Shown: in pieces, positions 1 through 64,000 of the stretch | Position numbering within the stretch: the stretch's first letter is position 1 | How the letters are laid out: every line of letters starts with the position of its first letter | NCBI GenBank assembly: GCA_964012805.1 | Contig: CAXGUD010000005.1 | Location: 78,325-142,324 of the forward strand | Origin: an uncultured Bacteriovoracaceae bacterium | GTDB lineage: Bacteria > Bdellovibrionota > Bacteriovoracia > Bacteriovoracales > Bacteriovoracaceae | DNA length: 64,000 nucleotides | Direction of reading: 5' to 3' | Position numbers and translations under genes: made by a program | Notes under the pieces: model-generated | The model's input: the letters and a program-made list of their open reading frames with translations, nothing else | Told to the model about the DNA's origin: nothing | The model's database searches: none

Positions 1-1
1 A

Positions 2-223
2 AGAATCCAAACAAAAAGAAGCCTTTTAGAAGCCATCCTACCTGGACTAGACAGGACAATCAATTTTGAAAAGAAATTTGCTCTGGCAGGATTGGCCATG
101 AATGATTGGAGAAAGAAAATTAACGATTCTAAAAAAGGAACTCCCCAAGGGTTCGTTAAAGCAAGAGATTTAAACCTTTTACTTAAAGGAGAACCTCAAC
201 CTAAAAAGGAAAACCTTCAATAG
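2..223 (+). CDS. 3' end of a protein of unknown function (truncated by window edge)
   Basis: Frame 2 is open from the window start (RIQTKRSLLEAILPG...KKENLQ) to TAG at 221-223 and converges on the mvk stop. Confidence 0.6.
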   Translation, partial: RIQTKRSLLEAILPGLDRTINFEKKFALAGLAMNDWRKKINDSKKGTPQGFVKARDLNLLLKGEPQPKKENLQ

Positions 224-226
224 ATT

Positions 227-1177
227 CTAAAACCGACAAACAACCCTAATTTCGTGGTTATTTAGAGCATTATCAACTTTCATAAAGTCATCAGTAATTC
301 CTAAAAGGAATCCTCCTCCTCCAGCTCCACAGAGCTTTAAATAAAAGTCATCACTATCAAGACCTCTTTCCCATAGCTCCTTAAATAAAGGGGGTATCAT
401 AAGGCCAAAGTGCTCTCTTTGAAAGGAAGAGAGGGACTTAAAGGCCTTCAACAAGCTTGAGGGATCATTTTGACAAAAGTAATTTATACATTCATTCGTT
501 ATAGGTAATAACTCTTCTTCGCAAACTTGACTAAATTCAGAAATTAAGCACTTTTCTAAAAACAGATTTACCAGAGGCTCAGTTTTACGAGATCTTCCAG
601 TATTAAGAAGAAAAATTCCTCCCTCTCCTTTTCCAAATTGACTCAAGGAAATTTCAGCTCTTTCAAAATCGTTTTTCGCCCTTATTAGAATTGTTTGATT
701 CAAATAACTAATCAGAGGATCCAAACCTGAACTTGAGCCATGAAAAAAAGACTCCATTAAAGAGAAGTAACTTTGGAGCCTATTTACCATCCTAGGATCT
801 TTGAGAAAGACTTCTTTATCGCAGCTTTTAACTGCATAACGAGAAAAAAGGGAGGCACATAAAGCCCCTGAACTACCAAGTCCATAACCTTGAGGTATCG
901 TAGAATCAAAGAAAAGCCCTTGAGAAATGTCAAAATCAAAGGACTGGATGTCAAATTGAAAATCAGAAATAGGGCCAGTTCCCTCTCTATGGAGTTTTTT
1001 TAAATACTGAGAGAATGCCTTCAATTCTGGTTCGACCTTAGGTCCACTCCCTTTTCTAAAACTCAAGGAACCTTCAAACAAAGGGTATGGCAAGCACAAA
1101 GCCATAGAGTCTTTAATGATACTATACTCTCCAAAAAGCAAGATTTTAGAAACAAAAGATTCCTTTTCCATCAACAC
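227..1177 (-). CDS. mvk: Mevalonate kinase (GHMP family)
   Basis: SKILLFGEYS N-terminal motif, PQGYGLGSSGA ATP-binding loop, SSGLD and KLCGAGGGG motifs. Last gene of the mevalonate operon. Confidence 0.88.
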   Translation of the reverse strand: MLMEKESFVSKILLFGEYSIIKDSMALCLPYPLFEGSLSFRKGSGPKVEPELKAFSQYLKKLHREGTGPISDFQFDIQSFDFDISQGLFFDSTIPQGYGLGSSGALCASLFSRYAVKSCDKEVFLKDPRMVNRLQSYFSLMESFFHGSSSGLDPLISYLNQTILIRAKNDFERAEISLSQFGKGEGGIFLLNTGRSRKTEPLVNLFLEKCLISEFSQVCEEELLPITNECINYFCQNDPSSLLKAFKSLSSFQREHFGLMIPPLFKELWERGLDSDDFYLKLCGAGGGGFLLGITDDFMKVDNALNNHEIRVVCRF

Positions 1178-2259
1178 TCCAATGCCTTAGGACCCAAAGA
1201 CCCTACAGAGTCTTCAATCCAATTTTTGTTTTCTAAAAATTCTTGCAAATTACTTTCAATAAAACGCTTTATTGAAGTATTTTCACTCTTTGGACAGAGA
1301 AGGTGAATGTTTGGACCTGCATCGAGGGTAAAGCAGCATTTAACTCCTGTCTTTGCCCGCATCTCCTTGATTTTTTCTATGACCACTAAAGACCTCGGAT
1401 GCATTAATATGTAAGGATCTTTAGAACTCATCATAAGAGAATGTAAAGAAAGTGCTTCATTTTCCACAACACTTTGGAATAAATCCCAATTTCCTTTTAT
1501 AATTGAGTCAACAAGCTTATTCATGTTGTTTTCGGCTTGTAAAATCCTCGCTTCAGCAAAGGGGTGTCCCTCCATTAAAGCGTGACCTTTTGTTGATGAA
1601 ACCTTTTTGGGGGAACTATCAACGATAAGAATAAAATCACTCATCTCTTTAAAAAGAGGGTCTATCTTTGTAAAAGGAGTTGCATAGAAATCGCTTCCTT
1701 TTTCATGATTATCAATTTGATAAGGTCCCCATGAAGCCCACCCTCCATAAATTGAGCGGCAGGCACTGCCTGACCCTAGTCTTGCCATAGAGGACACTTC
1801 CTCAAAAAAAGTATCTCCAAGAAATGATTCATTACCAGAGTAAGCTGCAAAACTTCCCAAACAAAGAGCAAGTGAAGCCATTGAAGAAGCCGATGAGGCT
1901 ATCCCTACAGAGTGGGGAAAGGTGTTCTCAGAATCAAATTCGAGATGATAGTCTTTAAGGTTTGGAATTTTATCTTCAACTCTTTCGAGAAAAGTACTTA
2001 TTTTATTTTGAAATTGTACTTTTTTCTTTCCCTCGAAAAGAAGATCAAAAGAAAGCCCTTCTCCTTTAGGCTTTTTTCTCCAAGAAAGTGTTGTTTTTGT
2101 TTTAGAAGAACTGAGCGATAGGCTTAAGGAGCTGTTCATAGGAAGCTGAAGTCCTTTCTTTCCCCAATACTTTACAAGGGCTATATTGCTCGGAGCCTCC
2201 CAAGAAACCTGCCCCAAATTAATATCACCCTTAACAGAGTTTATAACAAAGGAATTCAT
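1171..2259 (-). CDS. mvaD: Diphosphomevalonate decarboxylase
   Basis: APSNIALVKYWGK, GIASSAS, RLGSGSACRS and TLDAGPNIH motifs. Confidence 0.93.
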   Translation of the reverse strand: MNSFVINSVKGDINLGQVSWEAPSNIALVKYWGKKGLQLPMNSSLSLSLSSSKTKTTLSWRKKPKGEGLSFDLLFEGKKKVQFQNKISTFLERVEDKIPNLKDYHLEFDSENTFPHSVGIASSASSMASLALCLGSFAAYSGNESFLGDTFFEEVSSMARLGSGSACRSIYGGWASWGPYQIDNHEKGSDFYATPFTKIDPLFKEMSDFILIVDSSPKKVSSTKGHALMEGHPFAEARILQAENNMNKLVDSIIKGNWDLFQSVVENEALSLHSLMMSSKDPYILMHPRSLVVIEKIKEMRAKTGVKCCFTLDAGPNIHLLCPKSENTSIKRFIESNLQEFLENKNWIEDSVGSLGPKALEC

Positions 2260-3296
2260 TGAAGAAGCTCCTCTTTTTTACTTATAGATAACGCTGAATC
2301 TTTTGAAAGCAAAGGACTCCTTTCAAGAATTATATCTCTATAAGAAAAAATAACATCGTGATCTAATTTCCTTCTAAAATATTCCTTTGTTGAAGAAGCA
2401 GACTCTTCACTTGTTACCAAAGCAAAGTCTCCTCCCCAAGCACCTAGAGACTTTACCGTTCCCCAAAAGTCCGAAAAAGTTGTTTTCTTGATGGGCTCAA
2501 GACCCATATATCTTGAAACGACATCTTCATGCTCAATCAAAAGCTCTTCAAATTCGCGAAGATCATCGGCCACTGCCATAGCTTTTGTGAGAGCATTGAT
2601 AATATTAATTATATCTTTACTAGCCGCGCCTCTTTCCCGATAATCTTTCACAGCCTGGCCAGAATCTTTTTTAGTTCCCAAATAGACAAAGTAAAGGTTT
2701 TCTTTAAATGAAGGGTTAAAGTCGACCAAACTCCATGTGGGCATTTTTTCTTTTAACTGATAAAAAATTGGTCCCTCGGCTTGAGCACAAGCAATGTCAT
2801 AGCCTGACCCGCCGGATGTTTCAAAAAGAAGCTTGAAAGGATTAACATAAGCCCACTGAGCTATGTTAAAAATATGGGTAGAGCTTGATCCCAAACCCCA
2901 ATGAAGGGGAAAATTAGTTTTAGTTGTAACCTCAACATCAACATTTTCTCTTAAAAAATGGCTATTTTCCTTCCTCACCTCAAGAAGAAGCTCTTGAAGT
3001 TTAAGGGCCTTTAAAGAAGGGTTTTCCCTCAGGCAACGAAAGTGCCAAAACTCATACTCAGACTCAAACCACACCTCTCCTTTTTCATCATAACTTTTCC
3101 AAGTTAATGTTGGGTTGAAAGAAGGTTTGTGCGAAACCATTAATTTTTGACCAAAAATTGTCGGCAAAGCCAGGGAAACAGCTCCATCCAAAACAAAATA
3201 CTCACCAGAAATAAGAAGTTTCCCATTGCCATAGAAGTTCTGAGTTTGTTTGGCTGAGTTTCTTTTATTTACCTCAGGTTGAATTCCACTTTCCAT
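2256..3296 (-). CDS. GYDIA-family GHMP kinase, probable phosphomevalonate kinase
   Basis: GKLLISGEY, WGLGSSS, GSGYDIACA and KSLGAWGGDF motifs. Lies between mvaA and mvaD. Confidence 0.8.
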   Translation of the reverse strand: MESGIQPEVNKRNSAKQTQNFYGNGKLLISGEYFVLDGAVSLALPTIFGQKLMVSHKPSFNPTLTWKSYDEKGEVWFESEYEFWHFRCLRENPSLKALKLQELLLEVRKENSHFLRENVDVEVTTKTNFPLHWGLGSSSTHIFNIAQWAYVNPFKLLFETSGGSGYDIACAQAEGPIFYQLKEKMPTWSLVDFNPSFKENLYFVYLGTKKDSGQAVKDYRERGAASKDIINIINALTKAMAVADDLREFEELLIEHEDVVSRYMGLEPIKKTTFSDFWGTVKSLGAWGGDFALVTSEESASSTKEYFRRKLDHDVIFSYRDIILERSPLLSKDSALSISKKEELLQ

Positions 3297-4618
3297 TAGT
3301 GATATTTCCTCAAACCATTTAAGAACTCTTTAACTGCATTATGAGAAACAACCTTATCAACAAAAAAAGCCTTGGCTTTTTCTCTCTCATCTTCACTCGT
3401 ATTAAAGTGATTGAGTATGTTAAATAAATGCATTTTCATATGCCCTTTTTGAATTCCTGAAGTCACTAATGAATTTAGAGCACCAAAGTTTTGGGCAAGT
3501 CCAATAGACGCTGCTATTTCCATCAATTTGGGAGCTGATGGCTGGCCTAATATTTCAAGAGAAATTTTTGCCAAAGGATGAAGCGAAGTCAATCCACCGA
3601 CAGTACCCAAAGCCAACGGAAGTTCTAAACTAAAAGTAAAGGAACCATCCTCAATCTTAACATCACTCAAAGATCTATACTGACCACTTCTGGCAGCATA
3701 AGCGTGAGCACAAGACTCCACAGCCCTAAAATCATTACCAGTCGCCAAAACAACAGCATCAATACCATTCATAATACCCTTATTATGAGTTGTTGCTCTA
3801 TAGACATCAGAATTAGCAATCAATACGGCTTTTCTAAGGCGATCAGCATAAACTTCTGGGTCCATTGACAACCCTAAGTGATCCAAATCCTCTATTGAAC
3901 AGGAAACCTCTGACCTTACAAGACATTCAGGCGTATAATTTGAAAGAATCGACATTATCACATCAATCTTTCGCTCCTCTGAAGTAAAAAAGGTGGACGC
4001 TTCAACGCTCTCCTTCAACTTGGTAGCAAATGCTTCAAGGACTGAATTAATAAAATTGGCTCCCATAGCATCACAGGTTTCAAACTTTACGTGAATTTGA
4101 AAGAGACCCTTTTCGATAGAAGTCTTATCAACAAGCTCAATGCTTTTTATTCCACCACCTCTTTTCTCCATTGAATGAACAAGAGGTGCTACACACTTTT
4201 TCAACTCAGGAACAAGCCCTTTAAAAAAAGACTCTAAGCGGGGTGTTTGACCATACCAGAAGAAATGAACCTGCCCCACCTTAGCTGTTGAAATAACCTT
4301 TGTTTTAACTCCACCACGGGTCATCCAAAACTTTGCACTCTTAGCGCTAGCTGCGACAACAGAGCTTTCTTCAGTTACCATGGGAACACAATAAAGATCG
4401 TTATTAATCATTAAGTTAGGAACAACACCATAAGGAAGAAAAAAATTGGTTATAGTGTTTTCACTAAATTCATCAAATGCTCTTTGGAAAGATTCACTCT
4501 TATGCCAGAAACTTTCAATTCTTTCACGAATATCAAACGAGCCGTTAAAAAAGGTTTTAATCAAAAAATCTATTTTTTGCTTCTTCGAAAATTTTGAAAA
4601 GCTAGTTACCTCTTTCAA
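3296..4618 (-). CDS. mvaA: HMG-CoA reductase, class II
   Basis: EESSVVAA, DAMGAN, THNKGIMNG, TGNDFRA and GHMKMH motifs. TTG start with GAGG upstream. Confidence 0.93.
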   Translation of the reverse strand: MKEVTSFSKFSKKQKIDFLIKTFFNGSFDIRERIESFWHKSESFQRAFDEFSENTITNFFLPYGVVPNLMINNDLYCVPMVTEESSVVAASAKSAKFWMTRGGVKTKVISTAKVGQVHFFWYGQTPRLESFFKGLVPELKKCVAPLVHSMEKRGGGIKSIELVDKTSIEKGLFQIHVKFETCDAMGANFINSVLEAFATKLKESVEASTFFTSEERKIDVIMSILSNYTPECLVRSEVSCSIEDLDHLGLSMDPEVYADRLRKAVLIANSDVYRATTHNKGIMNGIDAVVLATGNDFRAVESCAHAYAARSGQYRSLSDVKIEDGSFTFSLELPLALGTVGGLTSLHPLAKISLEILGQPSAPKLMEIAASIGLAQNFGALNSLVTSGIQKGHMKMHLFNILNHFNTSEDEREKAKAFFVDKVVSHNAVKEFLNGLRKYH

Positions 4619-4654
4619 ACAAATAACCTCTTTATAATCATTAAAATAAAAACT

Positions 4655-5776
4655 TTATGTCCTGACCTTCAAAAAAGCCTTCGACAAAGCAAGGTTCTTC
4701 AACTCGGACTCAACATATTCCTTAAGTGCTGGATAACCCTCTCGACCCTTCACCAAAAAAGCTTTTGCTTGAGCATAGACTGATGATCCAAGAAGGTTTT
4801 CCATCAAGTAAAAACCGTGCAGAGAATCCTTAACTCCGCCCGAAATAATAAAACTTCGGCACTTCGCTTTACTACCTAAATTATCTAGAATACGGTTGGC
4901 ACAAATTATCATCTCATCTGCTGTATGGCCAACTTGAGAAAATTGGGAATAACTTGAAAAGTCATTTACCTTCCCTCTCATTAGCTCCAACTTAGTAAAA
5001 TTTGTTCCACCATACGCAGCGAAGTCAATTGCACTGAGAGGCAGTTTAATAAGCTCTTCAAGGCTCTTTGGACCAAAACCTTGACCAACTTCCTTCACGA
5101 TAAGCTTACCTTCAAATACGCCTAATAGCCTCTTAATGGTCTCTAGCGGTGCTCTTTTATATCTATCACCCTCCGGCTGAAACCATTCCTGCAAAGGGTT
5201 TATATGAACAATAAGACCATCTGCATCGAGTGTTTTTACAAGTTCTTGAAGTTTTTTCTCTTCACCATTATCTATAAGCTCTTCAACCTGAGCAATTCCT
5301 AGATTAGCGTAAAAAGGAAGCTCATCACCCAGTATAGGCCTTAAGTCAAAATCACTAATATGTTTTGAACTACTGAGGAGGGTTCTACAAGAACCAAGAC
5401 CCATACCTAAACCAAACTCCGCAGCGATCTTGGCCCAGATTTTATTAAGTTTCCCGGCTTCCTTAGCACCTCCAGTCATACTAGATATCCAAAGAGGAGC
5501 CTTAACCCTTTTGCCTAAGAAGTCACAAGATAAGTCATCATTAAGCGGAGTTGGGTGAGCAGCAAGAAGAGGCTCGAAGTCAAAGCGGGAATCAGCTGTT
5601 TCGATAGGCATTTGAGACTTAACCGCCAAATCAAGATGATCGGTTTTTCTCTCCTCTAGACTGTCTGATTCAGAACCATTTATATTGTCTTGCACCGTAA
5701 TACCACTCTTTAACTTCTTAATGGGAAGTCTTAATGTTTTTCTATTCTGTTTATGAAAGATTTCCGGAAATGACAA
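4655..5776 (-). CDS. fni: Type 2 isopentenyl-diphosphate isomerase (FMN-dependent)
   Basis: RKTDH, SSMTGG, HINPLQE..QPEGD, VKEVGQG and GGTNF motifs. The true start is probably about 25-30 codons downstream of the called start. Confidence 0.92.
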   Translation of the reverse strand: MSFPEIFHKQNRKTLRLPIKKLKSGITVQDNINGSESDSLEERKTDHLDLAVKSQMPIETADSRFDFEPLLAAHPTPLNDDLSCDFLGKRVKAPLWISSMTGGAKEAGKLNKIWAKIAAEFGLGMGLGSCRTLLSSSKHISDFDLRPILGDELPFYANLGIAQVEELIDNGEEKKLQELVKTLDADGLIVHINPLQEWFQPEGDRYKRAPLETIKRLLGVFEGKLIVKEVGQGFGPKSLEELIKLPLSAIDFAAYGGTNFTKLELMRGKVNDFSSYSQFSQVGHTADEMIICANRILDNLGSKAKCRSFIISGGVKDSLHGFYLMENLLGSSVYAQAKAFLVKGREGYPALKEYVESELKNLALSKAFLKVRT

Positions 5777-5941
5777 ATATAACGGACTGGCTTAGATATT
5801 TAAACCTATTTTATACATACAAATTTTATACAAAATATCAGAGTTAATTTGTACTAAAAGTTTGCCGATTAGTAAACAAATTTTGTTGCATTAAACTTTA
5901 TGTACGTCACTCCAGGGAAAAAAAGAAATTTAAACTTTATT

Positions 5942-8311
5942 TTAATTTAAACTTTTTCGCTTTTTTCCAACAAGTATCAGTTCACTTACCTTATTTTTTT
6001 CAATGGCAGATGAGTTCATCAATTGAAAACGATACTTGTTTGTAAGATAAAGATCTTTTTGGTCTCGATAATGCTCACTAAGTATATGTCCGGAGTTTCC
6101 TAAAGGAAGAACTCCCCAAGAAAAACCAGGAGTTTTGAAATCAATCAACCTTCTTGTCGAGGGACCAGACACAACCTTAAAACCGTTAGCACAGCCTTTA
6201 CTCGCCAAATTATTAATAAGCTCGTAACCACCTGAAGCGCCATAAGGACCCAAATTGAAAATATAGTTTAACGGCTTTACTTTGCCTAGAGGATGAACGT
6301 GCTCTACGGTGTGCGCTTTCCCCCAAGTCCATTTTTCGATATTGCTACCAAAGCTTCTTGAGAGACTTTTAATAGCATTTTGAAAACCTAAGAAAAGAAT
6401 TTCATTCCTTTTTTCAACTTTATCATCTGTTGATTTTAAGTCCCACCAAGAAGCATTGTCTTGCTGTAATAACCTTTTGTAAGAAAACCAATGAGAACCA
6501 AGGCTGCAATAAGCTTCCATATGTTCTACAGGAAGCTCATCAAAGAGGAGTTTTTTATTTTCTAAGTTCCATTGATGATAAATCAAAGCTGCTTTACTTT
6601 TAATAAGGGAACGGTAATTCCAACCTGTTAGCTCCTTAATGATACTTTTCTCTTTCTGAGTAAAACCTTTCCCATTAAGAGAAGAAAGCAATATTGGGAG
6701 AATTGACTGAGCTGTTTGAGAAAGAGATGAGGTTTGAATCTCTTTCAATTCTTCAACACTCCATTTTTCTTGAGTTTTAAGAAGAGAGTTAATTATATCA
6801 AACCGGTCAGAAGGTGACCAAAAACCAGCAATATTTTTTCCATGTAAAGGCCTCCAATTAGCAAGAACAATAACTCCGGACTCTGGATTATAAGTTCTTG
6901 GGTTTTCGGAAGTAGGAAAATAAGAATATTCATCTCTTCCAGAAGCACCATCTAAAACTCTATCTGAGTTCATACCTTTAGGCCTATTTGGGATTCTTCC
7001 ATAGACCATTGATCCAATATCACCGTTAGAATCTGCGTAAGCGATATTAAGCCCTGGAGCAGCTCCATATCCAAAAGCTTTAGTAAATTCAGTCCAGTTC
7101 TTGGCCCTGGCCCCTCTATATATTCCTTCCAATGCTAGGTTTTTTGGATGGTAAAAACTCCATTTTACAGAGATAGGTTTTCCATCCATTATCTGATCCA
7201 AAAGAGGTCCATGAGGCGTTATTCTAACTTTCAGCTTTTTAGGGGCTTCACCCTTCACCTGAATAACTTCTTCATACTCTCGAATCGGCTGCCATTCTCC
7301 CCTAAATTTAACTTTTTTACCGTCAGACGACATTTTTTCTTTGTAGAAATCCATATCATCGACCTTACTCATAGTAAGGCCCCAAGCAATATGCTTATTA
7401 TGACCTAAAGCCGGAAACGGTATCAAAGGTAGGTAATGACCATAAATTTCATGATTCGGTGTTTTTATATGAGCTTCAAACCAGACCCCAGGCGTAGCAA
7501 AAGCAACGTGAGGATCCGAAGCCAAAATTGGTTTACCACTTTTGGAACGCTTTCCCGATAAAACCCAAGCATTACTACCTTCAAAAGCATAAAAACCCTG
7601 CTTTAACTCCTCATGAATTCCTAATATTTTTTTTAGAGATACCTCAGAGACAGCTGCGACCTTTTTCTTTTCAAATTCAGGTTCAGGTCTTAAATTTTCA
7701 AACATATCTTTTGATAAGGTAGAGGCTAGTGTCGAAAAAAGAACATCTTTTCGAAAAGAGGTTGCAAAGCTATAACCCATATAACCGCTAAAGGAAAAAG
7801 CATCGTAAGGGCCAAAAGGCTTCGGTTCATAGCCAAGTAAATGAAACTCAATTGGCAGAGGGTTTTTCTTTATATACTCATTAACGCCTTCATAAAAAGC
7901 TGTTAGATGACCCCACATTTTTTTATTTCTTTTACCTTCTCTTTTCCTCTTCTCCATAAGCTCGACCATCGCCTTTCTAAATCGAAGAGTTCTAAACTTT
8001 TTATCTACTTCTAAAGTTCTTTTTCCTAAAACTTCACTCAGTTGGCCATTGGCCAACCTTCTTTGAATATCCATCTGAAAAAGTCTTTCACTGGCCATGA
8101 CAAAACCCAAGGCAAAGTAAGCATCTCTTTCACTCTCAGATGTAATATGGGGAACTCCCCACTCATCTTTTACAATCCTAACTTTACTTTCAAGACCTTT
8201 TAAGAAAACAACACCTTCGCTGACTGGCTTGGACCTATGAAATAAGTAATAAACTGAGGAAAGGACTATAGTTAAGAGAAACAAAGTAGTGAAAAGAATT
8301 TTTTTCAACAC
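5942..8311 (-). CDS. Penicillin acylase family (Ntn hydrolase; could be an AHL or peptide acylase)
   Basis: N-terminal membrane anchor, DEWGVPHI, ERLFQMD, beta-subunit start GSNAW, DPH and GNSGH motifs. GTG start with AGGAG SD. Confidence 0.9.
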   Translation of the reverse strand: MLKKILFTTLFLLTIVLSSVYYLFHRSKPVSEGVVFLKGLESKVRIVKDEWGVPHITSESERDAYFALGFVMASERLFQMDIQRRLANGQLSEVLGKRTLEVDKKFRTLRFRKAMVELMEKRKREGKRNKKMWGHLTAFYEGVNEYIKKNPLPIEFHLLGYEPKPFGPYDAFSFSGYMGYSFATSFRKDVLFSTLASTLSKDMFENLRPEPEFEKKKVAAVSEVSLKKILGIHEELKQGFYAFEGSNAWVLSGKRSKSGKPILASDPHVAFATPGVWFEAHIKTPNHEIYGHYLPLIPFPALGHNKHIAWGLTMSKVDDMDFYKEKMSSDGKKVKFRGEWQPIREYEEVIQVKGEAPKKLKVRITPHGPLLDQIMDGKPISVKWSFYHPKNLALEGIYRGARAKNWTEFTKAFGYGAAPGLNIAYADSNGDIGSMVYGRIPNRPKGMNSDRVLDGASGRDEYSYFPTSENPRTYNPESGVIVLANWRPLHGKNIAGFWSPSDRFDIINSLLKTQEKWSVEELKEIQTSSLSQTAQSILPILLSSLNGKGFTQKEKSIIKELTGWNYRSLIKSKAALIYHQWNLENKKLLFDELPVEHMEAYCSLGSHWFSYKRLLQQDNASWWDLKSTDDKVEKRNEILFLGFQNAIKSLSRSFGSNIEKWTWGKAHTVEHVHPLGKVKPLNYIFNLGPYGASGGYELINNLASKGCANGFKVVSGPSTRRLIDFKTPGFSWGVLPLGNSGHILSEHYRDQKDLYLTNKYRFQLMNSSAIEKNKVSELILVGKKRKSLN

Positions 8312-8430
8312 TTTTAAAACTCCTGTTAGAAATGCTTATTTCAAAAAAACTTATCCAAATAAACATTTTGGCAGTTAAAAGAGATAAAAATTAAATAGCG
8401 TTTATTATGTACGATGTCAAAAGGAGGTGC

Positions 8431-8483
8431 TTCATTGAAGGTCTGAATACAATAAAACTTATTGTATTCAGACCTTCAATGAA
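8431..8483. repeat. Perfect 25-bp inverted repeat with 3-nt loop
   Basis: TTCATTGAAGGTCTGAATACAATAA-aac-TTATTGTATTCAGACCTTCAATGAA. Confidence 0.95.
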
Positions 8484-8545
8484 AGTTGACAGTAAAAAAG
8501 ACCATGATTTACTAATTCATATTGCAGAGATGCTTAAAGGGTATG

Positions 8546-9268
8546 TCAAAATGGTGAATCTTTTTTTGAAAAAGGAGCAATAATTAATACAAACTCCCTC
8601 TTTTTATTTTTTAAGTTTTTTATTAGTTGGTTGGCACCACCTCGCATAAGCTCCTCAGTTTCTGAGTTTAAATCCAAGGCCAAGAAAACATCTCTTTTTT
8701 TCTTCAAAAAAGTCTTAAGCTCTCCCAGAGTTTTTCCTAGCCTGTAAGGGGTATCCATTAAAACAAGTGTAGCTTCATTTTGAAGAAGTTCTTTCCATCT
8801 TTGTTCCCGAAACTCCTTTTTAGCAGGAAGAAAACCCTCAAACCAAAAACTTTTATGAGAAAAGCCTGAAAGGGCCAAAGCCAAACTTATCGAATGAGGA
8901 AAAGGCGTGCTTGTAACCCTTACCCTAGACTTGTGGCAAAGGTCGACAAGTTGTCTACCTGGATCACAAAATGCAGGTAAACCTCCATCACTCATCAAAA
9001 AAACATTAAAACCTTTTTTCAAGTAGTCCAGTAAGGCAACAGATTCTTTTTCATAAGTATGTTCATTATATAAAACAAAGTCATTTACAATATCTCGTGG
9101 TAGTCCCCAACGGATCCAACGCCTCCTACCCGCTTTCAAGTCCTCGATAGCAAAAATTGTTTTTTCTTTCTTATTCTCATAAGCGTCTTTCAACTGATTA
9201 AAGGCAACTTCTTCAAGAGGATTAACTTCATCAATAGGGGTCGGAACAAGAGTAAGTATTCCTTTCAC
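8546..9268 (-). CDS. rsmI: 16S rRNA (cytidine-2'-O)-methyltransferase, tetrapyrrole methylase family
   Basis: LTLVPTPI, ED, SDGGLPAFCDPG, SGF, FEGFLP and TPYRL motifs. Confidence 0.8.
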   Translation of the reverse strand: MKGILTLVPTPIDEVNPLEEVAFNQLKDAYENKKEKTIFAIEDLKAGRRRWIRWGLPRDIVNDFVLYNEHTYEKESVALLDYLKKGFNVFLMSDGGLPAFCDPGRQLVDLCHKSRVRVTSTPFPHSISLALALSGFSHKSFWFEGFLPAKKEFREQRWKELLQNEATLVLMDTPYRLGKTLGELKTFLKKKRDVFLALDLNSETEELMRGGANQLIKNLKNKKREFVLIIAPFSKKDSPF

Positions 9269-9292
9269 TTTAAGTATCCTTTTTTTAAAACT

Positions 9293-10237
9293 TTACTTAT
9301 TGCTTTTTTGACTTAAAACAACAATTTTTTCGGGAAATATTCTAATTCCTAAATAGAAAGATAGTATTGCCACAGGAAAGGCAGCCAGTAAATCTAAAGT
9401 ATAGTGATATCTAAGACCGATGGTGGCCAGCATAATAGAAAGGGTCAAAAAGAGACACCATTTAAAGTGGGGGTGTTTGGTATAAAAAGACCATAGGCAA
9501 ACAAGGACTGCAATCCCTGTATGGCCACTCGGAAAGCAATCAATTTTAGTATATTGAGCCGAGTGAACAGCTTCATAAAAGAAATTTCCTACAATACTTA
9601 AAGGAAGAGGATCTCTAAAAATTTCTTCCAAGTAGTACTGGGGACCTGTAACTGGTATAAATAAATAAAAAAGAAAGTTAACCCCATAATAGAGATTTAT
9701 AGTGGAAAAATAAGAAATGATTTTATATTTTTCATTATCATCTAAATTTACATAATAAAGAACTCCAAAATAAAAAGGCATAATATAATAACTCATATAA
9801 CTTAAAACCATATAGTCATAAAAGAATAATCTCATGACTTCATTCCAGCTTGATGTATATTCCCAAATAAATTGAGCACCCTGAAGTCCAAAAAGCCAAT
9901 TATCAAAGTCTACAAATACTCTATCCACTCGAGGGAAACCTCCCACCGAACGATCAATATGACCGACTAAAAGGTAGTTCAAACCGATAGCTAAACTCAA
10001 AGGAATAATTGAGTATAAGAATTTAATTGCTTTTTTTTGTGGCTTTATCAAATTCCTAAAGTAAAAAAAAATTAAATAGATGAAAACAGGAATAAGACAA
10101 TAGAAATTAAAAGGTCCAAAAATCAAACCACTTAAAATAAAAAGTAAAGTATTAAAAAAGATAATGGCCAATCCCATTGCACCTAGGCCCATATCTTCCT
10201 TATAATCTTTCCAAAGATTCACAATTTTTTTGACCAT
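9293..10237 (-). CDS. PAP2-superfamily membrane protein (Aur1/IPC-synthase-like)
   Basis: Multiple TM segments, PVTGP, DCFPSGH (C2) and RYHYTLD (C3) motifs. Confidence 0.8.
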   Translation of the reverse strand: MVKKIVNLWKDYKEDMGLGAMGLAIIFFNTLLFILSGLIFGPFNFYCLIPVFIYLIFFYFRNLIKPQKKAIKFLYSIIPLSLAIGLNYLLVGHIDRSVGGFPRVDRVFVDFDNWLFGLQGAQFIWEYTSSWNEVMRLFFYDYMVLSYMSYYIMPFYFGVLYYVNLDDNEKYKIISYFSTINLYYGVNFLFYLFIPVTGPQYYLEEIFRDPLPLSIVGNFFYEAVHSAQYTKIDCFPSGHTGIAVLVCLWSFYTKHPHFKWCLFLTLSIMLATIGLRYHYTLDLLAAFPVAILSFYLGIRIFPEKIVVLSQKSNK

Positions 10238-10286
10238 CCTATCTTCTTAATGTAGCCCTTTTTAAGTATTTACCTATTATAAAGTC

Positions 10287-11522
10287 TTGAGAGCCATGAT
10301 CAAAAACGTATTTTGCTTTTATTTAGTTATTTCTCCAGGTTTAGAGGAAATTTCTTTAAATGAAATTGAAAATAAATGGGTTGTTTTTTTTCCTGACGAG
10401 AAAATTCCTGAAATTAAAACGGTTGTTGGAGGCTTAGAAGTCGACATTTCATTAGAAAAGGGAGTTCTTTTAAACCAAATACTCAAAATACCAACCAGAG
10501 TTTTATTAAGGCTCAAGGAATTTAAGTGTAGGGATTTACCAAAACTATACAACAAAATAAAAAATATTGACTGGTCACCCTTTCTAACAGAAGCTCCAAT
10601 TTCACTCAAAATATCTTGTCACCAATCAAGACTTTTCCATACTAATAAAATTGAATTAACTGTTGCAAAAGCATTCCAAGTATATTTCAAAGGTTTCCCA
10701 GCCAAAAAGAAATATATTGAAAATGCAAAAAAGTTCCACCCAACAGCTCTCTACATTAGGTTTGATAATGACATTTGCACTTTGAGTATAGATACATCGG
10801 GAGAGCCACTCTACAAAAGGTCAAAAAGACCATTTAACGGTAAAGCTCCGATAAGAGAAAATTATGGAGCAGCTCTTTGCTTTTCGTTAAAAAAAGAAAT
10901 TGAACTAATTAGCAAATCCCAAAGCGCTACTAACTTTCACTTAATCGACCCGATGTGTGGAAGTGGAACTTTCCTTGTTGAGGCAAATAATTGGTTGAGA
11001 CCAAATCAGGAAAGAAATTTCTCTTACTTTTCCTACCCTTGCTTTAAACTTGCTCCTCCTTCCTTGTTTATTAAAAATCGTTCAAATGAAATATCACAAA
11101 ACAAAAGTTCTCTTTTTTTAACATCAAGTGGATATGAAGCGAACGCTACCATTCTTCAAAAAACAAAAGAAAATAACTTAAACTTTGAACCAGAGATTAA
11201 TATTTTAAAACACGATATTCTTTCAAGTGATAATATGAAGGACTTACCAAATGGTAATAAAGCCGTCATCTTTAACCCTCCCTACGGAAAGCGTATTAAA
11301 TTAAGTCAAAAACCCACATCGTATTACCCCTCTCTTTTTAAAAAAATAAAAGAAAAAATTAACCCAGAGTTTTTGGCCGTTGTTTTTCCCTTACCAGAAG
11401 ATGAAAAAGATAAAAACATAATTCTGAGTTCAATTAAACCCTATAAACTCGTAAAGAAAATTGCCTTCAAAAACGGAGGGATCCCAGTCTTTTTTATGAT
11501 TTTTTGTAGACAGCTGTCCTAA
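10287..11522 (+). CDS. THUMP-domain RNA m2G methyltransferase (RlmL-like)
   Basis: SIDTSGEPLYKR, APIREN, DPMCGSGTF and NPPYG motifs. Start may be the ATG at 10296. Confidence 0.85.
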   Translation: MRAMIKNVFCFYLVISPGLEEISLNEIENKWVVFFPDEKIPEIKTVVGGLEVDISLEKGVLLNQILKIPTRVLLRLKEFKCRDLPKLYNKIKNIDWSPFLTEAPISLKISCHQSRLFHTNKIELTVAKAFQVYFKGFPAKKKYIENAKKFHPTALYIRFDNDICTLSIDTSGEPLYKRSKRPFNGKAPIRENYGAALCFSLKKEIELISKSQSATNFHLIDPMCGSGTFLVEANNWLRPNQERNFSYFSYPCFKLAPPSLFIKNRSNEISQNKSSLFLTSSGYEANATILQKTKENNLNFEPEINILKHDILSSDNMKDLPNGNKAVIFNPPYGKRIKLSQKPTSYYPSLFKKIKEKINPEFLAVVFPLPEDEKDKNIILSSIKPYKLVKKIAFKNGGIPVFFMIFCRQLS

Positions 11523-12672
11523 CACTTAGAGCACTTATATGAGGGACAAAAACAACTTCTCCATGAGTTCCCATTTCTACATCTTCTAATAAAGCGTTTC
11601 TTAAAAAATAGGCCTTTTGAGTTTTGACTTTACCTTCAGGAGTTTTAAACTCTAATTCATCGTTAAGACTTACATTTTCTTTTGGGTTTTTTAACAGGAC
11701 GGCAACATAATTTTTTTTAACAACTTCAACAACTTCACCCAAGTAGTTTTCATCCTTTCTTTGAATTCTATGGTTTTTAAGCTTTTTAAATAAAACATCA
11801 CTTTTATTAGCTTTAAAAAAACCTTGAATACACTTTTGAGAAAAGTAATCTTTTACGTTGGACAAATTAATTCCACTTCTCAAAATTGGACCGACTTTTT
11901 CAAGTAAAGGGATGCATTCTTCTCCTCTTAAATCAAATCTTAAAAAATTAAGACCCATTCCTTTTAACTCGGAAGCATGTTCTAAAAGATTATGTCCTTT
12001 TGGATGGTACATAAAAGTGCCATGTCTATTCTCTATTATAGGAAAGTCTTTATGGGGGGTTTCGGAACTTGCACCTGTAACTTCAATAAACTCTTCCTTT
12101 AAGCTAAAAGATGGGCTTAAAAGATTTCTAGGAGTATAAAAAAGCAAGATCCTACCTAGTCCTAAAAGTTCTGTTTCACAGGGTATTTTTGATAAAAATA
12201 ATTGAAGTGTTTTTTTTGGCAATTCTAAGGATAAAACGATCCGCTTTAATTGTACTCCCAAATGCCCTATCCACCCTGATATTGATTCAAAATTATGGTG
12301 TCCAGTTTCTAATATTAGATGAATAGGTATATCGGGGTATTTAGATTTTAAAAACTCCACAGCTCCGGGATCTTGAACCCTTATTGCAGAAAATATTTCC
12401 AAAGGCACATCTTTCAAATATAATTCAACCTTCTGAAATATATTTTCAGTCATTAAAATATCCCAACTAAGTATCGGGCTCAAACCAGATTTAACCGCAA
12501 TCCTGGCCAATCTTATTAATTCATCTAATTTAAGCCTCCCCATTCTAGAGAGCTCTCTTGGCTCTAAAATGACTTCTTTAAAACCTGCTTTTTTAAAAGG
12601 AAGAATTTGATCTTCACTTTCCAAATAGGTGTTCATCGAGGGTAAAGTATTTTTTGCCTCTTTAATAATCAC
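11494..12672 (-). CDS. Peptidase U32 family protein, divergent subunit (TrhP1/YrrN-like)
   Basis: VQDPG, RIVLSLEL and LFYTPRNLL resemble U32 motifs, but the Fe-S Cys motif is absent. Overlaps the upstream U32 gene by 4 nt. Confidence 0.7.
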   Translation of the reverse strand: MIIKEAKNTLPSMNTYLESEDQILPFKKAGFKEVILEPRELSRMGRLKLDELIRLARIAVKSGLSPILSWDILMTENIFQKVELYLKDVPLEIFSAIRVQDPGAVEFLKSKYPDIPIHLILETGHHNFESISGWIGHLGVQLKRIVLSLELPKKTLQLFLSKIPCETELLGLGRILLFYTPRNLLSPSFSLKEEFIEVTGASSETPHKDFPIIENRHGTFMYHPKGHNLLEHASELKGMGLNFLRFDLRGEECIPLLEKVGPILRSGINLSNVKDYFSQKCIQGFFKANKSDVLFKKLKNHRIQRKDENYLGEVVEVVKKNYVAVLLKNPKENVSLNDELEFKTPEGKVKTQKAYFLRNALLEDVEMGTHGEVVFVPHISALSVRTAVYKKS

Positions 12673-13877
12673 TGCTCAATCCTCTTTCTGATAATATTCC
12701 ATTTTTTAACTCCTTCAAAAAGAGGAAGCTTAACGAGAAGACCTGGCTTTGTTTTTTCAAATTTTTCGCCTGCGACATTCTCTAAGCTCTCAGTTTTAAA
12801 AGTAATCGGTTCTCCCTCAAAAGGTAGTATTTCGAGCTCTTCCCCAGAAGAAAAGGAGCTTCTCACCTCTACAAGCATAAAATTTTCGTGAATGACTTGA
12901 AGAACAAGCCCTACAATTACAAACTCTTTTTCCTCAGTTTCCCTTTCAGAGTAAATAGAGTCTACACCTGCTTTCTCTACAAGGTTCCCCTCGTGATATT
13001 CCCGATGAGTAACTTTATTAAGTTCTTCTTTCCAAGAATAAAGATCCTCACTTAAAAAATGACCATTCTTGGAAAAGTAACTCAAAGCTTCTGAATAGAC
13101 TTTTGAAGTCGTACCAGCATAAAGATGACTTTTCATTCTCCCTTCAATCTTTAGAGAGTCGATTCCATAGCGAATAAAATCAGGTAAAACACTTATCCCT
13201 TTCAAATCTTTTGAACTCATAAAAAAGGATTTAAGCTCTTTCTTAACTCCCGAATTTTCCTTACCTTCAAGAGTATACTCAAAACGGCAACTATGAGCAC
13301 AGCCACCTCTATTTGAATCCCTCCCAGAAGTGTAATTAGAAATAACGCAGTTACCCGAGTAGGCCATACACATGGAACCATGGATAAAAAGCTCTACCTC
13401 CAGTCCGGTTTCCTTTTTAATGAGGCTTGCCTCTTCTAAAGACACTTCTCTTCCAAGTACGATTCTTTGAACCCCCATCTTTTTCCAAAAACGTGCTGAT
13501 TGAATATTTAAGCAAGAAGCTTGAGTTGATAGGTGAATAGGTATATTGCTTACATTACGAACTGTCCTAACAACACCCAAATCAGAAACAATAACAGCGT
13601 CAACGCTAATTTCCTCCAAAAAACTTACGAAAGCAGGAAGCTCGTCTAAATCTTGATCATGTAAAAAACTATTTAAAACAACAAAAACTTTAGCATTATT
13701 TTCGTGAGCAAAGCTAACGCCCTCTTCTAACTCTTGATAAGTTAAATTATCTGCAGCTGAGCGAAGACCAAATTTTTGACCGCCACAATAAACAGCATCG
13801 GCTCCATAAGATATAGAAACCTTGAGTTTTTCAAGACTTCCGGCTGGAGACAATAATTCAGGTACCCAATGACTCAT
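12669..13877 (-). CDS. trhP: Peptidase U32 family tRNA hydroxylase (TrhP/YegQ/YrrO-like)
   Basis: PELLSPAG, YGADAVY, HLSTQA, HGSMCMAYSGNC...NRGGCAHSCR (four Cys) and SLKIEGRMK motifs. Confidence 0.85.
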   Translation of the reverse strand: MSHWVPELLSPAGSLEKLKVSISYGADAVYCGGQKFGLRSAADNLTYQELEEGVSFAHENNAKVFVVLNSFLHDQDLDELPAFVSFLEEISVDAVIVSDLGVVRTVRNVSNIPIHLSTQASCLNIQSARFWKKMGVQRIVLGREVSLEEASLIKKETGLEVELFIHGSMCMAYSGNCVISNYTSGRDSNRGGCAHSCRFEYTLEGKENSGVKKELKSFFMSSKDLKGISVLPDFIRYGIDSLKIEGRMKSHLYAGTTSKVYSEALSYFSKNGHFLSEDLYSWKEELNKVTHREYHEGNLVEKAGVDSIYSERETEEKEFVIVGLVLQVIHENFMLVEVRSSFSSGEELEILPFEGEPITFKTESLENVAGEKFEKTKPGLLVKLPLFEGVKKWNIIRKRIEQ

Positions 13878-14040
13878 CTTTTATTCACCTTCTTTGTCTG
13901 GAGACCTTTTTTTTTAAATATTCCCCTAGAAAATTGAAAGCTCGGTATATCACGCCACAAAATAGCCTGCAATCACTGCGTAAAATTAATTTGGAACCAT
14001 AGCAAAGGAAGCCCGCTGATAACGCGACACGCAATTAAAA

Positions 14041-14069
14041 TTGACGGGTTAGGACAATATTTCTAGAAT
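14041..14069 (+). promoter_or_regulatory. sigma70-type promoter, probably producing a leaderless mRNA
   Basis: TTGACG-17 nt-TAGAAT, ending 6 nt before ATG 14076. No SD in between. Confidence 0.65.
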
Positions 14070-14075
14070 TAAGAC

Positions 14076-15194
14076 ATGAAAAAATTTCTTCTCCTTTCCC
14101 TAACACTGTCAATAATTTTTGGTTTAAAAGTCTATAAAAAGTACGAGAAAAACCCTGTAAATATAACTCCTTACCCTTTTCACATTGTTGAAGACTATAA
14201 AAAACAAATTCCAATTGTTGAAAGGGCCTCAGTTGTCATTGTAGGCGATCAAATGGGACATAACCTCAATACTTATTTACCCTCTCTTATCAAAGATATC
14301 TCCAGCAATTTGGCAGAAGTCATTAAAGTCTTCAATTGGTCTCGAAAAAATGAGGGAATGCACCGCACACTTTCTAAAATAAAGTCCTTAAAAAACTTAC
14401 CAGAAATAATTATCTATCATGGAGGAAGCGAAGAATTTTTTGAAAAGACATTCTTTATTAAAGACAAAGAAACAATTCTGGCCAATTTTAAAAAACATTC
14501 TGATGAAAAAATTCTTTCCCTTATAATGGCCTTTCCAACTTTATCAAAGTTTATATATGAGCCAGTTACCACTATTGAGTTGGATCAGTGGAATAAAGAC
14601 AATGATGAGCTCGAAGGACAGGACAAACTTTCAAAAATGGAAATGACCTATAAGTTTTTCAGGTATCAACTCTGGGATATGGTTAATTACATAAAGGAAA
14701 AAAACTCGACACTGATTCTTCTTACAACTCCAATCAATTTAAAAATTCCTCCCAAAAAAGTATGTAAAGGTACCACTAATGCACTTTTAAACCTTGAGCT
14801 GGACAAGATTGAGAAAGAGATAAAAAATGAAAAGTTTAATATCGCCTTTCAAAAATTAGAACTTTTAAAGAAGAAAGTTTTAGGAAATTCAAAGGTCTTA
14901 TATTTCTCTGGTATTTCTACAGAAAAACTAGGCTTCCCAAAAACAGCAGAAAAAATACTACAAAAGTCTGCCGTTTTTGACTGCGGCACATGGAGAGGTA
15001 ACAAAATTTTTAATAATATTATTAGGGAAGCTTCCACAAAGCATGATCTTTTTCTAATCGACTTTGACAAAATAGTAAACTCTCAATTTGGAAAGGGTCC
15101 GCTTTTTATAGGAGATACATACCCTCAAACTTTTTTTTACAAAAAAGTCCTAGAAGAAATAAAGCAAATTATTAATCAAACATTGGAAATCTAA
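14076..15194 (+). CDS. Exported SGNH-fold-like protein with a TPR-like insert; catalytic residues degenerate
   Basis: Signal/anchor peptide, IVGDQMG (block I-like), YHGGSEE, LLTTPIN, N..IRE and IDFD..., and DTYP where DxxH is expected. Confidence 0.55.
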   Translation: MKKFLLLSLTLSIIFGLKVYKKYEKNPVNITPYPFHIVEDYKKQIPIVERASVVIVGDQMGHNLNTYLPSLIKDISSNLAEVIKVFNWSRKNEGMHRTLSKIKSLKNLPEIIIYHGGSEEFFEKTFFIKDKETILANFKKHSDEKILSLIMAFPTLSKFIYEPVTTIELDQWNKDNDELEGQDKLSKMEMTYKFFRYQLWDMVNYIKEKNSTLILLTTPINLKIPPKKVCKGTTNALLNLELDKIEKEIKNEKFNIAFQKLELLKKKVLGNSKVLYFSGISTEKLGFPKTAEKILQKSAVFDCGTWRGNKIFNNIIREASTKHDLFLIDFDKIVNSQFGKGPLFIGDTYPQTFFYKKVLEEIKQIINQTLEI

Positions 15195-15195
15195 T

Positions 15196-15642
15196 ATGGT
15201 CGAGAGAAAAAATATAAGCCTTAAAAAAGACTCTATAATTTTAGCGGAGGGAGATATTAACAGGGATCTTTTTTTAATAAATAAAGGAAAAGTTCTAGCT
15301 TTTGTAACAAGAAGAACAGAGGTTACTCCTGTCGCCTATTTTGGGGTAGGAGACTTTATAGGGGAGCTTTCTTTTTTCGATAAAAACCCAAGAAGTGCCA
15401 ATCTTGTTTGTCTCGAAGATACTGATTTCCAGGTTTACCCTTACGAAAAAAGTCTTAAACAGTTTCCCAAATGGAGTCTAACTCTAGCCGAATCAATTAC
15501 CAAAAAAATCCGTCATTACGACAATATTCTAAAAAACAAAGGTATAAGAAGAAAAAATGAAGAAGTCTTAAAACCTCTAAGCATTGAAACTCAGAGGCAC
15601 TACTTTAAACTTTTACAAGATTATAAGAATTCACAAGAATAA
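15196..15642 (+). CDS. Stand-alone cyclic nucleotide-binding domain protein
   Basis: EGD, GDFIGELSFFD..PRSA phosphate-binding cassette. No C-terminal HTH. Confidence 0.85.
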   Translation: MVERKNISLKKDSIILAEGDINRDLFLINKGKVLAFVTRRTEVTPVAYFGVGDFIGELSFFDKNPRSANLVCLEDTDFQVYPYEKSLKQFPKWSLTLAESITKKIRHYDNILKNKGIRRKNEEVLKPLSIETQRHYFKLLQDYKNSQE

Positions 15643-15673
15643 GAGTTTAGACGAATATCTTAGTCTAAACTCT
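15642..15673. terminator. Hairpin between convergent genes
   Basis: AGAGTTTAGAC-10 nt-GTCTAAACTCT (11-bp stem). Confidence 0.55.
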
Positions 15674-15703
15674 CTTCCACATAGGCATCAAAAAATGTTT
15701 TTC

Positions 15704-16693
15704 TTAAATAAGGCCCATTTCTTTTACAGAGTCTCTTTCTTTTTTAAGTTCCTCATGAGTCGTATTAAACTTATCTTGCCCAAACTCTCCATGAGTAACA
15801 CCTTCAACTACCTTTAAAATGCCATTTTCTGTCCGGCAAGGATAAGAAAAGATTAGACCTTCTTCAACACCGTATTGACCAGAGGATGGAATGCACATGG
15901 AGTAGGTCTCTCCTTCTGGAGTGTCGTGAGTTAGGTTATATATTCCTTGAACAATGGCATTTGCTGCAGAAGCAGCTGAGGAAGCTCCTCTTGCTTTAAT
16001 AATGGCAGCCCCTCTTTTTTGAACAGTTGTTATAAAATCACCTTTTAGCCATTCATGATCGGTAATAACGTCAGGAGCAGGCTTACCGTCTATTTTTGCA
16101 TTATAGAAGTCTGGGTACTGAGTTGCAGAATGGTTCCCCCAAATAGTCATATTTGATATGGAAGTTACATCTACTCCAGCTTTTTGTGCCAATTGAGTTC
16201 TAGCTCTTAATTCGTCTAGCATTGTCATAGCATAGAATCTTTCCTTAGAAAGCCCAGATGCTGCGTGCATTGCAATCAAGCAATTCGTATTACAAGGGTT
16301 CCCCACAACAAAAACTTTACAGTCCTCAGCTCCATGATCTTTGATGGCCTTTCCTTGACCTGTAAAGATTCCCCCATTTATTTTAAGAAGGTCGGCCCTC
16401 TCCATCCCATCTTTTCTAGGCACAGCACCCACTAAAATGGCCCAATTAACACCATTCATGGCCTCTTCCAACTTATCCGTACAAACAATTTTTTTCAAAA
16501 GAGGAAAAGCACAATCATCTAGCTCCATTGCTACTCCTTGCAACGCAGAAAGCGCTTGAGGGAGCTCAAGAAGCTGGAGTTCAACCTCGGTATCAGGGCC
16601 AAACATTTGTCCTGAAGCAATTCTAAAAACAAGGGCGTACCCGATCTGTCCTGCTGCACCGGTTATTGCGACTTTAACTCTTTGTTTTGTCAT
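15704..16693 (-). CDS. mdh: Malate dehydrogenase (type 2)
   Basis: [43 protein letters not shown] and [10 protein letters not shown] motifs. Confidence 0.96.
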
Positions 16694-16907
16694 AAGAACT
16701 CCTCTATGTTTTTAAATTCTAAGCAACAATTTCTATTATTTTTCACGATGGACTATAACTATTTGAATTCCTTTTGGGTAGTCTGACCGTGTTAGTCAAT
16801 ATGCTTACACACCCTATGAGAGACAATTCCATCGACAATACCTGAAAAGAAAGTTACTTATTTAGGCTTAAAGCAAAAAACTTACCATTGTTCCTAAAGG
16901 AAACTTT

Positions 16908-17534
16908 ATGAATCATTCAAAAGGTGGTCCTCAAAAAAGAAGTCCATCGAACCGACAAGGCCCTTCCTCATCTAGAAATAGAAACCAGAGGAAGCGTTAT
17001 AATCAAAATAGATCTGAAAATGAAAGATCGGAAAAAAAGGGCGACTCCTATAAGAATCGAAGAGGACAAAAGCCCTACTCCAAAGGTGGTAACTACCGCT
17101 CCCAGCAGTCCAGGCTATCGCCTTTGGATTCACTTATAAAAAGATATGGAAAACTACTTGACCTACACTTAGCTGCAAGAAAAAAGCATCATGACCTCTT
17201 CTACAAAGCTGACCCACAGCAAAAGGCAAAATTAGAAAAAAATTACTACTATACTTTAGACAATCTTAGAAAATTTGAGGAAGCCTTAAAGCCTGAGGAC
17301 AAGGAGTTGTTTCACAAAAATTTTAAAGAGCTAAGCCCCGATCAAACGTACTCTGTGAATCGCAACTTACCATTGCAAGATGAACAACCTTCTCCAAGAG
17401 AACAAGAGGCTGAAGAACCTTCTCCAGTTGAAGATCCACATTTATTAATTAGCCAAACCCAAGAATCATTTACTCACGATACTGAAGAAAGTGTTGGTTC
17501 AATGGAAGACTACAAGAGGCTAAAAGGTCTTTAA
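16908..17534 (+). CDS. Hypothetical protein with basic low-complexity N-terminus
   Basis: AAGGA SD, R/N/S/Q/K-rich first ~70 aa, helical middle, acidic tail. Confidence 0.75.
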   Translation: MNHSKGGPQKRSPSNRQGPSSSRNRNQRKRYNQNRSENERSEKKGDSYKNRRGQKPYSKGGNYRSQQSRLSPLDSLIKRYGKLLDLHLAARKKHHDLFYKADPQQKAKLEKNYYYTLDNLRKFEEALKPEDKELFHKNFKELSPDQTYSVNRNLPLQDEQPSPREQEAEEPSPVEDPHLLISQTQESFTHDTEESVGSMEDYKRLKGL

Positions 17535-17628
17535 ACTTATCCTACAATTCATGTGTATATTAGGTCTTAAACCCTCATTAAAAATGAAAAGTTCTTCTTG
17601 AGATACAAAATAGTAAAAAAAGAAGAGC

Positions 17629-18012
17629 TTAGTAGGCCCCCTTTTTGAGCTCGGGTTGACCCAGAAAAGAAGGCGTTGAAGTATTGATCTCTTTCACTTC
17701 CTCATGCTTCTCAGCTTGAGCGCTGCTTCTAACCTGTTCTGTTGAGACTTTTCTTATGTTTAGGTAATTTTCCAAGGTCTTTCCGTGATCATCAAGAATA
17801 GCTTTCTTTAAATCCTCTTTTGGCACACCTAAAACCTCTGATACCCTTCTTAACATCTTAAGGGGTATATTACATAAACCTCTTTCAACATTACTTATAA
17901 ACTGACCATTTTTGTAGCCTAAAAGGTGAGAGAGCTCAGATTGAGAATAACCTTTTGGGTGAGCCAGTCTTTTTGCTTTTATTAACTTAGCTATACTTTT
18001 AAAACAGCGGAT
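17629..18012 (-). CDS. XRE-family HTH transcriptional regulator (127 aa), apparent ATC start
   Basis: The frame of the 75-aa called ORF stays open upstream: IRCFKSIAKLIKAKRLAHPKGYSQSELSHLLGYKNGQFISNVERGLCNIPLKML. SQSEL..LG....FISNVERG is a Cro/C1 HTH. SD AAGGAG at 18024-18019 lies 6 nt before ATC 18012. Confidence 0.8.
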   Translation of the reverse strand: MRCFKSIAKLIKAKRLAHPKGYSQSELSHLLGYKNGQFISNVERGLCNIPLKMLRRVSEVLGVPKEDLKKAILDDHGKTLENYLNIRKVSTEQVRSSAQAEKHEEVKEINTSTPSFLGQPELKKGAY

Positions 18013-18309
18013 AACCTTCTCCTTGTTAAAATAATCTATTCAGTGTCCCGACTAAAAAGCCTCTTCCATGGTTTATGAGATCCTGCTTCTAAAGCACAAC
18101 CCTTCCTGAAAGTAGCTTACAATCGATACTTCGGCGTAAATCAAAAAAAGTTTAAGCTAAAATTGATAATTGTTTGAAATTAGTTTTTGGAGCACTTGAG
18201 TTGATAACCATCAGTTTTTTAAGATGCTTTTAGCAAATAAAAATGTTTTCAAAACCGTTTGTAATCGAATAGAGTCCACTATCACTCAAAAAGTAAAAAT
18301 GGTTAAATA

Positions 18310-19104
18310 ATGAAGTTAAAAAAATTAAAAATTGCGTCATGGAACGTTAATGGAATTAGGGCCTGTACAAAGAAAGGTTTCATCGAGTGGCTTAATAATG
18401 AATCACCTGATATCTGTTGTCTTCAGGAAACAAAAAGCCAAGAAAACCAAGTTCCAATAGAAATTAAAGAAAACCCTCATTATTATAATTTTTACTCAAG
18501 CGCAGAGAAAAAAGGCTATTCGGGTGTTGGACTTTTATGTTCGAAGGATCTTCCCGAGCCAAAAATAACTGAAGGAATAGGCGATGAAAAATTTGATATA
18601 GAAGGAAGGACTCTCATTGCTGACTTTAATTCCTTTTTTCTCATAAATGGTTACTTTCCAAATGGTCAGAGAGATCATAATCGTGTTCCGTTTAAATTAG
18701 AGTACAGCAGACTAGTTGAAAAAAAAGCCACTGAACTAAGAAAAAAGCATAAAAAACCAGTTATTATTTTAGGAGACTTTAATACTGCTCATAAAGCTAT
18801 CGATTTAAAAAACCCTAAAACCAACCTTAAAACAACAGGCTTTCTCCCAATTGAAAGAGACTGGATGGATGAATTTGTTAAAAAAGGATATATAGATATT
18901 TTTAGAGAGCTTCACCCTGATGAAGAAGGGCATTATACTTGGTGGACCTACCGCGGTGATTGCAGAGAAAGAAATATTGGTTGGAGAATTGACTACTTTT
19001 TTATCACAGAGGAAGTTAGGCCATGGGTAAAAAACTGTTATCACCAACCTCTCACAATGGGCTCCGATCACTGCCCACTCTTTTTAGAGCTCGAAATCCC
19101 ATAG
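18310..19104 (+). CDS. xth: Exodeoxyribonuclease III / AP endonuclease
   Basis: SWNVNGIRA, LQETK, GYSGV, YFPNG, GDFNTAH, GWRIDY and GSDHCP motifs. Confidence 0.95.
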   Translation: MKLKKLKIASWNVNGIRACTKKGFIEWLNNESPDICCLQETKSQENQVPIEIKENPHYYNFYSSAEKKGYSGVGLLCSKDLPEPKITEGIGDEKFDIEGRTLIADFNSFFLINGYFPNGQRDHNRVPFKLEYSRLVEKKATELRKKHKKPVIILGDFNTAHKAIDLKNPKTNLKTTGFLPIERDWMDEFVKKGYIDIFRELHPDEEGHYTWWTYRGDCRERNIGWRIDYFFITEEVRPWVKNCYHQPLTMGSDHCPLFLELEIP

Positions 19105-19124
19105 GAAACTTAACACGGAGGTGT

Positions 19125-20474
19125 TTAATTTAAATGGCTATACCGAGAATGCCCTTTTAAAAAAGTCTCAACAACTAAATCTTTGTAATCATTCCTTGAA
19201 AGCCCCTTAGGAGAACATAACCTCTTCAGAAAAGAGTCTACATCTTCACCTTTTTTCTTGGGAGGAGATGGAACAAAAATAAAATTGGCCCATTTTCCCG
19301 CTTCAATATTTCCTGTATTTTCGCCAATTCCTAAAATATTGGCCGGTACAAGAGTTGAACGGTTCAAGCCTTTAACGAAGGTCGCCCCCCAAACCTTTTT
19401 CTTTCTATTTTGTTTAACAAAAGAGTTAATGACATCAAACATTGAAAGAAATGGTCCTCCTCCAATATCAGAACCAAGGGCCCATTTAATCTTTGCCTTT
19501 TCGGCTTTTTCAAAATCAAAAAGACCCGAGCCAAGCCCCTTATCTTTAACTGGCGCATTAGAAGTTGGACAATGGGCAATTGCAGCTTTTGTTTTTGAAA
19601 GAATTTTCAACTCTTTCTCACTCAAATAAATTCCATGACCCATTATAGTTTTAGGCCCTAAGATTCCGCATTTTTGATATATTTCTGTATAAGATTTTAC
19701 TTTGTTAAATCCATCCATTTGACGGTACAAAGAAAGAACATATTCTATCTCTTGCTTCGTTTCTGATAGATGGGTTTGGATAAAGCAGCCATGCCTATTA
19801 GCAAAGAAAGCTCCTTTTTTCATGACATCAGGATGAGTTGTAGGTGCAAACCGAGGTGTAAGCGCATACTTACTTTTAAAAATTTTCGCCTTCTCCCTAA
19901 TTAGGTCTAAAGCGTTCTCTTTAGACTGAGTTAAGTAATCCGGAGAATTCATTGTCATGATGACATTTCCTAGGACAAAGTCTCCTTCAAAAAACTCAAT
20001 ACCATGGTCAACACTATGACCATGAAGAGAACCGTAACAGGCACCTCCTAAAGTCCCCACCTTTAATAGCTCTTTGGAAAAACCTTTTGCTTTTCTTAAA
20101 CTAAAATATTTTGACTTAAATTTGGCTTCATAAGGCCAGGTATGTTTTGAAAGCCACTCGAGCAATGACTTTTTTGGCATGAGTCTTACTTCATCTTGAA
20201 CCCAGTGAAAATGCAGATCAAAAAAGCTGGGCAAAAGAGTAAAGGATTTTCGATCAATTATTTCCAAGGACCGTTTACTTCCATATTTTCTTAGAATATC
20301 CTTTTCTTGTCCCTTATCATGGAAGACGTAAGAGGGAGCCCCACTTAGGGACAATTTTTGTGTCCGCAACAAGACTACAGCTCCACCGTCTATCCACTGA
20401 CATTTGTCATCTTTAAGAGGATTGATTATTTGACAAAGAAAAATTTTAAATTTTGGAAAAAAAGACCTCTCCAA
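19125..20474 (-). CDS. guaD: Guanine deaminase (amidohydrolase family)
   Basis: DLHFHWVQ, TPRFAPT, QTHLSET, HCPTSN..LGSGLF and LGSDIGGG motifs. Start re-assigned to TTG 20474 (GGAGG SD 6 nt upstream); the longer call overlaps nfeD head-to-head. Confidence 0.85.
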   Translation of the reverse strand: MERSFFPKFKIFLCQIINPLKDDKCQWIDGGAVVLLRTQKLSLSGAPSYVFHDKGQEKDILRKYGSKRSLEIIDRKSFTLLPSFFDLHFHWVQDEVRLMPKKSLLEWLSKHTWPYEAKFKSKYFSLRKAKGFSKELLKVGTLGGACYGSLHGHSVDHGIEFFEGDFVLGNVIMTMNSPDYLTQSKENALDLIREKAKIFKSKYALTPRFAPTTHPDVMKKGAFFANRHGCFIQTHLSETKQEIEYVLSLYRQMDGFNKVKSYTEIYQKCGILGPKTIMGHGIYLSEKELKILSKTKAAIAHCPTSNAPVKDKGLGSGLFDFEKAEKAKIKWALGSDIGGGPFLSMFDVINSFVKQNRKKKVWGATFVKGLNRSTLVPANILGIGENTGNIEAGKWANFIFVPSPPKKKGEDVDSFLKRLCSPKGLSRNDYKDLVVETFLKGHSRYSHLN

Positions 20475-20505
20475 GAGTAACCTCCAAAGTCGAGCCAGGA
20501 TTCCT

Positions 20506-21870
20506 ATGAAAACTTTATTTAATAATTTACCTAAGCATTTACTCTCAAGCTTTCTCTCTCTTTTTTTCTTCTTAAACATAGTTTCAGCCCAAACGAACAA
20601 TATACAAGAAAAAGAGTCCAAATTACAAGTTTGGAATGTAAAACAAATTCTTAAAATTGAGATAAACTCTTCAATCAACCCAGCGACCTTCAATTACCTT
20701 TCTATGGCCTATAAGAAGGTGAAGGAGGAAAACTACAACCTCCTTTTAATTAAAATGAATACTCCCGGGGGACTTGTTTCGACAACTCAGCAAATCCTAA
20801 CATTGATAGGAAGTGACGAGGTCCCAGTTGTAATCTGGGTTGCTCCAGGTGGGGCGAGTGCAACAAGTGCAGGAGCCATAATATCTTCAGGTGCTCATGC
20901 TCTCTATATGGCAGAAGGAACAAGTATTGGAGCTGCAACTCCTATAGAAATGAGTGGGGATATTAAAGCAAAGGATGCTAGGAAAAAGGCAATTAACTCA
21001 TTAGTCTCTCTAGTTGAATCTCTTTCGGAAGCACGGGGAAGAAATAAAAAAATGTTCGCCAATATGGTTAAAGAAGCCTCTTCCTTCAATGCAGCTGACG
21101 CTAAAGAAAAAAATATTATTGACGGTATCGCAAATGGCATCTCGGATATTTACGATGACCTTGAAGGTAAGGAAATAACTCTTAAAGGTAAGCGTTATAC
21201 CATTCAAGTAAATAGCCCAACGGTAAAATTCTTTCAGATGGACCTGGGTCAAAAACTTCTCGATACCCTTGCTAACCCTTCTATGGCCTATATCCTTTTC
21301 CTTATTGGAGCTGCTCTCATTTATCTTGAAATTCAGTCACCAGGAGGTCTCATTGCGGGTTCTATCGGGGCCTTCTGTTTACTTCTCGCAGGGATCGGTT
21401 TTCAGATACTCCCTCTCAATTTTGGAGCTTTAGGTCTTATCCTTCTCTCTTTCATGCTCTTTATTTTAGAAGCCTATGTTCTTAGCTATGGGCTTTTGAC
21501 ACTAGCAGGACTTTTGGCCCTTACAGCAGGAAGTTTATTCCTTTATAGAACCGATGAAGCTTACCTTCAGATGAGTTACTCACTCATCTTTTCAGCAGTG
21601 GCCTCTATAGGTATTTTCGTTGGTATCTTGGGATATTACTTAGCTCGCGACTGGAAAAATCGGAAGACCGGAAGTGCCGACGACTACAATAGTCCTCTTG
21701 GCAAAAAAGGTTTTATAGTCGATATTATTGAGTCTGAAGAAGAAAATGTCTATCTTTATCAAGTAAAAGTAGGCGGTGAGTTTTGGAAGGCTCAATCTTC
21801 CAAGCGTTTTAATAAAGAAGATCAATGTGAAATAAAAAAACAAGATAAACTGCTACTGACTATTGAATAA
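20506..21870 (+). CDS. nfeD: NfeD-family membrane-bound serine protease (long form)
   Basis: Signal peptide, NTPGG, A(T)SAG, IGAATP, TM block and C-terminal OB domain (GEFWKA). Adjacent to a stomatin gene. Confidence 0.9.
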   Translation: MKTLFNNLPKHLLSSFLSLFFFLNIVSAQTNNIQEKESKLQVWNVKQILKIEINSSINPATFNYLSMAYKKVKEENYNLLLIKMNTPGGLVSTTQQILTLIGSDEVPVVIWVAPGGASATSAGAIISSGAHALYMAEGTSIGAATPIEMSGDIKAKDARKKAINSLVSLVESLSEARGRNKKMFANMVKEASSFNAADAKEKNIIDGIANGISDIYDDLEGKEITLKGKRYTIQVNSPTVKFFQMDLGQKLLDTLANPSMAYILFLIGAALIYLEIQSPGGLIAGSIGAFCLLLAGIGFQILPLNFGALGLILLSFMLFILEAYVLSYGLLTLAGLLALTAGSLFLYRTDEAYLQMSYSLIFSAVASIGIFVGILGYYLARDWKNRKTGSADDYNSPLGKKGFIVDIIESEEENVYLYQVKVGGEFWKAQSSKRFNKEDQCEIKKQDKLLLTIE

Positions 21871-21908
21871 ATTTTTGGTGGTAGAAAATTTTCAAGGAGA
21901 AAAAGGCT

Positions 21909-22658
21909 ATGGGTTTAGGTTTTATGGTTGGTTTCATTATCCTTATTATTTTGCTCTTCAACACGCTCAAAATTCTTAAAGAATATGAAAGAGCTGTGGT
22001 TTTTAGACTTGGTCGCTTTACCGGTATCAGAGGGCCTGGGCTTATTATCCTCATACCTGGAATTGAAACCATGACTAGAGTTGACCTCAGAACGGTTACC
22101 ATGGATATTCCATCTCAAGATATCATCACAAGAGATAATGTTACTCTTAAGGTAAATGGTGTCGTATATTTCAGAGTTAATGATGCTGAAAAAGCAACCA
22201 TAGCAGTAGAGGACTACCTGGTCGCTACGGGACAAATTTCTCAGACAACACTTCGGTCTGTGATCGGCCAATTTGAACTAGATCAAATCCTCTCTCAGAG
22301 AGACCAGATTAACGTAAAGCTTCAAAATATATTGGATGAGCAGACAGAACCGTGGGGAGTTAAAGTTTCATCCGTTGAGGTCAAGGCAATTGACCTACCA
22401 ATGGAAATGCAAAGTGCAATGGCAAAACAAGCTCAGGCAGAAAGGGATAAAAGGGCCAAAGTCATTTCAGCAGAAGGGGAACTTGATGCGTCCATTAAAT
22501 TAGCTGAAGCTGCAGCAGTACTAGACAAGCAAAAAAATGCAATTATTTTAAGATATCTAGATACAATGAAAGAGATATCTAGTGGTGAAGGAAAAAGTAC
22601 GACATTCTTTCCATTACCGGTCAACTTCTTAGAAAATATTATGGGTGATAAAAAGTAA
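21909..22658 (+). CDS. SPFH/stomatin (slipin) family protein
   Basis: EYERAVVFRLGR, GPGL, QTTLRSVIG and MAKQAQAERDKRAKVISAEGE motifs. AAGGAG SD. Confidence 0.93.
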   Translation: MGLGFMVGFIILIILLFNTLKILKEYERAVVFRLGRFTGIRGPGLIILIPGIETMTRVDLRTVTMDIPSQDIITRDNVTLKVNGVVYFRVNDAEKATIAVEDYLVATGQISQTTLRSVIGQFELDQILSQRDQINVKLQNILDEQTEPWGVKVSSVEVKAIDLPMEMQSAMAKQAQAERDKRAKVISAEGELDASIKLAEAAAVLDKQKNAIILRYLDTMKEISSGEGKSTTFFPLPVNFLENIMGDKK

Positions 22659-22666
22659 TTAGTTAT

Positions 22667-22704
22667 AGGACTTACAGTGATAAAAAAAGGTTTCTGTAAG
22701 TCCT
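22667..22704. terminator. Hairpin between convergent genes
   Basis: AGGACTTACAG-16 nt-CTGTAAGTCCT followed by a T-rich tract. Confidence 0.55.
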
Positions 22705-22722
22705 TTTATTTCTCTTTCGTTT

Positions 22723-23376
22723 TTATTGATTACTTGAAGAAAATGTCTTTGCCCAAGGAATATCCACTGCAGATTTTTCTCCATTAGCTTTCTCAATCAT
22801 TTTCCTCGCAACTTCGATAGACTCAATTGCTGCGTACTGCTTTAAAGATCCTCTTAGAAAGAAACCCAAAGGTTTCATGAAAAACTCCCCCAACTTTTCT
22901 CCCAGCCGAGCTTCCTCTCTAGATCCTAAAAGCAATGAAGGCCTTACTATAGTCACATGAGCTGGGCCAAACTTTATAATATCTTCCTCAATTCTTCCTT
23001 TCACTTTATTATAAAAGATGGAAGATTTTGAATTAGCTCCCATTGCAGAAACTAGAATAAAATGCTTACCGCCATGTTTATTTAAAAGTTTTGCAGCACG
23101 AAGAACATACTCGTAATCTACTTTTTCAAAGTTCTTCTTGGATTTTGCCTTCTTAATTGTTGTCCCTAAGCAACAAAAAAGATGATCAACACAAAAGTAT
23201 TCGGCCCATTGATCCATATGGTTAAAGTCTATCTCTAACTGAAGTAACTTTTCATGTTCTAGTGATAACTTACCTCTAACAAGGCTTATCACCTCCTCAT
23301 ACCTATCATCTTTTAATAAAAGCTTAATGACATCTTTGCCAACTAAGCCAGTTCCACCTAAAACTAATGCTTTCAT
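22723..23376 (-). CDS. NAD(P)-binding oxidoreductase (YraR/TIP30-like atypical SDR)
   Basis: LGGTGLVG, CCLGTTIKKA, VSAMGA..S..FYNKVKG and RPSLLLG motifs. Confidence 0.88.
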   Translation of the reverse strand: MKALVLGGTGLVGKDVIKLLLKDDRYEEVISLVRGKLSLEHEKLLQLEIDFNHMDQWAEYFCVDHLFCCLGTTIKKAKSKKNFEKVDYEYVLRAAKLLNKHGGKHFILVSAMGANSKSSIFYNKVKGRIEEDIIKFGPAHVTIVRPSLLLGSREEARLGEKLGEFFMKPLGFFLRGSLKQYAAIESIEVARKMIEKANGEKSAVDIPWAKTFSSSNQ

Positions 23377-23389
23377 TCACTATAATCCT

Positions 23390-23428
23390 TTGTGCAGAAT
23401 GAATTTTATCATAATTCATTCTGCACAA
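23390..23428. repeat. Perfect 16-bp inverted repeat with 7-nt spacer in a divergent intergenic region
   Basis: TTGTGCAGAATGAATT-ttatcat-AATTCATTCTGCACAA. Confidence 0.9.
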
Positions 23429-23438
23429 TAAAAGTTTT

Positions 23439-23467
23439 TTGACAGGAAGATTTAGTCGCTTTATGTT
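23439..23467 (+). promoter_or_regulatory. sigma70-type promoter of the regulator-fabF-acp-ole gene run
   Basis: TTGACA-17 nt-TATGTT, 54 nt upstream of ATG 23522. Confidence 0.6.
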
Positions 23468-23521
23468 TAGACCTCGAATATTTTATTTTTGAAATATAAA
23501 ATTGGCTTCAGATTTTAAAAA

Positions 23522-24187
23522 ATGGAAAATCAAAATACTAACAATACAGATCAAAATAATAGTTCGGCTCCTAATGGGTTTGATCTTAAAGGGTTTGAAG
23601 ACTTTTTCAACTCTATCGGCTTCAAGAGAGTGGATGGATCCGTGTTCGGCTTACTCGTTCTTTCTCAGATAGCATTGACTAGCGAAGACATTGAAAAATC
23701 ACTAGGGCTGTCTCAAAGCGCAACGAGTATATCTCTCAAAAAACTCCATCACTTTGGGGCCATCGAAACGAGGGATAGTAGGGAAAAGAGAGTAAAACTA
23801 CACGAAGCAAAAGAAGACTGTCTCGAAATTGTCACAACTTTATTCAAAAAAAGAGAGCAGGAAAATATTAGACAATTTAAAGCCTTTGCAGAAAGCCTCT
23901 TAAGTAAAAACCCAGAGTTTGCCATAAGCCCTAAGGACCCCAGGTATAAGAAAATTAAATCGATTATTTTAACATGTGATATTGCCGAATCTGTTATTAA
24001 GTTTGTCATTAACTTATCAAACCTTCAGATACCAAAGGATTATCCTTCTATTGTTAAAAAACTTCCCCTGGCCTTAGATATTATATCGCAAAGTGCACAA
24101 CCTCTCGTAAGCTTTACGACTCAAATAAAAACAAACTGGGCCGATAGAGTCAAAAATGGCTTATCACGATTTTCAGGAGACCAATAA
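23522..24187 (+). CDS. GbsR/MarR-like winged-helix transcriptional regulator
   Basis: GFKRVDGSVFGLLVLS..LTSEDIEKSLGLSQSATSISLKKL...GAI wHTH pattern. Its TAA is directly followed by the ATG of the KS gene. Confidence 0.75.
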   Translation: MENQNTNNTDQNNSSAPNGFDLKGFEDFFNSIGFKRVDGSVFGLLVLSQIALTSEDIEKSLGLSQSATSISLKKLHHFGAIETRDSREKRVKLHEAKEDCLEIVTTLFKKREQENIRQFKAFAESLLSKNPEFAISPKDPRYKKIKSIILTCDIAESVIKFVINLSNLQIPKDYPSIVKKLPLALDIISQSAQPLVSFTTQIKTNWADRVKNGLSRFSGDQ

Positions 24188-25432
24188 ATGCCTTCACAAT
24201 TTTCACGCATCGTCATTACAGGTGTCGGATTAGCTGCACCAAACGGAAACAACCTTTCAGAGTTCCGCCAGGCCCTCCTTCAAAATAAATCTGGAATTAA
24301 GCATAAAGAAATCCGCCATATGGGTAAAGTAGCAGCGGGGGAATGTGATTTTGATGAAACAAAGCACCAATCAAGAAAAGCTCGCCGTCGAGGTACCAGG
24401 GCGGGAGCAACCTCCATTTACTGTGCAAATGAATCACTTTTAGATTCAAATATTGAACTTTCAATGGTCGATAAATCGAAAATAGGCATTTATCTAGGAA
24501 TTACTGAGCATGGAAATGTTGAAACGGAAAATGAAGTTCACCTCCTTTACCAAAATGACCTAAATACAAGCTTCTGGTCACACCACCATAATCCTAGAAC
24601 AGTCTCTAATAACCCAGCAGGAGAGGTCTCTCTTAATTTGAAAGTTACAGGACCAGCCTATACTATTGGTGCTGCGTGTGCGGCTGGCAATATGGGGCTT
24701 ATCCACGCTTGCCAAATGCTAAGGCTTCATGAAGTTGATATTGCGTTAGCTGGAGGCGTTTCTGAGAGTACAGAAACATTTGGAATTTTTGCAGCTTTTG
24801 GAGCGCAAGGGGCGCTTGGGGAACACTCAAACCCCGAACTAGCAACAAGACCTCTAGATATAGACAGAAGTGGTATCGTTGTTTCAGAGGGAGGCGCCAT
24901 TTTTACCCTTGAAAGACTAGAGGATGCATTAAAAAGAGGGGCTAAAATTTACGGAGAAATCATTGGCTATCATGTTAACTCTGATGCCTCTGACTTTGTT
25001 CTACCTAATAGTGAAAGACAAAAACAATGCATAAGCGCAGCTCTTAAAAGAGCTCATCTGGAAGCAGATGACATTGATATTGTAAACCTTCACGCAACTG
25101 GAACTGTTCAAGGCGACATCCAAGAGTGTCAAGCCGTCCGTGAAACATTTAATTTAAACCCTGGGTCAAATACACATATAAATTTTACTAAAGGTCTTAT
25201 TGGTCATGCCATGGGAGCTGCGGGAGCCCTTGAGCTAGCAGGAAATTTACCAAGTTTTGAAGATAATTTTGTCCATCCAACAGGCTATCTTAACCAAATC
25301 GATGAAAAGTGTGCCCTTAAGAATCTTGTTGGAAAAACAAAAGTTCAAAAAAAAGTAAATACAATTTTGAATAACTCTTTTGGAATGCTAGGTATAAACT
25401 CAAGCCTTATTGTCCAAAAATATAGAGGTTAA
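24188..25432 (+). CDS. fabF: Beta-ketoacyl-ACP synthase (FabF/FabB family)
   Basis: Cys-His-His triad: AACAAG, NLHATGT, KGLIGHAMGAAG. C-terminal NNSFG. Confidence 0.88.
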   Translation: MPSQFSRIVITGVGLAAPNGNNLSEFRQALLQNKSGIKHKEIRHMGKVAAGECDFDETKHQSRKARRRGTRAGATSIYCANESLLDSNIELSMVDKSKIGIYLGITEHGNVETENEVHLLYQNDLNTSFWSHHHNPRTVSNNPAGEVSLNLKVTGPAYTIGAACAAGNMGLIHACQMLRLHEVDIALAGGVSESTETFGIFAAFGAQGALGEHSNPELATRPLDIDRSGIVVSEGGAIFTLERLEDALKRGAKIYGEIIGYHVNSDASDFVLPNSERQKQCISAALKRAHLEADDIDIVNLHATGTVQGDIQECQAVRETFNLNPGSNTHINFTKGLIGHAMGAAGALELAGNLPSFEDNFVHPTGYLNQIDEKCALKNLVGKTKVQKKVNTILNNSFGMLGINSSLIVQKYRG

Positions 25433-25531
25433 AACACGGCCATAAATTTTTATTTTAAATATAGAATTTACAAAATATTAAATTTAAAATCATTACAGTT
25501 TTTGAATTGAAATGCTTTAGAAGGAGTCAAA

Positions 25532-25777
25532 ATGGAAAATGCACAAGTTAGAGAAGCAGTTATGAATATTATAGCAGACATCGCACTAGATGAAGATGTT
25601 ACTCAAATCAAGGACGACCTTGCTCTTAGAGACCAACTCGATTTAGATTCGATGGATTTTTTAGATATTGTTATGGAGCTAAAAAAACGCCACAAGATTG
25701 AAGTTCCTCAAGAAGACTACCCGAAACTCGCCACGATGGAATCATGTGTTAATTACCTAGGTCCAAAGTTTCATTAA
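25532..25777 (+). CDS. Acyl carrier protein
   Basis: Acidic 81 aa with LDLDSMD phosphopantetheine site. AAGGAG SD. Confidence 0.93.
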   Translation: MENAQVREAVMNIIADIALDEDVTQIKDDLALRDQLDLDSMDFLDIVMELKKRHKIEVPQEDYPKLATMESCVNYLGPKFH

Positions 25778-25822
25778 TTAGAGCTTCCCTTACTTCAGAA
25801 GGACACAATAAAGGCTAACTTC

Positions 25823-27226
25823 ATGCAAGAAAAGTATGATGTCATTGTAATAGGCGCAGGCCTCTCAGGTTTAGCAGCTGGAATAAGACTGGCAATGTTT
25901 GGAAAAAAAGTATGCATTCTAGAGAAGCATTCAATTCCAGGGGGCTTAAACTCTTTTTACCAAAGAAAAGGAGTTCAATTTGATGTGGGTCTCCATGCAC
26001 TCACAAACTTTGCTAAAAGAGGTGAAAAGGGTTTGCCTCTTACGAAGATCCTTAAACAGTTAAGAATTTCTTATGATGAGCTTGACCTGAAAGAACAGTT
26101 TTTTTCCCAAATTGCTTTTCCAGATCTCAGCCTGTCCTTTACTAACGAGCTCGAGTTTCTTGTTGAAGAAATAAATAAAAATTTTCCTGAGGAATCAGAC
26201 TCCTTTTTAAAACTAGTCGAAAAGGTAAAACAATTTAATGCTTTTAGTCTAGACCAAGATTTTGTTTCCACAAGAGAAATCCTTCCCCAATACATCAAAG
26301 ATCCTCTATTACAGGAAATGATTTTAGCTCCAACTCTTGCCTACGGAAGTGCCTGGGAAAACGATGTCGACTTTTCTCAATTTGTTATTCTATTTAGAAG
26401 TATCTTCTTAGAAGGCCTTTCAAAGCCTATGGGCGGTATAAGAAAAGTTCTTGGTCTTTTAGAAAAAAGATTTAATGAAAATGGAGGAATTCTAAAATAT
26501 AAGTCCCCAGTAAAAAATATTATACAGAATACCAAAGGTGTCGAAGGAGTTATTCTTAAAAATGGGACCATACTCAAATCTGATACGATCATTTCTTCGG
26601 CAGGTTTCCCAGAAACGATGGATATGGTTGAAGAAGAACTCCCTCCCAAAATAAGTCCAGAGGTTGGAAGCTTCAGTTTTACAGAAAGCATTGCTGTTTT
26701 AAATAAAAAGCCCAAAGAGCTAGGACAAAAAGCCGCTACCATTTTTTATTCATCTCTTCCCAAATATAAATATGAAAATCCAAAAACTCATTATGGAACG
26801 GAAACTGCAATTTTAAGCTTTCCAAATAACTTTGAAGAAGATCCAATGGAAGAAGGTATGGCAAGGGTTACTTTTTTGGCCAACTACAACCTTTGGAAAC
26901 AACTTGATCGTGCGTCTTACAAAGATAAAAAAGAAGAAGTTTTTGAATCATCACTCAGACTTTTTGAAGAATTTTGCCCTAAAATTAAGGACCACCTCAT
27001 ACTTAAAGATGTTTTTACACCAACAACGATAGAAAAATTTACAAATCATAAGAAAGGAACAATCTATGGGAGTCCTCAAAAACAAAAGAGAGGGACGACA
27101 CCTATAAAAGGGCTTATTCTTTGTGGTACTGACCAAGGCTTTCTTGGAATTATTGGCTCTCTTCTCAGTGGAATTTCAATGGCCAACCTTCACGGTTTCT
27201 CCCCAACCCAAGGAGCAACCTCTTGA
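25823..27226 (+). CDS. FAD-dependent oxidoreductase, phytoene desaturase (CrtI)-like family
   Basis: IGAGLSGL Rossmann motif, LEKH..PGG, FDVGLH, FTPTT..FT..GTIYG and CGTDQGFLGIIG motifs. Confidence 0.88.
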   Translation: MQEKYDVIVIGAGLSGLAAGIRLAMFGKKVCILEKHSIPGGLNSFYQRKGVQFDVGLHALTNFAKRGEKGLPLTKILKQLRISYDELDLKEQFFSQIAFPDLSLSFTNELEFLVEEINKNFPEESDSFLKLVEKVKQFNAFSLDQDFVSTREILPQYIKDPLLQEMILAPTLAYGSAWENDVDFSQFVILFRSIFLEGLSKPMGGIRKVLGLLEKRFNENGGILKYKSPVKNIIQNTKGVEGVILKNGTILKSDTIISSAGFPETMDMVEEELPPKISPEVGSFSFTESIAVLNKKPKELGQKAATIFYSSLPKYKYENPKTHYGTETAILSFPNNFEEDPMEEGMARVTFLANYNLWKQLDRASYKDKKEEVFESSLRLFEEFCPKIKDHLILKDVFTPTTIEKFTNHKKGTIYGSPQKQKRGTTPIKGLILCGTDQGFLGIIGSLLSGISMANLHGFSPTQGATS

Positions 27227-28254
27227 AGTTTTCCAAAGTCCGCCTAGCATCCATAGGACACTTTCTTCCTAATAAAGTAATGACTTCTGAAGAACTCGAA
27301 ATGAGATGTGATAAACTCTATCAACGTTTAAACCTTCCGCACGGAAGGTTAGAATTAATGACGGGTATAAAAGAAAGACGCTACTGGGATGTAGGCACAA
27401 AGCCTAGTTTTATTGCAACAGAAGCGGCAAAAGACGCTCTTTTTAAAACTCATATAGAAAGTCATGAAGTAGACTTTTTAATTCATGCCTCTGTATGTAG
27501 AGACTTTCTTGAGCCTGCAACCTCTTCAGTAGTCCACCAAAACTTGGGACTAAAAAGTCGATGTGGAATTTTTGATCTTTCAAATGCTTGTCTCGGTGTT
27601 CAAAGTGCCATGGTGACTGTAGCTTCCATGATTGAACAAGGACAAATAAGATCTGGACTTATTGTTAGTGGAGAAAACAGTGGTCCTCTTATTTTTGAAA
27701 CTATCCGCTTTTTAAATTCAAATCCAAACCTAAATAGAAAAAATGTAAAAGAATATATAGCGAATCTAACTATTGGATCTGCGGGAGTTGCAGTCCTTCT
27801 TAGCGATGAAGGCATTTGCCCTGAAGGACCTCGCATTCTTGGCGGTGTTACAATGACACACTCTAATGCTAACCACCTTTGTCAAGGCGAAGGTGATATT
27901 CATTCCCTTATGATGAAAACAGACTCAGAGGAACTCCTGAAAGCAGGAATTCAATTAGCCCAGGAAACTTGGGAAGAAACAAAAAAAGAACTTAATTGGA
28001 GCAACGATATGATTGACTGGGTAATTGGTCATCAGGTTGGCCAAGCCCATGAAGAAGGAATTTTAAAAGGGTTAGGCTTATTCGAAAAAAAGACGTTTAA
28101 AACTTACGAGAACTTTGGAAATACAGGCTCTGCTGCTCTACCTTTAACTCTATCACTTCTAAAAGACTCAAAAAAAGTAAAACCAAATGATAAAATGACC
28201 CTTTTAGGGATTGGAAGTGGGCTAAGTTGCCTTATGTTGGGGGTCCAATGGTAG
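27223..28254 (+). CDS. oleA: OleA acyl-CoA:acyl-CoA alkyltransferase (thiolase/FabH fold)
   Basis: TGIKERR, RDFLEPA (Glu), SNACLG (Cys), GHQVG (His), GNTGSA (Asn) and LGIGSGL motifs. Followed by oleBCD. Confidence 0.9.
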   Translation: MKFSKVRLASIGHFLPNKVMTSEELEMRCDKLYQRLNLPHGRLELMTGIKERRYWDVGTKPSFIATEAAKDALFKTHIESHEVDFLIHASVCRDFLEPATSSVVHQNLGLKSRCGIFDLSNACLGVQSAMVTVASMIEQGQIRSGLIVSGENSGPLIFETIRFLNSNPNLNRKNVKEYIANLTIGSAGVAVLLSDEGICPEGPRILGGVTMTHSNANHLCQGEGDIHSLMMKTDSEELLKAGIQLAQETWEETKKELNWSNDMIDWVIGHQVGQAHEEGILKGLGLFEKKTFKTYENFGNTGSAALPLTLSLLKDSKKVKPNDKMTLLGIGSGLSCLMLGVQW

Positions 28255-29177
28255 AAAAGTCACATTGTAATGACATTGTCATTCCGGAAAGTCTTCGAAA
28301 AGAGTATCCATTTAGATCACACTTTCACTCTATAAAAATTAAAGGTCAGGACCTTCTCCAAATGCACTTTGTTGATGAGGGGCCAAAAAAGACTGACCCT
28401 ATTTTAATGATCCATGGAAATCCTACTTGGTCTTTTACTTACAGGAACCTCATAAAAAGCCTAAAGGAATCAAACCGTACAATTGCAGTTGATCATATTG
28501 GCTGTGGGCTTTCGGATAAGCCTCAAAACTACTCCTATCAATTACAAAACCATATTGAAAATCTTGAAAGCTTGGTAAACACCCTTAAACTTACCAATAT
28601 AACTCTTATTGTCCATGACTGGGGTGGAGCTATAGGCTTCGGACTTGCAACTAAAAATCCTCATCTTATCAAACGGGTTGTTATCCTTAATACTGCAGCT
28701 TTTGAAAGTAACCAAATTCCTCGAAGGATAAATTTTTGCAGGTTGCCTTTCATAGGTGAGAAACTAGTACGTCATTTTAATGCTTTTGCATGGCCCGCTA
28801 CTTTTATGGGTGTTACTCATAAACTACCAAAAGTTGTAAAACAAGGGTACCTCCTTCCCTATAACAATTATAAAAATAGAATTGCAACATCACGCTTTGT
28901 TCAAGATATTCCATTAGAGAAAAACCATCCTACTTTTAAAACTATCAAAAATATTGAAAAAAACCTTTTTCGAATAACATGCCCAAAATTAATATTATGG
29001 GGAGGAAAAGACTTTTGTTTTAACAACCATTTTTACGATCGATGGAAAGAAATTTACCCTACAGCAAAGACTCATTATTTTAAAAAAGCTGGTCACTTTG
29101 TTATAGAAGATGAAAAAGAAGAGGTTCTCTGCCAAATAAAAGCGTTCCTAAATAGTAACAGGCCAAATAGTTTTTAA
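28248..29177 (+). CDS. oleB: OleB beta-lactone decarboxylase (haloalkane dehalogenase-like alpha/beta hydrolase)
   Basis: HGNPTWS, DHIGCGLSDKP, VHDWGG (Asp nucleophile) and AGHFVIED motifs. Start taken as ATG 28248, overlapping the oleA end. Confidence 0.88.
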   Translation: MVEKSHCNDIVIPESLRKEYPFRSHFHSIKIKGQDLLQMHFVDEGPKKTDPILMIHGNPTWSFTYRNLIKSLKESNRTIAVDHIGCGLSDKPQNYSYQLQNHIENLESLVNTLKLTNITLIVHDWGGAIGFGLATKNPHLIKRVVILNTAAFESNQIPRRINFCRLPFIGEKLVRHFNAFAWPATFMGVTHKLPKVVKQGYLLPYNNYKNRIATSRFVQDIPLEKNHPTFKTIKNIEKNLFRITCPKLILWGGKDFCFNNHFYDRWKEIYPTAKTHYFKKAGHFVIEDEKEEVLCQIKAFLNSNRPNSF

Positions 29178-29240
29178 CCAATCCTCTGGATGACACAAAA
29201 AAATTATTATCAATAATTTAATAAAAGGACCTATAGATCT

Positions 29241-30932
29241 ATGAATATTGCTTTTAAACTTAGAGAGCAAGCTGAACTAAGACCAAGCAAAAAAGCCGTT
29301 CTCTTCCCTAAAAAAAGAAACTCATCCAATAAAAAATACGAATATGAGTCCCTCACCTTTAAGGAACTTGAAGACCTGTCCAATTTATACGGCTTCATAC
29401 TCCAAAAAGAGGGCATTACCAAAAACACTAAAGTTCTTCTTTTCTTAAGACCCTCTTTGGACTTTACAGCACTTACTTTTGCTCTTTTTAAGATTGGTGC
29501 TACTCCGATATTAATAGACCCCGGTATGGGAAAAAAGAACCTCATTCACTCCATATCTAAAGTAAAACCTCATGCATTAATCGCGGTTCAAGAAGTTCAC
29601 TTTATTAAGCAATTTTTTCCTGACTCTTTTAAAAGTTGTCAAATATTTATTAGTTCAGGAAACTTACAACTTCCCCAAACAAAAACCCTCAAAAAGCTAA
29701 AAGAAAGATGGGTTGATGACTTTCTTAAAGAACCCTTTTTTAAAATTGAAGACAGACACCCAGAAGACAGGGCCGCTATTTTATTTACTTCTGGAGGAAC
29801 TGGTATTCCTAAAGGAGTTGTATATACATACAGAATTTTTTCATCACAACTCAAAATGCTCCAAGGCATGTTTAACCTCAATCATAAAGAAGTCGATATA
29901 CCTGGATTTCCATTATTTTCTCTTTTTACTATTGGGATTGGAATGACAAGCTGTATTCCTGACATGAATCCATCAAAGCCTTCCCAGTGTGACCCTGAAA
30001 AACTAGTTCAAAATATTCAAGACAACCAAGCCACTTTTGTTGCTGGTTCACCTGCCATATGGGAGCGAGTTGCTGATTACTGCCTGGTCCATAAAAAAAC
30101 TCTTCCTTCCATAAAGTTTTTAGTGATGTTTGGAGCCCCTGTTTCCATCGACCTTCATGAAAAATTTGAAAAAACGCTACTTAACGGAACAACTTACACG
30201 CCCTACGGAGCAACAGAGTCGCTTCCTCTATGTCAATTCTCAGGAAAGGAAATTCTAAAAGAGACTGCTTCCCTTTCAAGAAAAGGAAATGGAACTTGCG
30301 TGGGGTTGCCGGTTAAAGGTGTCGACTTAAAAATAATACCTATTACAGAAAAAGAAATACCTTCCCTTGATCAAACAACTATATTGCCCCCTTTCAAAAT
30401 TGGAGAAGTCATCGTATCTGGTGATATTGTAACTGCTGAATACTATCAAATGGAAGAGCAAACAAAAAAAGCCAAAATTATGGATGAAAAGGGAAAGCTC
30501 TGGCACAGAATGGGAGATGTTGGCTACTTAGATCAAGATGGAAAACTATGGTTTTGCGGAAGAAAAACTCACAGAGTCCATGTCGATACTACTCAAAATG
30601 ATGGACAACAGAAAAAAGAACTTTATTCTATTCCTTGCGAGGCCGTCTTTAACGAGCACCCAGAAGTTAAAAGAACCGCCCTAATTCAGACAAGTGAAAA
30701 GGGTCTAAATACAGCGTCAATTGTTATTGAAAGAAGAGATAAAAAAAGCTTAAGAGGTAAAGAGAAGCATCGCTTTGAAAAAGAAATTCTCCTTATAGCA
30801 AAAAATTTTGAACATACTTCTTCAATTAAGAAAGTTTATTACCATAATAACTTTCCTGTAGACGTCAGACACAATATCAAAATAGACCGCATTAAACTTC
30901 GAGAAGTTTCCTCAAAAAAGGCTTTTATATGA
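29241..30932 (+). CDS. oleC: OleC beta-lactone synthetase (ANL adenylating family)
   Basis: IDPGMG, FTSGGTGIPKG, TPYGATE, HRMGDVG and PVDVRHNIKIDR motifs. Confidence 0.9.
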   Translation: MNIAFKLREQAELRPSKKAVLFPKKRNSSNKKYEYESLTFKELEDLSNLYGFILQKEGITKNTKVLLFLRPSLDFTALTFALFKIGATPILIDPGMGKKNLIHSISKVKPHALIAVQEVHFIKQFFPDSFKSCQIFISSGNLQLPQTKTLKKLKERWVDDFLKEPFFKIEDRHPEDRAAILFTSGGTGIPKGVVYTYRIFSSQLKMLQGMFNLNHKEVDIPGFPLFSLFTIGIGMTSCIPDMNPSKPSQCDPEKLVQNIQDNQATFVAGSPAIWERVADYCLVHKKTLPSIKFLVMFGAPVSIDLHEKFEKTLLNGTTYTPYGATESLPLCQFSGKEILKETASLSRKGNGTCVGLPVKGVDLKIIPITEKEIPSLDQTTILPPFKIGEVIVSGDIVTAEYYQMEEQTKKAKIMDEKGKLWHRMGDVGYLDQDGKLWFCGRKTHRVHVDTTQNDGQQKKELYSIPCEAVFNEHPEVKRTALIQTSEKGLNTASIVIERRDKKSLRGKEKHRFEKEILLIAKNFEHTSSIKKVYYHNNFPVDVRHNIKIDRIKLREVSSKKAFI

Positions 30933-31915
30933 ATATTCTCGTTACTGGTGGGGGGGGCTTTCTTGGAAAGTCTATCATCAATTTACTTATTGATAAAAAA
31001 TATAAAGTTACGAATTTTTCTAGATCTCGTTATCAAGAACTTGAAAAAAAAGGAGTCATATGCCTCCAAGGGGATATAAAAAACTCCCAGGATGTATTAA
31101 AGGCTTTTGAGGGACAAGATGCTGTTATTCACGTGGCTTCTAAAGTTGGCATGTGGGGTAAATGGAGTGACTTTTACGATACAAACGTAACTGGGACAGA
31201 AAACGTCATTAATGCATGTTTAAAGCATCAAATCAAGAAGCTTGTTTACACAAGTTCGCCTAGCGTAGTATTTGGGAAAGATAATCTACAAAATGCAGAT
31301 GAATCGACTCCCTATCCAGACAAATACTTTGGGCTTTATGCTCACTCCAAAGCCATCGCAGAAAAAAAAGTTTTGGAGTCAAACAACTCTCCAAAACTTT
31401 TAACAACCTCCCTAAGACCTCACCTTATTTTTGGTGAAAAAGACCCTAACTTAATCCCAAGGCTTGTAAAAGCTGCAAGGGAGGGAAAGTTGAAGCAAGT
31501 AGGCTCTGGACAAAACCTAGTTGACGTTATCTACGTCGAAAATGCTGCTTATGCTCATATATTGGCCCTTGAGAAGCTTTCTACTTCTTCACCTATTTGC
31601 GGCAAAGCTTACTTTCTTGGCCAAGAGGCCCCTGTAAACCTATGGCAATTTATTAACAAAATCCTTAATATTCATGGCCTCCCGCCAATAAAAAAAACAA
31701 TTTCTTTTAAAAAAGCCTACTTCCTTGGTGCTTTTATTGAAAAAACACTAGGCTTACTGAGGAAATACTCTGTTGACCCACCGATGACAAGATTTGTAGC
31801 ACTTCAACTAGGTAAGTCTCATTACTTTTCTCACAAGAATGCCTTTATGGAGTTGGGTTACAAGCCCCTACTTTCAACAGACAAGGCCCTTGAACGCCTG
31901 AGTACAACTCAATAA
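30929..31915 (+). CDS. oleD: OleD 2-alkyl-3-oxoalkanoate reductase (3-beta-HSD-like SDR)
   Basis: TGGGGFLG, YTSSPSVV, YAHSK (YxxxK) and LRPHLIFG motifs. ATGA overlap with oleC. Confidence 0.9.
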   Translation: MNILVTGGGGFLGKSIINLLIDKKYKVTNFSRSRYQELEKKGVICLQGDIKNSQDVLKAFEGQDAVIHVASKVGMWGKWSDFYDTNVTGTENVINACLKHQIKKLVYTSSPSVVFGKDNLQNADESTPYPDKYFGLYAHSKAIAEKKVLESNNSPKLLTTSLRPHLIFGEKDPNLIPRLVKAAREGKLKQVGSGQNLVDVIYVENAAYAHILALEKLSTSSPICGKAYFLGQEAPVNLWQFINKILNIHGLPPIKKTISFKKAYFLGAFIEKTLGLLRKYSVDPPMTRFVALQLGKSHYFSHKNAFMELGYKPLLSTDKALERLSTTQ

Positions 31916-31947
31916 TTCAAAGGTTAAAGTTTTTTTTAAGGACTAAT

Positions 31948-32079
31948 TTATTGTGGATTATCATTAGATATAAAAAGCTTTTTATAGAGCCTTTCAACTT
32001 CTTCCCAGTCATGTTCTATAGTGGCCCTTGCGATCGCTTCCAAAATTTCGTCTTTTGAAATTTCTTCATGCCCTACCAT
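31948..32079 (-). CDS. Small hypothetical protein (43 aa), not in the ORF track
   Basis: GGAGG-AATAG-ATG, then MVGHEEISKDEILEAIARATIEHDWEEVERLYKKLFISNDNPQ*. Confidence 0.65.
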   Translation of the reverse strand: MVGHEEISKDEILEAIARATIEHDWEEVERLYKKLFISNDNPQ

Positions 32080-32202
32080 CTATTCCTCCAAATACCTACT
32101 TAATTGTCACTTAGAGAAGGTATTATTTGAAAAGTCAGATCTTAAATTTTGCAATTCTTATATGATATTAATCAACTTCTATTTATATAAATGTAAAAGC
32201 TC

Positions 32203-32589
32203 TTAGACCATTTCTTTCATTTCAAGAACATCTTTCACATCAGATACAAGCTCTTTCACACTGAAAGGCTTGGAATACATTTTTTCTACTCCCAACCGAA
32301 CTGTTTCTCCATCTTGAAGTCTATAAAAACCTGACATGAAAAAAAATAGTGGGGCATTATCTCCCATTTTCTCTATATGATCCAAAATTTCAAAGCCGCT
32401 TCCCCCTTCCATCTTGTAATCAGAAATAACGGCATTATATTTTGCAGACTCTATTTTCTTTATGGCGTCAGCACTTGATTTCGCTACTTCAGCTTCCATC
32501 CCACCTTCACGAAACTCGTCACTCACTATGTCTAAAATTTCCGGCTCATCATCTACAATCAAGACTTTAAATTTTTTATCCGTTACCAT
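32203..32589 (-). CDS. Single-domain response regulator receiver
   Basis: LIVDDE, ISDYKM (phospho-Asp), MSG and KPF motifs. Confidence 0.9.
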   Translation of the reverse strand: MVTDKKFKVLIVDDEPEILDIVSDEFREGGMEAEVAKSSADAIKKIESAKYNAVISDYKMEGGSGFEILDHIEKMGDNAPLFFFMSGFYRLQDGETVRLGVEKMYSKPFSVKELVSDVKDVLEMKEMV

Positions 32590-32788
32590 CAGACTTCTCC
32601 CCCTCAGAACTCAAGAAAGAACAAAATTTCATCTTCTATTATAAAGAATAAACAATTAATTGCACTTTTTTTCTCTATGTCAAAAGTTTTCTTGATTAGA
32701 ATGCTGCGTGTAATTTTTGAAATGTGTCCCCTATTGTGGTACCTCTTAAACTCTAAATTTAAATAGTACTATTTTTTAGGGAAGTTGA

Positions 32789-33583
32789 ATGATCGAGAAT
32801 ATACTAGGAACATTTAGAACTGCGCTTTGCATGATTCTGACATTTTTTATAGCACTTTTTGCATCTATTTCTGGTTTATTCATTGGCGGCCAAAGAGCTT
32901 GGGAGTTCTGGAGAGAAGCTTGGGGAAAAACAATTCTCTTCTTTTTAGGCGTTAAAATGAAAATTAATGGCATGGAAAACCTTAAGGGTCCTGCCGTTTT
33001 CATAATGAATCATGAAAGTGTAATAGACATTTTTACCATTGCTGCCATTACTCCCAAAAAAACCACATTTGTATCAAAAAAAGAGGTAGCTCGTTTTCCT
33101 TTTGTTGGAATAATAATGCGAATGGGAGGCTGCATATTTATAGACCGCTCCAATACGAGGTCTGCTATTGAAAGTATCAAAGAGGGTGTTGAAGAAAGAA
33201 GAGAAAATTATTCAATTATTGTCTTTCCAGAAGGAACACGCTCTAACGCAGAGCAAGGACTTAAACCTTTTAAGAAAGGCTGCATGCATATTGCAATGGC
33301 GGCTGGTATTCCAATTGTCCCTATAGGCCAAAGTGGAGCAAGAACTCTTGCCAGCGGAAAAAGCCTCGTTATAAAAAAAGGTAGTCCTATTTATTTTGAA
33401 ATAGGAGAACCTATTTCTACAGATATGTGGAACTTGGAAAATACGGAAAAACAAATGGAGCTTTTACAAGAGGAAGTAAAAAACCTTATTGCCAAAGCTA
33501 AAACGAAAAGAGAAAAAGCATTAAAAGACCGAGGCAATGAAGATCATTTTAAAAACGATAACTTTTCAACTAAAGCACTTTAA
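32789..33583 (+). CDS. plsC: 1-acyl-sn-glycerol-3-phosphate acyltransferase
   Basis: NHESVID, FIDR, FPEGTRS and IVPI motifs. Confidence 0.88.
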   Translation: MIENILGTFRTALCMILTFFIALFASISGLFIGGQRAWEFWREAWGKTILFFLGVKMKINGMENLKGPAVFIMNHESVIDIFTIAAITPKKTTFVSKKEVARFPFVGIIMRMGGCIFIDRSNTRSAIESIKEGVEERRENYSIIVFPEGTRSNAEQGLKPFKKGCMHIAMAAGIPIVPIGQSGARTLASGKSLVIKKGSPIYFEIGEPISTDMWNLENTEKQMELLQEEVKNLIAKAKTKREKALKDRGNEDHFKNDNFSTKAL

Positions 33584-33621
33584 AAATCGAGATAAAACTT
33601 CAAATAAAAGAGGAGTCTAAT

Positions 33622-34293
33622 ATGGATAACCTTATTTTAATAAGACACGGTCAGAGTCGTTGGAACCTTGAGAATCGTTTCACCGGATGGGTCGACGTTG
33701 ATTTATCTGAAAATGGAATTTTGGAAGCAAAAGAAGCTGCGAAAGTTTTAAAAGAGAATGCTATAGAAATTGACTACGTCTATACTTCGGTACTTAAGAG
33801 AAGTATTCAAACCGCAGAACTAATACTTGATACATTAGAGAAAAATGAACTTTCATTAACAAAAAGTTGGCAACTGAATGAAAGGCATTATGGAGCGCTA
33901 CAAGGGAAAAATAAAAAAGAAACAGCTGAGCTTCATGGAGCCGAGCAAGTAAAAATATGGAGGAGATCCTTTTCTACAAAACCTCCACAATTGAATGAAG
34001 AAGACATTCAAATACCTGAAAGCTGGGGAGAAAACATTCCAAAGGTACTTGGTGAAAGTTTGGAAGATACCTGTAAAAGAGTTGTCCCTTTTTGGAAAGA
34101 CAGTATTTTAAAAGACATTAGAAGGGGTAAGAAAATACTGATAAGCGCTCATGGAAATAGCCTTAGGGCCCTCTTAAAGCACCTTTTTTCAATTTCTGAA
34201 GAGAAGATCTTAGAATTAGAAATTCCCACAGGAAAACCAATTCTTTGTAAAATTAATGAAGAAGGTCTAGGTGTTGAATATTCATATATTTAG
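33622..34293 (+). CDS. gpmA: 2,3-BPG-dependent phosphoglycerate mutase
   Basis: LIRHGQS, NRFTGW, LNERHYG and AHGNSLR motifs. Confidence 0.96.
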   Translation: MDNLILIRHGQSRWNLENRFTGWVDVDLSENGILEAKEAAKVLKENAIEIDYVYTSVLKRSIQTAELILDTLEKNELSLTKSWQLNERHYGALQGKNKKETAELHGAEQVKIWRRSFSTKPPQLNEEDIQIPESWGENIPKVLGESLEDTCKRVVPFWKDSILKDIRRGKKILISAHGNSLRALLKHLFSISEEKILELEIPTGKPILCKINEEGLGVEYSYI

Positions 34294-34320
34294 TAATCGT
34301 GATGAAACTGGGATCATATT

Positions 34321-34944
34321 ATGTCATTAACTATGCCAATACTTGAGGAACTTCAACTTTATTCTATCAATAAATGCCCTTTTGAAAGCTTCGAAAAATG
34401 GTTTGAAGAAGCATTGACCAAAGAAGAAAACCCTTCAGCATTCTCCTTAGCAACCGCAACAAATAATGCAGTTCCCTCAGTTAGGTTCCTCCTCTTTAAA
34501 GGGTTACAAAATTATAAGTTTAACTTTTTTACCAACAAGACAAGCCCCAAGTCACAAGACTTGTCTAAAAACCCCTATGCCGCAATGGCTTTTTACTGGC
34601 ACAAGACTGGACGCCAAGTTCGCATCTCTGGAAAAGTTGAGGAGATGAATAGAGAAATGGTTGAAGATTACTGTTCCAAAAGACCAAGATTAAGCCAAGT
34701 CGCAACTTATGTTTCTAAACAAGGTCAAAAACTTAAAAGTAAAAACGAGCTTATAGAAAGCTTCAACCAGTGCTTAGAATCATTTGAAGGTAAAAACATT
34801 CCTACACCAAACCATTGGACAGGGTACTCAGTAATACCACATGAGATAGAGTTTTTTATTTATGGAGAACATCGGCTAAATGATAGATTTCTATTTGAAA
34901 AAAAAGAATCGGAATCGTGGGAAATATCCAGACTAGCACCATAA
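34321..34944 (+). CDS. pdxH: Pyridoxamine 5'-phosphate oxidase
   Basis: LAT, PSVRFLLFKG, FFTN..SPK, RQVRISG, SKQ and EFF...RLNDR...SRLAP motifs. Confidence 0.9.
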   Translation: MSLTMPILEELQLYSINKCPFESFEKWFEEALTKEENPSAFSLATATNNAVPSVRFLLFKGLQNYKFNFFTNKTSPKSQDLSKNPYAAMAFYWHKTGRQVRISGKVEEMNREMVEDYCSKRPRLSQVATYVSKQGQKLKSKNELIESFNQCLESFEGKNIPTPNHWTGYSVIPHEIEFFIYGEHRLNDRFLFEKKESESWEISRLAP

Positions 34945-34956
34945 TATAAATTAAAT

Positions 34957-37900
34957 CTAGAGCGGCTTCACCTTAGCATTGGAACTAAAGGTTAAGCAAA
35001 AAGATGTTCCCTCATTCATGGTCGTCTCAATATTTAAATCTGCTCCTAATAAATTTAATGATTTTTGCACAACATCCATCCCGATACCTCTTCCTGAAAT
35101 CTCAGTTACATTTTCTTTTGTACTAACGCTTGGAAGAAAAATGAGATTAATCTTTTCTTTCGTACTCATTACTTCTATTTTATCTTTTTCAACAAGACCT
35201 AACTTTACACCTTTTTCAGTAAGCTTATTGATGTCTATACCGACTCCATCATCTTTAATCGTAATCGAAATATTATCACCATCTAATTGTTGGCATAAGA
35301 TCTCTATAAGACCTACTTCATTTTTTCCTTTGATTAATCTATCATTCGGTTTTTCAATCCCATGATCTACAGCATTTCTAATAAGGTGGACGATAGCTTC
35401 CTGTAAAATGTTTAAAGAATCTCTATCTAAAGAACATTCTTCACCGACTAAAGAAAACTTAATTTTTTTTCCTAAGTTTTCAGAAATTTCTTTAATAACT
35501 TTCTGGTATCGAAATAAAGAAAATTTGACTGGAAGATAAAGTAATTTATCAAACATTTCATTTAATATATTTTCTTCATTTTTAATAGAAGGGATACTTA
35601 TAATCGTTTTTTTTACGTAATCATAATTTTCTACTAATATTTCATGTACTTTCGGTTTAAGATCTGAGGCATTATAATCTTCTATATCTATATAGTTTTT
35701 AAATAGCTTCAGAAGATCAATATTTTTAGAATAAAAATGCCAAGAGAAATCTTTTTTCAACATGAATTCTTTCAGATTATTTACAAAAGAATAATTTCCT
35801 AATGAAAAAAGCCTTTCAATTTTATCAAATGCTTCAAGAAGGTCGAAACGAAATAATTCATAATAAATTTCATTAATAAAGTTTTTAAATTCTTGGTCAC
35901 CAAAAATTAAATTTATCACAGACTTAATATCTATTTTCAAAGTTTTAGATATAATACCAAACAAGTCATTTCTATCTAATCCATTTTTTTCCAAAATATT
36001 AAGTGTTTGCCATATAAAAGTCTTTTCAAATCTCGAAACATTAGGATCTATAGGTTCGTTATTTAAAAATGATTCAATAAAAAAGACCCTCTTCCCAGGT
36101 GAAATATTTTTATAAAGGTCAAGCTGAAATAGAATAATAATAAATTTCCAGATCTCATTAAGAGTAAAAATAATCTTTTGATGCTTTAATTCGTTATCTA
36201 AAGTTTTCGATTCTATCAAATCATAGAGATATCTAAATAAAGCAGGAAAAAAATCTAATTTAATACTTAAGGTATTTGAGTGAATATGGTAAACATTTTG
36301 AATAATATCATTGCTATTAATATAACTTTTATTAATTAACTTTTCTGAAATAATTGTGATATCCTTAATTAAGATAGACCAGAAATCAGTATTTAATTCT
36401 AAATTGTGAAATTGCGATGACTTTACAAAAATATTTTTACATATTTTTCTTATTTCACCTATGGGGTCAATAAAATATTCTTGATATTGTTCCTTAGAAT
36501 AATCTTCATTATCTTTAAAGTAAGAAATACCACTTTCTAAATGGTGAATTTTCTGAGATAGCTCCTTTTCATCAATTCCTCTTGCAAGACCTTTCATTGA
36601 ATGGCTTATATTTTCGATTTCTTCTATAATTTCAGTTCGATCGCTATTATTTTTAATAGAATCAATAGTTTCGATCTGAAAATCATCATAGTTTCCTATA
36701 TTTGAGTTTTCCCGTTTTGATAACTTAGAAACCAAATACTCAAGACTTTTTAGTAATTCGTGCAACTGGGATTTAAATTTGAGATCTTCTTTAAACTCTA
36801 AAGAAAAGACTTCTTTGGCGGAATTAATATATTGGCTAACTTGACCTTGAAGAGCATACAGTTCCTGAACTAAAGAATTTGTTCCTTCATAATCATGATT
36901 CTTTTTATAACCTAGGTTTTCATTATAATTATCAGTAATAAATTTAGAAAGAATCGTTTCAATTTGATGAGCACTAGACGAAATATAACTTAAACCATAA
37001 ACTCTAGCATTACCCTTAATTGTGTGGAGTTGCCTAAACAAAATAGGCAAATCTGAAACTTTTTCTGAGCTTTCGACCTGACTTCTAATTTTTTTGGCAA
37101 TAAATATCGAGTCCATGGTCATTTTATTTGTGGTACTAAAGAATTCACTTAAATCTTCTTTTTTATTTAAAGCAAGTTCCTGAAGGATTTGGATATTTTT
37201 CATCGAATTTTTTCTCTGCTCTTCAACCTCTTTTTCAAGTTTTTCAATTTCAGTTATATCTTCAACGACAAACATTATACTTTGAATTAAATTAGATTTA
37301 TCAAACAAAGGATTATAAGCTATTTTTAGTATTTTTTGATGCTCTAGTGTTTCTGAATTATAAATGACTCGGTTTGGAAAGTGGTCCTTAACCATTTCCC
37401 ACTGTAGATCATCAGATCCAAATAATATGCTTAGAGAAAATTTGATCGTAGAATAAACTTCTGAGTCTTTGTCAATACCAATAAACACATTATTAAATAA
37501 ATCATCTCCAACTATATCGTTACCAAAAATGATTTCTGAATATTTAGAAACAGGTTTTTGAACTATACCTTCATTCGATATTGTAAACACGGCTTGTCTC
37601 ATATTATCTAAAAGATTTGAAATATCATCTAGGGCCATCGAAAGTTCTTTCGTTCTTTCTTTTACTTCATCCTCTAAATTAATATTTGCATCTTCAAGTA
37701 GCTTATTGGCCTTTAGATTTTCTTCTAGAAGACTATTAATAATATCAGCAAGACCTAAGGAAAGAAGAATAACTTCAAAAACACCTCCTATTTGAAAAGC
37801 ATTTAAAAAAATAAACCAAGGAGGCAAAAATCCATTCATTTGTCCTATTTGAAGGATCCCTCCTCCAGTTATAAAAATAAATGCCAAAAGATAATACTTA

Positions 37901-38901
37901 GCAGGCCGATATTCTAACTTTAATTTATAAGCTCCCACTAGAATAAAAAAGGTGAAACCCAAAACTAAGAAAAAATAAAATGGGGTTAATAGATATTTAT
38001 AAAAAGGAAAAAAGGATCCTACTAAAAAGCCAATGGCTAAATAAGTTAAAATTATAAAAAACTTATGTATTACTGGTGTGGACTTATTAACCCCTAAATA
38101 ATTTATAGTAAAAAAGATAAGAAAAAGAGCAGTTAGAGAAGCTCTCAAAAGAAAACCTTCATTTTGAAACCAAATCCAATCTGGGTATAGAAATTGAAAT
38201 CCCAAACCATTAGATGCCATATTTAGTAATGTGTATGAAGATATATATAAGATATAATAAAGGTAGCTTACACTTTTTGTAGATAAGTAAACAAAAAGGT
38301 TATAAAAAATCATAACAAACATAATTCCGTAAAAGAATCCAAATCCGGCCATCTTAAAATTCTCTTTCTCTGAAAATGCTATCGGCGAGTAAAGCTTAAG
38401 TGGGATTTGAATACCATCATCAGATTTAATTTTAAGATAATAAGTTGTTCCCTTTTCAGGTCTAATATTAAAAACAAAATTTCTGTTTTTAACATCTCTT
38501 GTTGAAAAGGCCCTTCGATCTCCTGTCTTAGTAACGGCTTTCCAATTTCCTGAAATTTTTTTATAGAGCTCAACGTAATCGCACCAAACTTGTTCAAATG
38601 CCAGTAACCAGACATTAGAAGGATGATTTTTATTTTCTATTTTGAGCCTGATCCAAAAAGATGATCTTGAAATTCCAATATTTGGTATTTTTGTTTTACT
38701 AGAAATGTACTTGGAGCGAAATTTCTTTTTTGTAACATCATTAATTGTCAGTTTATTAGAAGAATCCTCAAAAATTGAAATTTCATAACCTACATCATAA
38801 ACATCTTTTCCATCTAAAAGAATTACTTTTTGCTCAGCGAGTAAATTGCTGGAAAATAAACAAAAAGTGATTATAAATATAAGGTAAGACCTAAAGTTCA
38901 T
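34957..38901 (-). CDS. 7TM-DISM sensor fused to Hpt(s) and a CheA-type HATPase; no CheW domain
   Basis: 7TMR-DISMED2 (SSFWIRL, TGDRRAF..R), 7TM block (FFYGIMFVMIFYNL), coiled coil, PAS-like segment, FRQLHTIKG and ISHSMKG Hpt motifs, HLIRNAVDHGIE, DDGVG and SGRGIGMDVV. Confidence 0.85.
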   Translation of the reverse strand: MNFRSYLIFIITFCLFSSNLLAEQKVILLDGKDVYDVGYEISIFEDSSNKLTINDVTKKKFRSKYISSKTKIPNIGISRSSFWIRLKIENKNHPSNVWLLAFEQVWCDYVELYKKISGNWKAVTKTGDRRAFSTRDVKNRNFVFNIRPEKGTTYYLKIKSDDGIQIPLKLYSPIAFSEKENFKMAGFGFFYGIMFVMIFYNLFVYLSTKSVSYLYYILYISSYTLLNMASNGLGFQFLYPDWIWFQNEGFLLRASLTALFLIFFTINYLGVNKSTPVIHKFFIILTYLAIGFLVGSFFPFYKYLLTPFYFFLVLGFTFFILVGAYKLKLEYRPAKYYLLAFIFITGGGILQIGQMNGFLPPWFIFLNAFQIGGVFEVILLSLGLADIINSLLEENLKANKLLEDANINLEDEVKERTKELSMALDDISNLLDNMRQAVFTISNEGIVQKPVSKYSEIIFGNDIVGDDLFNNVFIGIDKDSEVYSTIKFSLSILFGSDDLQWEMVKDHFPNRVIYNSETLEHQKILKIAYNPLFDKSNLIQSIMFVVEDITEIEKLEKEVEEQRKNSMKNIQILQELALNKKEDLSEFFSTTNKMTMDSIFIAKKIRSQVESSEKVSDLPILFRQLHTIKGNARVYGLSYISSSAHQIETILSKFITDNYNENLGYKKNHDYEGTNSLVQELYALQGQVSQYINSAKEVFSLEFKEDLKFKSQLHELLKSLEYLVSKLSKRENSNIGNYDDFQIETIDSIKNNSDRTEIIEEIENISHSMKGLARGIDEKELSQKIHHLESGISYFKDNEDYSKEQYQEYFIDPIGEIRKICKNIFVKSSQFHNLELNTDFWSILIKDITIISEKLINKSYINSNDIIQNVYHIHSNTLSIKLDFFPALFRYLYDLIESKTLDNELKHQKIIFTLNEIWKFIIILFQLDLYKNISPGKRVFFIESFLNNEPIDPNVSRFEKTFIWQTLNILEKNGLDRNDLFGIISKTLKIDIKSVINLIFGDQEFKNFINEIYYELFRFDLLEAFDKIERLFSLGNYSFVNNLKEFMLKKDFSWHFYSKNIDLLKLFKNYIDIEDYNASDLKPKVHEILVENYDYVKKTIISIPSIKNEENILNEMFDKLLYLPVKFSLFRYQKVIKEISENLGKKIKFSLVGEECSLDRDSLNILQEAIVHLIRNAVDHGIEKPNDRLIKGKNEVGLIEILCQQLDGDNISITIKDDGVGIDINKLTEKGVKLGLVEKDKIEVMSTKEKINLIFLPSVSTKENVTEISGRGIGMDVVQKSLNLLGADLNIETTMNEGTSFCLTFSSNAKVKPL

Positions 38902-38986
38902 TTAATCAGTTTCCCCTATGACAAATTTTCGGTATCCTTTGAAAAACTGTTTAACAAAACTTTAAAAATTTAATCAAAAGAACAAA

Positions 38987-39802
38987 ATGCTCAGAGTAAT
39001 CAGAAGAATAATTATAGGACCACCCGTTGCATTATTAATTTTTATTAATATGTTTTTCTGGACAACTCTCCTAGTTTTTTTGGCCACTTTTAAAGCTATT
39101 CATAAAAGTGAAGCACTAGAAAAAAAACTTGACAGAATTTATCAACTAGCAGTCGCAGTAAATACAGGGGTCTTTAAAAAAATTCTAAATATCTATATTA
39201 TAATTCAAGGCGATACTAGGCTCGAGTACTCAAAAAATTACTTAGTTGTCTCAAATCATGCGTCTTGGTCTGATAGCTTCATCAACCAAGGTGTAATGAA
39301 CGATGTTATCCCACCCTTCCGTTTTTTATCAAAAAAGGAAGTAAAGTACATACCTTTCGTAGGAATCATAAGCTGGGCATATAATTTTCCTTTATTAAGT
39401 AGAAATAAGTTGGACAAAGATAAGAAAAAAATCCTTGAAAACGCTAAAACCTTAGGAGATAGGCCTATTTCTTTTTTTATTTATCCAGAGGGAACTCGTT
39501 TTTCGAACACAAAAAGAAGGAGGCAAGAATCACCATTCAAGTATCTTTTAAAGCCTAAAATAGGCGCTTTAACGACACTCCTTAAAACTAATATTGAGTA
39601 CGAAAAGATCGTCGATATAACACTTTTATATCCCAAAACTAAAATCAATTTTTGGGACTTATTAAGTGGTAATATTTCTCATATCTATGTTTATGTAAGA
39701 CAGTTAACTTTGGAGAAAGAAACTCCTCCTCACGAAATTAAAAGTTGGATTTATCAAAAATGGAAAGAAAAAGACAATTTAATTAGAAGCTTTAGAGACT
39801 AA
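38987..39802 (+). CDS. PlsC-family acyltransferase (YihG-like)
   Basis: SNHASWSD, YPEGTRF, LLKPK.G and DITL.Y motifs. Confidence 0.85.
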   Translation: MLRVIRRIIIGPPVALLIFINMFFWTTLLVFLATFKAIHKSEALEKKLDRIYQLAVAVNTGVFKKILNIYIIIQGDTRLEYSKNYLVVSNHASWSDSFINQGVMNDVIPPFRFLSKKEVKYIPFVGIISWAYNFPLLSRNKLDKDKKKILENAKTLGDRPISFFIYPEGTRFSNTKRRRQESPFKYLLKPKIGALTTLLKTNIEYEKIVDITLLYPKTKINFWDLLSGNISHIYVYVRQLTLEKETPPHEIKSWIYQKWKEKDNLIRSFRD

Positions 39803-39829
39803 GTTCCCTTAGGGTAGAGATTGTATTGA

Positions 39830-41311
39830 TTAAGATTTTTCATTTTTCAAAATTCTATAGACAACAGAAAAAGCCCCTGAAATGACTCCGACAACCCCTT
39901 GCCCAGGAAAAACAGTATCTCCCACAAGAAAAATATTCGGATCAGGTGTAGCATTTTTTGGGTATGAAAAGGGATAATAATCCAAAATATGTGGTATTCC
40001 ACCAACTCTTCCTTCAAATCTATTCGTATACTTTTCGAAGGTTGCTGGAGTGCCCACTTCACCTTTACCTATTTCCAAAATTTCAAATTTTTTAAAATTT
40101 TCTTTAAAAGTATTTAACACAATGTTTTCAAATCTTTTTATTTTGGCTTTATTATCTCCGTAAAAGTCTTGTTCTTTAAACAAGTCGATTGAAATATGGG
40201 TAGAAACAGTTATAGTTTGAAATCCATTTTTACTTCTACTTAAGTCATCTTTTTCAGAAAAGCTAAAAAATAAAGACTCAGATTGAATGAAGTTTTTCAA
40301 TTCATTTGAATGAACTTGGTGATAGAGTGAGCCTAAATCTTTGTTAAATTTAACTGAGAAATAGTAAGTCATTGCTCCCCAGCTTTTACTATATTTTTTT
40401 GAGACTATATTCATTTTATTTTTAAATGCACCACCACATATATTAGCAAAATTCCAAATTGGAATATTACTAATTATATTTTTACTTTCATAAACTTCAG
40501 TTTTCTTATTGAATTCAGCTTTAACACTAAAAATATTTGACTCTTTTTTTTCTATAGAAAAAACTTTTCTTCTTTTTTTGACATCACCTTTAAATTCCTT
40601 GATTTTTTTTTCTATTTCATGACCCATAGAGGTTATTCCTCCATATGAATAGAAAGTATCCTTTGGGTAATTCAATCCTAATGCAGCCAACAAATAAGGT
40701 ACTTTGTCTGATTTTTCCTGAGCTGTAATCATTAAAATTTCATCTAGGAAGTTAATATAGTCCTCATTGTTGGAAGCATCCTTTGGAAGACAACTTCTAA
40801 AGCTCATAAGAAGACTTGGTAGAAGTGCTAGATAATTGCCTGTATTCTTACCAATAAAAGAAAAAAGGTCTTTAATCCCTGCTGGAGGAAAAAGTGGAAC
40901 TTCAGATAATAATCCCCAAGCCAATTTGCTTACTTTTTCGATTTTCTTCCATATTTTTTCATGATTTATACCCGGAAAGTGTTTATTTAGCTCATCAATC
41001 CATTTGTTAAAGTTTCTATACCGAAGTATTTTTTTCCCTTTAAAATGGATCACCATCCCTGGATCGACTCTCTTTTTTTTAAGCTGAAAATTTAACTCTT
41101 TTTCAATTCTATCAAGAGGTCCATTGTAATCGAATCCAGATAGTGTCGTGGCCCCTACATCATATAATAAGCCCTCTCGCTTATAGAAACCGGCACATCC
41201 TCCTATAGAATAATGTGATTCTAAAACTAAGACTTTTTTATTTGATTTTGCTAATAGAGATGCAGCTGTCAATCCACCGTATCCAGCACCTATGACTATA
41301 AAATCATACAT
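39830..41311 (-). CDS. Phytoene desaturase/carotenoid isomerase family FAD oxidoreductase (CrtD/CrtH-like)
   Basis: IGAGYGGL, GGCAG..DVGAT, TPATFEKYT..GRVGG and VGDTVFPGQG motifs. Confidence 0.82.
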   Translation of the reverse strand: MYDFIVIGAGYGGLTAASLLAKSNKKVLVLESHYSIGGCAGFYKREGLLYDVGATTLSGFDYNGPLDRIEKELNFQLKKKRVDPGMVIHFKGKKILRYRNFNKWIDELNKHFPGINHEKIWKKIEKVSKLAWGLLSEVPLFPPAGIKDLFSFIGKNTGNYLALLPSLLMSFRSCLPKDASNNEDYINFLDEILMITAQEKSDKVPYLLAALGLNYPKDTFYSYGGITSMGHEIEKKIKEFKGDVKKRRKVFSIEKKESNIFSVKAEFNKKTEVYESKNIISNIPIWNFANICGGAFKNKMNIVSKKYSKSWGAMTYYFSVKFNKDLGSLYHQVHSNELKNFIQSESLFFSFSEKDDLSRSKNGFQTITVSTHISIDLFKEQDFYGDNKAKIKRFENIVLNTFKENFKKFEILEIGKGEVGTPATFEKYTNRFEGRVGGIPHILDYYPFSYPKNATPDPNIFLVGDTVFPGQGVVGVISGAFSVVYRILKNEKS

Positions 41312-41394
41312 TTCAATCGCCTAGTAAGGTAAATATTTGATAGTAAGAACTCTTAGACTCTAGTGTTTATAACTACTAAAAATAACCACTAAAA

Positions 41395-44232
41395 TCAAGC
41401 AGGTTTTGAACTAAGAACACCTTGAGTTGTAGAATCTCGTGGAATCTTAATGATCCAGCAGAAAGAAATCATGTCACCATTATTTCTATCATCGTTTAAA
41501 AACTCAATTTCAATATCTCCGCCCATCCCTTTTAAAAATGATTTCACTGCGTCCATACCAACACCACGACCAGATACATCCGTAACCTCTTTTGCCGTTG
41601 AAACACCGGACAAGAAAACCATATTTGCTAGGGTTTGAGGGTCTTCATTACCACTCTCTTTAAGTTGACCTGATTCAATAGCCTTTTCTTTAATTTTTTG
41701 TATATTAAGGCCTTGACCGTCATCTTTAACAATGATTTTGTTAAAGTTTTCCTCTTCAGATCCTGTGATTGTTATTTTCCCTTTTGAATTCTTTCCTTTT
41801 TTCTTCCTTTCCTCAGGAGTTTCTATGCCATGATCTATCGAATTCCTAACAATATGAGTAAAAATATCTTTCATCGCTGAAGATTTCTCATAATTGAATA
41901 GGATTCCACCGTCATCTAATACAACTTCTGGTACTTCTTTTTCTAAATCCTCTGCAAGTGACTCTAGTGACTTGATTAAATTGGACAATATTTGTTCTAA
42001 ATTGACTGCCGATAAATTAAATAGTCTTTGAGAAACCACCTGTAAATCTTGTCGAATTTTATTAGGGTTGTCTGGATTTGCAGCATTAACTAAGTTTAAG
42101 ATTTCATTAATATCTTCTTTAATTTTTCCACTCCCTTCTGATGCGCTACCCCCATCTCCTTTTCCTCTGCCTAACACGTTATCATGAACATCCTCATATA
42201 TTTTTAACGCATCTTCCAAGTCTTCTAGGTGTAAAATCAGTAAACTAGGGTCCCACTCCTTCTTAAGACCTTTTCTAAGCTGATCATACTCTTGCTCTGC
42301 TTCATGAGCTGCATTAGATACATAAACGAAGTCATGAGTTCTAGCATTTCCTTTTATCGTATGCATATTTCTAAATAATTGCTCCATAACTCCAATAGGA
42401 GGCAACTCACCTTTCTCTTTTATTAACTCTGTATTCTCTTTTATGTATTTATTTGCAGAACCTATAAATTCGCCAAAGTCATCTGGTAACACTTTAAGAA
42501 TTTGTCCAATCATTTCTATCTTTTTCTTTTGCTCCTCACTTTCAGCGGTAAGGGCCTTAATTTTTGTTATATCCCTGATACACACTAGTATTTTTTCTAA
42601 TGTATCTTCATCGTCAACAGAGTGGATCGGGGACCACAACAGCTCTAAATATTTCTCTGAATCAGAATTAGGATTCTTAATACAGATTTCCTTTATAAGA
42701 AGCTCTTCGTTAACCTCATAGTTAAGCATGTCTTCACCAATAAAGTTTTCTACTGTCGTTCTAACTTGGGATATTTGATCACTGCTTAAAGTTGAGTTTC
42801 CAAAAAGGAACTCAATAGCATTTTTATCCGCAATATCCTTAGTTTCGAAAATTTCTTCTAAATAAGATGAGTATTCTTTGTGAATAATATTACCTTTAAT
42901 TACAGTAAGAACCCCTTGCGGTAAATTATGGAGCATCGTATTTATATCTTCATTTTTTTCAGCTAACTCTCTTGTCCTTTCTTTAACCTTTTCCTCCAAG
43001 CCATCATTTAACGCTTTTAAATCAACTAGAAGATTTTGGTTTTGTATGTACGTGTTTGTGTAGTTATTTATTGCGATTATTACAATGGCAAAAGTGGATA
43101 CTCCCATACCCAAATACACTGTACCGACAGTTGGAAGGAGACCTTTGGAATTCATCAAATCATTTAAAACAGTTAAGACTAAAAAAGTTTCTCCAAAGAA
43201 AAATATCGTACCACCTTTCTTGCCCTCTCTCATGGCCTTGAAGGTCAGGTAAATCATCTTAACTGTGATGACAAGGACAATGGCAAATAAAATATTTCGA
43301 TTTAAATCAAACATTTTCCCGTGATAATTGAAGGAAAGATATATAAATAACACAGCAATAATAGATAAAACAAACGTATAAAAGCTCTCCCAAAATTTAT
43401 GGAGACGAGCAAAGAACTGAGTATATTTATAATGCATCAAAAGAGTTATGGCGATACCAACGTAATGAAGAATAAAAGTTTGCCTGGGTTCGAAAAACTT
43501 TTGAACAAGATCAATAGGAAATACCAAAAAGGGAAAAGTTCCCAGACCAACCATTCCTGGAAGAAAGTAAAAGTCGTTCTTTGTTCTAAAGTAAACAGTT
43601 AGAAAGAAGATACCTGCGGCAGCTAGTATAATTCCAAAATAACCGCGAAATTCACCGCCATAGATATGCCAAAAAGCAATGCTTATGTCTTCTTTATCAA
43701 ACTTTCTTAATTCAAATGGTCTTTGATAAACACCAGTCATTAAAATAGTATCTACTCTAAAGGCAATGAGGTGATTCTTTTTTGTTACTTTAAATCTTAC
43801 CGGAATTGCTTGTACTGAGTAGAATCTCTCATAAGCGTTTTGCCCTGACCTGGTATAAATTTGTTTTCCATCTAAATAAACATTCATTTCACCCATATAG
43901 GTATCAACGAGGAAAACGACTTCTTCTCCAATTAAGTTTTCAGAAAATTCAAAGTTTCCTCTATACCAACCTACTTCATAAATTTCTCCATCATTATATG
44001 CTGGCTTCCATGAACCAGGTGTTTTTATTCTTTTCCATGAGTCTGTATTTACCCCTATATTTTTATTTGAAGGTTTATCATCCCTGGTAAAAAGCCAATT
44101 ACCAGCAAGAGGAATAGGTTTGTCCAAAGAGTTTACTTTGAACAAGCAGGAATCACATTCACTCGCCTCTATACCAATACTGAAAACAAAAATGTAAGTT
44201 AAAACTAATATCAGTTTAAATACTTTATTCAT
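41395..44232 (-). CDS. Membrane sensor (sugar-binding jelly-roll + 7TM) fused to Hpt and a CheA-type HATPase; no CheW domain
   Basis: Signal peptide, LAGNWLF...PGSW...GWYR galactose-binding-like domain, 7 TM segments, FRNMHTIKGNA Hpt, HIVRNSIDHGIE, DDGQG and SGRGVGMDAV. Confidence 0.85.
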   Translation of the reverse strand: MNKVFKLILVLTYIFVFSIGIEASECDSCLFKVNSLDKPIPLAGNWLFTRDDKPSNKNIGVNTDSWKRIKTPGSWKPAYNDGEIYEVGWYRGNFEFSENLIGEEVVFLVDTYMGEMNVYLDGKQIYTRSGQNAYERFYSVQAIPVRFKVTKKNHLIAFRVDTILMTGVYQRPFELRKFDKEDISIAFWHIYGGEFRGYFGIILAAAGIFFLTVYFRTKNDFYFLPGMVGLGTFPFLVFPIDLVQKFFEPRQTFILHYVGIAITLLMHYKYTQFFARLHKFWESFYTFVLSIIAVLFIYLSFNYHGKMFDLNRNILFAIVLVITVKMIYLTFKAMREGKKGGTIFFFGETFLVLTVLNDLMNSKGLLPTVGTVYLGMGVSTFAIVIIAINNYTNTYIQNQNLLVDLKALNDGLEEKVKERTRELAEKNEDINTMLHNLPQGVLTVIKGNIIHKEYSSYLEEIFETKDIADKNAIEFLFGNSTLSSDQISQVRTTVENFIGEDMLNYEVNEELLIKEICIKNPNSDSEKYLELLWSPIHSVDDEDTLEKILVCIRDITKIKALTAESEEQKKKIEMIGQILKVLPDDFGEFIGSANKYIKENTELIKEKGELPPIGVMEQLFRNMHTIKGNARTHDFVYVSNAAHEAEQEYDQLRKGLKKEWDPSLLILHLEDLEDALKIYEDVHDNVLGRGKGDGGSASEGSGKIKEDINEILNLVNAANPDNPNKIRQDLQVVSQRLFNLSAVNLEQILSNLIKSLESLAEDLEKEVPEVVLDDGGILFNYEKSSAMKDIFTHIVRNSIDHGIETPEERKKKGKNSKGKITITGSEEENFNKIIVKDDGQGLNIQKIKEKAIESGQLKESGNEDPQTLANMVFLSGVSTAKEVTDVSGRGVGMDAVKSFLKGMGGDIEIEFLNDDRNNGDMISFCWIIKIPRDSTTQGVLSSKPA

Positions 44233-44465
44233 TTTTTTTCCATTCCAAAATATAATTTAAAGTTACATTTAGATTCATATTTACAATATCGGATAAAGAG
44301 AAAAAAACATTAATATTTACCTCTGATATTAAAGAAACCGAATTAGTAAAGTATAATTTTTGACATCAAAACTTCTAGTATTTTTTTTTCCCTCTTACAA
44401 TTTATTTTTTTTCCCTAATAATCAAAGGAGGCTTTACTTTACTTTTTATATTTTAGGGAGCTGAC

Positions 44466-44861
44466 ATGGGTAAAATACTCATTATTGATGATTCTCAATC
44501 TACGAGAATGAAATTAAGAACTTTTTTGGAAACCTGCAATCATGTTTGTGTCGAAGCCGGTAATGGATTTGAAGCGCTTGAAAGGTTGAAAGAAAATCAA
44601 GATTATGACTTAATTATTTGTGATGTAAACATGCCAGAAATGAACGGCATAGAATTTATTGATAAACAAAGTCAAGATGAAAATCTTAAGCTTATTCCTA
44701 CAGTAATGTGTACTACTGAATCTTATATGGGAAGCTCTGGATCTCCTTCAAAGTTCGCACAAAAAGCTAAAGAAACAGGTGTCGTAAAAGCATGGGTTGT
44801 AAAACCTTTCCAACCAGATAAAGTAAAAACAATTGTAGAAAGGATCGTGGAAAAGAAGTAG
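44466..44861 (+). CDS. CheY-like single-domain response regulator
   Basis: IIDDS, ICDVNMP, CTT and VKPF motifs. GGGAG SD. Divergent from the CheA-like kinase. Confidence 0.9.
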   Translation: MGKILIIDDSQSTRMKLRTFLETCNHVCVEAGNGFEALERLKENQDYDLIICDVNMPEMNGIEFIDKQSQDENLKLIPTVMCTTESYMGSSGSPSKFAQKAKETGVVKAWVVKPFQPDKVKTIVERIVEKK

Positions 44862-45003
44862 GCCAGTGAGAGCTTTAATTGTCTAGCTGTTTCTTTCTAC
44901 TTCTTTTTTTTCTCTACTCCTGAACCTTTTTTAATTCTTCATAAATTATGTTGAATTATTTTAAATAAATATCTTTAATATAACTTCGATTCCATTTTTA
45001 AAT

Positions 45004-46086
45004 TTAGCCCGCTTTCAAATAAACTTCTTTCTCTCTGTCAATTAGTTGTCCGCATCTTTCTTTAATCAAGTCTGTCTGACTCATTAAATCAATGAAATTA
45101 TTTCTAATAAACCAAATATAAATATCTCTCAGTGTATCTTCTATTTTTCTAGGTTGAAAGCTTAATTCATTAATCGCTTTTGTATTATTTAGCTCCGCCA
45201 TTGTTTTAAGTGCTGCGAGTGATTCTGTTGTAACTGATGCTTCTCTTTTTAAAAGCTTACTTTTTAATTTATCAAAAGGGATCCCTAAGTATGCCATAAA
45301 TAGCGGTAACTCGAATTTTGGTATACTAAGACCTGTTATCTCATGACATATTTCATATAAATCTTTTATTGAATAAAAACTCTGACTCAAAATATAGGAT
45401 TCTCCAATTCTTCCTTTTGAAAAGCTATTTATAATCGTTTTTCCAATATCCCTAGCATCGACATAATGAAACCCTCCATTGATTACTACTGGATATCTAT
45501 TATAAAAAATATCTAAAAAAAATTGTCCCATTCTAGAAGGCTCGAAGTCATTTGGTCCAATTATTCCACTTGGGTTTAAAATAATAGAATCAAGACCTTT
45601 TTCAATTCTTTTTCTTATTTCTTGTTCAGCAAGAACTTTTGAATAAGCATAAAAACCATGTAGTTCTCTACTTGAAAATCTCGTATCTTCACTAATAGGT
45701 TTCCTATAATCTAAAAAGTCATAAACATGTATAGAACTCATATGAATTAATCTTTTTATCTTTTTATTGAGGCATGTATCTGCTACATTAGCAGTACCAA
45801 CTTGGTTTGTTCTGGTAACCAACCCCTCCTTATCACCATCGATTGAAATAATACCTGCTAAATGAACTACATAGTCAGCGCCTTCAAAAGCCTTTTCTAG
45901 CGAAGGTATATTTAATATATCTCCTAAAAAAACCTCTACCTGTAAATCTTTAAGAGACTCTTTTCCGATTGTACAGCCGGGATAAATAAGAGCTCGTACA
46001 ATATAGCCATTGTCTATTAATTCTCTTATGACATTATTACCTAAATGCCCTGTAGCTCCTGTAACAACTACAATTTTCCTTTCCAT
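45004..46086 (-). CDS. NAD-dependent epimerase/dehydratase (HpnA/DFR-like extended SDR)
   Basis: TGATGHLG, HLAG, YAYSK and NPSGIIGP motifs. Confidence 0.85.
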   Translation of the reverse strand: MERKIVVVTGATGHLGNNVIRELIDNGYIVRALIYPGCTIGKESLKDLQVEVFLGDILNIPSLEKAFEGADYVVHLAGIISIDGDKEGLVTRTNQVGTANVADTCLNKKIKRLIHMSSIHVYDFLDYRKPISEDTRFSSRELHGFYAYSKVLAEQEIRKRIEKGLDSIILNPSGIIGPNDFEPSRMGQFFLDIFYNRYPVVINGGFHYVDARDIGKTIINSFSKGRIGESYILSQSFYSIKDLYEICHEITGLSIPKFELPLFMAYLGIPFDKLKSKLLKREASVTTESLAALKTMAELNNTKAINELSFQPRKIEDTLRDIYIWFIRNNFIDLMSQTDLIKERCGQLIDREKEVYLKAG

Positions 46087-46160
46087 GTTAACCTAATCGG
46101 TTATAATTATTTTTTCTTACGATTTTAATATGTTGTTTTAAAAATATAGGTAATTTAAAA

Positions 46161-46724
46161 ATGATTAATAATTATTTATACCATCCTAAAGAAATTTCTT
46201 TTTGTGGTTATTCTGGATCAGGCAAAACGACCCTTATATGCACAATCTTAGATGAGCTAAACTCAGAATATAAAATTGGTTACATAAAGCATGATGCGCA
46301 TAATTTTCAAATGGATAAACCTGGAAAAGACACATACGAAGCTCGAAAATCTGGTGCAAATACAGTTTTTATATCAAACGAATCTGAGTATGCACTCTTA
46401 GGAAACAGCCCAATATCCCAAGAAATTATTAAAAGAATATTTCAAGATTTTGACTTTGTAATTGCTGAAGGACATAAGAGAACTCCTCTTCCAAAAATTC
46501 TTATGCTTAATGATCAAGAAGATATTATTGCATTAATTGAAAGTATTAACATCGAAGGCCTTTTAGGTTTTTGTGGAAAGGAATCTTTCTTAGAACCTAC
46601 GATTTTAAAAAAAATTCCAAATAACTATAATTCGTTAAAATCACTGCCTTATTTCCAAAGAGATGATATAAAAAATATTTCTAGATTTATTCTAAAAAAA
46701 TTTCAACCACTAATTACAAAATAA
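46161..46724 (+). CDS. mobB: Molybdopterin-guanine dinucleotide biosynthesis protein B
   Basis: GYSGSGKTT P-loop, IKHDAH..DKPGKD and AEGHK motifs. Confidence 0.85.
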   Translation: MINNYLYHPKEISFCGYSGSGKTTLICTILDELNSEYKIGYIKHDAHNFQMDKPGKDTYEARKSGANTVFISNESEYALLGNSPISQEIIKRIFQDFDFVIAEGHKRTPLPKILMLNDQEDIIALIESINIEGLLGFCGKESFLEPTILKKIPNNYNSLKSLPYFQRDDIKNISRFILKKFQPLITK

Positions 46725-46774
46725 GGTTTTAATCTTAACCACAATGTTTAAAATTAATTTACTTCATCTAAAAA

Positions 46775-47524
46775 TTATTTGTAATTGAAATAAGAATCAC
46801 CAAAAAAAGGCTTTAAAGAACCGCCCTCAGGCTCTCTCCAATAAAGAAGAGTTGGACCGCTTGCCTTGATTAATTGTAAATCTTTATCGTAGTATAGATA
46901 AAGAGACTCCGTAAACAAGCGTATTAAGAAACTAGAAGGCTCAAAAAGAATACAAAGAGATGCTCTCTTATAACATCTTGGATCTTCTTTTGTCTTAAGA
47001 CTAAAAGTAAACGAGATATTAGTTTGTAAATTAGGTATCACAAGTTCAACTTCTTGAGGCCCCTTTAGGATTGCAGAATAGTTGTCCCGTACATAATCGA
47101 GAATCATTGGTGGCAGAATAAAGTTCTTTCCCCACTTTAATTTATTAATTGTACTTTCTTTTCCTTCTCTATATAGCATCTCTAAATGACTATTTTTTTT
47201 TAAAGAAAATTTTGCATGCTGATCTACCTGAAATTGTCCTAGCTCATATCTGAAAGAACCTTTTTCATTTAAAATTATTTTTTCCTCAGCAATAACTTGC
47301 CCCTCTTTATTTTTGAAATAGATTACAAATGAGCTTTCCTTTTCTTTTTTTATCAACCATTTCTCAAAATGAAAAATAATGTTATTTTTGATAAGTTGAG
47401 TTTCCCCCCTTTTAAATAAATCTGCCTTCATTAAGAGAGACTTCTGAGAAGAATTAGAATAAGATTTAAATTGGAGAGAAAAAAAAATAACCATGACGAA
47501 AACTATTTTTTTCAACATTGACAC
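46775..47524 (-). CDS. Exported hypothetical protein
   Basis: 249-aa ORF with a signal peptide and beta-rich composition. No family recognised. Confidence 0.65.
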   Translation of the reverse strand: MSMLKKIVFVMVIFFSLQFKSYSNSSQKSLLMKADLFKRGETQLIKNNIIFHFEKWLIKKEKESSFVIYFKNKEGQVIAEEKIILNEKGSFRYELGQFQVDQHAKFSLKKNSHLEMLYREGKESTINKLKWGKNFILPPMILDYVRDNYSAILKGPQEVELVIPNLQTNISFTFSLKTKEDPRCYKRASLCILFEPSSFLIRLFTESLYLYYDKDLQLIKASGPTLLYWREPEGGSLKPFFGDSYFNYK

Positions 47525-47571
47525 GGGATACCTTTTATTCGCTTTAATAATACGATTTAATTAGAATCAAT

Positions 47572-48708
47572 ATGCCTTCACATATTAAACCAACCATTCA
47601 TCAGTTTCAAATAATACGTCCCAAGTTTGTGCTAAAACAGGCAGATTCTATTGATTGGCTTAGCAAAGCTCATTCACTAGTTGAAAAAGATGAGCTAGAT
47701 TCTCCAAAGGCACTGCACCTTAAAAGAAGGTATTCACATTACGGGTGTTCCGAAAATAAAATATCTACTAGAGGTACTGAAATAGAAGATTTCACACATC
47801 AGCAATGGGATAAAATGGAACTATTCCATGTTAATAATCCGAAAAAAATCAATCTTGATGAAAGAATGCGTTTTTATGATGAAAAAGTTTCTTCGGTTTT
47901 TGAAAAGCTCTCTCTAATAGATTCGCCCAATGAACTTACTCCCCAAAACATACTCCATGTAACATGTACAGGGTATTTATCTCCTAGCCCAGCACAAAAC
48001 TGGGTACATCAACAAAAATGGGGTAAACATTGCCAAGTAATTCATCTTTACCATATGGGTTGTTATGCTTCCATCCCAGCAATTCGAGTTGCGAAAGCTC
48101 TGGTTCAAGAAAAAGGAGGGAGCACTCTCATTAAACATAATGAACTATGCACACTTCACTTTAGCCCATGGGACTCTTCTCCTGAACAATTGGTTATCCA
48201 AAGCCTTTTCTCAGATGGTCATATAGGTTATTTGGTAACTAAACCAACAGAGCCAATTTCAGGACTTGAGATCCTATCAGATAGAGAAATGATTATTCCA
48301 AATAGCAATAAAGATATGTCATGGTCACCAGGTACTCATGGCTTTTCCATGAACCTCTCTCCTTTAGTTCCTAAAAAAATTACAGAGCACCTACCTTATT
48401 TTTTAAGAGAATGGCTTACGCTAGAGAAATATGACTTTGAAACTATTTCAAAAGAGGCTTTTTTTGCTATACATCCAGGAGGACCTAAAATAATTCGCAA
48501 TTTACAAGAAGCCCTTAACCTCCAACAATGGCAAATTTCCCACTCCACTAGAATTCTTCATCGCTATGGAAATATGAGCTCCGCTACACTTCCCCATATA
48601 TGGGAAAGAATGCTTCACTCCAATGAGCTTCCCAAAGGCTCTCTCATCATATCTCTTGCATTTGGCCCAGGTATTTCAATACATGGAACCCTATTTAGAA
48701 AGGTATGA
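47572..48708 (+). CDS. Type III polyketide synthase (chalcone synthase family)
   Basis: HVTCTGY..P, HMGCYAS (Cys), ELCTLH, LFSDG, AIHPGGP (His), GNMSSAT (Asn) and AFGPG motifs. Confidence 0.9.
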   Translation: MPSHIKPTIHQFQIIRPKFVLKQADSIDWLSKAHSLVEKDELDSPKALHLKRRYSHYGCSENKISTRGTEIEDFTHQQWDKMELFHVNNPKKINLDERMRFYDEKVSSVFEKLSLIDSPNELTPQNILHVTCTGYLSPSPAQNWVHQQKWGKHCQVIHLYHMGCYASIPAIRVAKALVQEKGGSTLIKHNELCTLHFSPWDSSPEQLVIQSLFSDGHIGYLVTKPTEPISGLEILSDREMIIPNSNKDMSWSPGTHGFSMNLSPLVPKKITEHLPYFLREWLTLEKYDFETISKEAFFAIHPGGPKIIRNLQEALNLQQWQISHSTRILHRYGNMSSATLPHIWERMLHSNELPKGSLIISLAFGPGISIHGTLFRKV

Positions 48709-49460
48709 CTTCTATGAAAAAACCGGAAGTTAATAACTCAATTTACTACCATCTAGGTAGAAAATGGTATGAAGCTGACGACGATCCGATAGCACTCCTA
48801 AGAGCTGAAGCTCGCTTTAGAAATCCATGGATTTTCAAACAAATGATATCTCAAGGAATGAAACAAGGTAAATCAAAACTTTTAGATATTGGGTGCGGAG
48901 GGGGCTTTCTTTCAAATTCGTTTATAAAAAAAGGAGTTCAAGTTACAGGAATTGATATCTCTGAGGACGCAATAAGTATTGCTAAGCACTATGATACAAC
49001 AAAAAAAGTCCATTACTTAAAAGGAGATGCTTATAACCTTCCTTTTCTAGAAAGTAGTTTCGACTTTGTTTGTGCAATGGATTTTTTAGAGCATGTTAAT
49101 AGCCCTGAAAAAGTAATTCAAGAAGCTTCAAGAGTATTAAAACCTGGTGGATCTTTCTTTTTCTATACTTTCAATAGAAATTTTTTGTCATGGCTTCTCA
49201 TTATAAAAGGTGTTGAACTTATTTTGAAAAAAACACCTCGAAACCTTCACGTTTATCATCTTTTTTTAAAACCCAAAGAAGTTCAAAACTATTGCAATAA
49301 TCACAATCTTAAAATAAAAAATTTCCAAGGAGTTGGCCCCAAAGTTTTCGATTCATCTTTCTTAAAGTTCATTTTAAAAAGAAGGGTCCCTTCAAACTTT
49401 TCTTTTACTTTTAAGAATTCATTAAAAATAGGTTACCTAGGTCATGCTATTAAAGAATGA
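48705..49460 (+). CDS. UbiG-like SAM-dependent O-methyltransferase
   Basis: LDIGCGGG, GIDIS, DFLEHV, RVLKPGG and TFNR motifs. ATGA overlap with the PKS gene. Confidence 0.85.
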   Translation: MTSMKKPEVNNSIYYHLGRKWYEADDDPIALLRAEARFRNPWIFKQMISQGMKQGKSKLLDIGCGGGFLSNSFIKKGVQVTGIDISEDAISIAKHYDTTKKVHYLKGDAYNLPFLESSFDFVCAMDFLEHVNSPEKVIQEASRVLKPGGSFFFYTFNRNFLSWLLIIKGVELILKKTPRNLHVYHLFLKPKEVQNYCNNHNLKIKNFQGVGPKVFDSSFLKFILKRRVPSNFSFTFKNSLKIGYLGHAIKE

Positions 49461-50337
49461 GGAGTATACGCAAAAATTCTTATTTTTTTCAAAATCTACA
49501 TGGGTTCATTTAAGGATTCCTTATTCTCTATGTCTTTCCCCAGTCTTTTTTTTTTCTTTTTCAGAAATAAATGTCGGTAATAATGAAGAAAAACTCTTTC
49601 TCATTTTTATTATTTTGCACCTTTTTTTATATCCCGCAAGCCAAGCATATAACAGCTATTATGACAATGACTCTCAAAGTATTGGAGGAGTAGAAGAACC
49701 TCCCAAAGTAAATAAAGACCTTTTGTTAACTTCTTACATTTTTGATTGTTTAGCTATATCGCTATCATTATTTTATATTGGTTACTTATTTTTTATGGCC
49801 ACTTTAGTTTGTTCCATTCTTTCTAAAGCCTATAGCCACCCTAGAATTAGATTGAAAAAAAATCCATTTTTAAGCTGGTTAACTGTTTCAATCTTTCAAG
49901 GCCCTTTTATTTATTTAGCCATATTCTTATCCTTTTCATCTTCATGGCCAATTGACCTTAAACAACAATGGCCTGCCGCTCTTTCAACTGCTTTTCTTTT
50001 TGGAGGAGCCTATCCTATGACACAAATTTTTCAACATGAAGAAGACAGAAAAAGAGGAGATGAGACTTTAAGTTTAAAGCTAGGTATCAAAGGGACATTT
50101 CTCTTTAGTGCAATGAGTTTCCTAATAGGCACTCTTCTTCTATTTTATTACCAGTTCATTAATAAAAAATTTGAAGTTTTTTATATTTTTCCCCTATTTA
50201 TGCTTCCGACTTTTATCTATTTTAGTTATTGGTTTTTTTTATGCTTGAGAAATGAGTCAGAAGTGAACTTTAGAAATTGTATGAAACTTAATATCATTAG
50301 CACATTATGCTTTTGTTCTTTTTTTATTTTTATCTAA
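49444..50337 (+). CDS. UbiA-family prenyltransferase
   Basis: Polytopic membrane protein with NSYYDND (first Asp-rich motif), AYSHPRIRLK and QHEEDRKRGD (second motif). Overlaps the methyltransferase gene. Confidence 0.82.
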   Translation: MLLKNEEYTQKFLFFSKSTWVHLRIPYSLCLSPVFFFSFSEINVGNNEEKLFLIFIILHLFLYPASQAYNSYYDNDSQSIGGVEEPPKVNKDLLLTSYIFDCLAISLSLFYIGYLFFMATLVCSILSKAYSHPRIRLKKNPFLSWLTVSIFQGPFIYLAIFLSFSSSWPIDLKQQWPAALSTAFLFGGAYPMTQIFQHEEDRKRGDETLSLKLGIKGTFLFSAMSFLIGTLLLFYYQFINKKFEVFYIFPLFMLPTFIYFSYWFFLCLRNESEVNFRNCMKLNIISTLCFCSFFIFI

Positions 50338-52641
50338 TCTTAATAATATAGCCGGTAATAAAACTAGGTCAGTAATAAGAGCTGTAATTAAAACCAAAAC
50401 GGAAAGAATACCAAAATTATAATTAGGAACAAAATCGGCAAAAGCTAGTACACCAAAACCTGCAACCAAAATAATCGTTGTAAATAAAAGTGCGGGACCG
50501 GTAAAGGTTAAAACCTGTGCCAAAGAGTATTCTAAATCATTTGATTTTTTTAACCTTCTGTTTAAATTAGTTAAGAAATGAATGGTATCGTCAACAGCTA
50601 TCCCCAAACAAACACTTGTAACCAAAGCCGTTCCTAAATCAATATTTTTTCCCATTAATTGCATCGCACCAGCGCCCAAAACCAGAGGATACACATTTGG
50701 TATCAAGCTAAGAAAGCCAAATTTAAATGACTTAAAGATAATTATTAGTAAAATCGTTACAAGTACTAAAGCCAAGGTAATTGAGGTAAAAAATGTTTTA
50801 ACAACATAGCCATCCATCTTTTGATAAAGAGGCAACTTCCCAGTTGCATAGACATTAAGTCCCAGATCCTTGGCTTTTTTCTCGATTTTATCAATAGTCT
50901 CTAGACTCGTTTTTGAATCTAAGAGGTCCCACAAAATACTCAACCTAATTTCTGAATTATCTAAAGTTACGCGATTATTGATATCCATTCCTTGAGGTAA
51001 ACTCATCGTATAAAGAAAAAGTTGTTCCGCAACTCCTTTTTTAGTGTCAGGAACTTTATAGTATTCCTGACTACCTCCATGAAGAGATCTATTCATTGAT
51101 TTTAAGATATTAACAATAGAAACGCTTTTATTTACTCTTGGGTTTGAATCAATCCAGTTCTGTAAACTTTCGACTTTTTTTAAAAAATCTGGTGACTTAA
51201 TACCTTCAGGCTTACCGCTTTTGATAACAATTTCAGGGCCACCTGTCCCCCCTAATTTCTTCAAGACAAAATCATTCGCTTTTTTAAGGGGAACATTATC
51301 ACTGAAGTAATCATATGGATTTGCATTAACTTCATTTTTATACGCAAGATATAAGCTACTTCCAAATACAAAAATAAAGATAGCAATAATAGCAATATCA
51401 AACTTTTTATAAAAAGAGACAGCTCTTAAACTCCACTCCTTTGGTAAATTGCTAGCCGTTTCTAAGTTATCACTTTTTTTAACTTTAACATTTATAGGCA
51501 GTAAAGAGAGTAATGGAGCCATCAAAAGAAAAGTAAAAATAAGCCCCATCTGAGTTCCTATCCCAGCCAAAAGCCCTAAGTTTTTAATAGGAATGAGGTT
51601 TGTATTAATAAGACTAAAAAAACCAATAGAGGTGCTAAAACTTGTCATAAATATTGGGAAAAAATTTTTAATAATTGCTTTATAAACGGCTTCTTTTCTT
51701 TCAACTCCACCTGATCTCAATTGAAAAAAAGTCACCATCAGATGAACTGAGTCGGCCATACAAATAGCAATGAGAATATTTGGAATCATAGTCGTAAGGT
51801 TATTTAGCTTAAGACCTAAAAATCCTGAAACCCCAAAAGTTGTCATAATCGAAGCAAAAATAATGAGGAAAGGTAATAAAATACCAGAGACTCTTTTAAA
51901 AATAAAAAGAAGAAAAAGAATGAGAGAAAAAAACAAAAATGGAAGCATCTTTGTTAAATCGCTTAGGGCCACTTCGCTAAATGTATTTCCAATTGCACCA
52001 GAACCAGTTATGTAAAATTTATAGTCGTTATCCTTCTTAAACTTTTCAAGAAGCTTTCTCGTTCCTTCCATAAGCTCTTTATAATTTGGACCTTTTCCAA
52101 AAACTGGTTTGATCCTAGCATAAATAAGTGCAGTATTTAGATCTTTAGTTACCAGAAAACCCGGAATTACTTCATCTTTTAAAGCTATTTTTTTTCTTTC
52201 TTCTAAAAATTCTTTCTCAAAACGGTCTTCTTCAGGAATAAAATCTTCCACAATGATTTCATCGCCCTTAGAGTGGGTCCATTGGAAGTTTGTTAGTGAT
52301 TCTACTCTGATGACTTGTTTAACTAGCCACATTTCCTCAGTAAATGATCGTAACATTTTAAGGGTTTTATTATTAAAAACGCCACTCTTTGTATCGACAA
52401 CAATAACCATATTGTCATCATTTCCAAACTTCCTTTCAAAAGCATCAAATTGAACAAGGTTTTGGTCTTTTTCATCAAACCAAACTCTATAAGAAAAATC
52501 GACTTCTATGTGCTTACCACCGTAAGAAAGACCGAAAAGAATAATAAATCCCAAAATAATGGAGGTCCAAGGGCGATAAACTGAGAACCTGGCAATTTTG
52601 CAAGTCAAACTCTTTTTGTCGCTACCTAAAAAGTCTTCCAT
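50305..52641 (-). CDS. MMPL/RND-family lipid exporter
   Basis: Two repeats of TM + periplasmic domain + 5 TM, with AICMADSVH and GIAVDDTIH motifs. Confidence 0.9.
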   Translation of the reverse strand: MEDFLGSDKKSLTCKIARFSVYRPWTSIILGFIILFGLSYGGKHIEVDFSYRVWFDEKDQNLVQFDAFERKFGNDDNMVIVVDTKSGVFNNKTLKMLRSFTEEMWLVKQVIRVESLTNFQWTHSKGDEIIVEDFIPEEDRFEKEFLEERKKIALKDEVIPGFLVTKDLNTALIYARIKPVFGKGPNYKELMEGTRKLLEKFKKDNDYKFYITGSGAIGNTFSEVALSDLTKMLPFLFFSLILFLLFIFKRVSGILLPFLIIFASIMTTFGVSGFLGLKLNNLTTMIPNILIAICMADSVHLMVTFFQLRSGGVERKEAVYKAIIKNFFPIFMTSFSTSIGFFSLINTNLIPIKNLGLLAGIGTQMGLIFTFLLMAPLLSLLPINVKVKKSDNLETASNLPKEWSLRAVSFYKKFDIAIIAIFIFVFGSSLYLAYKNEVNANPYDYFSDNVPLKKANDFVLKKLGGTGGPEIVIKSGKPEGIKSPDFLKKVESLQNWIDSNPRVNKSVSIVNILKSMNRSLHGGSQEYYKVPDTKKGVAEQLFLYTMSLPQGMDINNRVTLDNSEIRLSILWDLLDSKTSLETIDKIEKKAKDLGLNVYATGKLPLYQKMDGYVVKTFFTSITLALVLVTILLIIIFKSFKFGFLSLIPNVYPLVLGAGAMQLMGKNIDLGTALVTSVCLGIAVDDTIHFLTNLNRRLKKSNDLEYSLAQVLTFTGPALLFTTIILVAGFGVLAFADFVPNYNFGILSVLVLITALITDLVLLPAILLRLDKNKKRTKA

Positions 52642-52703
52642 TATATTCCTTCATTATTTAAATTAACTTCAATGTTAATTTATTAAAACCCGCTTATTAA
52701 AAT

Positions 52704-54026
52704 TTAAAAAAAGCGAGTCAATTTTAAATTTAGTTCATTTTTTTCATGAGAAAACTCTAAACCTTTGGGAATTAAACCTTTTTGCGGGGCCTCAATTGCT
52801 TTCAGCCCTATTCCTGCCTTCCAGTTACTACTCAAGCGCCTTTTATATTCAAAAGACATTAAATGCTCTTTTTCCCGTTCTAAGTCTTTTATAGCAGACA
52901 GAAGAAACTCACTCCCCATAACATCATTTAAATTATGACGGATTCCAAAAAGAATATCTTTCTGGAACACATCTAAATTGGCACGTTCCTCCTTAGATGC
53001 ATTCAAAATAGTCTGTCCCTCTAAAATTAACGTTGTTTCCGCACCACTATTCCAATAAAAAGTTTTTTCAATACCCATTGCAACCCAGTCATATTTTTTT
53101 AACTCTTTTTGACCAAAATCAACAAATCCAGCTAATTTTGAATAAGTTGAACCATTCAACTCATAAGAGTCTAAAAAGTCTCCATCAAAGATCCTTTTAT
53201 CGTATTCAAGCTTAATATTCCAAGCTCCTAAAATTAACTGTAAAGTTCCTCCATAATGTTGAACTTGGAAATAAACAGGATGCAAGTCTTTAATAGGGTC
53301 TTCTACTTTAAAATAAAAAATCCCATTTGATCGATCGCGATTCTTTATTGCGTATAATGTAATATCCATTGGACCTAAACTTTGAGTTAAAAATAACCCT
53401 CCTTGTAGACCATAATTGTCGAAAGACACTCTTCCACTTTCCTCCCACCAAAGAGCTTCTTTAATACTGTACTCATTTCCTGAAAAAAACAATTTGGAGG
53501 CAAAGCGTGGATCTTCAAACCGAGGCATTACAACTAAGTTTAAACGTCCTTTCCCAATCCTTCTCTGAATAAGGAAAGTAAATTCTCCTTTCTTTTTATC
53601 AGTATCCTCACCACCAATAAATTTAGAATTAATGATATCCGAGGGGTGAAAGACCTCTGTTGTGCTCCAATTAAATACTTGAAAGCCAACTTTCAAAAGC
53701 CAAGGTCTTTTTTTATACAGTAAATAAGAGTCTTCTATAAAAAGAAAACTTTCTCCTGTTTTAGCTTCCTCCACTTTTCCATTTATTGTCGCCTTACCCC
53801 GAAGTTTTCCTTTTTTGAAAGCGGCACTTAAATTGGTCGATAACCCGATTTTTTGATCATCTGTTTCAGGATTTTTATCGTCTTTAAATGTCTTCGCAAA
53901 AAAATCAATTTCCCCACTACTTTTATACCTTGTCTTTGCAACCAAAATTTGATCAGAAGTAATAAATAAAAAGAACAACAAAAAGAAAAATATTGGTTTA
54001 ACTGATTTTAATTTTAAATAATTCAC
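52704..54026 (-). CDS. Probable outer-membrane beta-barrel protein associated with the MMPL transporter
   Basis: Signal peptide, amphipathic beta-strand pattern, VG.Q.FNW...HPSDIIN motif and C-terminal Phe. Confidence 0.65.
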   Translation of the reverse strand: MNYLKLKSVKPIFFFLLFFLFITSDQILVAKTRYKSSGEIDFFAKTFKDDKNPETDDQKIGLSTNLSAAFKKGKLRGKATINGKVEEAKTGESFLFIEDSYLLYKKRPWLLKVGFQVFNWSTTEVFHPSDIINSKFIGGEDTDKKKGEFTFLIQRRIGKGRLNLVVMPRFEDPRFASKLFFSGNEYSIKEALWWEESGRVSFDNYGLQGGLFLTQSLGPMDITLYAIKNRDRSNGIFYFKVEDPIKDLHPVYFQVQHYGGTLQLILGAWNIKLEYDKRIFDGDFLDSYELNGSTYSKLAGFVDFGQKELKKYDWVAMGIEKTFYWNSGAETTLILEGQTILNASKEERANLDVFQKDILFGIRHNLNDVMGSEFLLSAIKDLEREKEHLMSFEYKRRLSSNWKAGIGLKAIEAPQKGLIPKGLEFSHEKNELNLKLTRFF

Positions 54027-54036
54027 ATTGAACCCT

Positions 54037-54987
54037 TTACTTTTTCTCTACCCCATTCAGTTTCCAATTATAAAAATGCCCTTTTATATCTTTTTGATAA
54101 TTCTCAAGTGCCTTTTTAAGATCTCCTTTCGCATATTTTTTTAAATGTCTTATGACTCCTTTATCACCTTCAAACCCTTTTGTTTCGAAATCACTTCTAA
54201 ACCAAACATAAATACTCGAAACATGAAGCTCTTCTTTTTTAAAAAAAAGCCCATTCGAATGGTTTACAAAATTAAATGAAGAACTTTCTAAGAGGTCTTC
54301 CATATTTAAAGATGTAAAAGGTACTTTATTTAATGTTGGGCACCCCAAACTCGCACAGTTAAGAGCATAATGAATCCTGGGGTCATTTGATAAAGGTCTC
54401 AAAATTCTATGCTCTATATCATTTAATGAAATCATTACATTTTCGACTTTTAAAATTTTTGCATCCCAAGGCCCGAATTTTGCGTGATTTATTGTTAATT
54501 CGATGTCCTTGATTGTTTTTATGGGGTAACTATTAATAACCAATTGGACAGTCAGTGCATTATAGAGATTAATCCAAAAAGCTTTTTGTTCAATCCATCG
54601 AAAGGAAGAAATTTGAGTCGCCCCTAATGTTTTAATATATAAGTTTAACTTTGCTTTATCTTCTTTAGAAATCCCTTGGTAATTAAAAAGGTTTACTCCA
54701 GAAGATGCGTCTAGGGATAAATTTTTTGCCAGGACCTCTTCCCATAATTTATGAGAAATTCTTTTTTTGTTTTGAGAGTTTCTACTCTTCCATCTTTCCC
54801 ATAATTGACTTTTCGGGGCTAGGATTTCTTGAAGTCTTTGTTTAAAAAACTTGCTAATAAAATTAGCCTCTGCAATTCGAACATTAAAAAGAGGATTGAT
54901 CAGAACTAAAAACAAAAAGAATTTAAAAAATTTGTATTTCTTGTTAAAGAGAGTCATGAAAGATTCCTTTCCTTCAATCCTAATCAA
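54037..54987 (-). CDS. DUF547-family exported protein
   Basis: AFWINLYNA, SLNDIEH..LR, DPRIHYALNCASLGCP and SSIY.WF..DF motifs. Start probably at MTLFNK. Confidence 0.85.
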   Translation of the reverse strand: MIRIEGKESFMTLFNKKYKFFKFFLFLVLINPLFNVRIAEANFISKFFKQRLQEILAPKSQLWERWKSRNSQNKKRISHKLWEEVLAKNLSLDASSGVNLFNYQGISKEDKAKLNLYIKTLGATQISSFRWIEQKAFWINLYNALTVQLVINSYPIKTIKDIELTINHAKFGPWDAKILKVENVMISLNDIEHRILRPLSNDPRIHYALNCASLGCPTLNKVPFTSLNMEDLLESSSFNFVNHSNGLFFKKEELHVSSIYVWFRSDFETKGFEGDKGVIRHLKKYAKGDLKKALENYQKDIKGHFYNWKLNGVEKK

Positions 54988-55026
54988 ATTTTTTCTTCTT
55001 TGAAAGAAGTATTTAGGAAATGAAAC

Positions 55027-58000
55027 CTAGTTTAGCTTGCCCCTTAACCAATAAGCATAGAATTCACTTTGAGTCATACCTGAACTAAGCATCAAGCTCA
55101 TCAGAGGTCCATACACTTTCGAAGAGCCTACTTGACCTAGAGAATTAGAGTTGATTCTTGAGTCACCATCTTCATCACCGATCCGAAAACCATCTATTCT
55201 TGAAATGATGAAGTAGTTTTCACTGCCACCTAACAATTTTTTAAAACCTTCAAGATTAAGCCACCTATTGGCCATCGAAAGGACAGAGCGTGTATATTGG
55301 CCTTGCCGCTTGTAATCCTTATTTTCCATATGTTTTTTTATTTTTTTAAAGTGGCTTAACATTCTGGCCCGCTTTAACAGTTTTGATTTCCCCTTTACAT
55401 GGCGCTTAATAATTTTCTTAAAGGTCCACTTATCCATTTTTGAAAGGTTCTTGATTCCTTCAGAATAAATATAGTGGTCTATTCCAATATTATAAAGGAA
55501 AATTTTTCTCGTTTGATTTAAAACTAATTCAGGATAAAAGTTCGTTTTATATTGTTCATTTAACCTTCTAAGTATTTTTTCAGCTCTTCTTTTAGACAAA
55601 GACCATCCTCTATGACTTTTTGATATCTTAACAAAGGGCTCCTCTAAGCCTCCTTTTCTTTTCAAACCCACTCTACGCTTATTTTTTATTTCTCCTTCAT
55701 AAGAAACATTATAAACGACTTGCATTCCCCCAATACTATCGCCCGGTGCACCTGCTGAAATATTCTTCATTTGAATATCCCATTCAGTATATTTATCAAA
55801 AACACCATTTATTGAATCTATCGCATACTCAGAAACATTAACTCCTTTTCTAACAACCTGAGAAGTTTTATAAAATCGTTTTTTAGCTCCCTGAGGGTGC
55901 GTGACCTCTATTTCAGTTTTACTTTTTAAACCTGCATATTTAAAAAACATAAAACTAGCTTTTTTAAATCCCTCTTTAAAAGAGTGAGTGACATGGTAAG
56001 GTGTTGTAACAGATTTAACCCCCTCCATGCTATTTTTAAGAAAAAGTCCCTTCATTGCATGAATAGACTTTAAAATATCTGGGTTTTCCTCTTCACTTTC
56101 TTGTAAATTCAAAGAGTAAAACCTCCCCCTCGTTTTTCCCTTATTCCACTTATAAGATAAGCTTAGAAGAGGAACAACGGCTTTTGCATTGAATGACATT
56201 ACAACACCATGCACGTTGCCCAAGTCTTTATAAACTTGAAAAGTATCTTCATCTTTTCTGTAAATATGGAGTCTTGAAACTACCAAATTTGTTTGTCCTG
56301 CATTAATCCCTACTCGAGCAATATTTCCAAAGCCTGTACCAACACCCCCGTTAGCGCCTATTCCAATATTATCAGTAATAATTAAGGAGTCTCCTATCGT
56401 AAAACTTTCTTTTAGCTTTTTAACGACCTCATCAATTTTAGTTTGCCTCTCCTCTTCAGAAAGCTCTTTTAAATCAAATCTCAGCATTTCATCTAATATC
56501 TTTCCTTGCTTTCTTTTAAAATAAGGAACAATCATATTTTTAAATGGATATTTAAAAGATGCCTTAAAACTTTTAATCGGTCTTAAGTGAGAGTAACTTC
56601 TCGTATAAAAAGCACGCCCTCCTCCTGAGACGCTAAGTGCTGCCGGGAGACCATAAACGATTGCTTGAGCACCGATATCAACGCTAAAATTAAGAGTATC
56701 AGCCATTTGAACTTTATTATCAGTTCCCAAATAGCTACCAATAATCACATCTCTAGAAGTACCAATATTTGCTCCAAACGTAGGATAGACAAATGTACCT
56801 AGAGGGATTTCTTGAGGAACCCCTGTCTGAATGTAATTCATAAACGCTTCTGAATATAATTCTTCCTGTTTCTTTTTAAAAGCCCTCTCTAAAAAACTCT
56901 GATTGTTCAGAAACTTAGTACTAACATAATTGGTTATTCCCTCTAAAGCTGTAGATACGACCTTAGAGCCAATGAAATGACCTATTTCACTTTTTGATAG
57001 TGGTGACTCTGGGTCTCCAAAGGAGTACCTTGAAGCATAACCATCCCAATTCTCCTTAAATAATTTTCCATTATCTAGATACCTACCATAAGAGATAGTT
57101 GGATTAAATGCTAACTTCTCTGCATTGATTTTGAGAATTTCAATAAGCTGATTTCTTCTTGAAATTAGTTTTTCATTCAGCAAAAGTCCTACTTCTTTTG
57201 GGAAATAAGACATACGCACAATTTCTTTCCAATCACTTCTAGTTAACTTTGAAATTCGACGTGTCATCCATTTGGCATCACCATAAGTCGTAGAAAAATT
57301 TTCGGCACTATCAAAGTCCATTTTAAATTGTTTATTGATAATTCTTCCCGCGTGCCAAGGAAACATATTCACACTTTCAGGAACTTCAACTAATGAATAA
57401 GGAATAAGAAGAGAGTTCAATAACCTACGGCCTTGAATAACAGATGGTGGTAAATAACCAAGAGAAAGATTATAATAATGGTCCTGTGAACTCATAGCGA
57501 CAACATCTTGAAGCTCAATTTCTTCAGCATCAACTAAGGGGCCATCGAAGCTTAGTGCTTTTTCCGATGCCCATTTTTGATAACTATTTAATTTACAATT
57601 ATTTTGAATTAAAGAAGCACCTCTCTCTCGTGATTTTTCCTCAATTTCTAAACACATCTGACTATAAACAGACTTAAACCAAAACCCCTCATGTCCTCTA
57701 ATTTTTCTAAATACTTGAGTTCGGCTTTCATCACATGGTCTTTCAATAATTTGAGACCCTGCTCTTCGCCAACTTCTTTTTTTAACACTCAAACACTTTC
57801 CAGAAATTACAGAGCGAATCCGAACAGAATCTTCGTGATCATCTTGCTTTTCCAAGACCCATGTTGTCCTATGCGGGTTTTCACATGACTCCTGAACTAG
57901 CTCTCCAGCTCTGTTTAAGTCCTGGCTTAAACAAAGGTCTGAATATTTAACCTTAAGCATAATTTTTTCATTATCTTTAAAAGACCTAAAATTAGCTCTT

Positions 58001-58677
58001 TCTTCATCGCTTTCAATTCTATCCTCACCTCTCAAATGATCCCTATAATTTTTAACCCACCTTCCAGGGTCACCAAAAGTGCTTTCAGATAATTCGTTAA
58101 AAAAGATTTCTTTTTCAAATGGGTTGGAGAATTTAAGAGTTGTTTTCTTTAAATATTTTACAGCAGGAACTTGATAACCTAATTTTCTTAATAAGTTTTT
58201 TCTTAAAAGCAGGTTATGGATTGTTTTACTCATCATAATAACAAAAGTTTCCACTCCTCCTTCACTTGTTTCCTGTTCTATTGTAAACCTAAAGTTACCA
58301 GACCTTGATGGTACCGTAGAAGTATACCATATAGGCTCTTCTACTTCTAAGGGAAGGTCATCAAGACTTTCATCTAAAAAGAATGGTTTTTTCTTTTTCC
58401 AAAGAACAGTTGTTTCATCAGGATCAAGCTTTGAAATGTCAAAATTCTGACTTTCTCTTCTAAGCTTATCAGCTTCATCTGGTAAAAGAAGTTGTCCTTT
58501 ATAAAATAAATCAGTTGCTGGCCTCTTACCGTAATCCAAAGGAATCAAACCATCTGAATAATGTACAGTTGAGATAGTATCATTCCCTAAAGAAACGTGA
58601 TTATGAACAATCAAAATTAATATGGTCACTATATACAAAGAAAATTTAAACGATTGTTTAGTTACCCATTTACTCAC
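55027..58677 (-). CDS. Large exported protein with an internal ricin-B (beta-trefoil) lectin domain
   Basis: Signal peptide. Three S.KCL...Q..C.....Q.W/F-like repeats at about 57570-57965. The remainder is unassigned. Confidence 0.7.
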   Translation of the reverse strand: MSKWVTKQSFKFSLYIVTILILIVHNHVSLGNDTISTVHYSDGLIPLDYGKRPATDLFYKGQLLLPDEADKLRRESQNFDISKLDPDETTVLWKKKKPFFLDESLDDLPLEVEEPIWYTSTVPSRSGNFRFTIEQETSEGGVETFVIMMSKTIHNLLLRKNLLRKLGYQVPAVKYLKKTTLKFSNPFEKEIFFNELSESTFGDPGRWVKNYRDHLRGEDRIESDEERANFRSFKDNEKIMLKVKYSDLCLSQDLNRAGELVQESCENPHRTTWVLEKQDDHEDSVRIRSVISGKCLSVKKRSWRRAGSQIIERPCDESRTQVFRKIRGHEGFWFKSVYSQMCLEIEEKSRERGASLIQNNCKLNSYQKWASEKALSFDGPLVDAEEIELQDVVAMSSQDHYYNLSLGYLPPSVIQGRRLLNSLLIPYSLVEVPESVNMFPWHAGRIINKQFKMDFDSAENFSTTYGDAKWMTRRISKLTRSDWKEIVRMSYFPKEVGLLLNEKLISRRNQLIEILKINAEKLAFNPTISYGRYLDNGKLFKENWDGYASRYSFGDPESPLSKSEIGHFIGSKVVSTALEGITNYVSTKFLNNQSFLERAFKKKQEELYSEAFMNYIQTGVPQEIPLGTFVYPTFGANIGTSRDVIIGSYLGTDNKVQMADTLNFSVDIGAQAIVYGLPAALSVSGGGRAFYTRSYSHLRPIKSFKASFKYPFKNMIVPYFKRKQGKILDEMLRFDLKELSEEERQTKIDEVVKKLKESFTIGDSLIITDNIGIGANGGVGTGFGNIARVGINAGQTNLVVSRLHIYRKDEDTFQVYKDLGNVHGVVMSFNAKAVVPLLSLSYKWNKGKTRGRFYSLNLQESEEENPDILKSIHAMKGLFLKNSMEGVKSVTTPYHVTHSFKEGFKKASFMFFKYAGLKSKTEIEVTHPQGAKKRFYKTSQVVRKGVNVSEYAIDSINGVFDKYTEWDIQMKNISAGAPGDSIGGMQVVYNVSYEGEIKNKRRVGLKRKGGLEEPFVKISKSHRGWSLSKRRAEKILRRLNEQYKTNFYPELVLNQTRKIFLYNIGIDHYIYSEGIKNLSKMDKWTFKKIIKRHVKGKSKLLKRARMLSHFKKIKKHMENKDYKRQGQYTRSVLSMANRWLNLEGFKKLLGGSENYFIISRIDGFRIGDEDGDSRINSNSLGQVGSSKVYGPLMSLMLSSGMTQSEFYAYWLRGKLN

Positions 58678-58695
58678 TTTTTACCTCTTTTTTTT

Positions 58696-59724
58696 TTACC
58701 ATTTTGCAAAATGATCTTCAGTAAAGCCCCACAGACCATTAATATTTATTTCTTGCTCACCATCTTTAATCACGCCATAAAACTTTCCGATCATTTGTTT
58801 AAAGTTTGAAGCTAGAAAGAATAAGTTAATTTTTTCAGATCTCTCTTCATCAGGAACAAACTCCAAGTCAATTGAATTATCCTGAGTCTTGATAAACCAC
58901 CTACTCCTTGGGTTTTCTCTATCAAAGGAAAAACAAGCTCCATTCAAGTGGATTTTTTTTTGACCAACCCAAAAACAATTTTCTGAATAACTTGTTTCAT
59001 TAACTCCAGAAGCAAGGTTTAAACCAATTTTTTCTTTTACAGAGCCAATATCTACGAAGCCAGAAAAAGAAGCCCAGTTCCAATAAGTCTCCCTTCTCAT
59101 ATAACCCATACTAATATCAACGTTTGCGGCATATTTATCACCCTCGATCTTTCGAGTGACACCTTTCCAATAGACTGTCCCACTAACACTTAATCCATTG
59201 GATTTTTCTGTATAAGTCCATCCCGTTGCACCAGTCCTTGTACAAACCCTCAAGGGACTACTGCCTTTATTTTCTGTTAAGGTTAATTGGACCTTTTGTC
59301 CGTTCTTTAATTGAACAATTAGCAATCTTTTAAAAGGGCCAGCAGGGATTATTTCTATGGAGTTTTTTCCCTTATAAAAATAGCTTTTTCCTTCATGGGG
59401 GCAAGAGCTAAGTTTTGTTTTTATAGCAAATGGATTTAGAAAACTAAATTCTTCAAAATCTTTATTTTTTGGATCATAAAAATAAATAAAAGCATTACTT
59501 GCATATTTTATATCAGCAATTGCACACCCTAGGATCAAGTCTTCACTAAGTAGCCCAATAAATTGAAACTCCTTGAAGTCAATTTTTTTGGCCAACTTAC
59601 CCTTTTGTTTTCCAAGAGGAGATTTATATTTAAAATCTTCACAATTAATTTTATTTATAATTTCATTAAAGTAACCGAACCTAGGAAGACCAGTTTCCTT
59701 ACTGATAAGAAGATTTTTATCCAA
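58696..59724 (-). CDS. DUF2804-family protein
   Basis: GYMRRETYWNWASF, GLNL, SENCFW and FKQ..G.F.G...EDHFAKW motifs. Start re-assigned to TTG 59724 (GGAGG SD 5 nt upstream). Confidence 0.75.
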   Translation of the reverse strand: MDKNLLISKETGLPRFGYFNEIINKINCEDFKYKSPLGKQKGKLAKKIDFKEFQFIGLLSEDLILGCAIADIKYASNAFIYFYDPKNKDFEEFSFLNPFAIKTKLSSCPHEGKSYFYKGKNSIEIIPAGPFKRLLIVQLKNGQKVQLTLTENKGSSPLRVCTRTGATGWTYTEKSNGLSVSGTVYWKGVTRKIEGDKYAANVDISMGYMRRETYWNWASFSGFVDIGSVKEKIGLNLASGVNETSYSENCFWVGQKKIHLNGACFSFDRENPRSRWFIKTQDNSIDLEFVPDEERSEKINLFFLASNFKQMIGKFYGVIKDGEQEININGLWGFTEDHFAKW

Positions 59725-59845
59725 TTTTTCCTCCCGAAAAAAGGTCTCTTGAATAGACCCTGAGGGGAGCTTTTTGTCAATCCTACGCGACACACAAAAC
59801 ATGAAATAAATATAGGAAATATGTGAAAATACTGTAGATATTTCT

Positions 59846-60229
59846 TTATTTTACAGAGATATCTGAACCTTTGCCTTTATGACAATCGACTAATTCATTT
59901 GCAGAAAAAGGCTTATCTAGAAACTTTGTAACACCAAGGCTTTTTGCGTAATTAACGACAGAGTGATCTAAATACCCAGAAACAAGGACAACGTTACTCA
60001 TTCTATTTTTGTAAGTATTCTTAATATACTTCAAAACAGCGACACCTGGACCTTGTGGAATATTCACATCTAATAGAATTAAATCAAAAGTCTCTCTGGA
60101 AAGTTCACTAATTGCAGCATTACCGTCCTTAGTTTCAACGATACCGACTCCGGGAAAACTTTCTTGGCAATAAACCCTCATAGTTTCTAAATTTGAGTCA
60201 TTATCTTCAACAATTAAAATTTTCTGCAT
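59846..60229 (-). CDS. Single-domain response regulator receiver
   Basis: LIVEDN, LLDVNIP, VSG and KPF motifs. Confidence 0.88.
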   Translation of the reverse strand: MQKILIVEDNDSNLETMRVYCQESFPGVGIVETKDGNAAISELSRETFDLILLDVNIPQGPGVAVLKYIKNTYKNRMSNVVLVSGYLDHSVVNYAKSLGVTKFLDKPFSANELVDCHKGKGSDISVK

Positions 60230-60741
60230 AAAAGCCTCTTTAATTTAGTTTTCTTTCAATTATTCTGTTTGTTATACAGCGAATACGATTTCTTCATAAT
60301 ATCTTCGTCACTTTTTAATTCATGCTTAAATTAGATTTAAAAGTAAAAGTGAATCAAAAAAAGTTATGGAAATCATAAACAAAAAAACCTTGAAGTTTGT
60401 TTTTTAAAATCCAATTTGAAACCTCAAGAAGAAACAATTCTAATCAGCATTTTGGCATTTACAGAAATAAACCACTAAATAGCTCATAATATGAAAACCA
60501 AAAAAGGTTCTCGTTACAAACATTTCTTCCATTGCAAACTATATCGCTCTTAGGAATTCTGTAAGCAAATATATAAAAGATAAGATTAATAGGAAGATCA
60601 GTTCCATTCCTGGAGTTTTTAATAAATTTAAGAAGTTTCTAGCTGTTTTTTCTCTAGAAAACATTCTTGTTAGGCTAAGCAATTTAATTTTCGGTAGTAT
60701 GGTCAACAACTTAAAATAAGGGTTAGAAGGTAATTCTTAGG

Positions 60742-61641
60742 CTATTTTGCCCAAGGAGCCGTAGAAAAAAAGACCTGACGATCTCCCCCCTCTATAGCCG
60801 TTCTCTTAATTAGACTGTGGGAATCGAGCATATGCTCAATAGTGGTCCTATCTATAGGAGCATCTTTTCTAGACCCTCTTCCATAAAAACTCAAAATTTC
60901 AGCCTCATAAGGCTCACTTGAAGGCTTAACTTTTTTATATTCCTTACAAAACTTTATATTCTTTTCAAGCTCCTCACAACTCACACTATTAACAGAGCAA
61001 TTTTTCTTTTGCCTCTCAAATTCCTTACATAGATCGCTCCTCTTAATCTTTCTTCCAGTTGCTAAAGCAACATGGTCAAAATGACTATTTCTCCTTTTTC
61101 CAATTGGATTAAAAAAAATTATGTCTCCAGGTTTCGGAAAAATTCTTTTACCTTTTTCGAAGGTTGGATGAGAAACACCCCAATCCATTTCTTTATAAGA
61201 AGGTCTCTTTGCTCTCACATAATGAGTTCTAAGTTTTTTATTTTTTCCTCCAGACAAAGAATAGAGCCACCCTTTAATCCATTTCGGAGGGATTCTATGT
61301 TTTTCATTGAGATCAAATAATTTTTTGACATTATCAAAAGAGACTATTTTAGCCCTTAATGAAAATAAAATCACCACCTCAAAACAAGAAGCACTCATTG
61401 TATCTAAACTTTTCATACCTTGTTCAATATCTTTCTTATTTTTTGAACTAATTACCCATTGATAAAAAGCACTCCCCTTTGAACCTCTTCCGGCCATGCT
61501 CGTAGGCAACCAACTTCTAATTTTCATATCAGAGTAATCTTTTTCCATTTCTTCGAAAAGTTTTTGACCTTTTGAATTGGCAAAAGATTGATTTTGGAAA
61601 GTCAAAACCAAAAGAAGCATAAAATTGAAAAGAAATTTCAT
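60742..61641 (-). CDS. Secreted protein with NlpC/P60-like (papain-fold) Cys/His motifs
   Basis: Signal peptide (..SFA), SCFEVV, KPGDIIFF and FDHVAL motifs. Confidence 0.5.
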   Translation of the reverse strand: MKFLFNFMLLLVLTFQNQSFANSKGQKLFEEMEKDYSDMKIRSWLPTSMAGRGSKGSAFYQWVISSKNKKDIEQGMKSLDTMSASCFEVVILFSLRAKIVSFDNVKKLFDLNEKHRIPPKWIKGWLYSLSGGKNKKLRTHYVRAKRPSYKEMDWGVSHPTFEKGKRIFPKPGDIIFFNPIGKRRNSHFDHVALATGRKIKRSDLCKEFERQKKNCSVNSVSCEELEKNIKFCKEYKKVKPSSEPYEAEILSFYGRGSRKDAPIDRTTIEHMLDSHSLIKRTAIEGGDRQVFFSTAPWAK

Positions 61642-61696
61642 ATTTTTTTCTCCTCACTCAATGGTAATTTAATCCAAACTCTAACCTTATTTTAAT

Positions 61697-63826
61697 CTAT
61701 ATTTTAAGTTCGTTTTCTAAAAAGTAATTTATCTTTTTTGAAAATTGGTATTTTTCTGGATCAAATAATTTTGCTTTCTCCCACGGTTGTTTATCGTTTT
61801 TCACAACATCCAAAGTGAAAGGTAAAAGAATCTCTGTAGAAAATTCGCAAGGGTTTGGTTCTGTCACTAACTTTATTAAGCACCTTACTGCTACAGGATA
61901 CCATTTTTTAGAAATATCGTTCCAAACAATTTGTGTTTTTTTAGTTTTTGTATTTAGTCCTTGTTTAATAAAGTAAATTTCTTCACCCAATATTTTTAAA
62001 AAGCTTTCTAAAGAAAGCCTTCCATGGAATATTTCCGCCCAAAGCTCCCATCGAGACCTCTCTGTAGTAGCAAGGTCGTCCATTATTCTCACGAAAGTAT
62101 CCTCACCTAACTTACTCTTCAAGATGGCAGGTAAAGCGACACACCCATTTCCTGCTAACCAATCAACTAAATATTGAAGAGCTTGGAAAATATTGTAACG
62201 AACTTCTTCAGGATCGTTATTTTTATAATTACTTGATGTGCCAATATTTGCAGCCAATAAATTTCTTTCAAAAAGTGTGTCTCCTTTTTGAAAAACCTCA
62301 GTGTTGTCATTTTTAACAAAATCAAGAATATGGTTTTTCTCCAAGAAAGCTTCATCTGGTATTAAACTTTCAATTAACTTGAGAAGAGGCTCTTCTGTTT
62401 TATCTTTAGTGTATCTCTCCCAAGCAAAAGTAAGAGCAATACCAACTCTAACAAAATCTGGATGAGCAACCCAAAACCCTGTTAGTCCTCTTTTTAATTG
62501 GATTAAAACGTCCCTTATAAAACCAGTAATGGCCAAATTATAAGATCGTCTATTGCCTGCCTCAGGAAGGATTCCATACATTCCTCCAATGGCTACTCCA
62601 CCTCTCTTCCCAACCTCATCTGCAAGCAGGTAATGAGAAGTTTTTATATGCTTTATAACAATTTCAGGATCAGATTTAATTGGAATTCTATAGTTAGGGT
62701 CCATTCTAAAAAGCCTTGCTGTCGAAGCAAGGTAATCATGCCAACCTAGAGAGCCTCCTGCAAAAAAAGGAAATAGCTCTTGAATAACCTCTTTCACTCT
62801 AAAAATTGCCCTTGGGTTTTCAAAAACAACTAGAACTTTTATAGACCCTGTTTCATAACTTGGTTGAATATCTTTTAATCTGCTTTCAGCAGTCACAAGA
62901 AGATTCTTAATATAACGAGCTTCATTTTCATTTTCCAGCTTCGGAATATAAAATGTAAGAGCTTCAGGGTTTTCCCAGCAATGATAAAGGTGCATGCAAA
63001 TATCAAATAAATGAAGAGGGAGAAATTCTCCCTTGTAGATATGCCCACATGAAGGTATAGCCAAACCAGGTGGCCTCTTTATTGGCCTTGATAGATTAGT
63101 TTTCTCCAATTTATAATTTTTACCAGTTTTGTCATCTTGAAAAGAAATGGTTCCCTTAAAACATTCAACTAAGTTTTTACAAGCACTTGAAAAAGTATCA
63201 TAGTCAGGAGTCTTTGAGTCTTCATTATCAGCACCCCACATAGGTAGAATACCAGACTGATTAACCATCTCAGTGATAAGAGAACTCTCTCCATCACCTT
63301 TTCTGTGCCAAGCATTCATAGCGTTTATTGCCATCTTCTGATCATCTACTGGGCCAAAAAGAGTAATATGAGGTCCTTTTAAGTGAGATGGAATATCTGC
63401 GATCGAGATAACTTTATCATTGCTGTCTATTGGTCCAACAACAACTTCTGATTTATTATTTCTTTTAAAAAGTACCGTTTCGTAGTTATCATCATGAAAA
63501 GAGACCTTATTAACAATATTTCTTTTAACGCTATTTTTTGTTTCTTGATCAATAAAAGATCGATCTTCTTTCCTTTGCTGCAGAACCAACTGTAGCTCAC
63601 TTCTGGTTTTTTCATAAACAGAACAAACAAACTTTAATGCTTCAAGTTCCTCACTCAAGGACGACCCATAAACCCCTCGTTTTTTAACTTGAAGTCCGTC
63701 AATTTCAGGAACTTTTTCAGCTTCACATTCAAGCTTATTGAAAAGCTCTTTTGATATAAAATTAGGGTATCTCAAAAGGCCTAAGCCATCATTCACTTTA
63801 TGGTTATTTGTAAGTTTAGTTTTCAT
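61697..63826 (-). CDS. aceB: Malate synthase (divergent, MSA-type motifs)
   Basis: ADNEDS, YIPKLENENEA, FENPRA, LGWHDY, AIGGM, WVAHP and MDDLATTERSR motifs. Confidence 0.75.
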   Translation of the reverse strand: MKTKLTNNHKVNDGLGLLRYPNFISKELFNKLECEAEKVPEIDGLQVKKRGVYGSSLSEELEALKFVCSVYEKTRSELQLVLQQRKEDRSFIDQETKNSVKRNIVNKVSFHDDNYETVLFKRNNKSEVVVGPIDSNDKVISIADIPSHLKGPHITLFGPVDDQKMAINAMNAWHRKGDGESSLITEMVNQSGILPMWGADNEDSKTPDYDTFSSACKNLVECFKGTISFQDDKTGKNYKLEKTNLSRPIKRPPGLAIPSCGHIYKGEFLPLHLFDICMHLYHCWENPEALTFYIPKLENENEARYIKNLLVTAESRLKDIQPSYETGSIKVLVVFENPRAIFRVKEVIQELFPFFAGGSLGWHDYLASTARLFRMDPNYRIPIKSDPEIVIKHIKTSHYLLADEVGKRGGVAIGGMYGILPEAGNRRSYNLAITGFIRDVLIQLKRGLTGFWVAHPDFVRVGIALTFAWERYTKDKTEEPLLKLIESLIPDEAFLEKNHILDFVKNDNTEVFQKGDTLFERNLLAANIGTSSNYKNNDPEEVRYNIFQALQYLVDWLAGNGCVALPAILKSKLGEDTFVRIMDDLATTERSRWELWAEIFHGRLSLESFLKILGEEIYFIKQGLNTKTKKTQIVWNDISKKWYPVAVRCLIKLVTEPNPCEFSTEILLPFTLDVVKNDKQPWEKAKLFDPEKYQFSKKINYFLENELKI

Positions 63827-63951
63827 TTTCGCCTTAAGGTCAATAGAGAGTCATTTTTATACCTATAAATAGTAAATACTGAAACCTAACAATAATAAAT
63901 GAAATATGACCGAGTAATCAAAAAATGAGTTGTAAAAAAAGAAATTTAGGC

Positions 63952-63986
63952 AAAAAAAAACCCCAGTGTTTCCACTGGGGTTTTTT
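63952..63986. terminator. Bidirectional Rho-independent terminator
   Basis: A9-CCCCAGTG-tttc-CACTGGGG-T6. Confidence 0.85.
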
Positions 63987-64000
63987 AATAATAGGTACAT

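Follow-up and report, generated by a model that had tools for sequence, protein, structure and literature searches.

A candidate private acyl-chain synthase joined to oleABCD in the Bacteriovoracaceae

Architecture of the locus

The window—the whole stretch of 64,000 nucleotides that was analysed—carries an oleABCD cluster preceded by a regulator, a ketosynthase, an acyl carrier protein, and a flavoprotein. As the initial annotation described, these are eight co-directional genes on the + strand, and all eight ORFs of 23522..31915 are intact at the following coordinates:

23439..23467, + strand: sigma70-like promoter TTGACA-17-TATGTT, 10 of 12 matches, weak alone
23478..23497, no strand: conserved palindrome, likely operator, just 3' of the -10 box
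23522..24187, + strand: winged-helix regulator, 221 aa, distantly GbsR/MJ0223-like
24188..25432, + strand: ketosynthase (KS) of a separate family, intact C164/H302/H340, GMLG instead of GFGG as gate loop
25532..25777, + strand: dedicated acyl carrier protein (ACP), S40
25823..27226, + strand: CrtI/CRTISO-fold flavoprotein, family 1 of the pair, model pLDDT 91, 4REP Z 31.6
27223..28254, + strand: OleA, TTG start, NF006720 404.6 bits against a cut-off of 285
28248..29177, + strand: OleB, haloalkane-dehalogenase-like beta-lactone decarboxylase, ATG start inferred, longer TTG ORF from 28227
29241..30932, + strand: OleC, beta-lactone synthetase, NF006754 591.9 bits against a cut-off of 478
30929..31915, + strand: OleD, 2-alkyl-3-oxoalkanoate reductase, two OleD NCBIfam models as best matches

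Most genes abut or overlap, as had been claimed: four of the seven junctions do so, namely regulator/KS (0 nt, TAA-ATG), CrtI-like/oleA (-4, TTGA), oleA/oleB (-7 if oleB starts at ATG 28248, -28 with the longer TTG ORF), and oleC/oleD (-4, ATGA), and the remaining three are spaced by 99, 45, and 63 nt. No Rfam family matched positions 20000-36000 at gathering thresholds.

The cluster had been placed behind one sigma70-like promoter. Such a site exists (10/12), but it is not significant alone, since the scan found 17 sites compared with 22.5 in shuffles; a terminator scan gave no excess above shuffles. Of 25 relatives, 18 have a similar -35 hexamer 5' of their operator-like site, a count taken without a shuffle control. 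The palindrome itself is the top-scoring site of the 4.47-Mb genome for a matrix trained on relatives only and lies within three mismatches of the consensus in 22 of the 25 relatives to which that consensus was fitted. It is likely the operator of the regulator, which would probably repress its own operon through it. Another candidate for this role, the perfect 16-bp inverted repeat at 23390-23428, was discounted: it is one of 19 such repeats genome-wide and has no matching repeat upstream in relatives. The regulator had been called GbsR/MarR-type; the winged helix stands, with a match to the MJ223 structure 1KU9 (E 2.4e-4), whereas the likeness to GbsR is weak (27 bits against the CudC profile, cut-off 218). 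It is lineage-restricted, occurring at 32 of 80 loci.

The Ole catalytic motifs are intact, in agreement with the initial annotation. OleA E97/C123/H270/N300 align to the solved relative 3ROW, which we take to be OleA of X. campestris; OleB D131/D262/H290 (numbering of the TTG ORF), the OleC P-loop and K547, and the OleD YxxxK motif are present and, like those of OleA, conserved in relatives. The residues listed here and for the KS and ACP are the catalytic ones. Two lineage-specific OleC models are best matches at 500 and 442 bits, under their own cut-offs, and the two OleD models score 363.5 and 332 bits, under a cut-off of 580. The four genes resemble the OleABCD systems of Xanthomonas campestris, Shewanella oneidensis, and Micrococcus luteus in number, order, and catalytic residues. 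In contrast to these, they are joined to a private KS, ACP, flavoprotein, and regulator, and their acyl donor is not Pfa and, apparently, not the housekeeping fatty-acid synthase (FAS) either. The beta-lactone once offered as a product is unlikely because oleB, which is absent from the oleACD beta-lactone clusters (PMC7064751), is intact at 28248-29177.

A probable second type II synthase in two halves

The KS C164/H302/H340 and ACP S40 are conserved in relatives. The KS gate position is Met in 72 of 72 relatives (GMLG or GMFG, not GFGG), and the KS reaches 271.8 bits against the FabF model TIGR03150, below the cut-off of 493.75; a housekeeping fabF lies on contig C8. The ACP adjoins the KS in 76 of 80 loci. 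Another contig (G000:C3:120565-124001) holds a second CrtI-like flavoprotein together with FabG, FabZ, and FabI, 46-63% identical to the genes 3' of the first flavoprotein in Nitrospina, Smithella, and locus L070. All 11 enzymes—these seven and OleABCD—lie within 20 kb in nine fetched loci, six of which form one same-strand run, and several gene orders occur. FabG exceeds one subfamily cut-off (236.8 against 222), FabZ narrowly misses its own (112.8 against 113), and FabI stays well below (167 against 370), with the position matching Y146 altered family-wide. The operator-like palindrome was not found upstream of the C3 half, which gave no sign of shared regulation by it.

Discrete KS, ACP, KR, DH, and ER proteins with intact catalytic motifs are the components of a type II FAS, and the genome encodes a full, separate housekeeping FAS as well. 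The seven non-Ole genes (hereafter the kit) are likely a second type II fatty-acid synthase beside it. FabD and a phosphopantetheinyl transferase would come from elsewhere in the genome. The earlier proposal that KS, ACP, and flavoprotein build the precursor was right in seeing a dedicated donor module and incomplete in its parts: the three genes cannot act alone, and the rest of the kit, FabG, FabZ, FabI, and the other flavoprotein, lies on the second contig.

Anammox ladderane candidates (kuste3603-3608, kuste3335-3352) likewise contain an extra ACP, FabF, FabZ, and CrtI-like gene, and the CrtI-like proteins encoded there do not act as phytoene desaturases either (PMC4790861). They differ by a KS/chain-length-factor heterodimer and radical-SAM enzymes; neither a non-canonical FabF partner nor radical-SAM genes occur in the window cluster or the C3 half. 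The motif after the FAD site there (supplement S2, compared by eye) fits neither flavoprotein family of the kit. Among the loci, L040 alone contains a radical-SAM gene, one of the B12 type.

Distribution and complementarity with Pfa

The KS was sought in 654 genomes of four phyla and is present in 110, of which 107 carry OleA (32/32, 8/9, 31/31, and 36/38 per phylum sample); OleA was not detected in G169, G567, and G634. Spot checks gave OleA in nine of ten KS genomes, nine of them with the genes unlinked. Within the own phylum, the second flavoprotein occurs in 31 of the 32 genomes that have the KS and in none of the 119 others. The eight-gene linkage is not chance: the order is identical in 22 of 80 related loci, and many of the other loci are cut by contig ends or come from other phyla. 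Gene order is reshuffled and linkage kept across phyla. The cluster is not rare: it is present in 28 of 29 Bacteriovoracaceae genomes and in at least six phyla, and the kit occurs in strict anaerobes and aerobes alike. By its best-named relatives, the host is a Bacteriovoracaceae-type bacterium; the initial annotation spoke of an apparently predatory lineage.

A Pfa synthase is defined by multidomain PfaA, PfaBC with a FabA-type DH, and PfaD. In the own genome, which is 100% complete, nothing exceeds the PfaA cut-off of TIGR02813 (best 155 bits) and nothing matches the PfaD model TIGR02814. Two phyla contain both donor types, and their 74 OleA genomes divide, after inspection, into 39 with the kit, 33 with PfaA, two with neither, and none with both. 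Herein, the phylum of G151 (n = 17) contributes 8 module only, 8 PfaA only, and 1 neither, and the phylum of G152 (n = 57) contributes 31, 25, and 1. The PfaA-profile hits of G444, G495, and G321 were set aside as ER-fused type I PKSs at loci without FabA-type domains; counted as hits, they turn the tables into 29 module only, 25 Pfa only, 2 both, and 1 neither for the larger set and 8/9/0/0 for the smaller. In the large PfaA searches, two candidates were scored per genome. As an out-of-sample check, G565, the sole KS-less OleA genome of the fourth sample, encodes a PfaA that exceeds the cut-off, at a distance of about 7 kb from oleA. In the own phylum, seven genomes (three checked further) have OleA and neither donor in these searches; hence, Ole works without either. 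The C31:9 of Gemmataceae (PMC7534041) was dropped as support, as Gemmata has a pfa-like cluster (PMC3098273).

What this complementarity shows is that the two donors share a role; it does not show that their products are the same, and the related genomes are not independent. The kit occupies the slot beside oleA that Pfa holds in Shewanella and in the pfa-ole tandem of Geobacter bemidjiensis; Pfa supplies 16:4 n-3 to OleA (PMC6463001). Both comprise KS, ACP, KR, DH, and ER activities. Compared with Pfa, the kit consists of discrete type II proteins with one ACP, one KS, and no chain-length factor; it has a FabI-type rather than a PfaD-type reductase, no FabA-type dehydratase, and two CrtI-fold flavoproteins. 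The polyunsaturated precursor suggested earlier is thus plausible, the module replacing Pfa.

The two flavoproteins and the predicted product

Both flavoproteins have the CrtI-type FAD fold with an intact FAD motif, and the nearest solved structure of both models is the carotenoid desaturase 4REP (Z 31.6, rmsd 3.3 over 436 aligned residues for the first, a predicted model of pLDDT 91; Z 33.0 for the second). The best family model of both is carotenoid isomerase, at 121 and 107 bits, far under 587: the first scores 120.6 with TIGR02730 (cut-off 587) and 65.5 with TIGR02734 (cut-off 238), the second 106.6 and 75.8. They share their fold with CRTISO, CrtI, RetSat, and the P. acnes fatty-acid isomerase 2B9W (Z 23.1-23.2 for the last), and differ from these by an identity of only about 17-21%, scores under all family cut-offs, and a fatty-acid context; they are treated as two new subfamilies (the flavoprotein tree is a quick tree). 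A protein atlas search returned only the same uncharacterised family. Complex prediction of the pair scored 0.00 and was counted neither for nor against pairing.

To build a methylene-interrupted chain by elongation, both a 2,3-shift and a change from trans to cis (2,2) would be needed. In Pfa, FabA-type domains carry out the two isomerisations (PMC9702510), whereas the kit has only a FabZ-type dehydratase and always two divergent CRTISO-like proteins; isomerisation by CRTISO and by anaerobic CRTI uses reduced FAD (PMC3382138). Non-redox double-bond isomerisation is a tentative assignment for the two flavoproteins, a little short of an even call, and desaturation is somewhat more doubtful.

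In the favoured reading, KS, ACP, and flavoprotein 1 of the window would form one private synthase with flavoprotein 2, FabG, FabZ, and FabI of C3. It is predicted to make a polyunsaturated acyl-ACP (16:4 n-3 or similar) without Pfa, which OleA-D would condense to a C31-type polyunsaturated olefin, the flavoproteins more probably acting as isomerases than as desaturases. From sequence comparison, this reading as a whole is reasonably probable. Herein, we are confident that the kit feeds OleA; a polyunsaturated chain is likely, by a still-uncharacterised route, because the kit is present where the Pfa omega-3 synthase is missing. Counting against this reading, the own genome has 10 membrane desaturases and so needs no oxygen-free route.

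A precedent exists in Desulfotalea psychrophila as described in the available passages of Rattray et al. (2009): it makes C31:8/C31:9 without a PKS route, encodes an adjacent pair of PF01593 phytoene-dehydrogenase-like proteins (DP2405/DP2406), and led these authors to guess at such a route as a "novel extension of FASII" (PMC2649909). The apparent likeness is a flavin gene pair in a C31:8/C31:9 producer. In contrast to the kit, those passages propose desaturation, make no link to oleABCD, and set the proposal in the context of ladderane and radical-SAM clusters; the kit has none of these. Flavoprotein 1 relatives were named from Desulfobulbus, Desulfogranum, and Ca. Electrothrix; neither D. 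psychrophila nor DP2405/DP2406 is among the 120 homologues listed.

It is unlikely that the same kit reaches the same product with flavoproteins acting as desaturases on an ACP-bound unsaturated chain, using quinone or oxygen. CrtI-type enzymes extend a conjugated system from double bonds already present, whereas those of C31:9 are methylene-interrupted; the private KS, FabG, FabZ, and FabI point to placement of the double bonds in the course of elongation, and the kit occurs irrespective of oxygen lifestyle. This 2009 proposal draws support from the 4REP similarity, the intact FAD motifs, and isotope data read as an origin from monounsaturated fatty acids (PMC2649909).

Still less probable is that the kit makes another special chain—a conjugated polyene partly reduced by a RetSat-like saturase, or a sparsely unsaturated chain of fixed length—from which Ole forms an undescribed olefin other than C31:9. 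The CrtI superfamily does include saturases, some sources label the flavoproteins all-trans-retinol 13,14-reductase, and the KS gate loop and FabI Y146 position are altered family-wide. However, the near-perfect exclusion between kit and PfaA among OleA genomes is most simply explained by two donors of one kind of chain, and the kit has a private FabI, unlike polyene pigment clusters, which are not known to carry one.

Mere co-location of kit and oleABCD, with OleA using housekeeping-FAS chains as in Xanthomonas or yielding a beta-lactone, is very improbable given the intact oleB, the linkage kept through reshuffling, and the 107 of 110 KS genomes with OleA even where genes are far apart, although, in a surrogate assay, H. 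marinus OleA in E. coli is active on a simple p-nitrophenyl ester (PMC7064751), seven genomes have OleA with neither donor, and three KS genomes lack a detected OleA.

The Ole half is textbook, and the idea of the kit was partly anticipated in print in 2009. New here are the two-locus form, which belongs to the core of the Bacteriovoracaceae, the complementarity with Pfa as counted, and the conserved operator-like palindrome; a literature search, with most subscription journals outside its coverage, found no paper characterising the kit. The origin of C31:9 in bacteria without pfa, a question since 2009, now has a defined seven-gene candidate that fills the same slot as Pfa across phyla. Possibly, though doubtfully, methylene-interrupted polyunsaturated acyl chains thereby gain a third route of synthesis, after oxygen-dependent desaturases and Pfa: a type II synthase of seven proteins, two of them CRTISO-like flavoproteins that set cis bonds by isomerisation on ACP, spread over at least six phyla and core to the Bacteriovoracaceae predators. 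If true, this would be a small, discrete-enzyme route to omega-3-type chains with new flavin chemistry on acyl-ACP, and the source assignment of C31:9 in sediments and cultures would change. The kit is also placed in the cultured aerobic relatives Halobacteriovorax marinus and Bacteriovorax, whose OleA already expresses in E. coli, and an unreported lipid is predicted across the whole predatory family.

The eight-gene cluster and its counterpart on a second contig

The initial annotation described the eight open reading frames, with their junctions and catalytic motifs, correctly; four of the seven junctions overlap or abut, and three carry gaps of 45–99 nt. With 35–39%, the GC content across the cluster resembles that of the stretch upstream. 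OleA and OleC exceed their profile cut-offs (404.6 versus 285 bits and 591.9 versus 478 bits, respectively), and OleB and OleD match the expected families with scores below the curated cut-offs. Since oleB is intact, the product suggested is an olefin and not the β-lactone that had also been proposed (PMC7064751). A 1-acylglycerol-3-phosphate acyltransferase gene lies just past the cluster (window 32789–33583); among the loci inspected, it does not belong to the conserved block. The lineage guessed from the sequence is reasonable, as the best-named relatives belong to Bacteriovoracaceae and Halobacteriovoraceae.

Species genomes were scanned, with at least 580 stretches confirmed among at least 599 pattern matches; the best 80 were retained as loci. 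These best 80 of at least 580 include 76 in which an ACP adjoins the KS, 71 with a CrtI-like gene there, 38 with oleA, and 32 with the regulator; the identical eight genes in identical order, for which a cluster-level synteny check had been advised, occur in 22. The labels of the 80 loci include Bdellovibrionota, Verrucomicrobiota, Nitrospinota, Planctomycetota, Nitrospirota, and Smithella. Two loci from the phylum of genome G151 (L024 and L119) show a gene order like that of Bacteriovoracaceae, and flavoprotein 2 of L024 clusters with the Bacteriovoracaceae copies in a quick tree; transfer and mis-binning are candidate readings of this resemblance. Genome G136 holds three KS-family copies, with 69%, 56%, and 53% identity to the query.

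In Nitrospina, one planctomycete, and Smithella, the genes after flavoprotein 1 are another CrtI-like one, FabG, FabZ, and FabI. The same four genes are found in the genome under study on contig C3. The run of eight genes initially reported is real but forms only part of the system:

Window 23522–31915, + strand: regulator, KS, ACP, flavoprotein 1 (CrtI-like), oleA, oleB, oleC, oleD
Contig C3, 120565–124001 (fetched locus L089, 6566–10005; outside the window): flavoprotein 2, FabG, FabZ, FabI, in one run

Of the 28 family genomes with both halves, 24 carry the two on a single contig, within about 32 kb. All 11 enzyme genes, meaning oleABCD and the seven non-Ole genes (the kit), occur together in nine fetched loci, six of which are one same-strand run, and their orders vary. 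The cluster is thus real, conserved, and larger than first described. A separate full housekeeping set, assigned from sequence and context, is present elsewhere in the genome (fabD-fabG-acpP-fabF on contig C8, fabZ on C16, and fabI on C7). Hence, judged by sequence, the kit is a second, private type II synthase beside the housekeeping one. In this genome it contains neither FabD nor a PPTase; two PPTase-family genes lie on other contigs.

Upstream region and regulation

A palindrome upstream of the regulator is common to the relatives, with 22 of 25 regions within three mismatches of the consensus as against 0.19 in shuffles—a partly circular count, because the consensus was fitted to the same 25 regions. 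Independently, when the window is left out of the matrix, window 23478–23497 still scores highest in the whole genome. This site lies just past the −10 box, a position as expected for putative autorepression by the regulator. A matrix search of the genome found no such palindrome ahead of the C3 half. The interval from the start of a divergent SDR gene to the promoter of the cluster contains a perfect inverted repeat of 16 bp (loop of 7 nt; window 23390–23428), which was not seen in the relatives; the genome has 19 such repeats.

Distribution of the kit, OleA, and the PUFA synthase Pfa

Four phyla were sampled, each sample being centered on a KS-positive genome, so that the four centers are positive by construction. 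With a KS-family threshold of E ≤ 1e-100 or 1e-90 (matches 53–73% identical), 32/151, 9/171, 31/166, and 38/166 genomes bear the KS, and OleA is found in 32/32, 8/9, 31/31, and 36/38 of these, that is, in 107 of 110. OleA was undetected in G169, where the KS sits at a contig end, G567, and G634. Within the family, KS, OleA, and flavoprotein 2 co-occur in 28 of 29 other genomes.

Profile searches found neither PfaA nor PfaD in the genome under study, and none of 151 genomes of its phylum passes the PfaA cut-off. Before inspection, the 17 OleA genomes in the phylum of G151 divided into eight with the kit but no PfaA-profile match and nine with a match but no kit; the 57 in the phylum of G152 comprised 29 with the kit only, 25 with a match only, two with both, and one with neither. 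The three weakest matches affecting these tables (G444, G495, and G321) were rejected as PfaA, being ER-fused type I PKSs that have no FabA-type domains there. Loci L100, L101, and L102 hold ER-fused type I PKSs (NMO-KS-AT-ACP-KR), a different class that yet scores on the PfaA profile. After correction, the 74 OleA genomes of the two phyla comprise 39 with the kit, 33 with PfaA (28 over the cut-off and five at 830–932 bits), two with neither, and none with both; the domain-by-domain check covered G215, where a true PfaA-PfaBC stands beside oleA. Fisher p-values on such tables overstate the association, as kin are not independent. As an out-of-sample check, the fourth sample contains a single genome with OleA but no KS, and there a PfaA that passes the cut-off lies close to oleA.

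Against this stand seven genomes of the own phylum with OleA but neither kit nor PfaA, and the 10 membrane fatty-acid desaturase family genes of the genome under study. In the three of the seven inspected, oleABCD stands alone. Loci L104, L105, and L106, from small-genome members of the phylum, are bare oleABCD with neither kit nor PfaA detected. On its genomic distribution, the kit is the apparent stand-in for Pfa, as an uncharacterized supplier to the known Ole pathway.

Enzymes of the kit and a proposed route

The KS retains C164, H302, and H340 and has near-invariant polar loops, and its gate loop is changed from GFGG to GMLG or GMFG in 72/72 relatives. The FabI-like protein keeps the catalytic Tyr and Lys; the Tyr preceding this pair is Ile in the query and in the printed motif variants (14/20 relatives). 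In its His/Glu pair the FabZ-like protein follows FabZ, and the Asp of FabA is absent. The two flavoproteins are homologous with a mutual identity of just 25%, and each forms one side of a branch with an SH-aLRT of 99, separate from the other CrtI-like proteins of the genome (quick tree, 30 rows). Both models are confident (pLDDT 91) and resemble the carotenoid desaturase 4REP (flavoprotein 1: Z 31.6, rmsd 3.3, 436 aligned; flavoprotein 2: Z 33.0, rmsd 2.9, 434 aligned). The top family model for both is carotenoid isomerase, with scores far below the cut-off. Relatives of flavoprotein 1 carry labels from Desulfobulbus, Desulfogranum, and Ca. Electrothrix, a cable bacterium. A distinct CrtI/RetSat-like gene on contig C1 (93.7–96.7 kb; L090, 7722–10725) adjoins another KS and ACP, with an acyltransferase and an RND-type transporter nearby, forming a separate accessory lipid cluster.

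In Shewanella, 16:4 n-3 passes from the Pfa ACPs to OleA to give C31:9 (PMC6463001; PMC4882568), and Pfa sets cis bonds via FabA-type domains by 2,2- and 2,3-isomerization (PMC9702510). Unlike Pfa, the kit has no FabA-type domain and always a pair of CRTISO-like proteins. CRTISO and anaerobic CRTI isomerize double bonds with reduced FAD and zero net redox change (PMC3382138). By this pathway logic, each flavoprotein would perform one of the two isomerizations on a route to polyunsaturated chains, and the altered FabI would reduce selected cycles. Nearly as likely, the flavoproteins would act as desaturases, as proposed in 2009: D. psychrophila makes C31:8/C31:9 without a PKS route, for which FAS II extension with DP1860, DP2405, and DP2406 was put forward (Rattray 2009, PMC2649909). 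Phytoene desaturase activity was not found for anammox CrtI-like proteins, whose motif is unlike either flavoprotein family of the kit (Javidpour 2016, PMC4790861). Gemmataceae C31:9 (PMC7534041) does not bear on the kit, since Gemmata has a pfa-like cluster (PMC3098273).

Ole genes are listed in five phyla (PMC7158056), and a 2026 preprint on an anammox KS heterodimer mentions neither OleA nor olefins in its accessible part (10.64898/2026.05.19.726425). A literature search, outside which most subscription papers lay, found no characterization of the kit.

Follow-up and report, generated by a model that had tools for sequence, protein, structure and literature searches.

Introduction

A type III polyketide synthase (PKS), a methyltransferase and a UbiA-family prenyltransferase are encoded together in an uncultured Bacteriovoracaceae bacterium, which raises the question of whether they form one pathway and what it would make. 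The window analyzed here is a 64,000-nucleotide stretch of a host genome that is 100% complete by markers and spread over 130 contigs. Taken as a whole, the data are best explained by a prenylated O-methyl alkylresorcinol, a phenolic membrane lipid with two tails, an assignment drawn from sequence that we consider rather probable. A role as a respiratory quinone is improbable for this lipid, and its host is a marine predatory-type bacterium.

Results

Three overlapping genes and a divergent neighbor

The three open reading frames lie on the + strand and contain no internal stops. The PKS (47572..48708, 378 aa) carries a C164-H301-N334 triad. The UbiG-like class I SAM methyltransferase (48705..49460, 251 aa), a predicted phenol O-methyltransferase, has its SAM motif I beginning at residue 59. 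The membrane prenyltransferase (49444..50337, 297 aa) has NxxxDxD and QxxxD motifs and belongs to an uncharacterized UbiA subfamily associated with type III PKSs. The PKS and methyltransferase frames overlap by 4 nt, and the methyltransferase and UbiA frames by 17 nt. The 4-nt overlap hinges on the choice of start, since relatives of the methyltransferase begin at a Met that aligns with residue 4, and a Met4 start would leave a short gap instead. Across the three genes, dN/dS is 0.02-0.13 (10 pairwise comparisons). These are real, intact genes under purifying selection. The preliminary description of this DNA, which had reported three overlapping genes with an intact Cys-His-Asn triad and a SAM motif I, was correct, save that the PKS/methyltransferase overlap varies with the start. 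A scan for promoters and terminators was no richer than shuffled sequence (15 vs 15.0; 2 vs 2.6), and no clear GC step was seen between the cluster (0.30-0.34) and its neighbors (0.28-0.36). One RNA run sharing a small fraction of words yielded no contigs over 46500-49500, a result that speaks neither for nor against expression.

A divergent ORF lies upstream (46775..47524, - strand, 249 aa). Its N-terminus is hydrophobic and Pfam gives no match, with DUF3108 as a weak lead from the Atlas; the protein is predicted to be an exported lipid carrier. Its homologs adjoin the same UbiA subfamily or are fused to it (6 of 150 representatives, plus genome G387). On this association the ORF is judged to belong to the system, its function being a prediction. 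On the other side, a convergent MMPL/RND transporter (50305..52641, - strand) overlaps the UbiA stop by 33 nt. We did not accept it as a cluster member: it adjoins within the genus only and is missing at that place in the related locus L179.

The PKS belongs to the ArsB/ArsC lineage and the methyltransferase resembles UbiG

The PKS scores 69 bits with PF02797 (cut-off 27) and also exceeds the PF00195 cut-off. Its best PDB match is ArsC (3VS9, E 6e-52), the next match beyond two ArsC entries being at 5e-29. The catalytic triad is invariant across 14 aligned PKSs. The ArsB Trp281/ArsC 284 position, a Trp in 3VS9, is occupied here by W251, and Trp at this position gives resorcinols in ArsB (PMC6274091); the enzyme is a predicted alkylresorcinol synthase. 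Since W251 is invariant in all 14 PKSs, unrelated lineages included, it is weakly diagnostic of resorcinol synthesis and leaves room for an alkylpyrone or a resorcylic acid.

The methyltransferase scores 146 bits with the UbiG model TIGR01983 (cut-off 103) and is the sole above-cut-off UbiG match in the genome. UbiG normally methylates an ortho-diol, which a plain resorcinol does not offer. By analogy, this habit would count against the enzyme acting on a plain resorcinol.

The prenyltransferase has an altered second motif

The UbiA protein scores 60.5 bits with PF01040 (cut-off 34.2). Its model (pLDDT 92) superposes on AfUbiA (4TQ4) with a Z of 23.3 and an rmsd of 3.1 Å over 265 residues. Structure matches favor AfUbiA and ApUbiA; when the UbiA profile was searched against PDB sequences, it matched only chlorophyll synthase, at a marginal E of 0.012. 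Chlorophyll synthase is a superfamily member that prenylates oxygen. Cyclin matches from a single-sequence PDB search were spurious.

The superfamily consensus is NDXXDXXXD for motif I and DXXXD for motif II (PMC4106721). Here, motif I reads N70-S-Y-Y-D74-N-D76-S-Q78, without the Asp of the second and last positions, and motif II reads Q197-H-E-E-D201, that is, QxxxD. Gln occupies position 197 in 99% of 135 family representatives, and Q194 is near-invariant as well. R24, N70, D74, Y130, S131 and K138 are kept in 94-100% of the same representatives. In AfUbiA, mutation of any of R22, N68, D72 and K146 abolished GPP binding (PMC4106721); by motif register these residues map to R24, N70, D74 and K138, and Y130, S131 and D201 are also kept. 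Loss of the Asp equivalent to Q197 left E. coli MenA nearly non-functional (PMC4106721), and chlorophyll synthase has no Asp at this position either; for the favored pathway, the former is a point against and the latter a point in support. Hence the two Asp-rich UbiA motifs described at the outset are present in part: the N70/D74 core and D201 stand, but the second and last Asp of motif I are missing and Q197 replaces an Asp. Judged from model and alignment, the protein has the family fold and most of the putative diphosphate-binding residues.

The UbiA subfamily tracks type III PKSs

The subfamily comprises 377 clusters at 50% identity (E up to 1e-30). It occurs in 52 of 201 Bacteroidia genomes sampled by taxon, 48 of which also encode a type III PKS and 4 of which have none; 12 have the PKS only and 137 have neither. 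Both genes lie at most 3 kb apart in 44 of the 48. Among the best 80 GTDB loci (40-48% UbiA identity to the query), a type III PKS is adjacent in 60, a methyltransferase in 56 and an FAD oxidoreductase in 44, and 17 of the 20 genomes with PKS-less loci encode a type III PKS elsewhere. Within Bdellovibrionota, the PKS lineage studied here is present in 4 of the 5 other genomes with UbiA, compared with 86 of 395 without, although co-occurrence counts are not independent since the genomes are kin; none of these five UbiAs is linked to a PKS. A UbiA-PKS fusion (P0271, 6 cluster members, named from Dyadobacter) and one fusion of UbiA with a small membrane protein (P0349) were found, as were fusions with YdbH-like domains. 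The fusions with the exported partner and with YdbH-like domains point to the envelope rather than to respiration, as far as sequence can tell. The association with type III PKSs by co-occurrence, co-localization and fusion upholds the initial proposal of one pathway, whereas the prenylated, methylated polyketide aromatic named as its product stays a sequence-based prediction.

The cluster is a hybrid of two cassettes

The linked triad is kept in all three genomes of the genus and beyond it only in close metagenomic relatives, so that its synteny is conserved over a narrow range; the overlapping frames are retained at 60% protein identity. A four-gene form, with an additional small membrane protein, occurs in L179. 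This small protein is present in 36 of 36 PKS-small protein-UbiG loci outside the genus and was not found in the three genus genomes G000 (100% complete), G001 (72%) and G002 (68%), in a search with two positive controls. Its invariant His/Glu/Asp pairs might bind a metal. A fold search for a match to a di-metal hydroxylase gave generic helical bundles (best Z 9.7), with no Foldseek match under E 0.001 and only unnamed clusters in the Atlas.

The uncharacterized Bdellovibrionota/Chlamydiota cassette of PKS, small membrane protein and UbiG is of the same PKS and methyltransferase lineages (35-45% and 38-52% identity, respectively); compared with it, the present cluster has no small protein and has gained UbiA. 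The uncharacterized Bacteroidota cassette places the same UbiA subfamily beside a type III PKS, a methyltransferase and an FAD oxidoreductase, but its PKSs are 24-32% identical, its methyltransferase is of another lineage and its FAD enzyme is missing here. By these relationships, the PKS and methyltransferase are assigned to the common Bdellovibrionota cassette, while the UbiA falls in a subfamily whose partner in Bacteroidia is another type III PKS, which makes the cluster a hybrid. A PKS-associated UbiA with its closest relatives in Bacteroidota would have joined the Bdellovibrionota cassette, and the triad appears to be a reduced four-gene cluster from which the small His/Glu protein was lost, apparently twice. 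A quick tree, built from alternate members of the 80 GTDB loci together with L053 and showing long branches to the outgroup, recovers the query clade firmly (5 rows, support 100) but fixes neither its placement within Bacteroidota nor the direction of transfer.

The genome encodes a menaquinone route elsewhere

Genes menB and menG/F/D/A/C-like sit elsewhere in the genome and the men route looks complete, with true menA and menG/ubiE on contig C32. UbiD was not found in the genome, no Ubi hydroxylase scores above cut-off, and none of the six PF01040 genes scores as a 4-HB prenyltransferase. The men pathway, together with the ubi pathway not being found, indicates that the cluster's methyltransferase and UbiA are not ordinary quinone enzymes. 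No ring hydroxylase ORF lies within 44.4-55 kb of the window, which makes a prenylated O-methyl alkylresorcinol a likelier product than a quinone. The chorismate-independent redox lipid first suggested loses ground on both counts. Mevalonate genes are indeed present in the window (227-5776), as noted for the prenyl donor, but lie about 42 kb from the triad, and Dxr was not found in the genome; they are thus housekeeping genes that supply prenyl diphosphate generally and do not mark this pathway, and we rejected them as cluster-specific.

Discussion

Alternative explanations

That the methyltransferase and UbiA simply serve ubiquinone or menaquinone synthesis is hardly credible: the UbiG score and the MenA or UbiA labels of homologs in some databases would fit, but UbiA reaches 22 bits on MenA models with cut-offs of 277 and 555, does not match TIGR01474, and coexists with true menA and menG/ubiE genes and no detected UbiD. 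An accessory polyketide (hydro)quinone beside menaquinone, with a hydroxylase encoded elsewhere or, in four-gene relatives, the small protein leading to an alkyl-prenyl-methoxy(hydro)quinone, is unlikely but has more in its favor. Streptomyces holds polyketide quinones alongside menaquinone (PMC9927152), the methyltransferase exceeds the UbiG cut-off, the Bacteroidota loci often include the FAD oxidoreductase, the small protein has its possible metal site, and an unassigned FAD monooxygenase-like gene on contig C15 scores 94 bits, below cut-off. Against it stand the cluster without a hydroxylase, the small protein not found in any of the three genus genomes, a nearest genomic match to the Bacteroidota FAD enzyme that is no close homolog (E 1e-14), the complete-looking men route and the envelope-type fusions.

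A different polyketide is quite unlikely: the PKS would make an alkylpyrone or alkylresorcylic acid, and UbiA a prenyl ether or ester, or perform a non-canonical reaction reflected in QxxxD. ArsC, the closest solved relative, produces pyrones (PMC6274091), CepA yields both pyrones and resorcinols (PMC7064976), and the near-invariant Q194 and Q197 and the chlorophyll synthase match lean the same way; yet the Trp at the ArsB position favors aldol closure, and that match is marginal while structures favor AfUbiA/ApUbiA. It is very unlikely that UbiA and the upstream ORF form their own module on another aromatic acceptor, the PKS and methyltransferase having landed between them in one genus. Divergent UbiA/upstream ORF pairs without a PKS do occur in G230 and G200, and in G413 (locus L053), a genome in which no type III PKS was found, UbiA lies two genes from a UbiG-like methyltransferase. 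However, the co-occurrence (48/52) and adjacency (44/48), the PKS-UbiA and small protein-UbiA fusions, and the persistence of the frame overlaps all argue for a single system.

Proposed pathway and known systems

For the prenylated O-methyl alkylresorcinol that we favor, a long-chain acyl primer would undergo three rounds of extension on the PKS, and aldol closure of the ring would yield a 5-alkylresorcinol. One ring hydroxyl would be O-methylated by the UbiG-like enzyme, and the general mevalonate-derived pool would supply the polyprenyl chain that UbiA attaches, perhaps to oxygen, as AgqD does, rather than to carbon. The 249-aa protein would serve as the carrier that takes the product across the periplasm.

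The agqABCD cluster of Actinoplanes missouriensis makes alkyl-O-dihydrogeranyl-methoxyhydroquinones (Awakawa 2011, as described in PMC10896814, PMC3227686 and PMC7692728). According to these sources, type III PKS alkylresorcinols are later prenylated, AgqD is a UbiA-like O-prenyltransferase, and an orthologous Micromonospora cluster holds UbiA, methyltransferase, acyl-CoA dehydrogenase and PKS. By gene content and these descriptions, the present cluster shares the PKS, methyltransferase and UbiA-like set and differs in having no hydroxylase, an ArsB/ArsC-like PKS, a UbiG-like methyltransferase and a linked exported partner. Compared with ArsB/ArsC of Azotobacter vinelandii, the closest solved PKSs, which share the Trp, there is a single PKS here, followed by methyltransferase and UbiA, with no adjacent ArsA-type fatty acid synthase. 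The alkylquinone clusters srsABC (Streptomyces griseus) and pkqABC (Mycobacterium smegmatis, Streptomyces MNU77) also tailor a type III PKS alkylresorcinol by methylation, but with an ICMT-type methyltransferase and an FAD hydroxylase and without a prenyltransferase; here, a class I methyltransferase and UbiA are found, with no adjacent FAD gene or hydroxylase. Searches for the triad or the Bacteroidota cassette, in literature mostly outside subscription journals, returned nothing or only actinobacterial clusters; T3PKS in Bdellovibrio has an antiSMASH mention. The preliminary description had overlooked the upstream ORF, the four-gene ancestry and the agqABCD precedent.

Significance

The combined PKS, methyltransferase and UbiA logic is already known from agqABCD, and the gene relationships make it likely that here it was reassembled from two separate cassettes. 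Nothing in the cluster indicates that this organism uses a new main respiratory quinone. In a wider and less probable reading, prenylating type III PKS lipids would be the dedicated task of the QxxxD subfamily, which would have been joined on two independent occasions to PKS/methyltransferase lineages unrelated to each other. Together with the exported partner, it would make and deliver an unisolated class of phenolic envelope lipids with two tails, one alkyl and one polyprenyl, found in some predatory bacteria and in roughly one quarter of the Bacteroidia sampled; where the fourth gene is present, the small membrane protein would be a new metallo-hydroxylase leading to a chorismate-independent ubiquinone mimic. 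Set against the four-gene form in L179, the three-gene form would directly reveal the role of this small protein. Overall, the triad represents Agq-type logic rebuilt out of different parts, and offers a small, expressible test case for a widespread, uncharacterized UbiA subfamily with an altered motif II.

The triad is intact and conserved

The preliminary description had proposed a three-gene set with a catalytic Cys-His-Asn triad, and this is what we find. A type III PKS (47572-48708, +), a UbiG-like methyltransferase (48705-49460, +) and a UbiA-family protein (49444-50337, +; PF01040, 60.5 bits) are encoded by intact ORFs, the PKS carries C164-H301-N334, and all three genes alike are under purifying selection (dN/dS 0.02-0.13, 10 pairs). 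The methyltransferase reaches 146 bits on the TIGR01983 UbiG model (cut-off 103). In a PDB search, the structures nearest to the PKS are 3VS9 (E 6e-52) and 3VS8 (E 4e-50), followed by a match at 5e-29; PMC6274091 describes these two as ArsC G284W and wild-type ArsC, respectively.

Synteny, which the same description proposed to survey, is maintained. The triad is present in 3/3 genomes of the genus, and the methyltransferase lies directly upstream of UbiA in 7/8 metagenome loci, six of the eight extending to the PKS. Two of these loci are near-identical to the window and one to the genus member G001, while on one distantly related fragment of 1.6 kb UbiA stands alone. Close homologues are labeled Halobacteriovoraceae, and the named sources carrying the window's DNA are marine or seawater metagenomes. 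The triad is a real, conserved locus.

Quinone, isoprenoid and other genes

The centre genome G000 (100% complete by markers, 130 contigs) contains six PF01040 genes. One is menA, in a block on contig C32 (polyprenyl synthase, menG, menF, menD, menA and menC-like); another encodes heme o synthase. Contig C14 carries menB; the survey covered the men genes other than menE and menH. In G000, UbiD was searched for and not found, no Ubi hydroxylase matched above the cut-off, and the window methyltransferase is the only UbiG match above it. Hence, the suggested check for men and ubi pathways returned men genes on C32 and C14, and the triad methyltransferase and UbiA are not ordinary quinone genes. 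Three further, unassigned UbiA-like genes were observed, with neighbours judged by eye: two on contig C1 (L003/L006), flanking a membrane protein gene, and one on C102 (L005), between PEP-utilising-like and AMP-binding-like genes.

The mevalonate pathway, put forward as a possible prenyl source, is indeed encoded in the window (227-5776: MVK, MVD, a GYDIA GHMP kinase, HMGR and IDI-2), with scores near or under cut-offs, yet as a coherent set. Given this coherence, and since Dxr was looked for in G000 and not found, these genes are the housekeeping isoprenoid route.

Elsewhere in the window, positions 24188-31915 encode FabF-like and FAD oxidoreductase proteins, followed by proteins of the ACP_syn_III, alpha/beta hydrolase, AMP-binding and 3Beta_HSD types, presumably an oleABCD-like olefin cluster. 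Two large membrane-anchored proteins (34957-38901 and 41395-44232) show by eye C-terminal CheA-like HPt and kinase domains, with a lone response regulator nearby. The only Pfam matches of a 1216-aa protein (55027-58677) are its ricin-type beta-trefoil lectin repeats.

Two parent cassettes meet at the locus

The PKS lineage is present in 91/401 sampled Bdellovibrionota genomes. Outside the genus, in the 36 loci examined (the top-scoring ones rather than a random sample), a ~150-aa membrane ORF follows the PKS in 36/36, and a UbiG-like methyltransferase follows this ORF within the fetched flank in 33/36. The small protein had no Pfam match and no clear match in fold searches. At L130:5726-6184 and 35 other loci it shows two repeats of Glu/His motifs; its paired invariant Glu/His/Asp motifs make a di-metal site possible. 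Searches of G000, G001 (72% complete) and the third genus member, G002 (68%), did not recover it, two controls giving E < 1e-56, and PKS and methyltransferase abut in both G001 and G002. By eye, loci L018-L024 of other members of the bacterial family resemble srsABC: they contain a second, more distantly related type III PKS next to small membrane and FAD oxidoreductase-like genes.

The UbiA subfamily is rare in Bdellovibrionota (6/401 genomes), and its next homologues are mostly from Bacteroidota (43-51%). Among the best 80 GTDB UbiA loci, a type III PKS is adjacent in 60, a methyltransferase in 56 and an FAD oxidoreductase in 44, these PKSs being 24-32% identical to the window's; 17 of the remaining 20 genomes encode a type III PKS elsewhere. 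In 201 Bacteroidia genomes, sampled by taxon, 48 have UbiA and PKS, 4 UbiA only, 12 PKS only and 137 neither (45/4/12/137 without the unpublished genomes G517 and G595 and the centre genome); the Fisher value for this co-occurrence is overstated because kin are not independent. Both genes lie <3 kb apart in 44 of the 48. As for the other Bdellovibrionota with UbiA, 4/5 carry an ArsC-type operon on another contig; the fifth has only an incomplete, different PKS, located where a contig ends. In three of the other Bdellovibrionota, YceI-like genes adjoin UbiA (L123:4339-4941, L122:3308-4048, L124:4641-5303), L122 also having a LolA-like gene, which is consistent with lipid handling.

A related locus, L179:731-3977 (57-63% identity), has a four-gene form: PKS, small protein, methyltransferase and UbiA. 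In a PKS+methyltransferase tree (14 rows), it is sister to the three-gene G002 (support 97.6/100). The topology with a single loss of the small protein was rejected (AU p 0.005, KH p 0.023; 5000 replicates, below the program's advised number). The simplest reading is two losses of the small protein after UbiA was gained; one loss followed by a regain would also fit, and is not favoured as the simplest.

UbiA fusions and a divergent partner

Nine of the 150 listed UbiA representatives exceed 400 aa. In six fusions, the C-terminal domain is homologous to the divergent 249-aa ORF upstream of the triad (46775-47524, -; E 5e-44 to 1e-9), and direct BLAST also links four of the six to it. UbiA of G387 is likewise fused to a homologue; in G230 and G200 the ORF's counterpart is a divergent neighbour of UbiA. 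We count this ORF as part of the triad system. It has a hydrophobic N-terminus and no Pfam match, and its Atlas neighbours are named as hypothetical or putative lipoprotein-sorting proteins; we infer a probable exported carrier. UbiA is also fused to a type III PKS (P0271, 6 members, named from Dyadobacter), to the small protein (P0349, single record) and to a YdbH-like protein (P0341, single record). Single-record fusions could be gene-calling artefacts, which is unlikely for those seen repeatedly.

UbiA motifs

The predicted UbiA model (pLDDT 92) matches AfUbiA with Z 23.3. As described in PMC4106721, the consensus motifs are NDXXDXXXD and DXXXD, GPP binding by AfUbiA needs R22, N68, D72 and K146, and the effects of D198 and D202 are weaker in AfUbiA, although E. 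coli MenA requires both. By motif register, the window's UbiA retains R24, N70, D74, Y130, S131, K138 and D201, so that prenyl-diphosphate binding is likely. Both Asp-rich motifs had been noted; N70, D74 and D201 are kept, but Gln (Q197) replaces Asp at the D198 position. Among 135 representatives of 250-340 aa, from the 150 listed, Q197 is conserved at 99% and Q194 at 100%. Chlorophyll synthase, the sole PDB sequence match of the UbiA profile (E 0.012), has Ser at the Q197 position. The motifs, judged on sequence, are non-canonical, and acceptor handling may differ from that of UbiA/MenA.

Proposed pathway

We consider the following route reasonably probable. The PKS would extend a long acyl primer with three malonyl units to a 5-alkylresorcinol, which the UbiG-like enzyme would O-methylate; UbiA would then attach a polyprenyl chain, and the partner protein (46775-47524) would export the product. 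Trp251 speaks for aldol closure (PMC6274091, PMC9927152, PMC13730376), but our alignment shows the same residue in many other bacterial type III PKSs. A quinone is rather unlikely, needing an enzyme from outside the cluster because the cluster has no hydroxylase. A pyrone, acid or ester is possible but unlikely. Chance insertion of the genes is very improbable; in its favour, UbiA of G413 (titled Syntrophales; L053:5995-8253) lies two genes from a UbiG-like methyltransferase and no type III PKS was found in that genome. This UbiA may use another acceptor.

The favoured alkylresorcinol route has described counterparts. AgqA makes alkylresorcinols that are afterwards prenylated and hydroxylated (PMC10896814), and the UbiA-like AgqD O-prenylates an alkyl-methoxyhydroquinone (PMC3227686); agq-orthologous clusters are reported as common in rare actinomycetes (PMC7692728, PMC7587189), and a cyanobacterial cluster resembling that of hierridin and including a prenyltransferase has been noted (PMC8086630). 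Compared by described roles, the window locus shares the working logic of Agq; it differs in lacking a hydroxylase and in the lineages of its PKS and methyltransferase. In the open literature, we found nothing on a PKS-methyltransferase-UbiA triad or a Bacteroidota UbiA-PKS cassette. This locus adds the join of both parent cassettes, an intermediate with four genes, a small protein that was lost more than once, as the simplest reading would have it, and a predicted exported partner. The four-gene form of L179 provides a natural control for the small protein's role.
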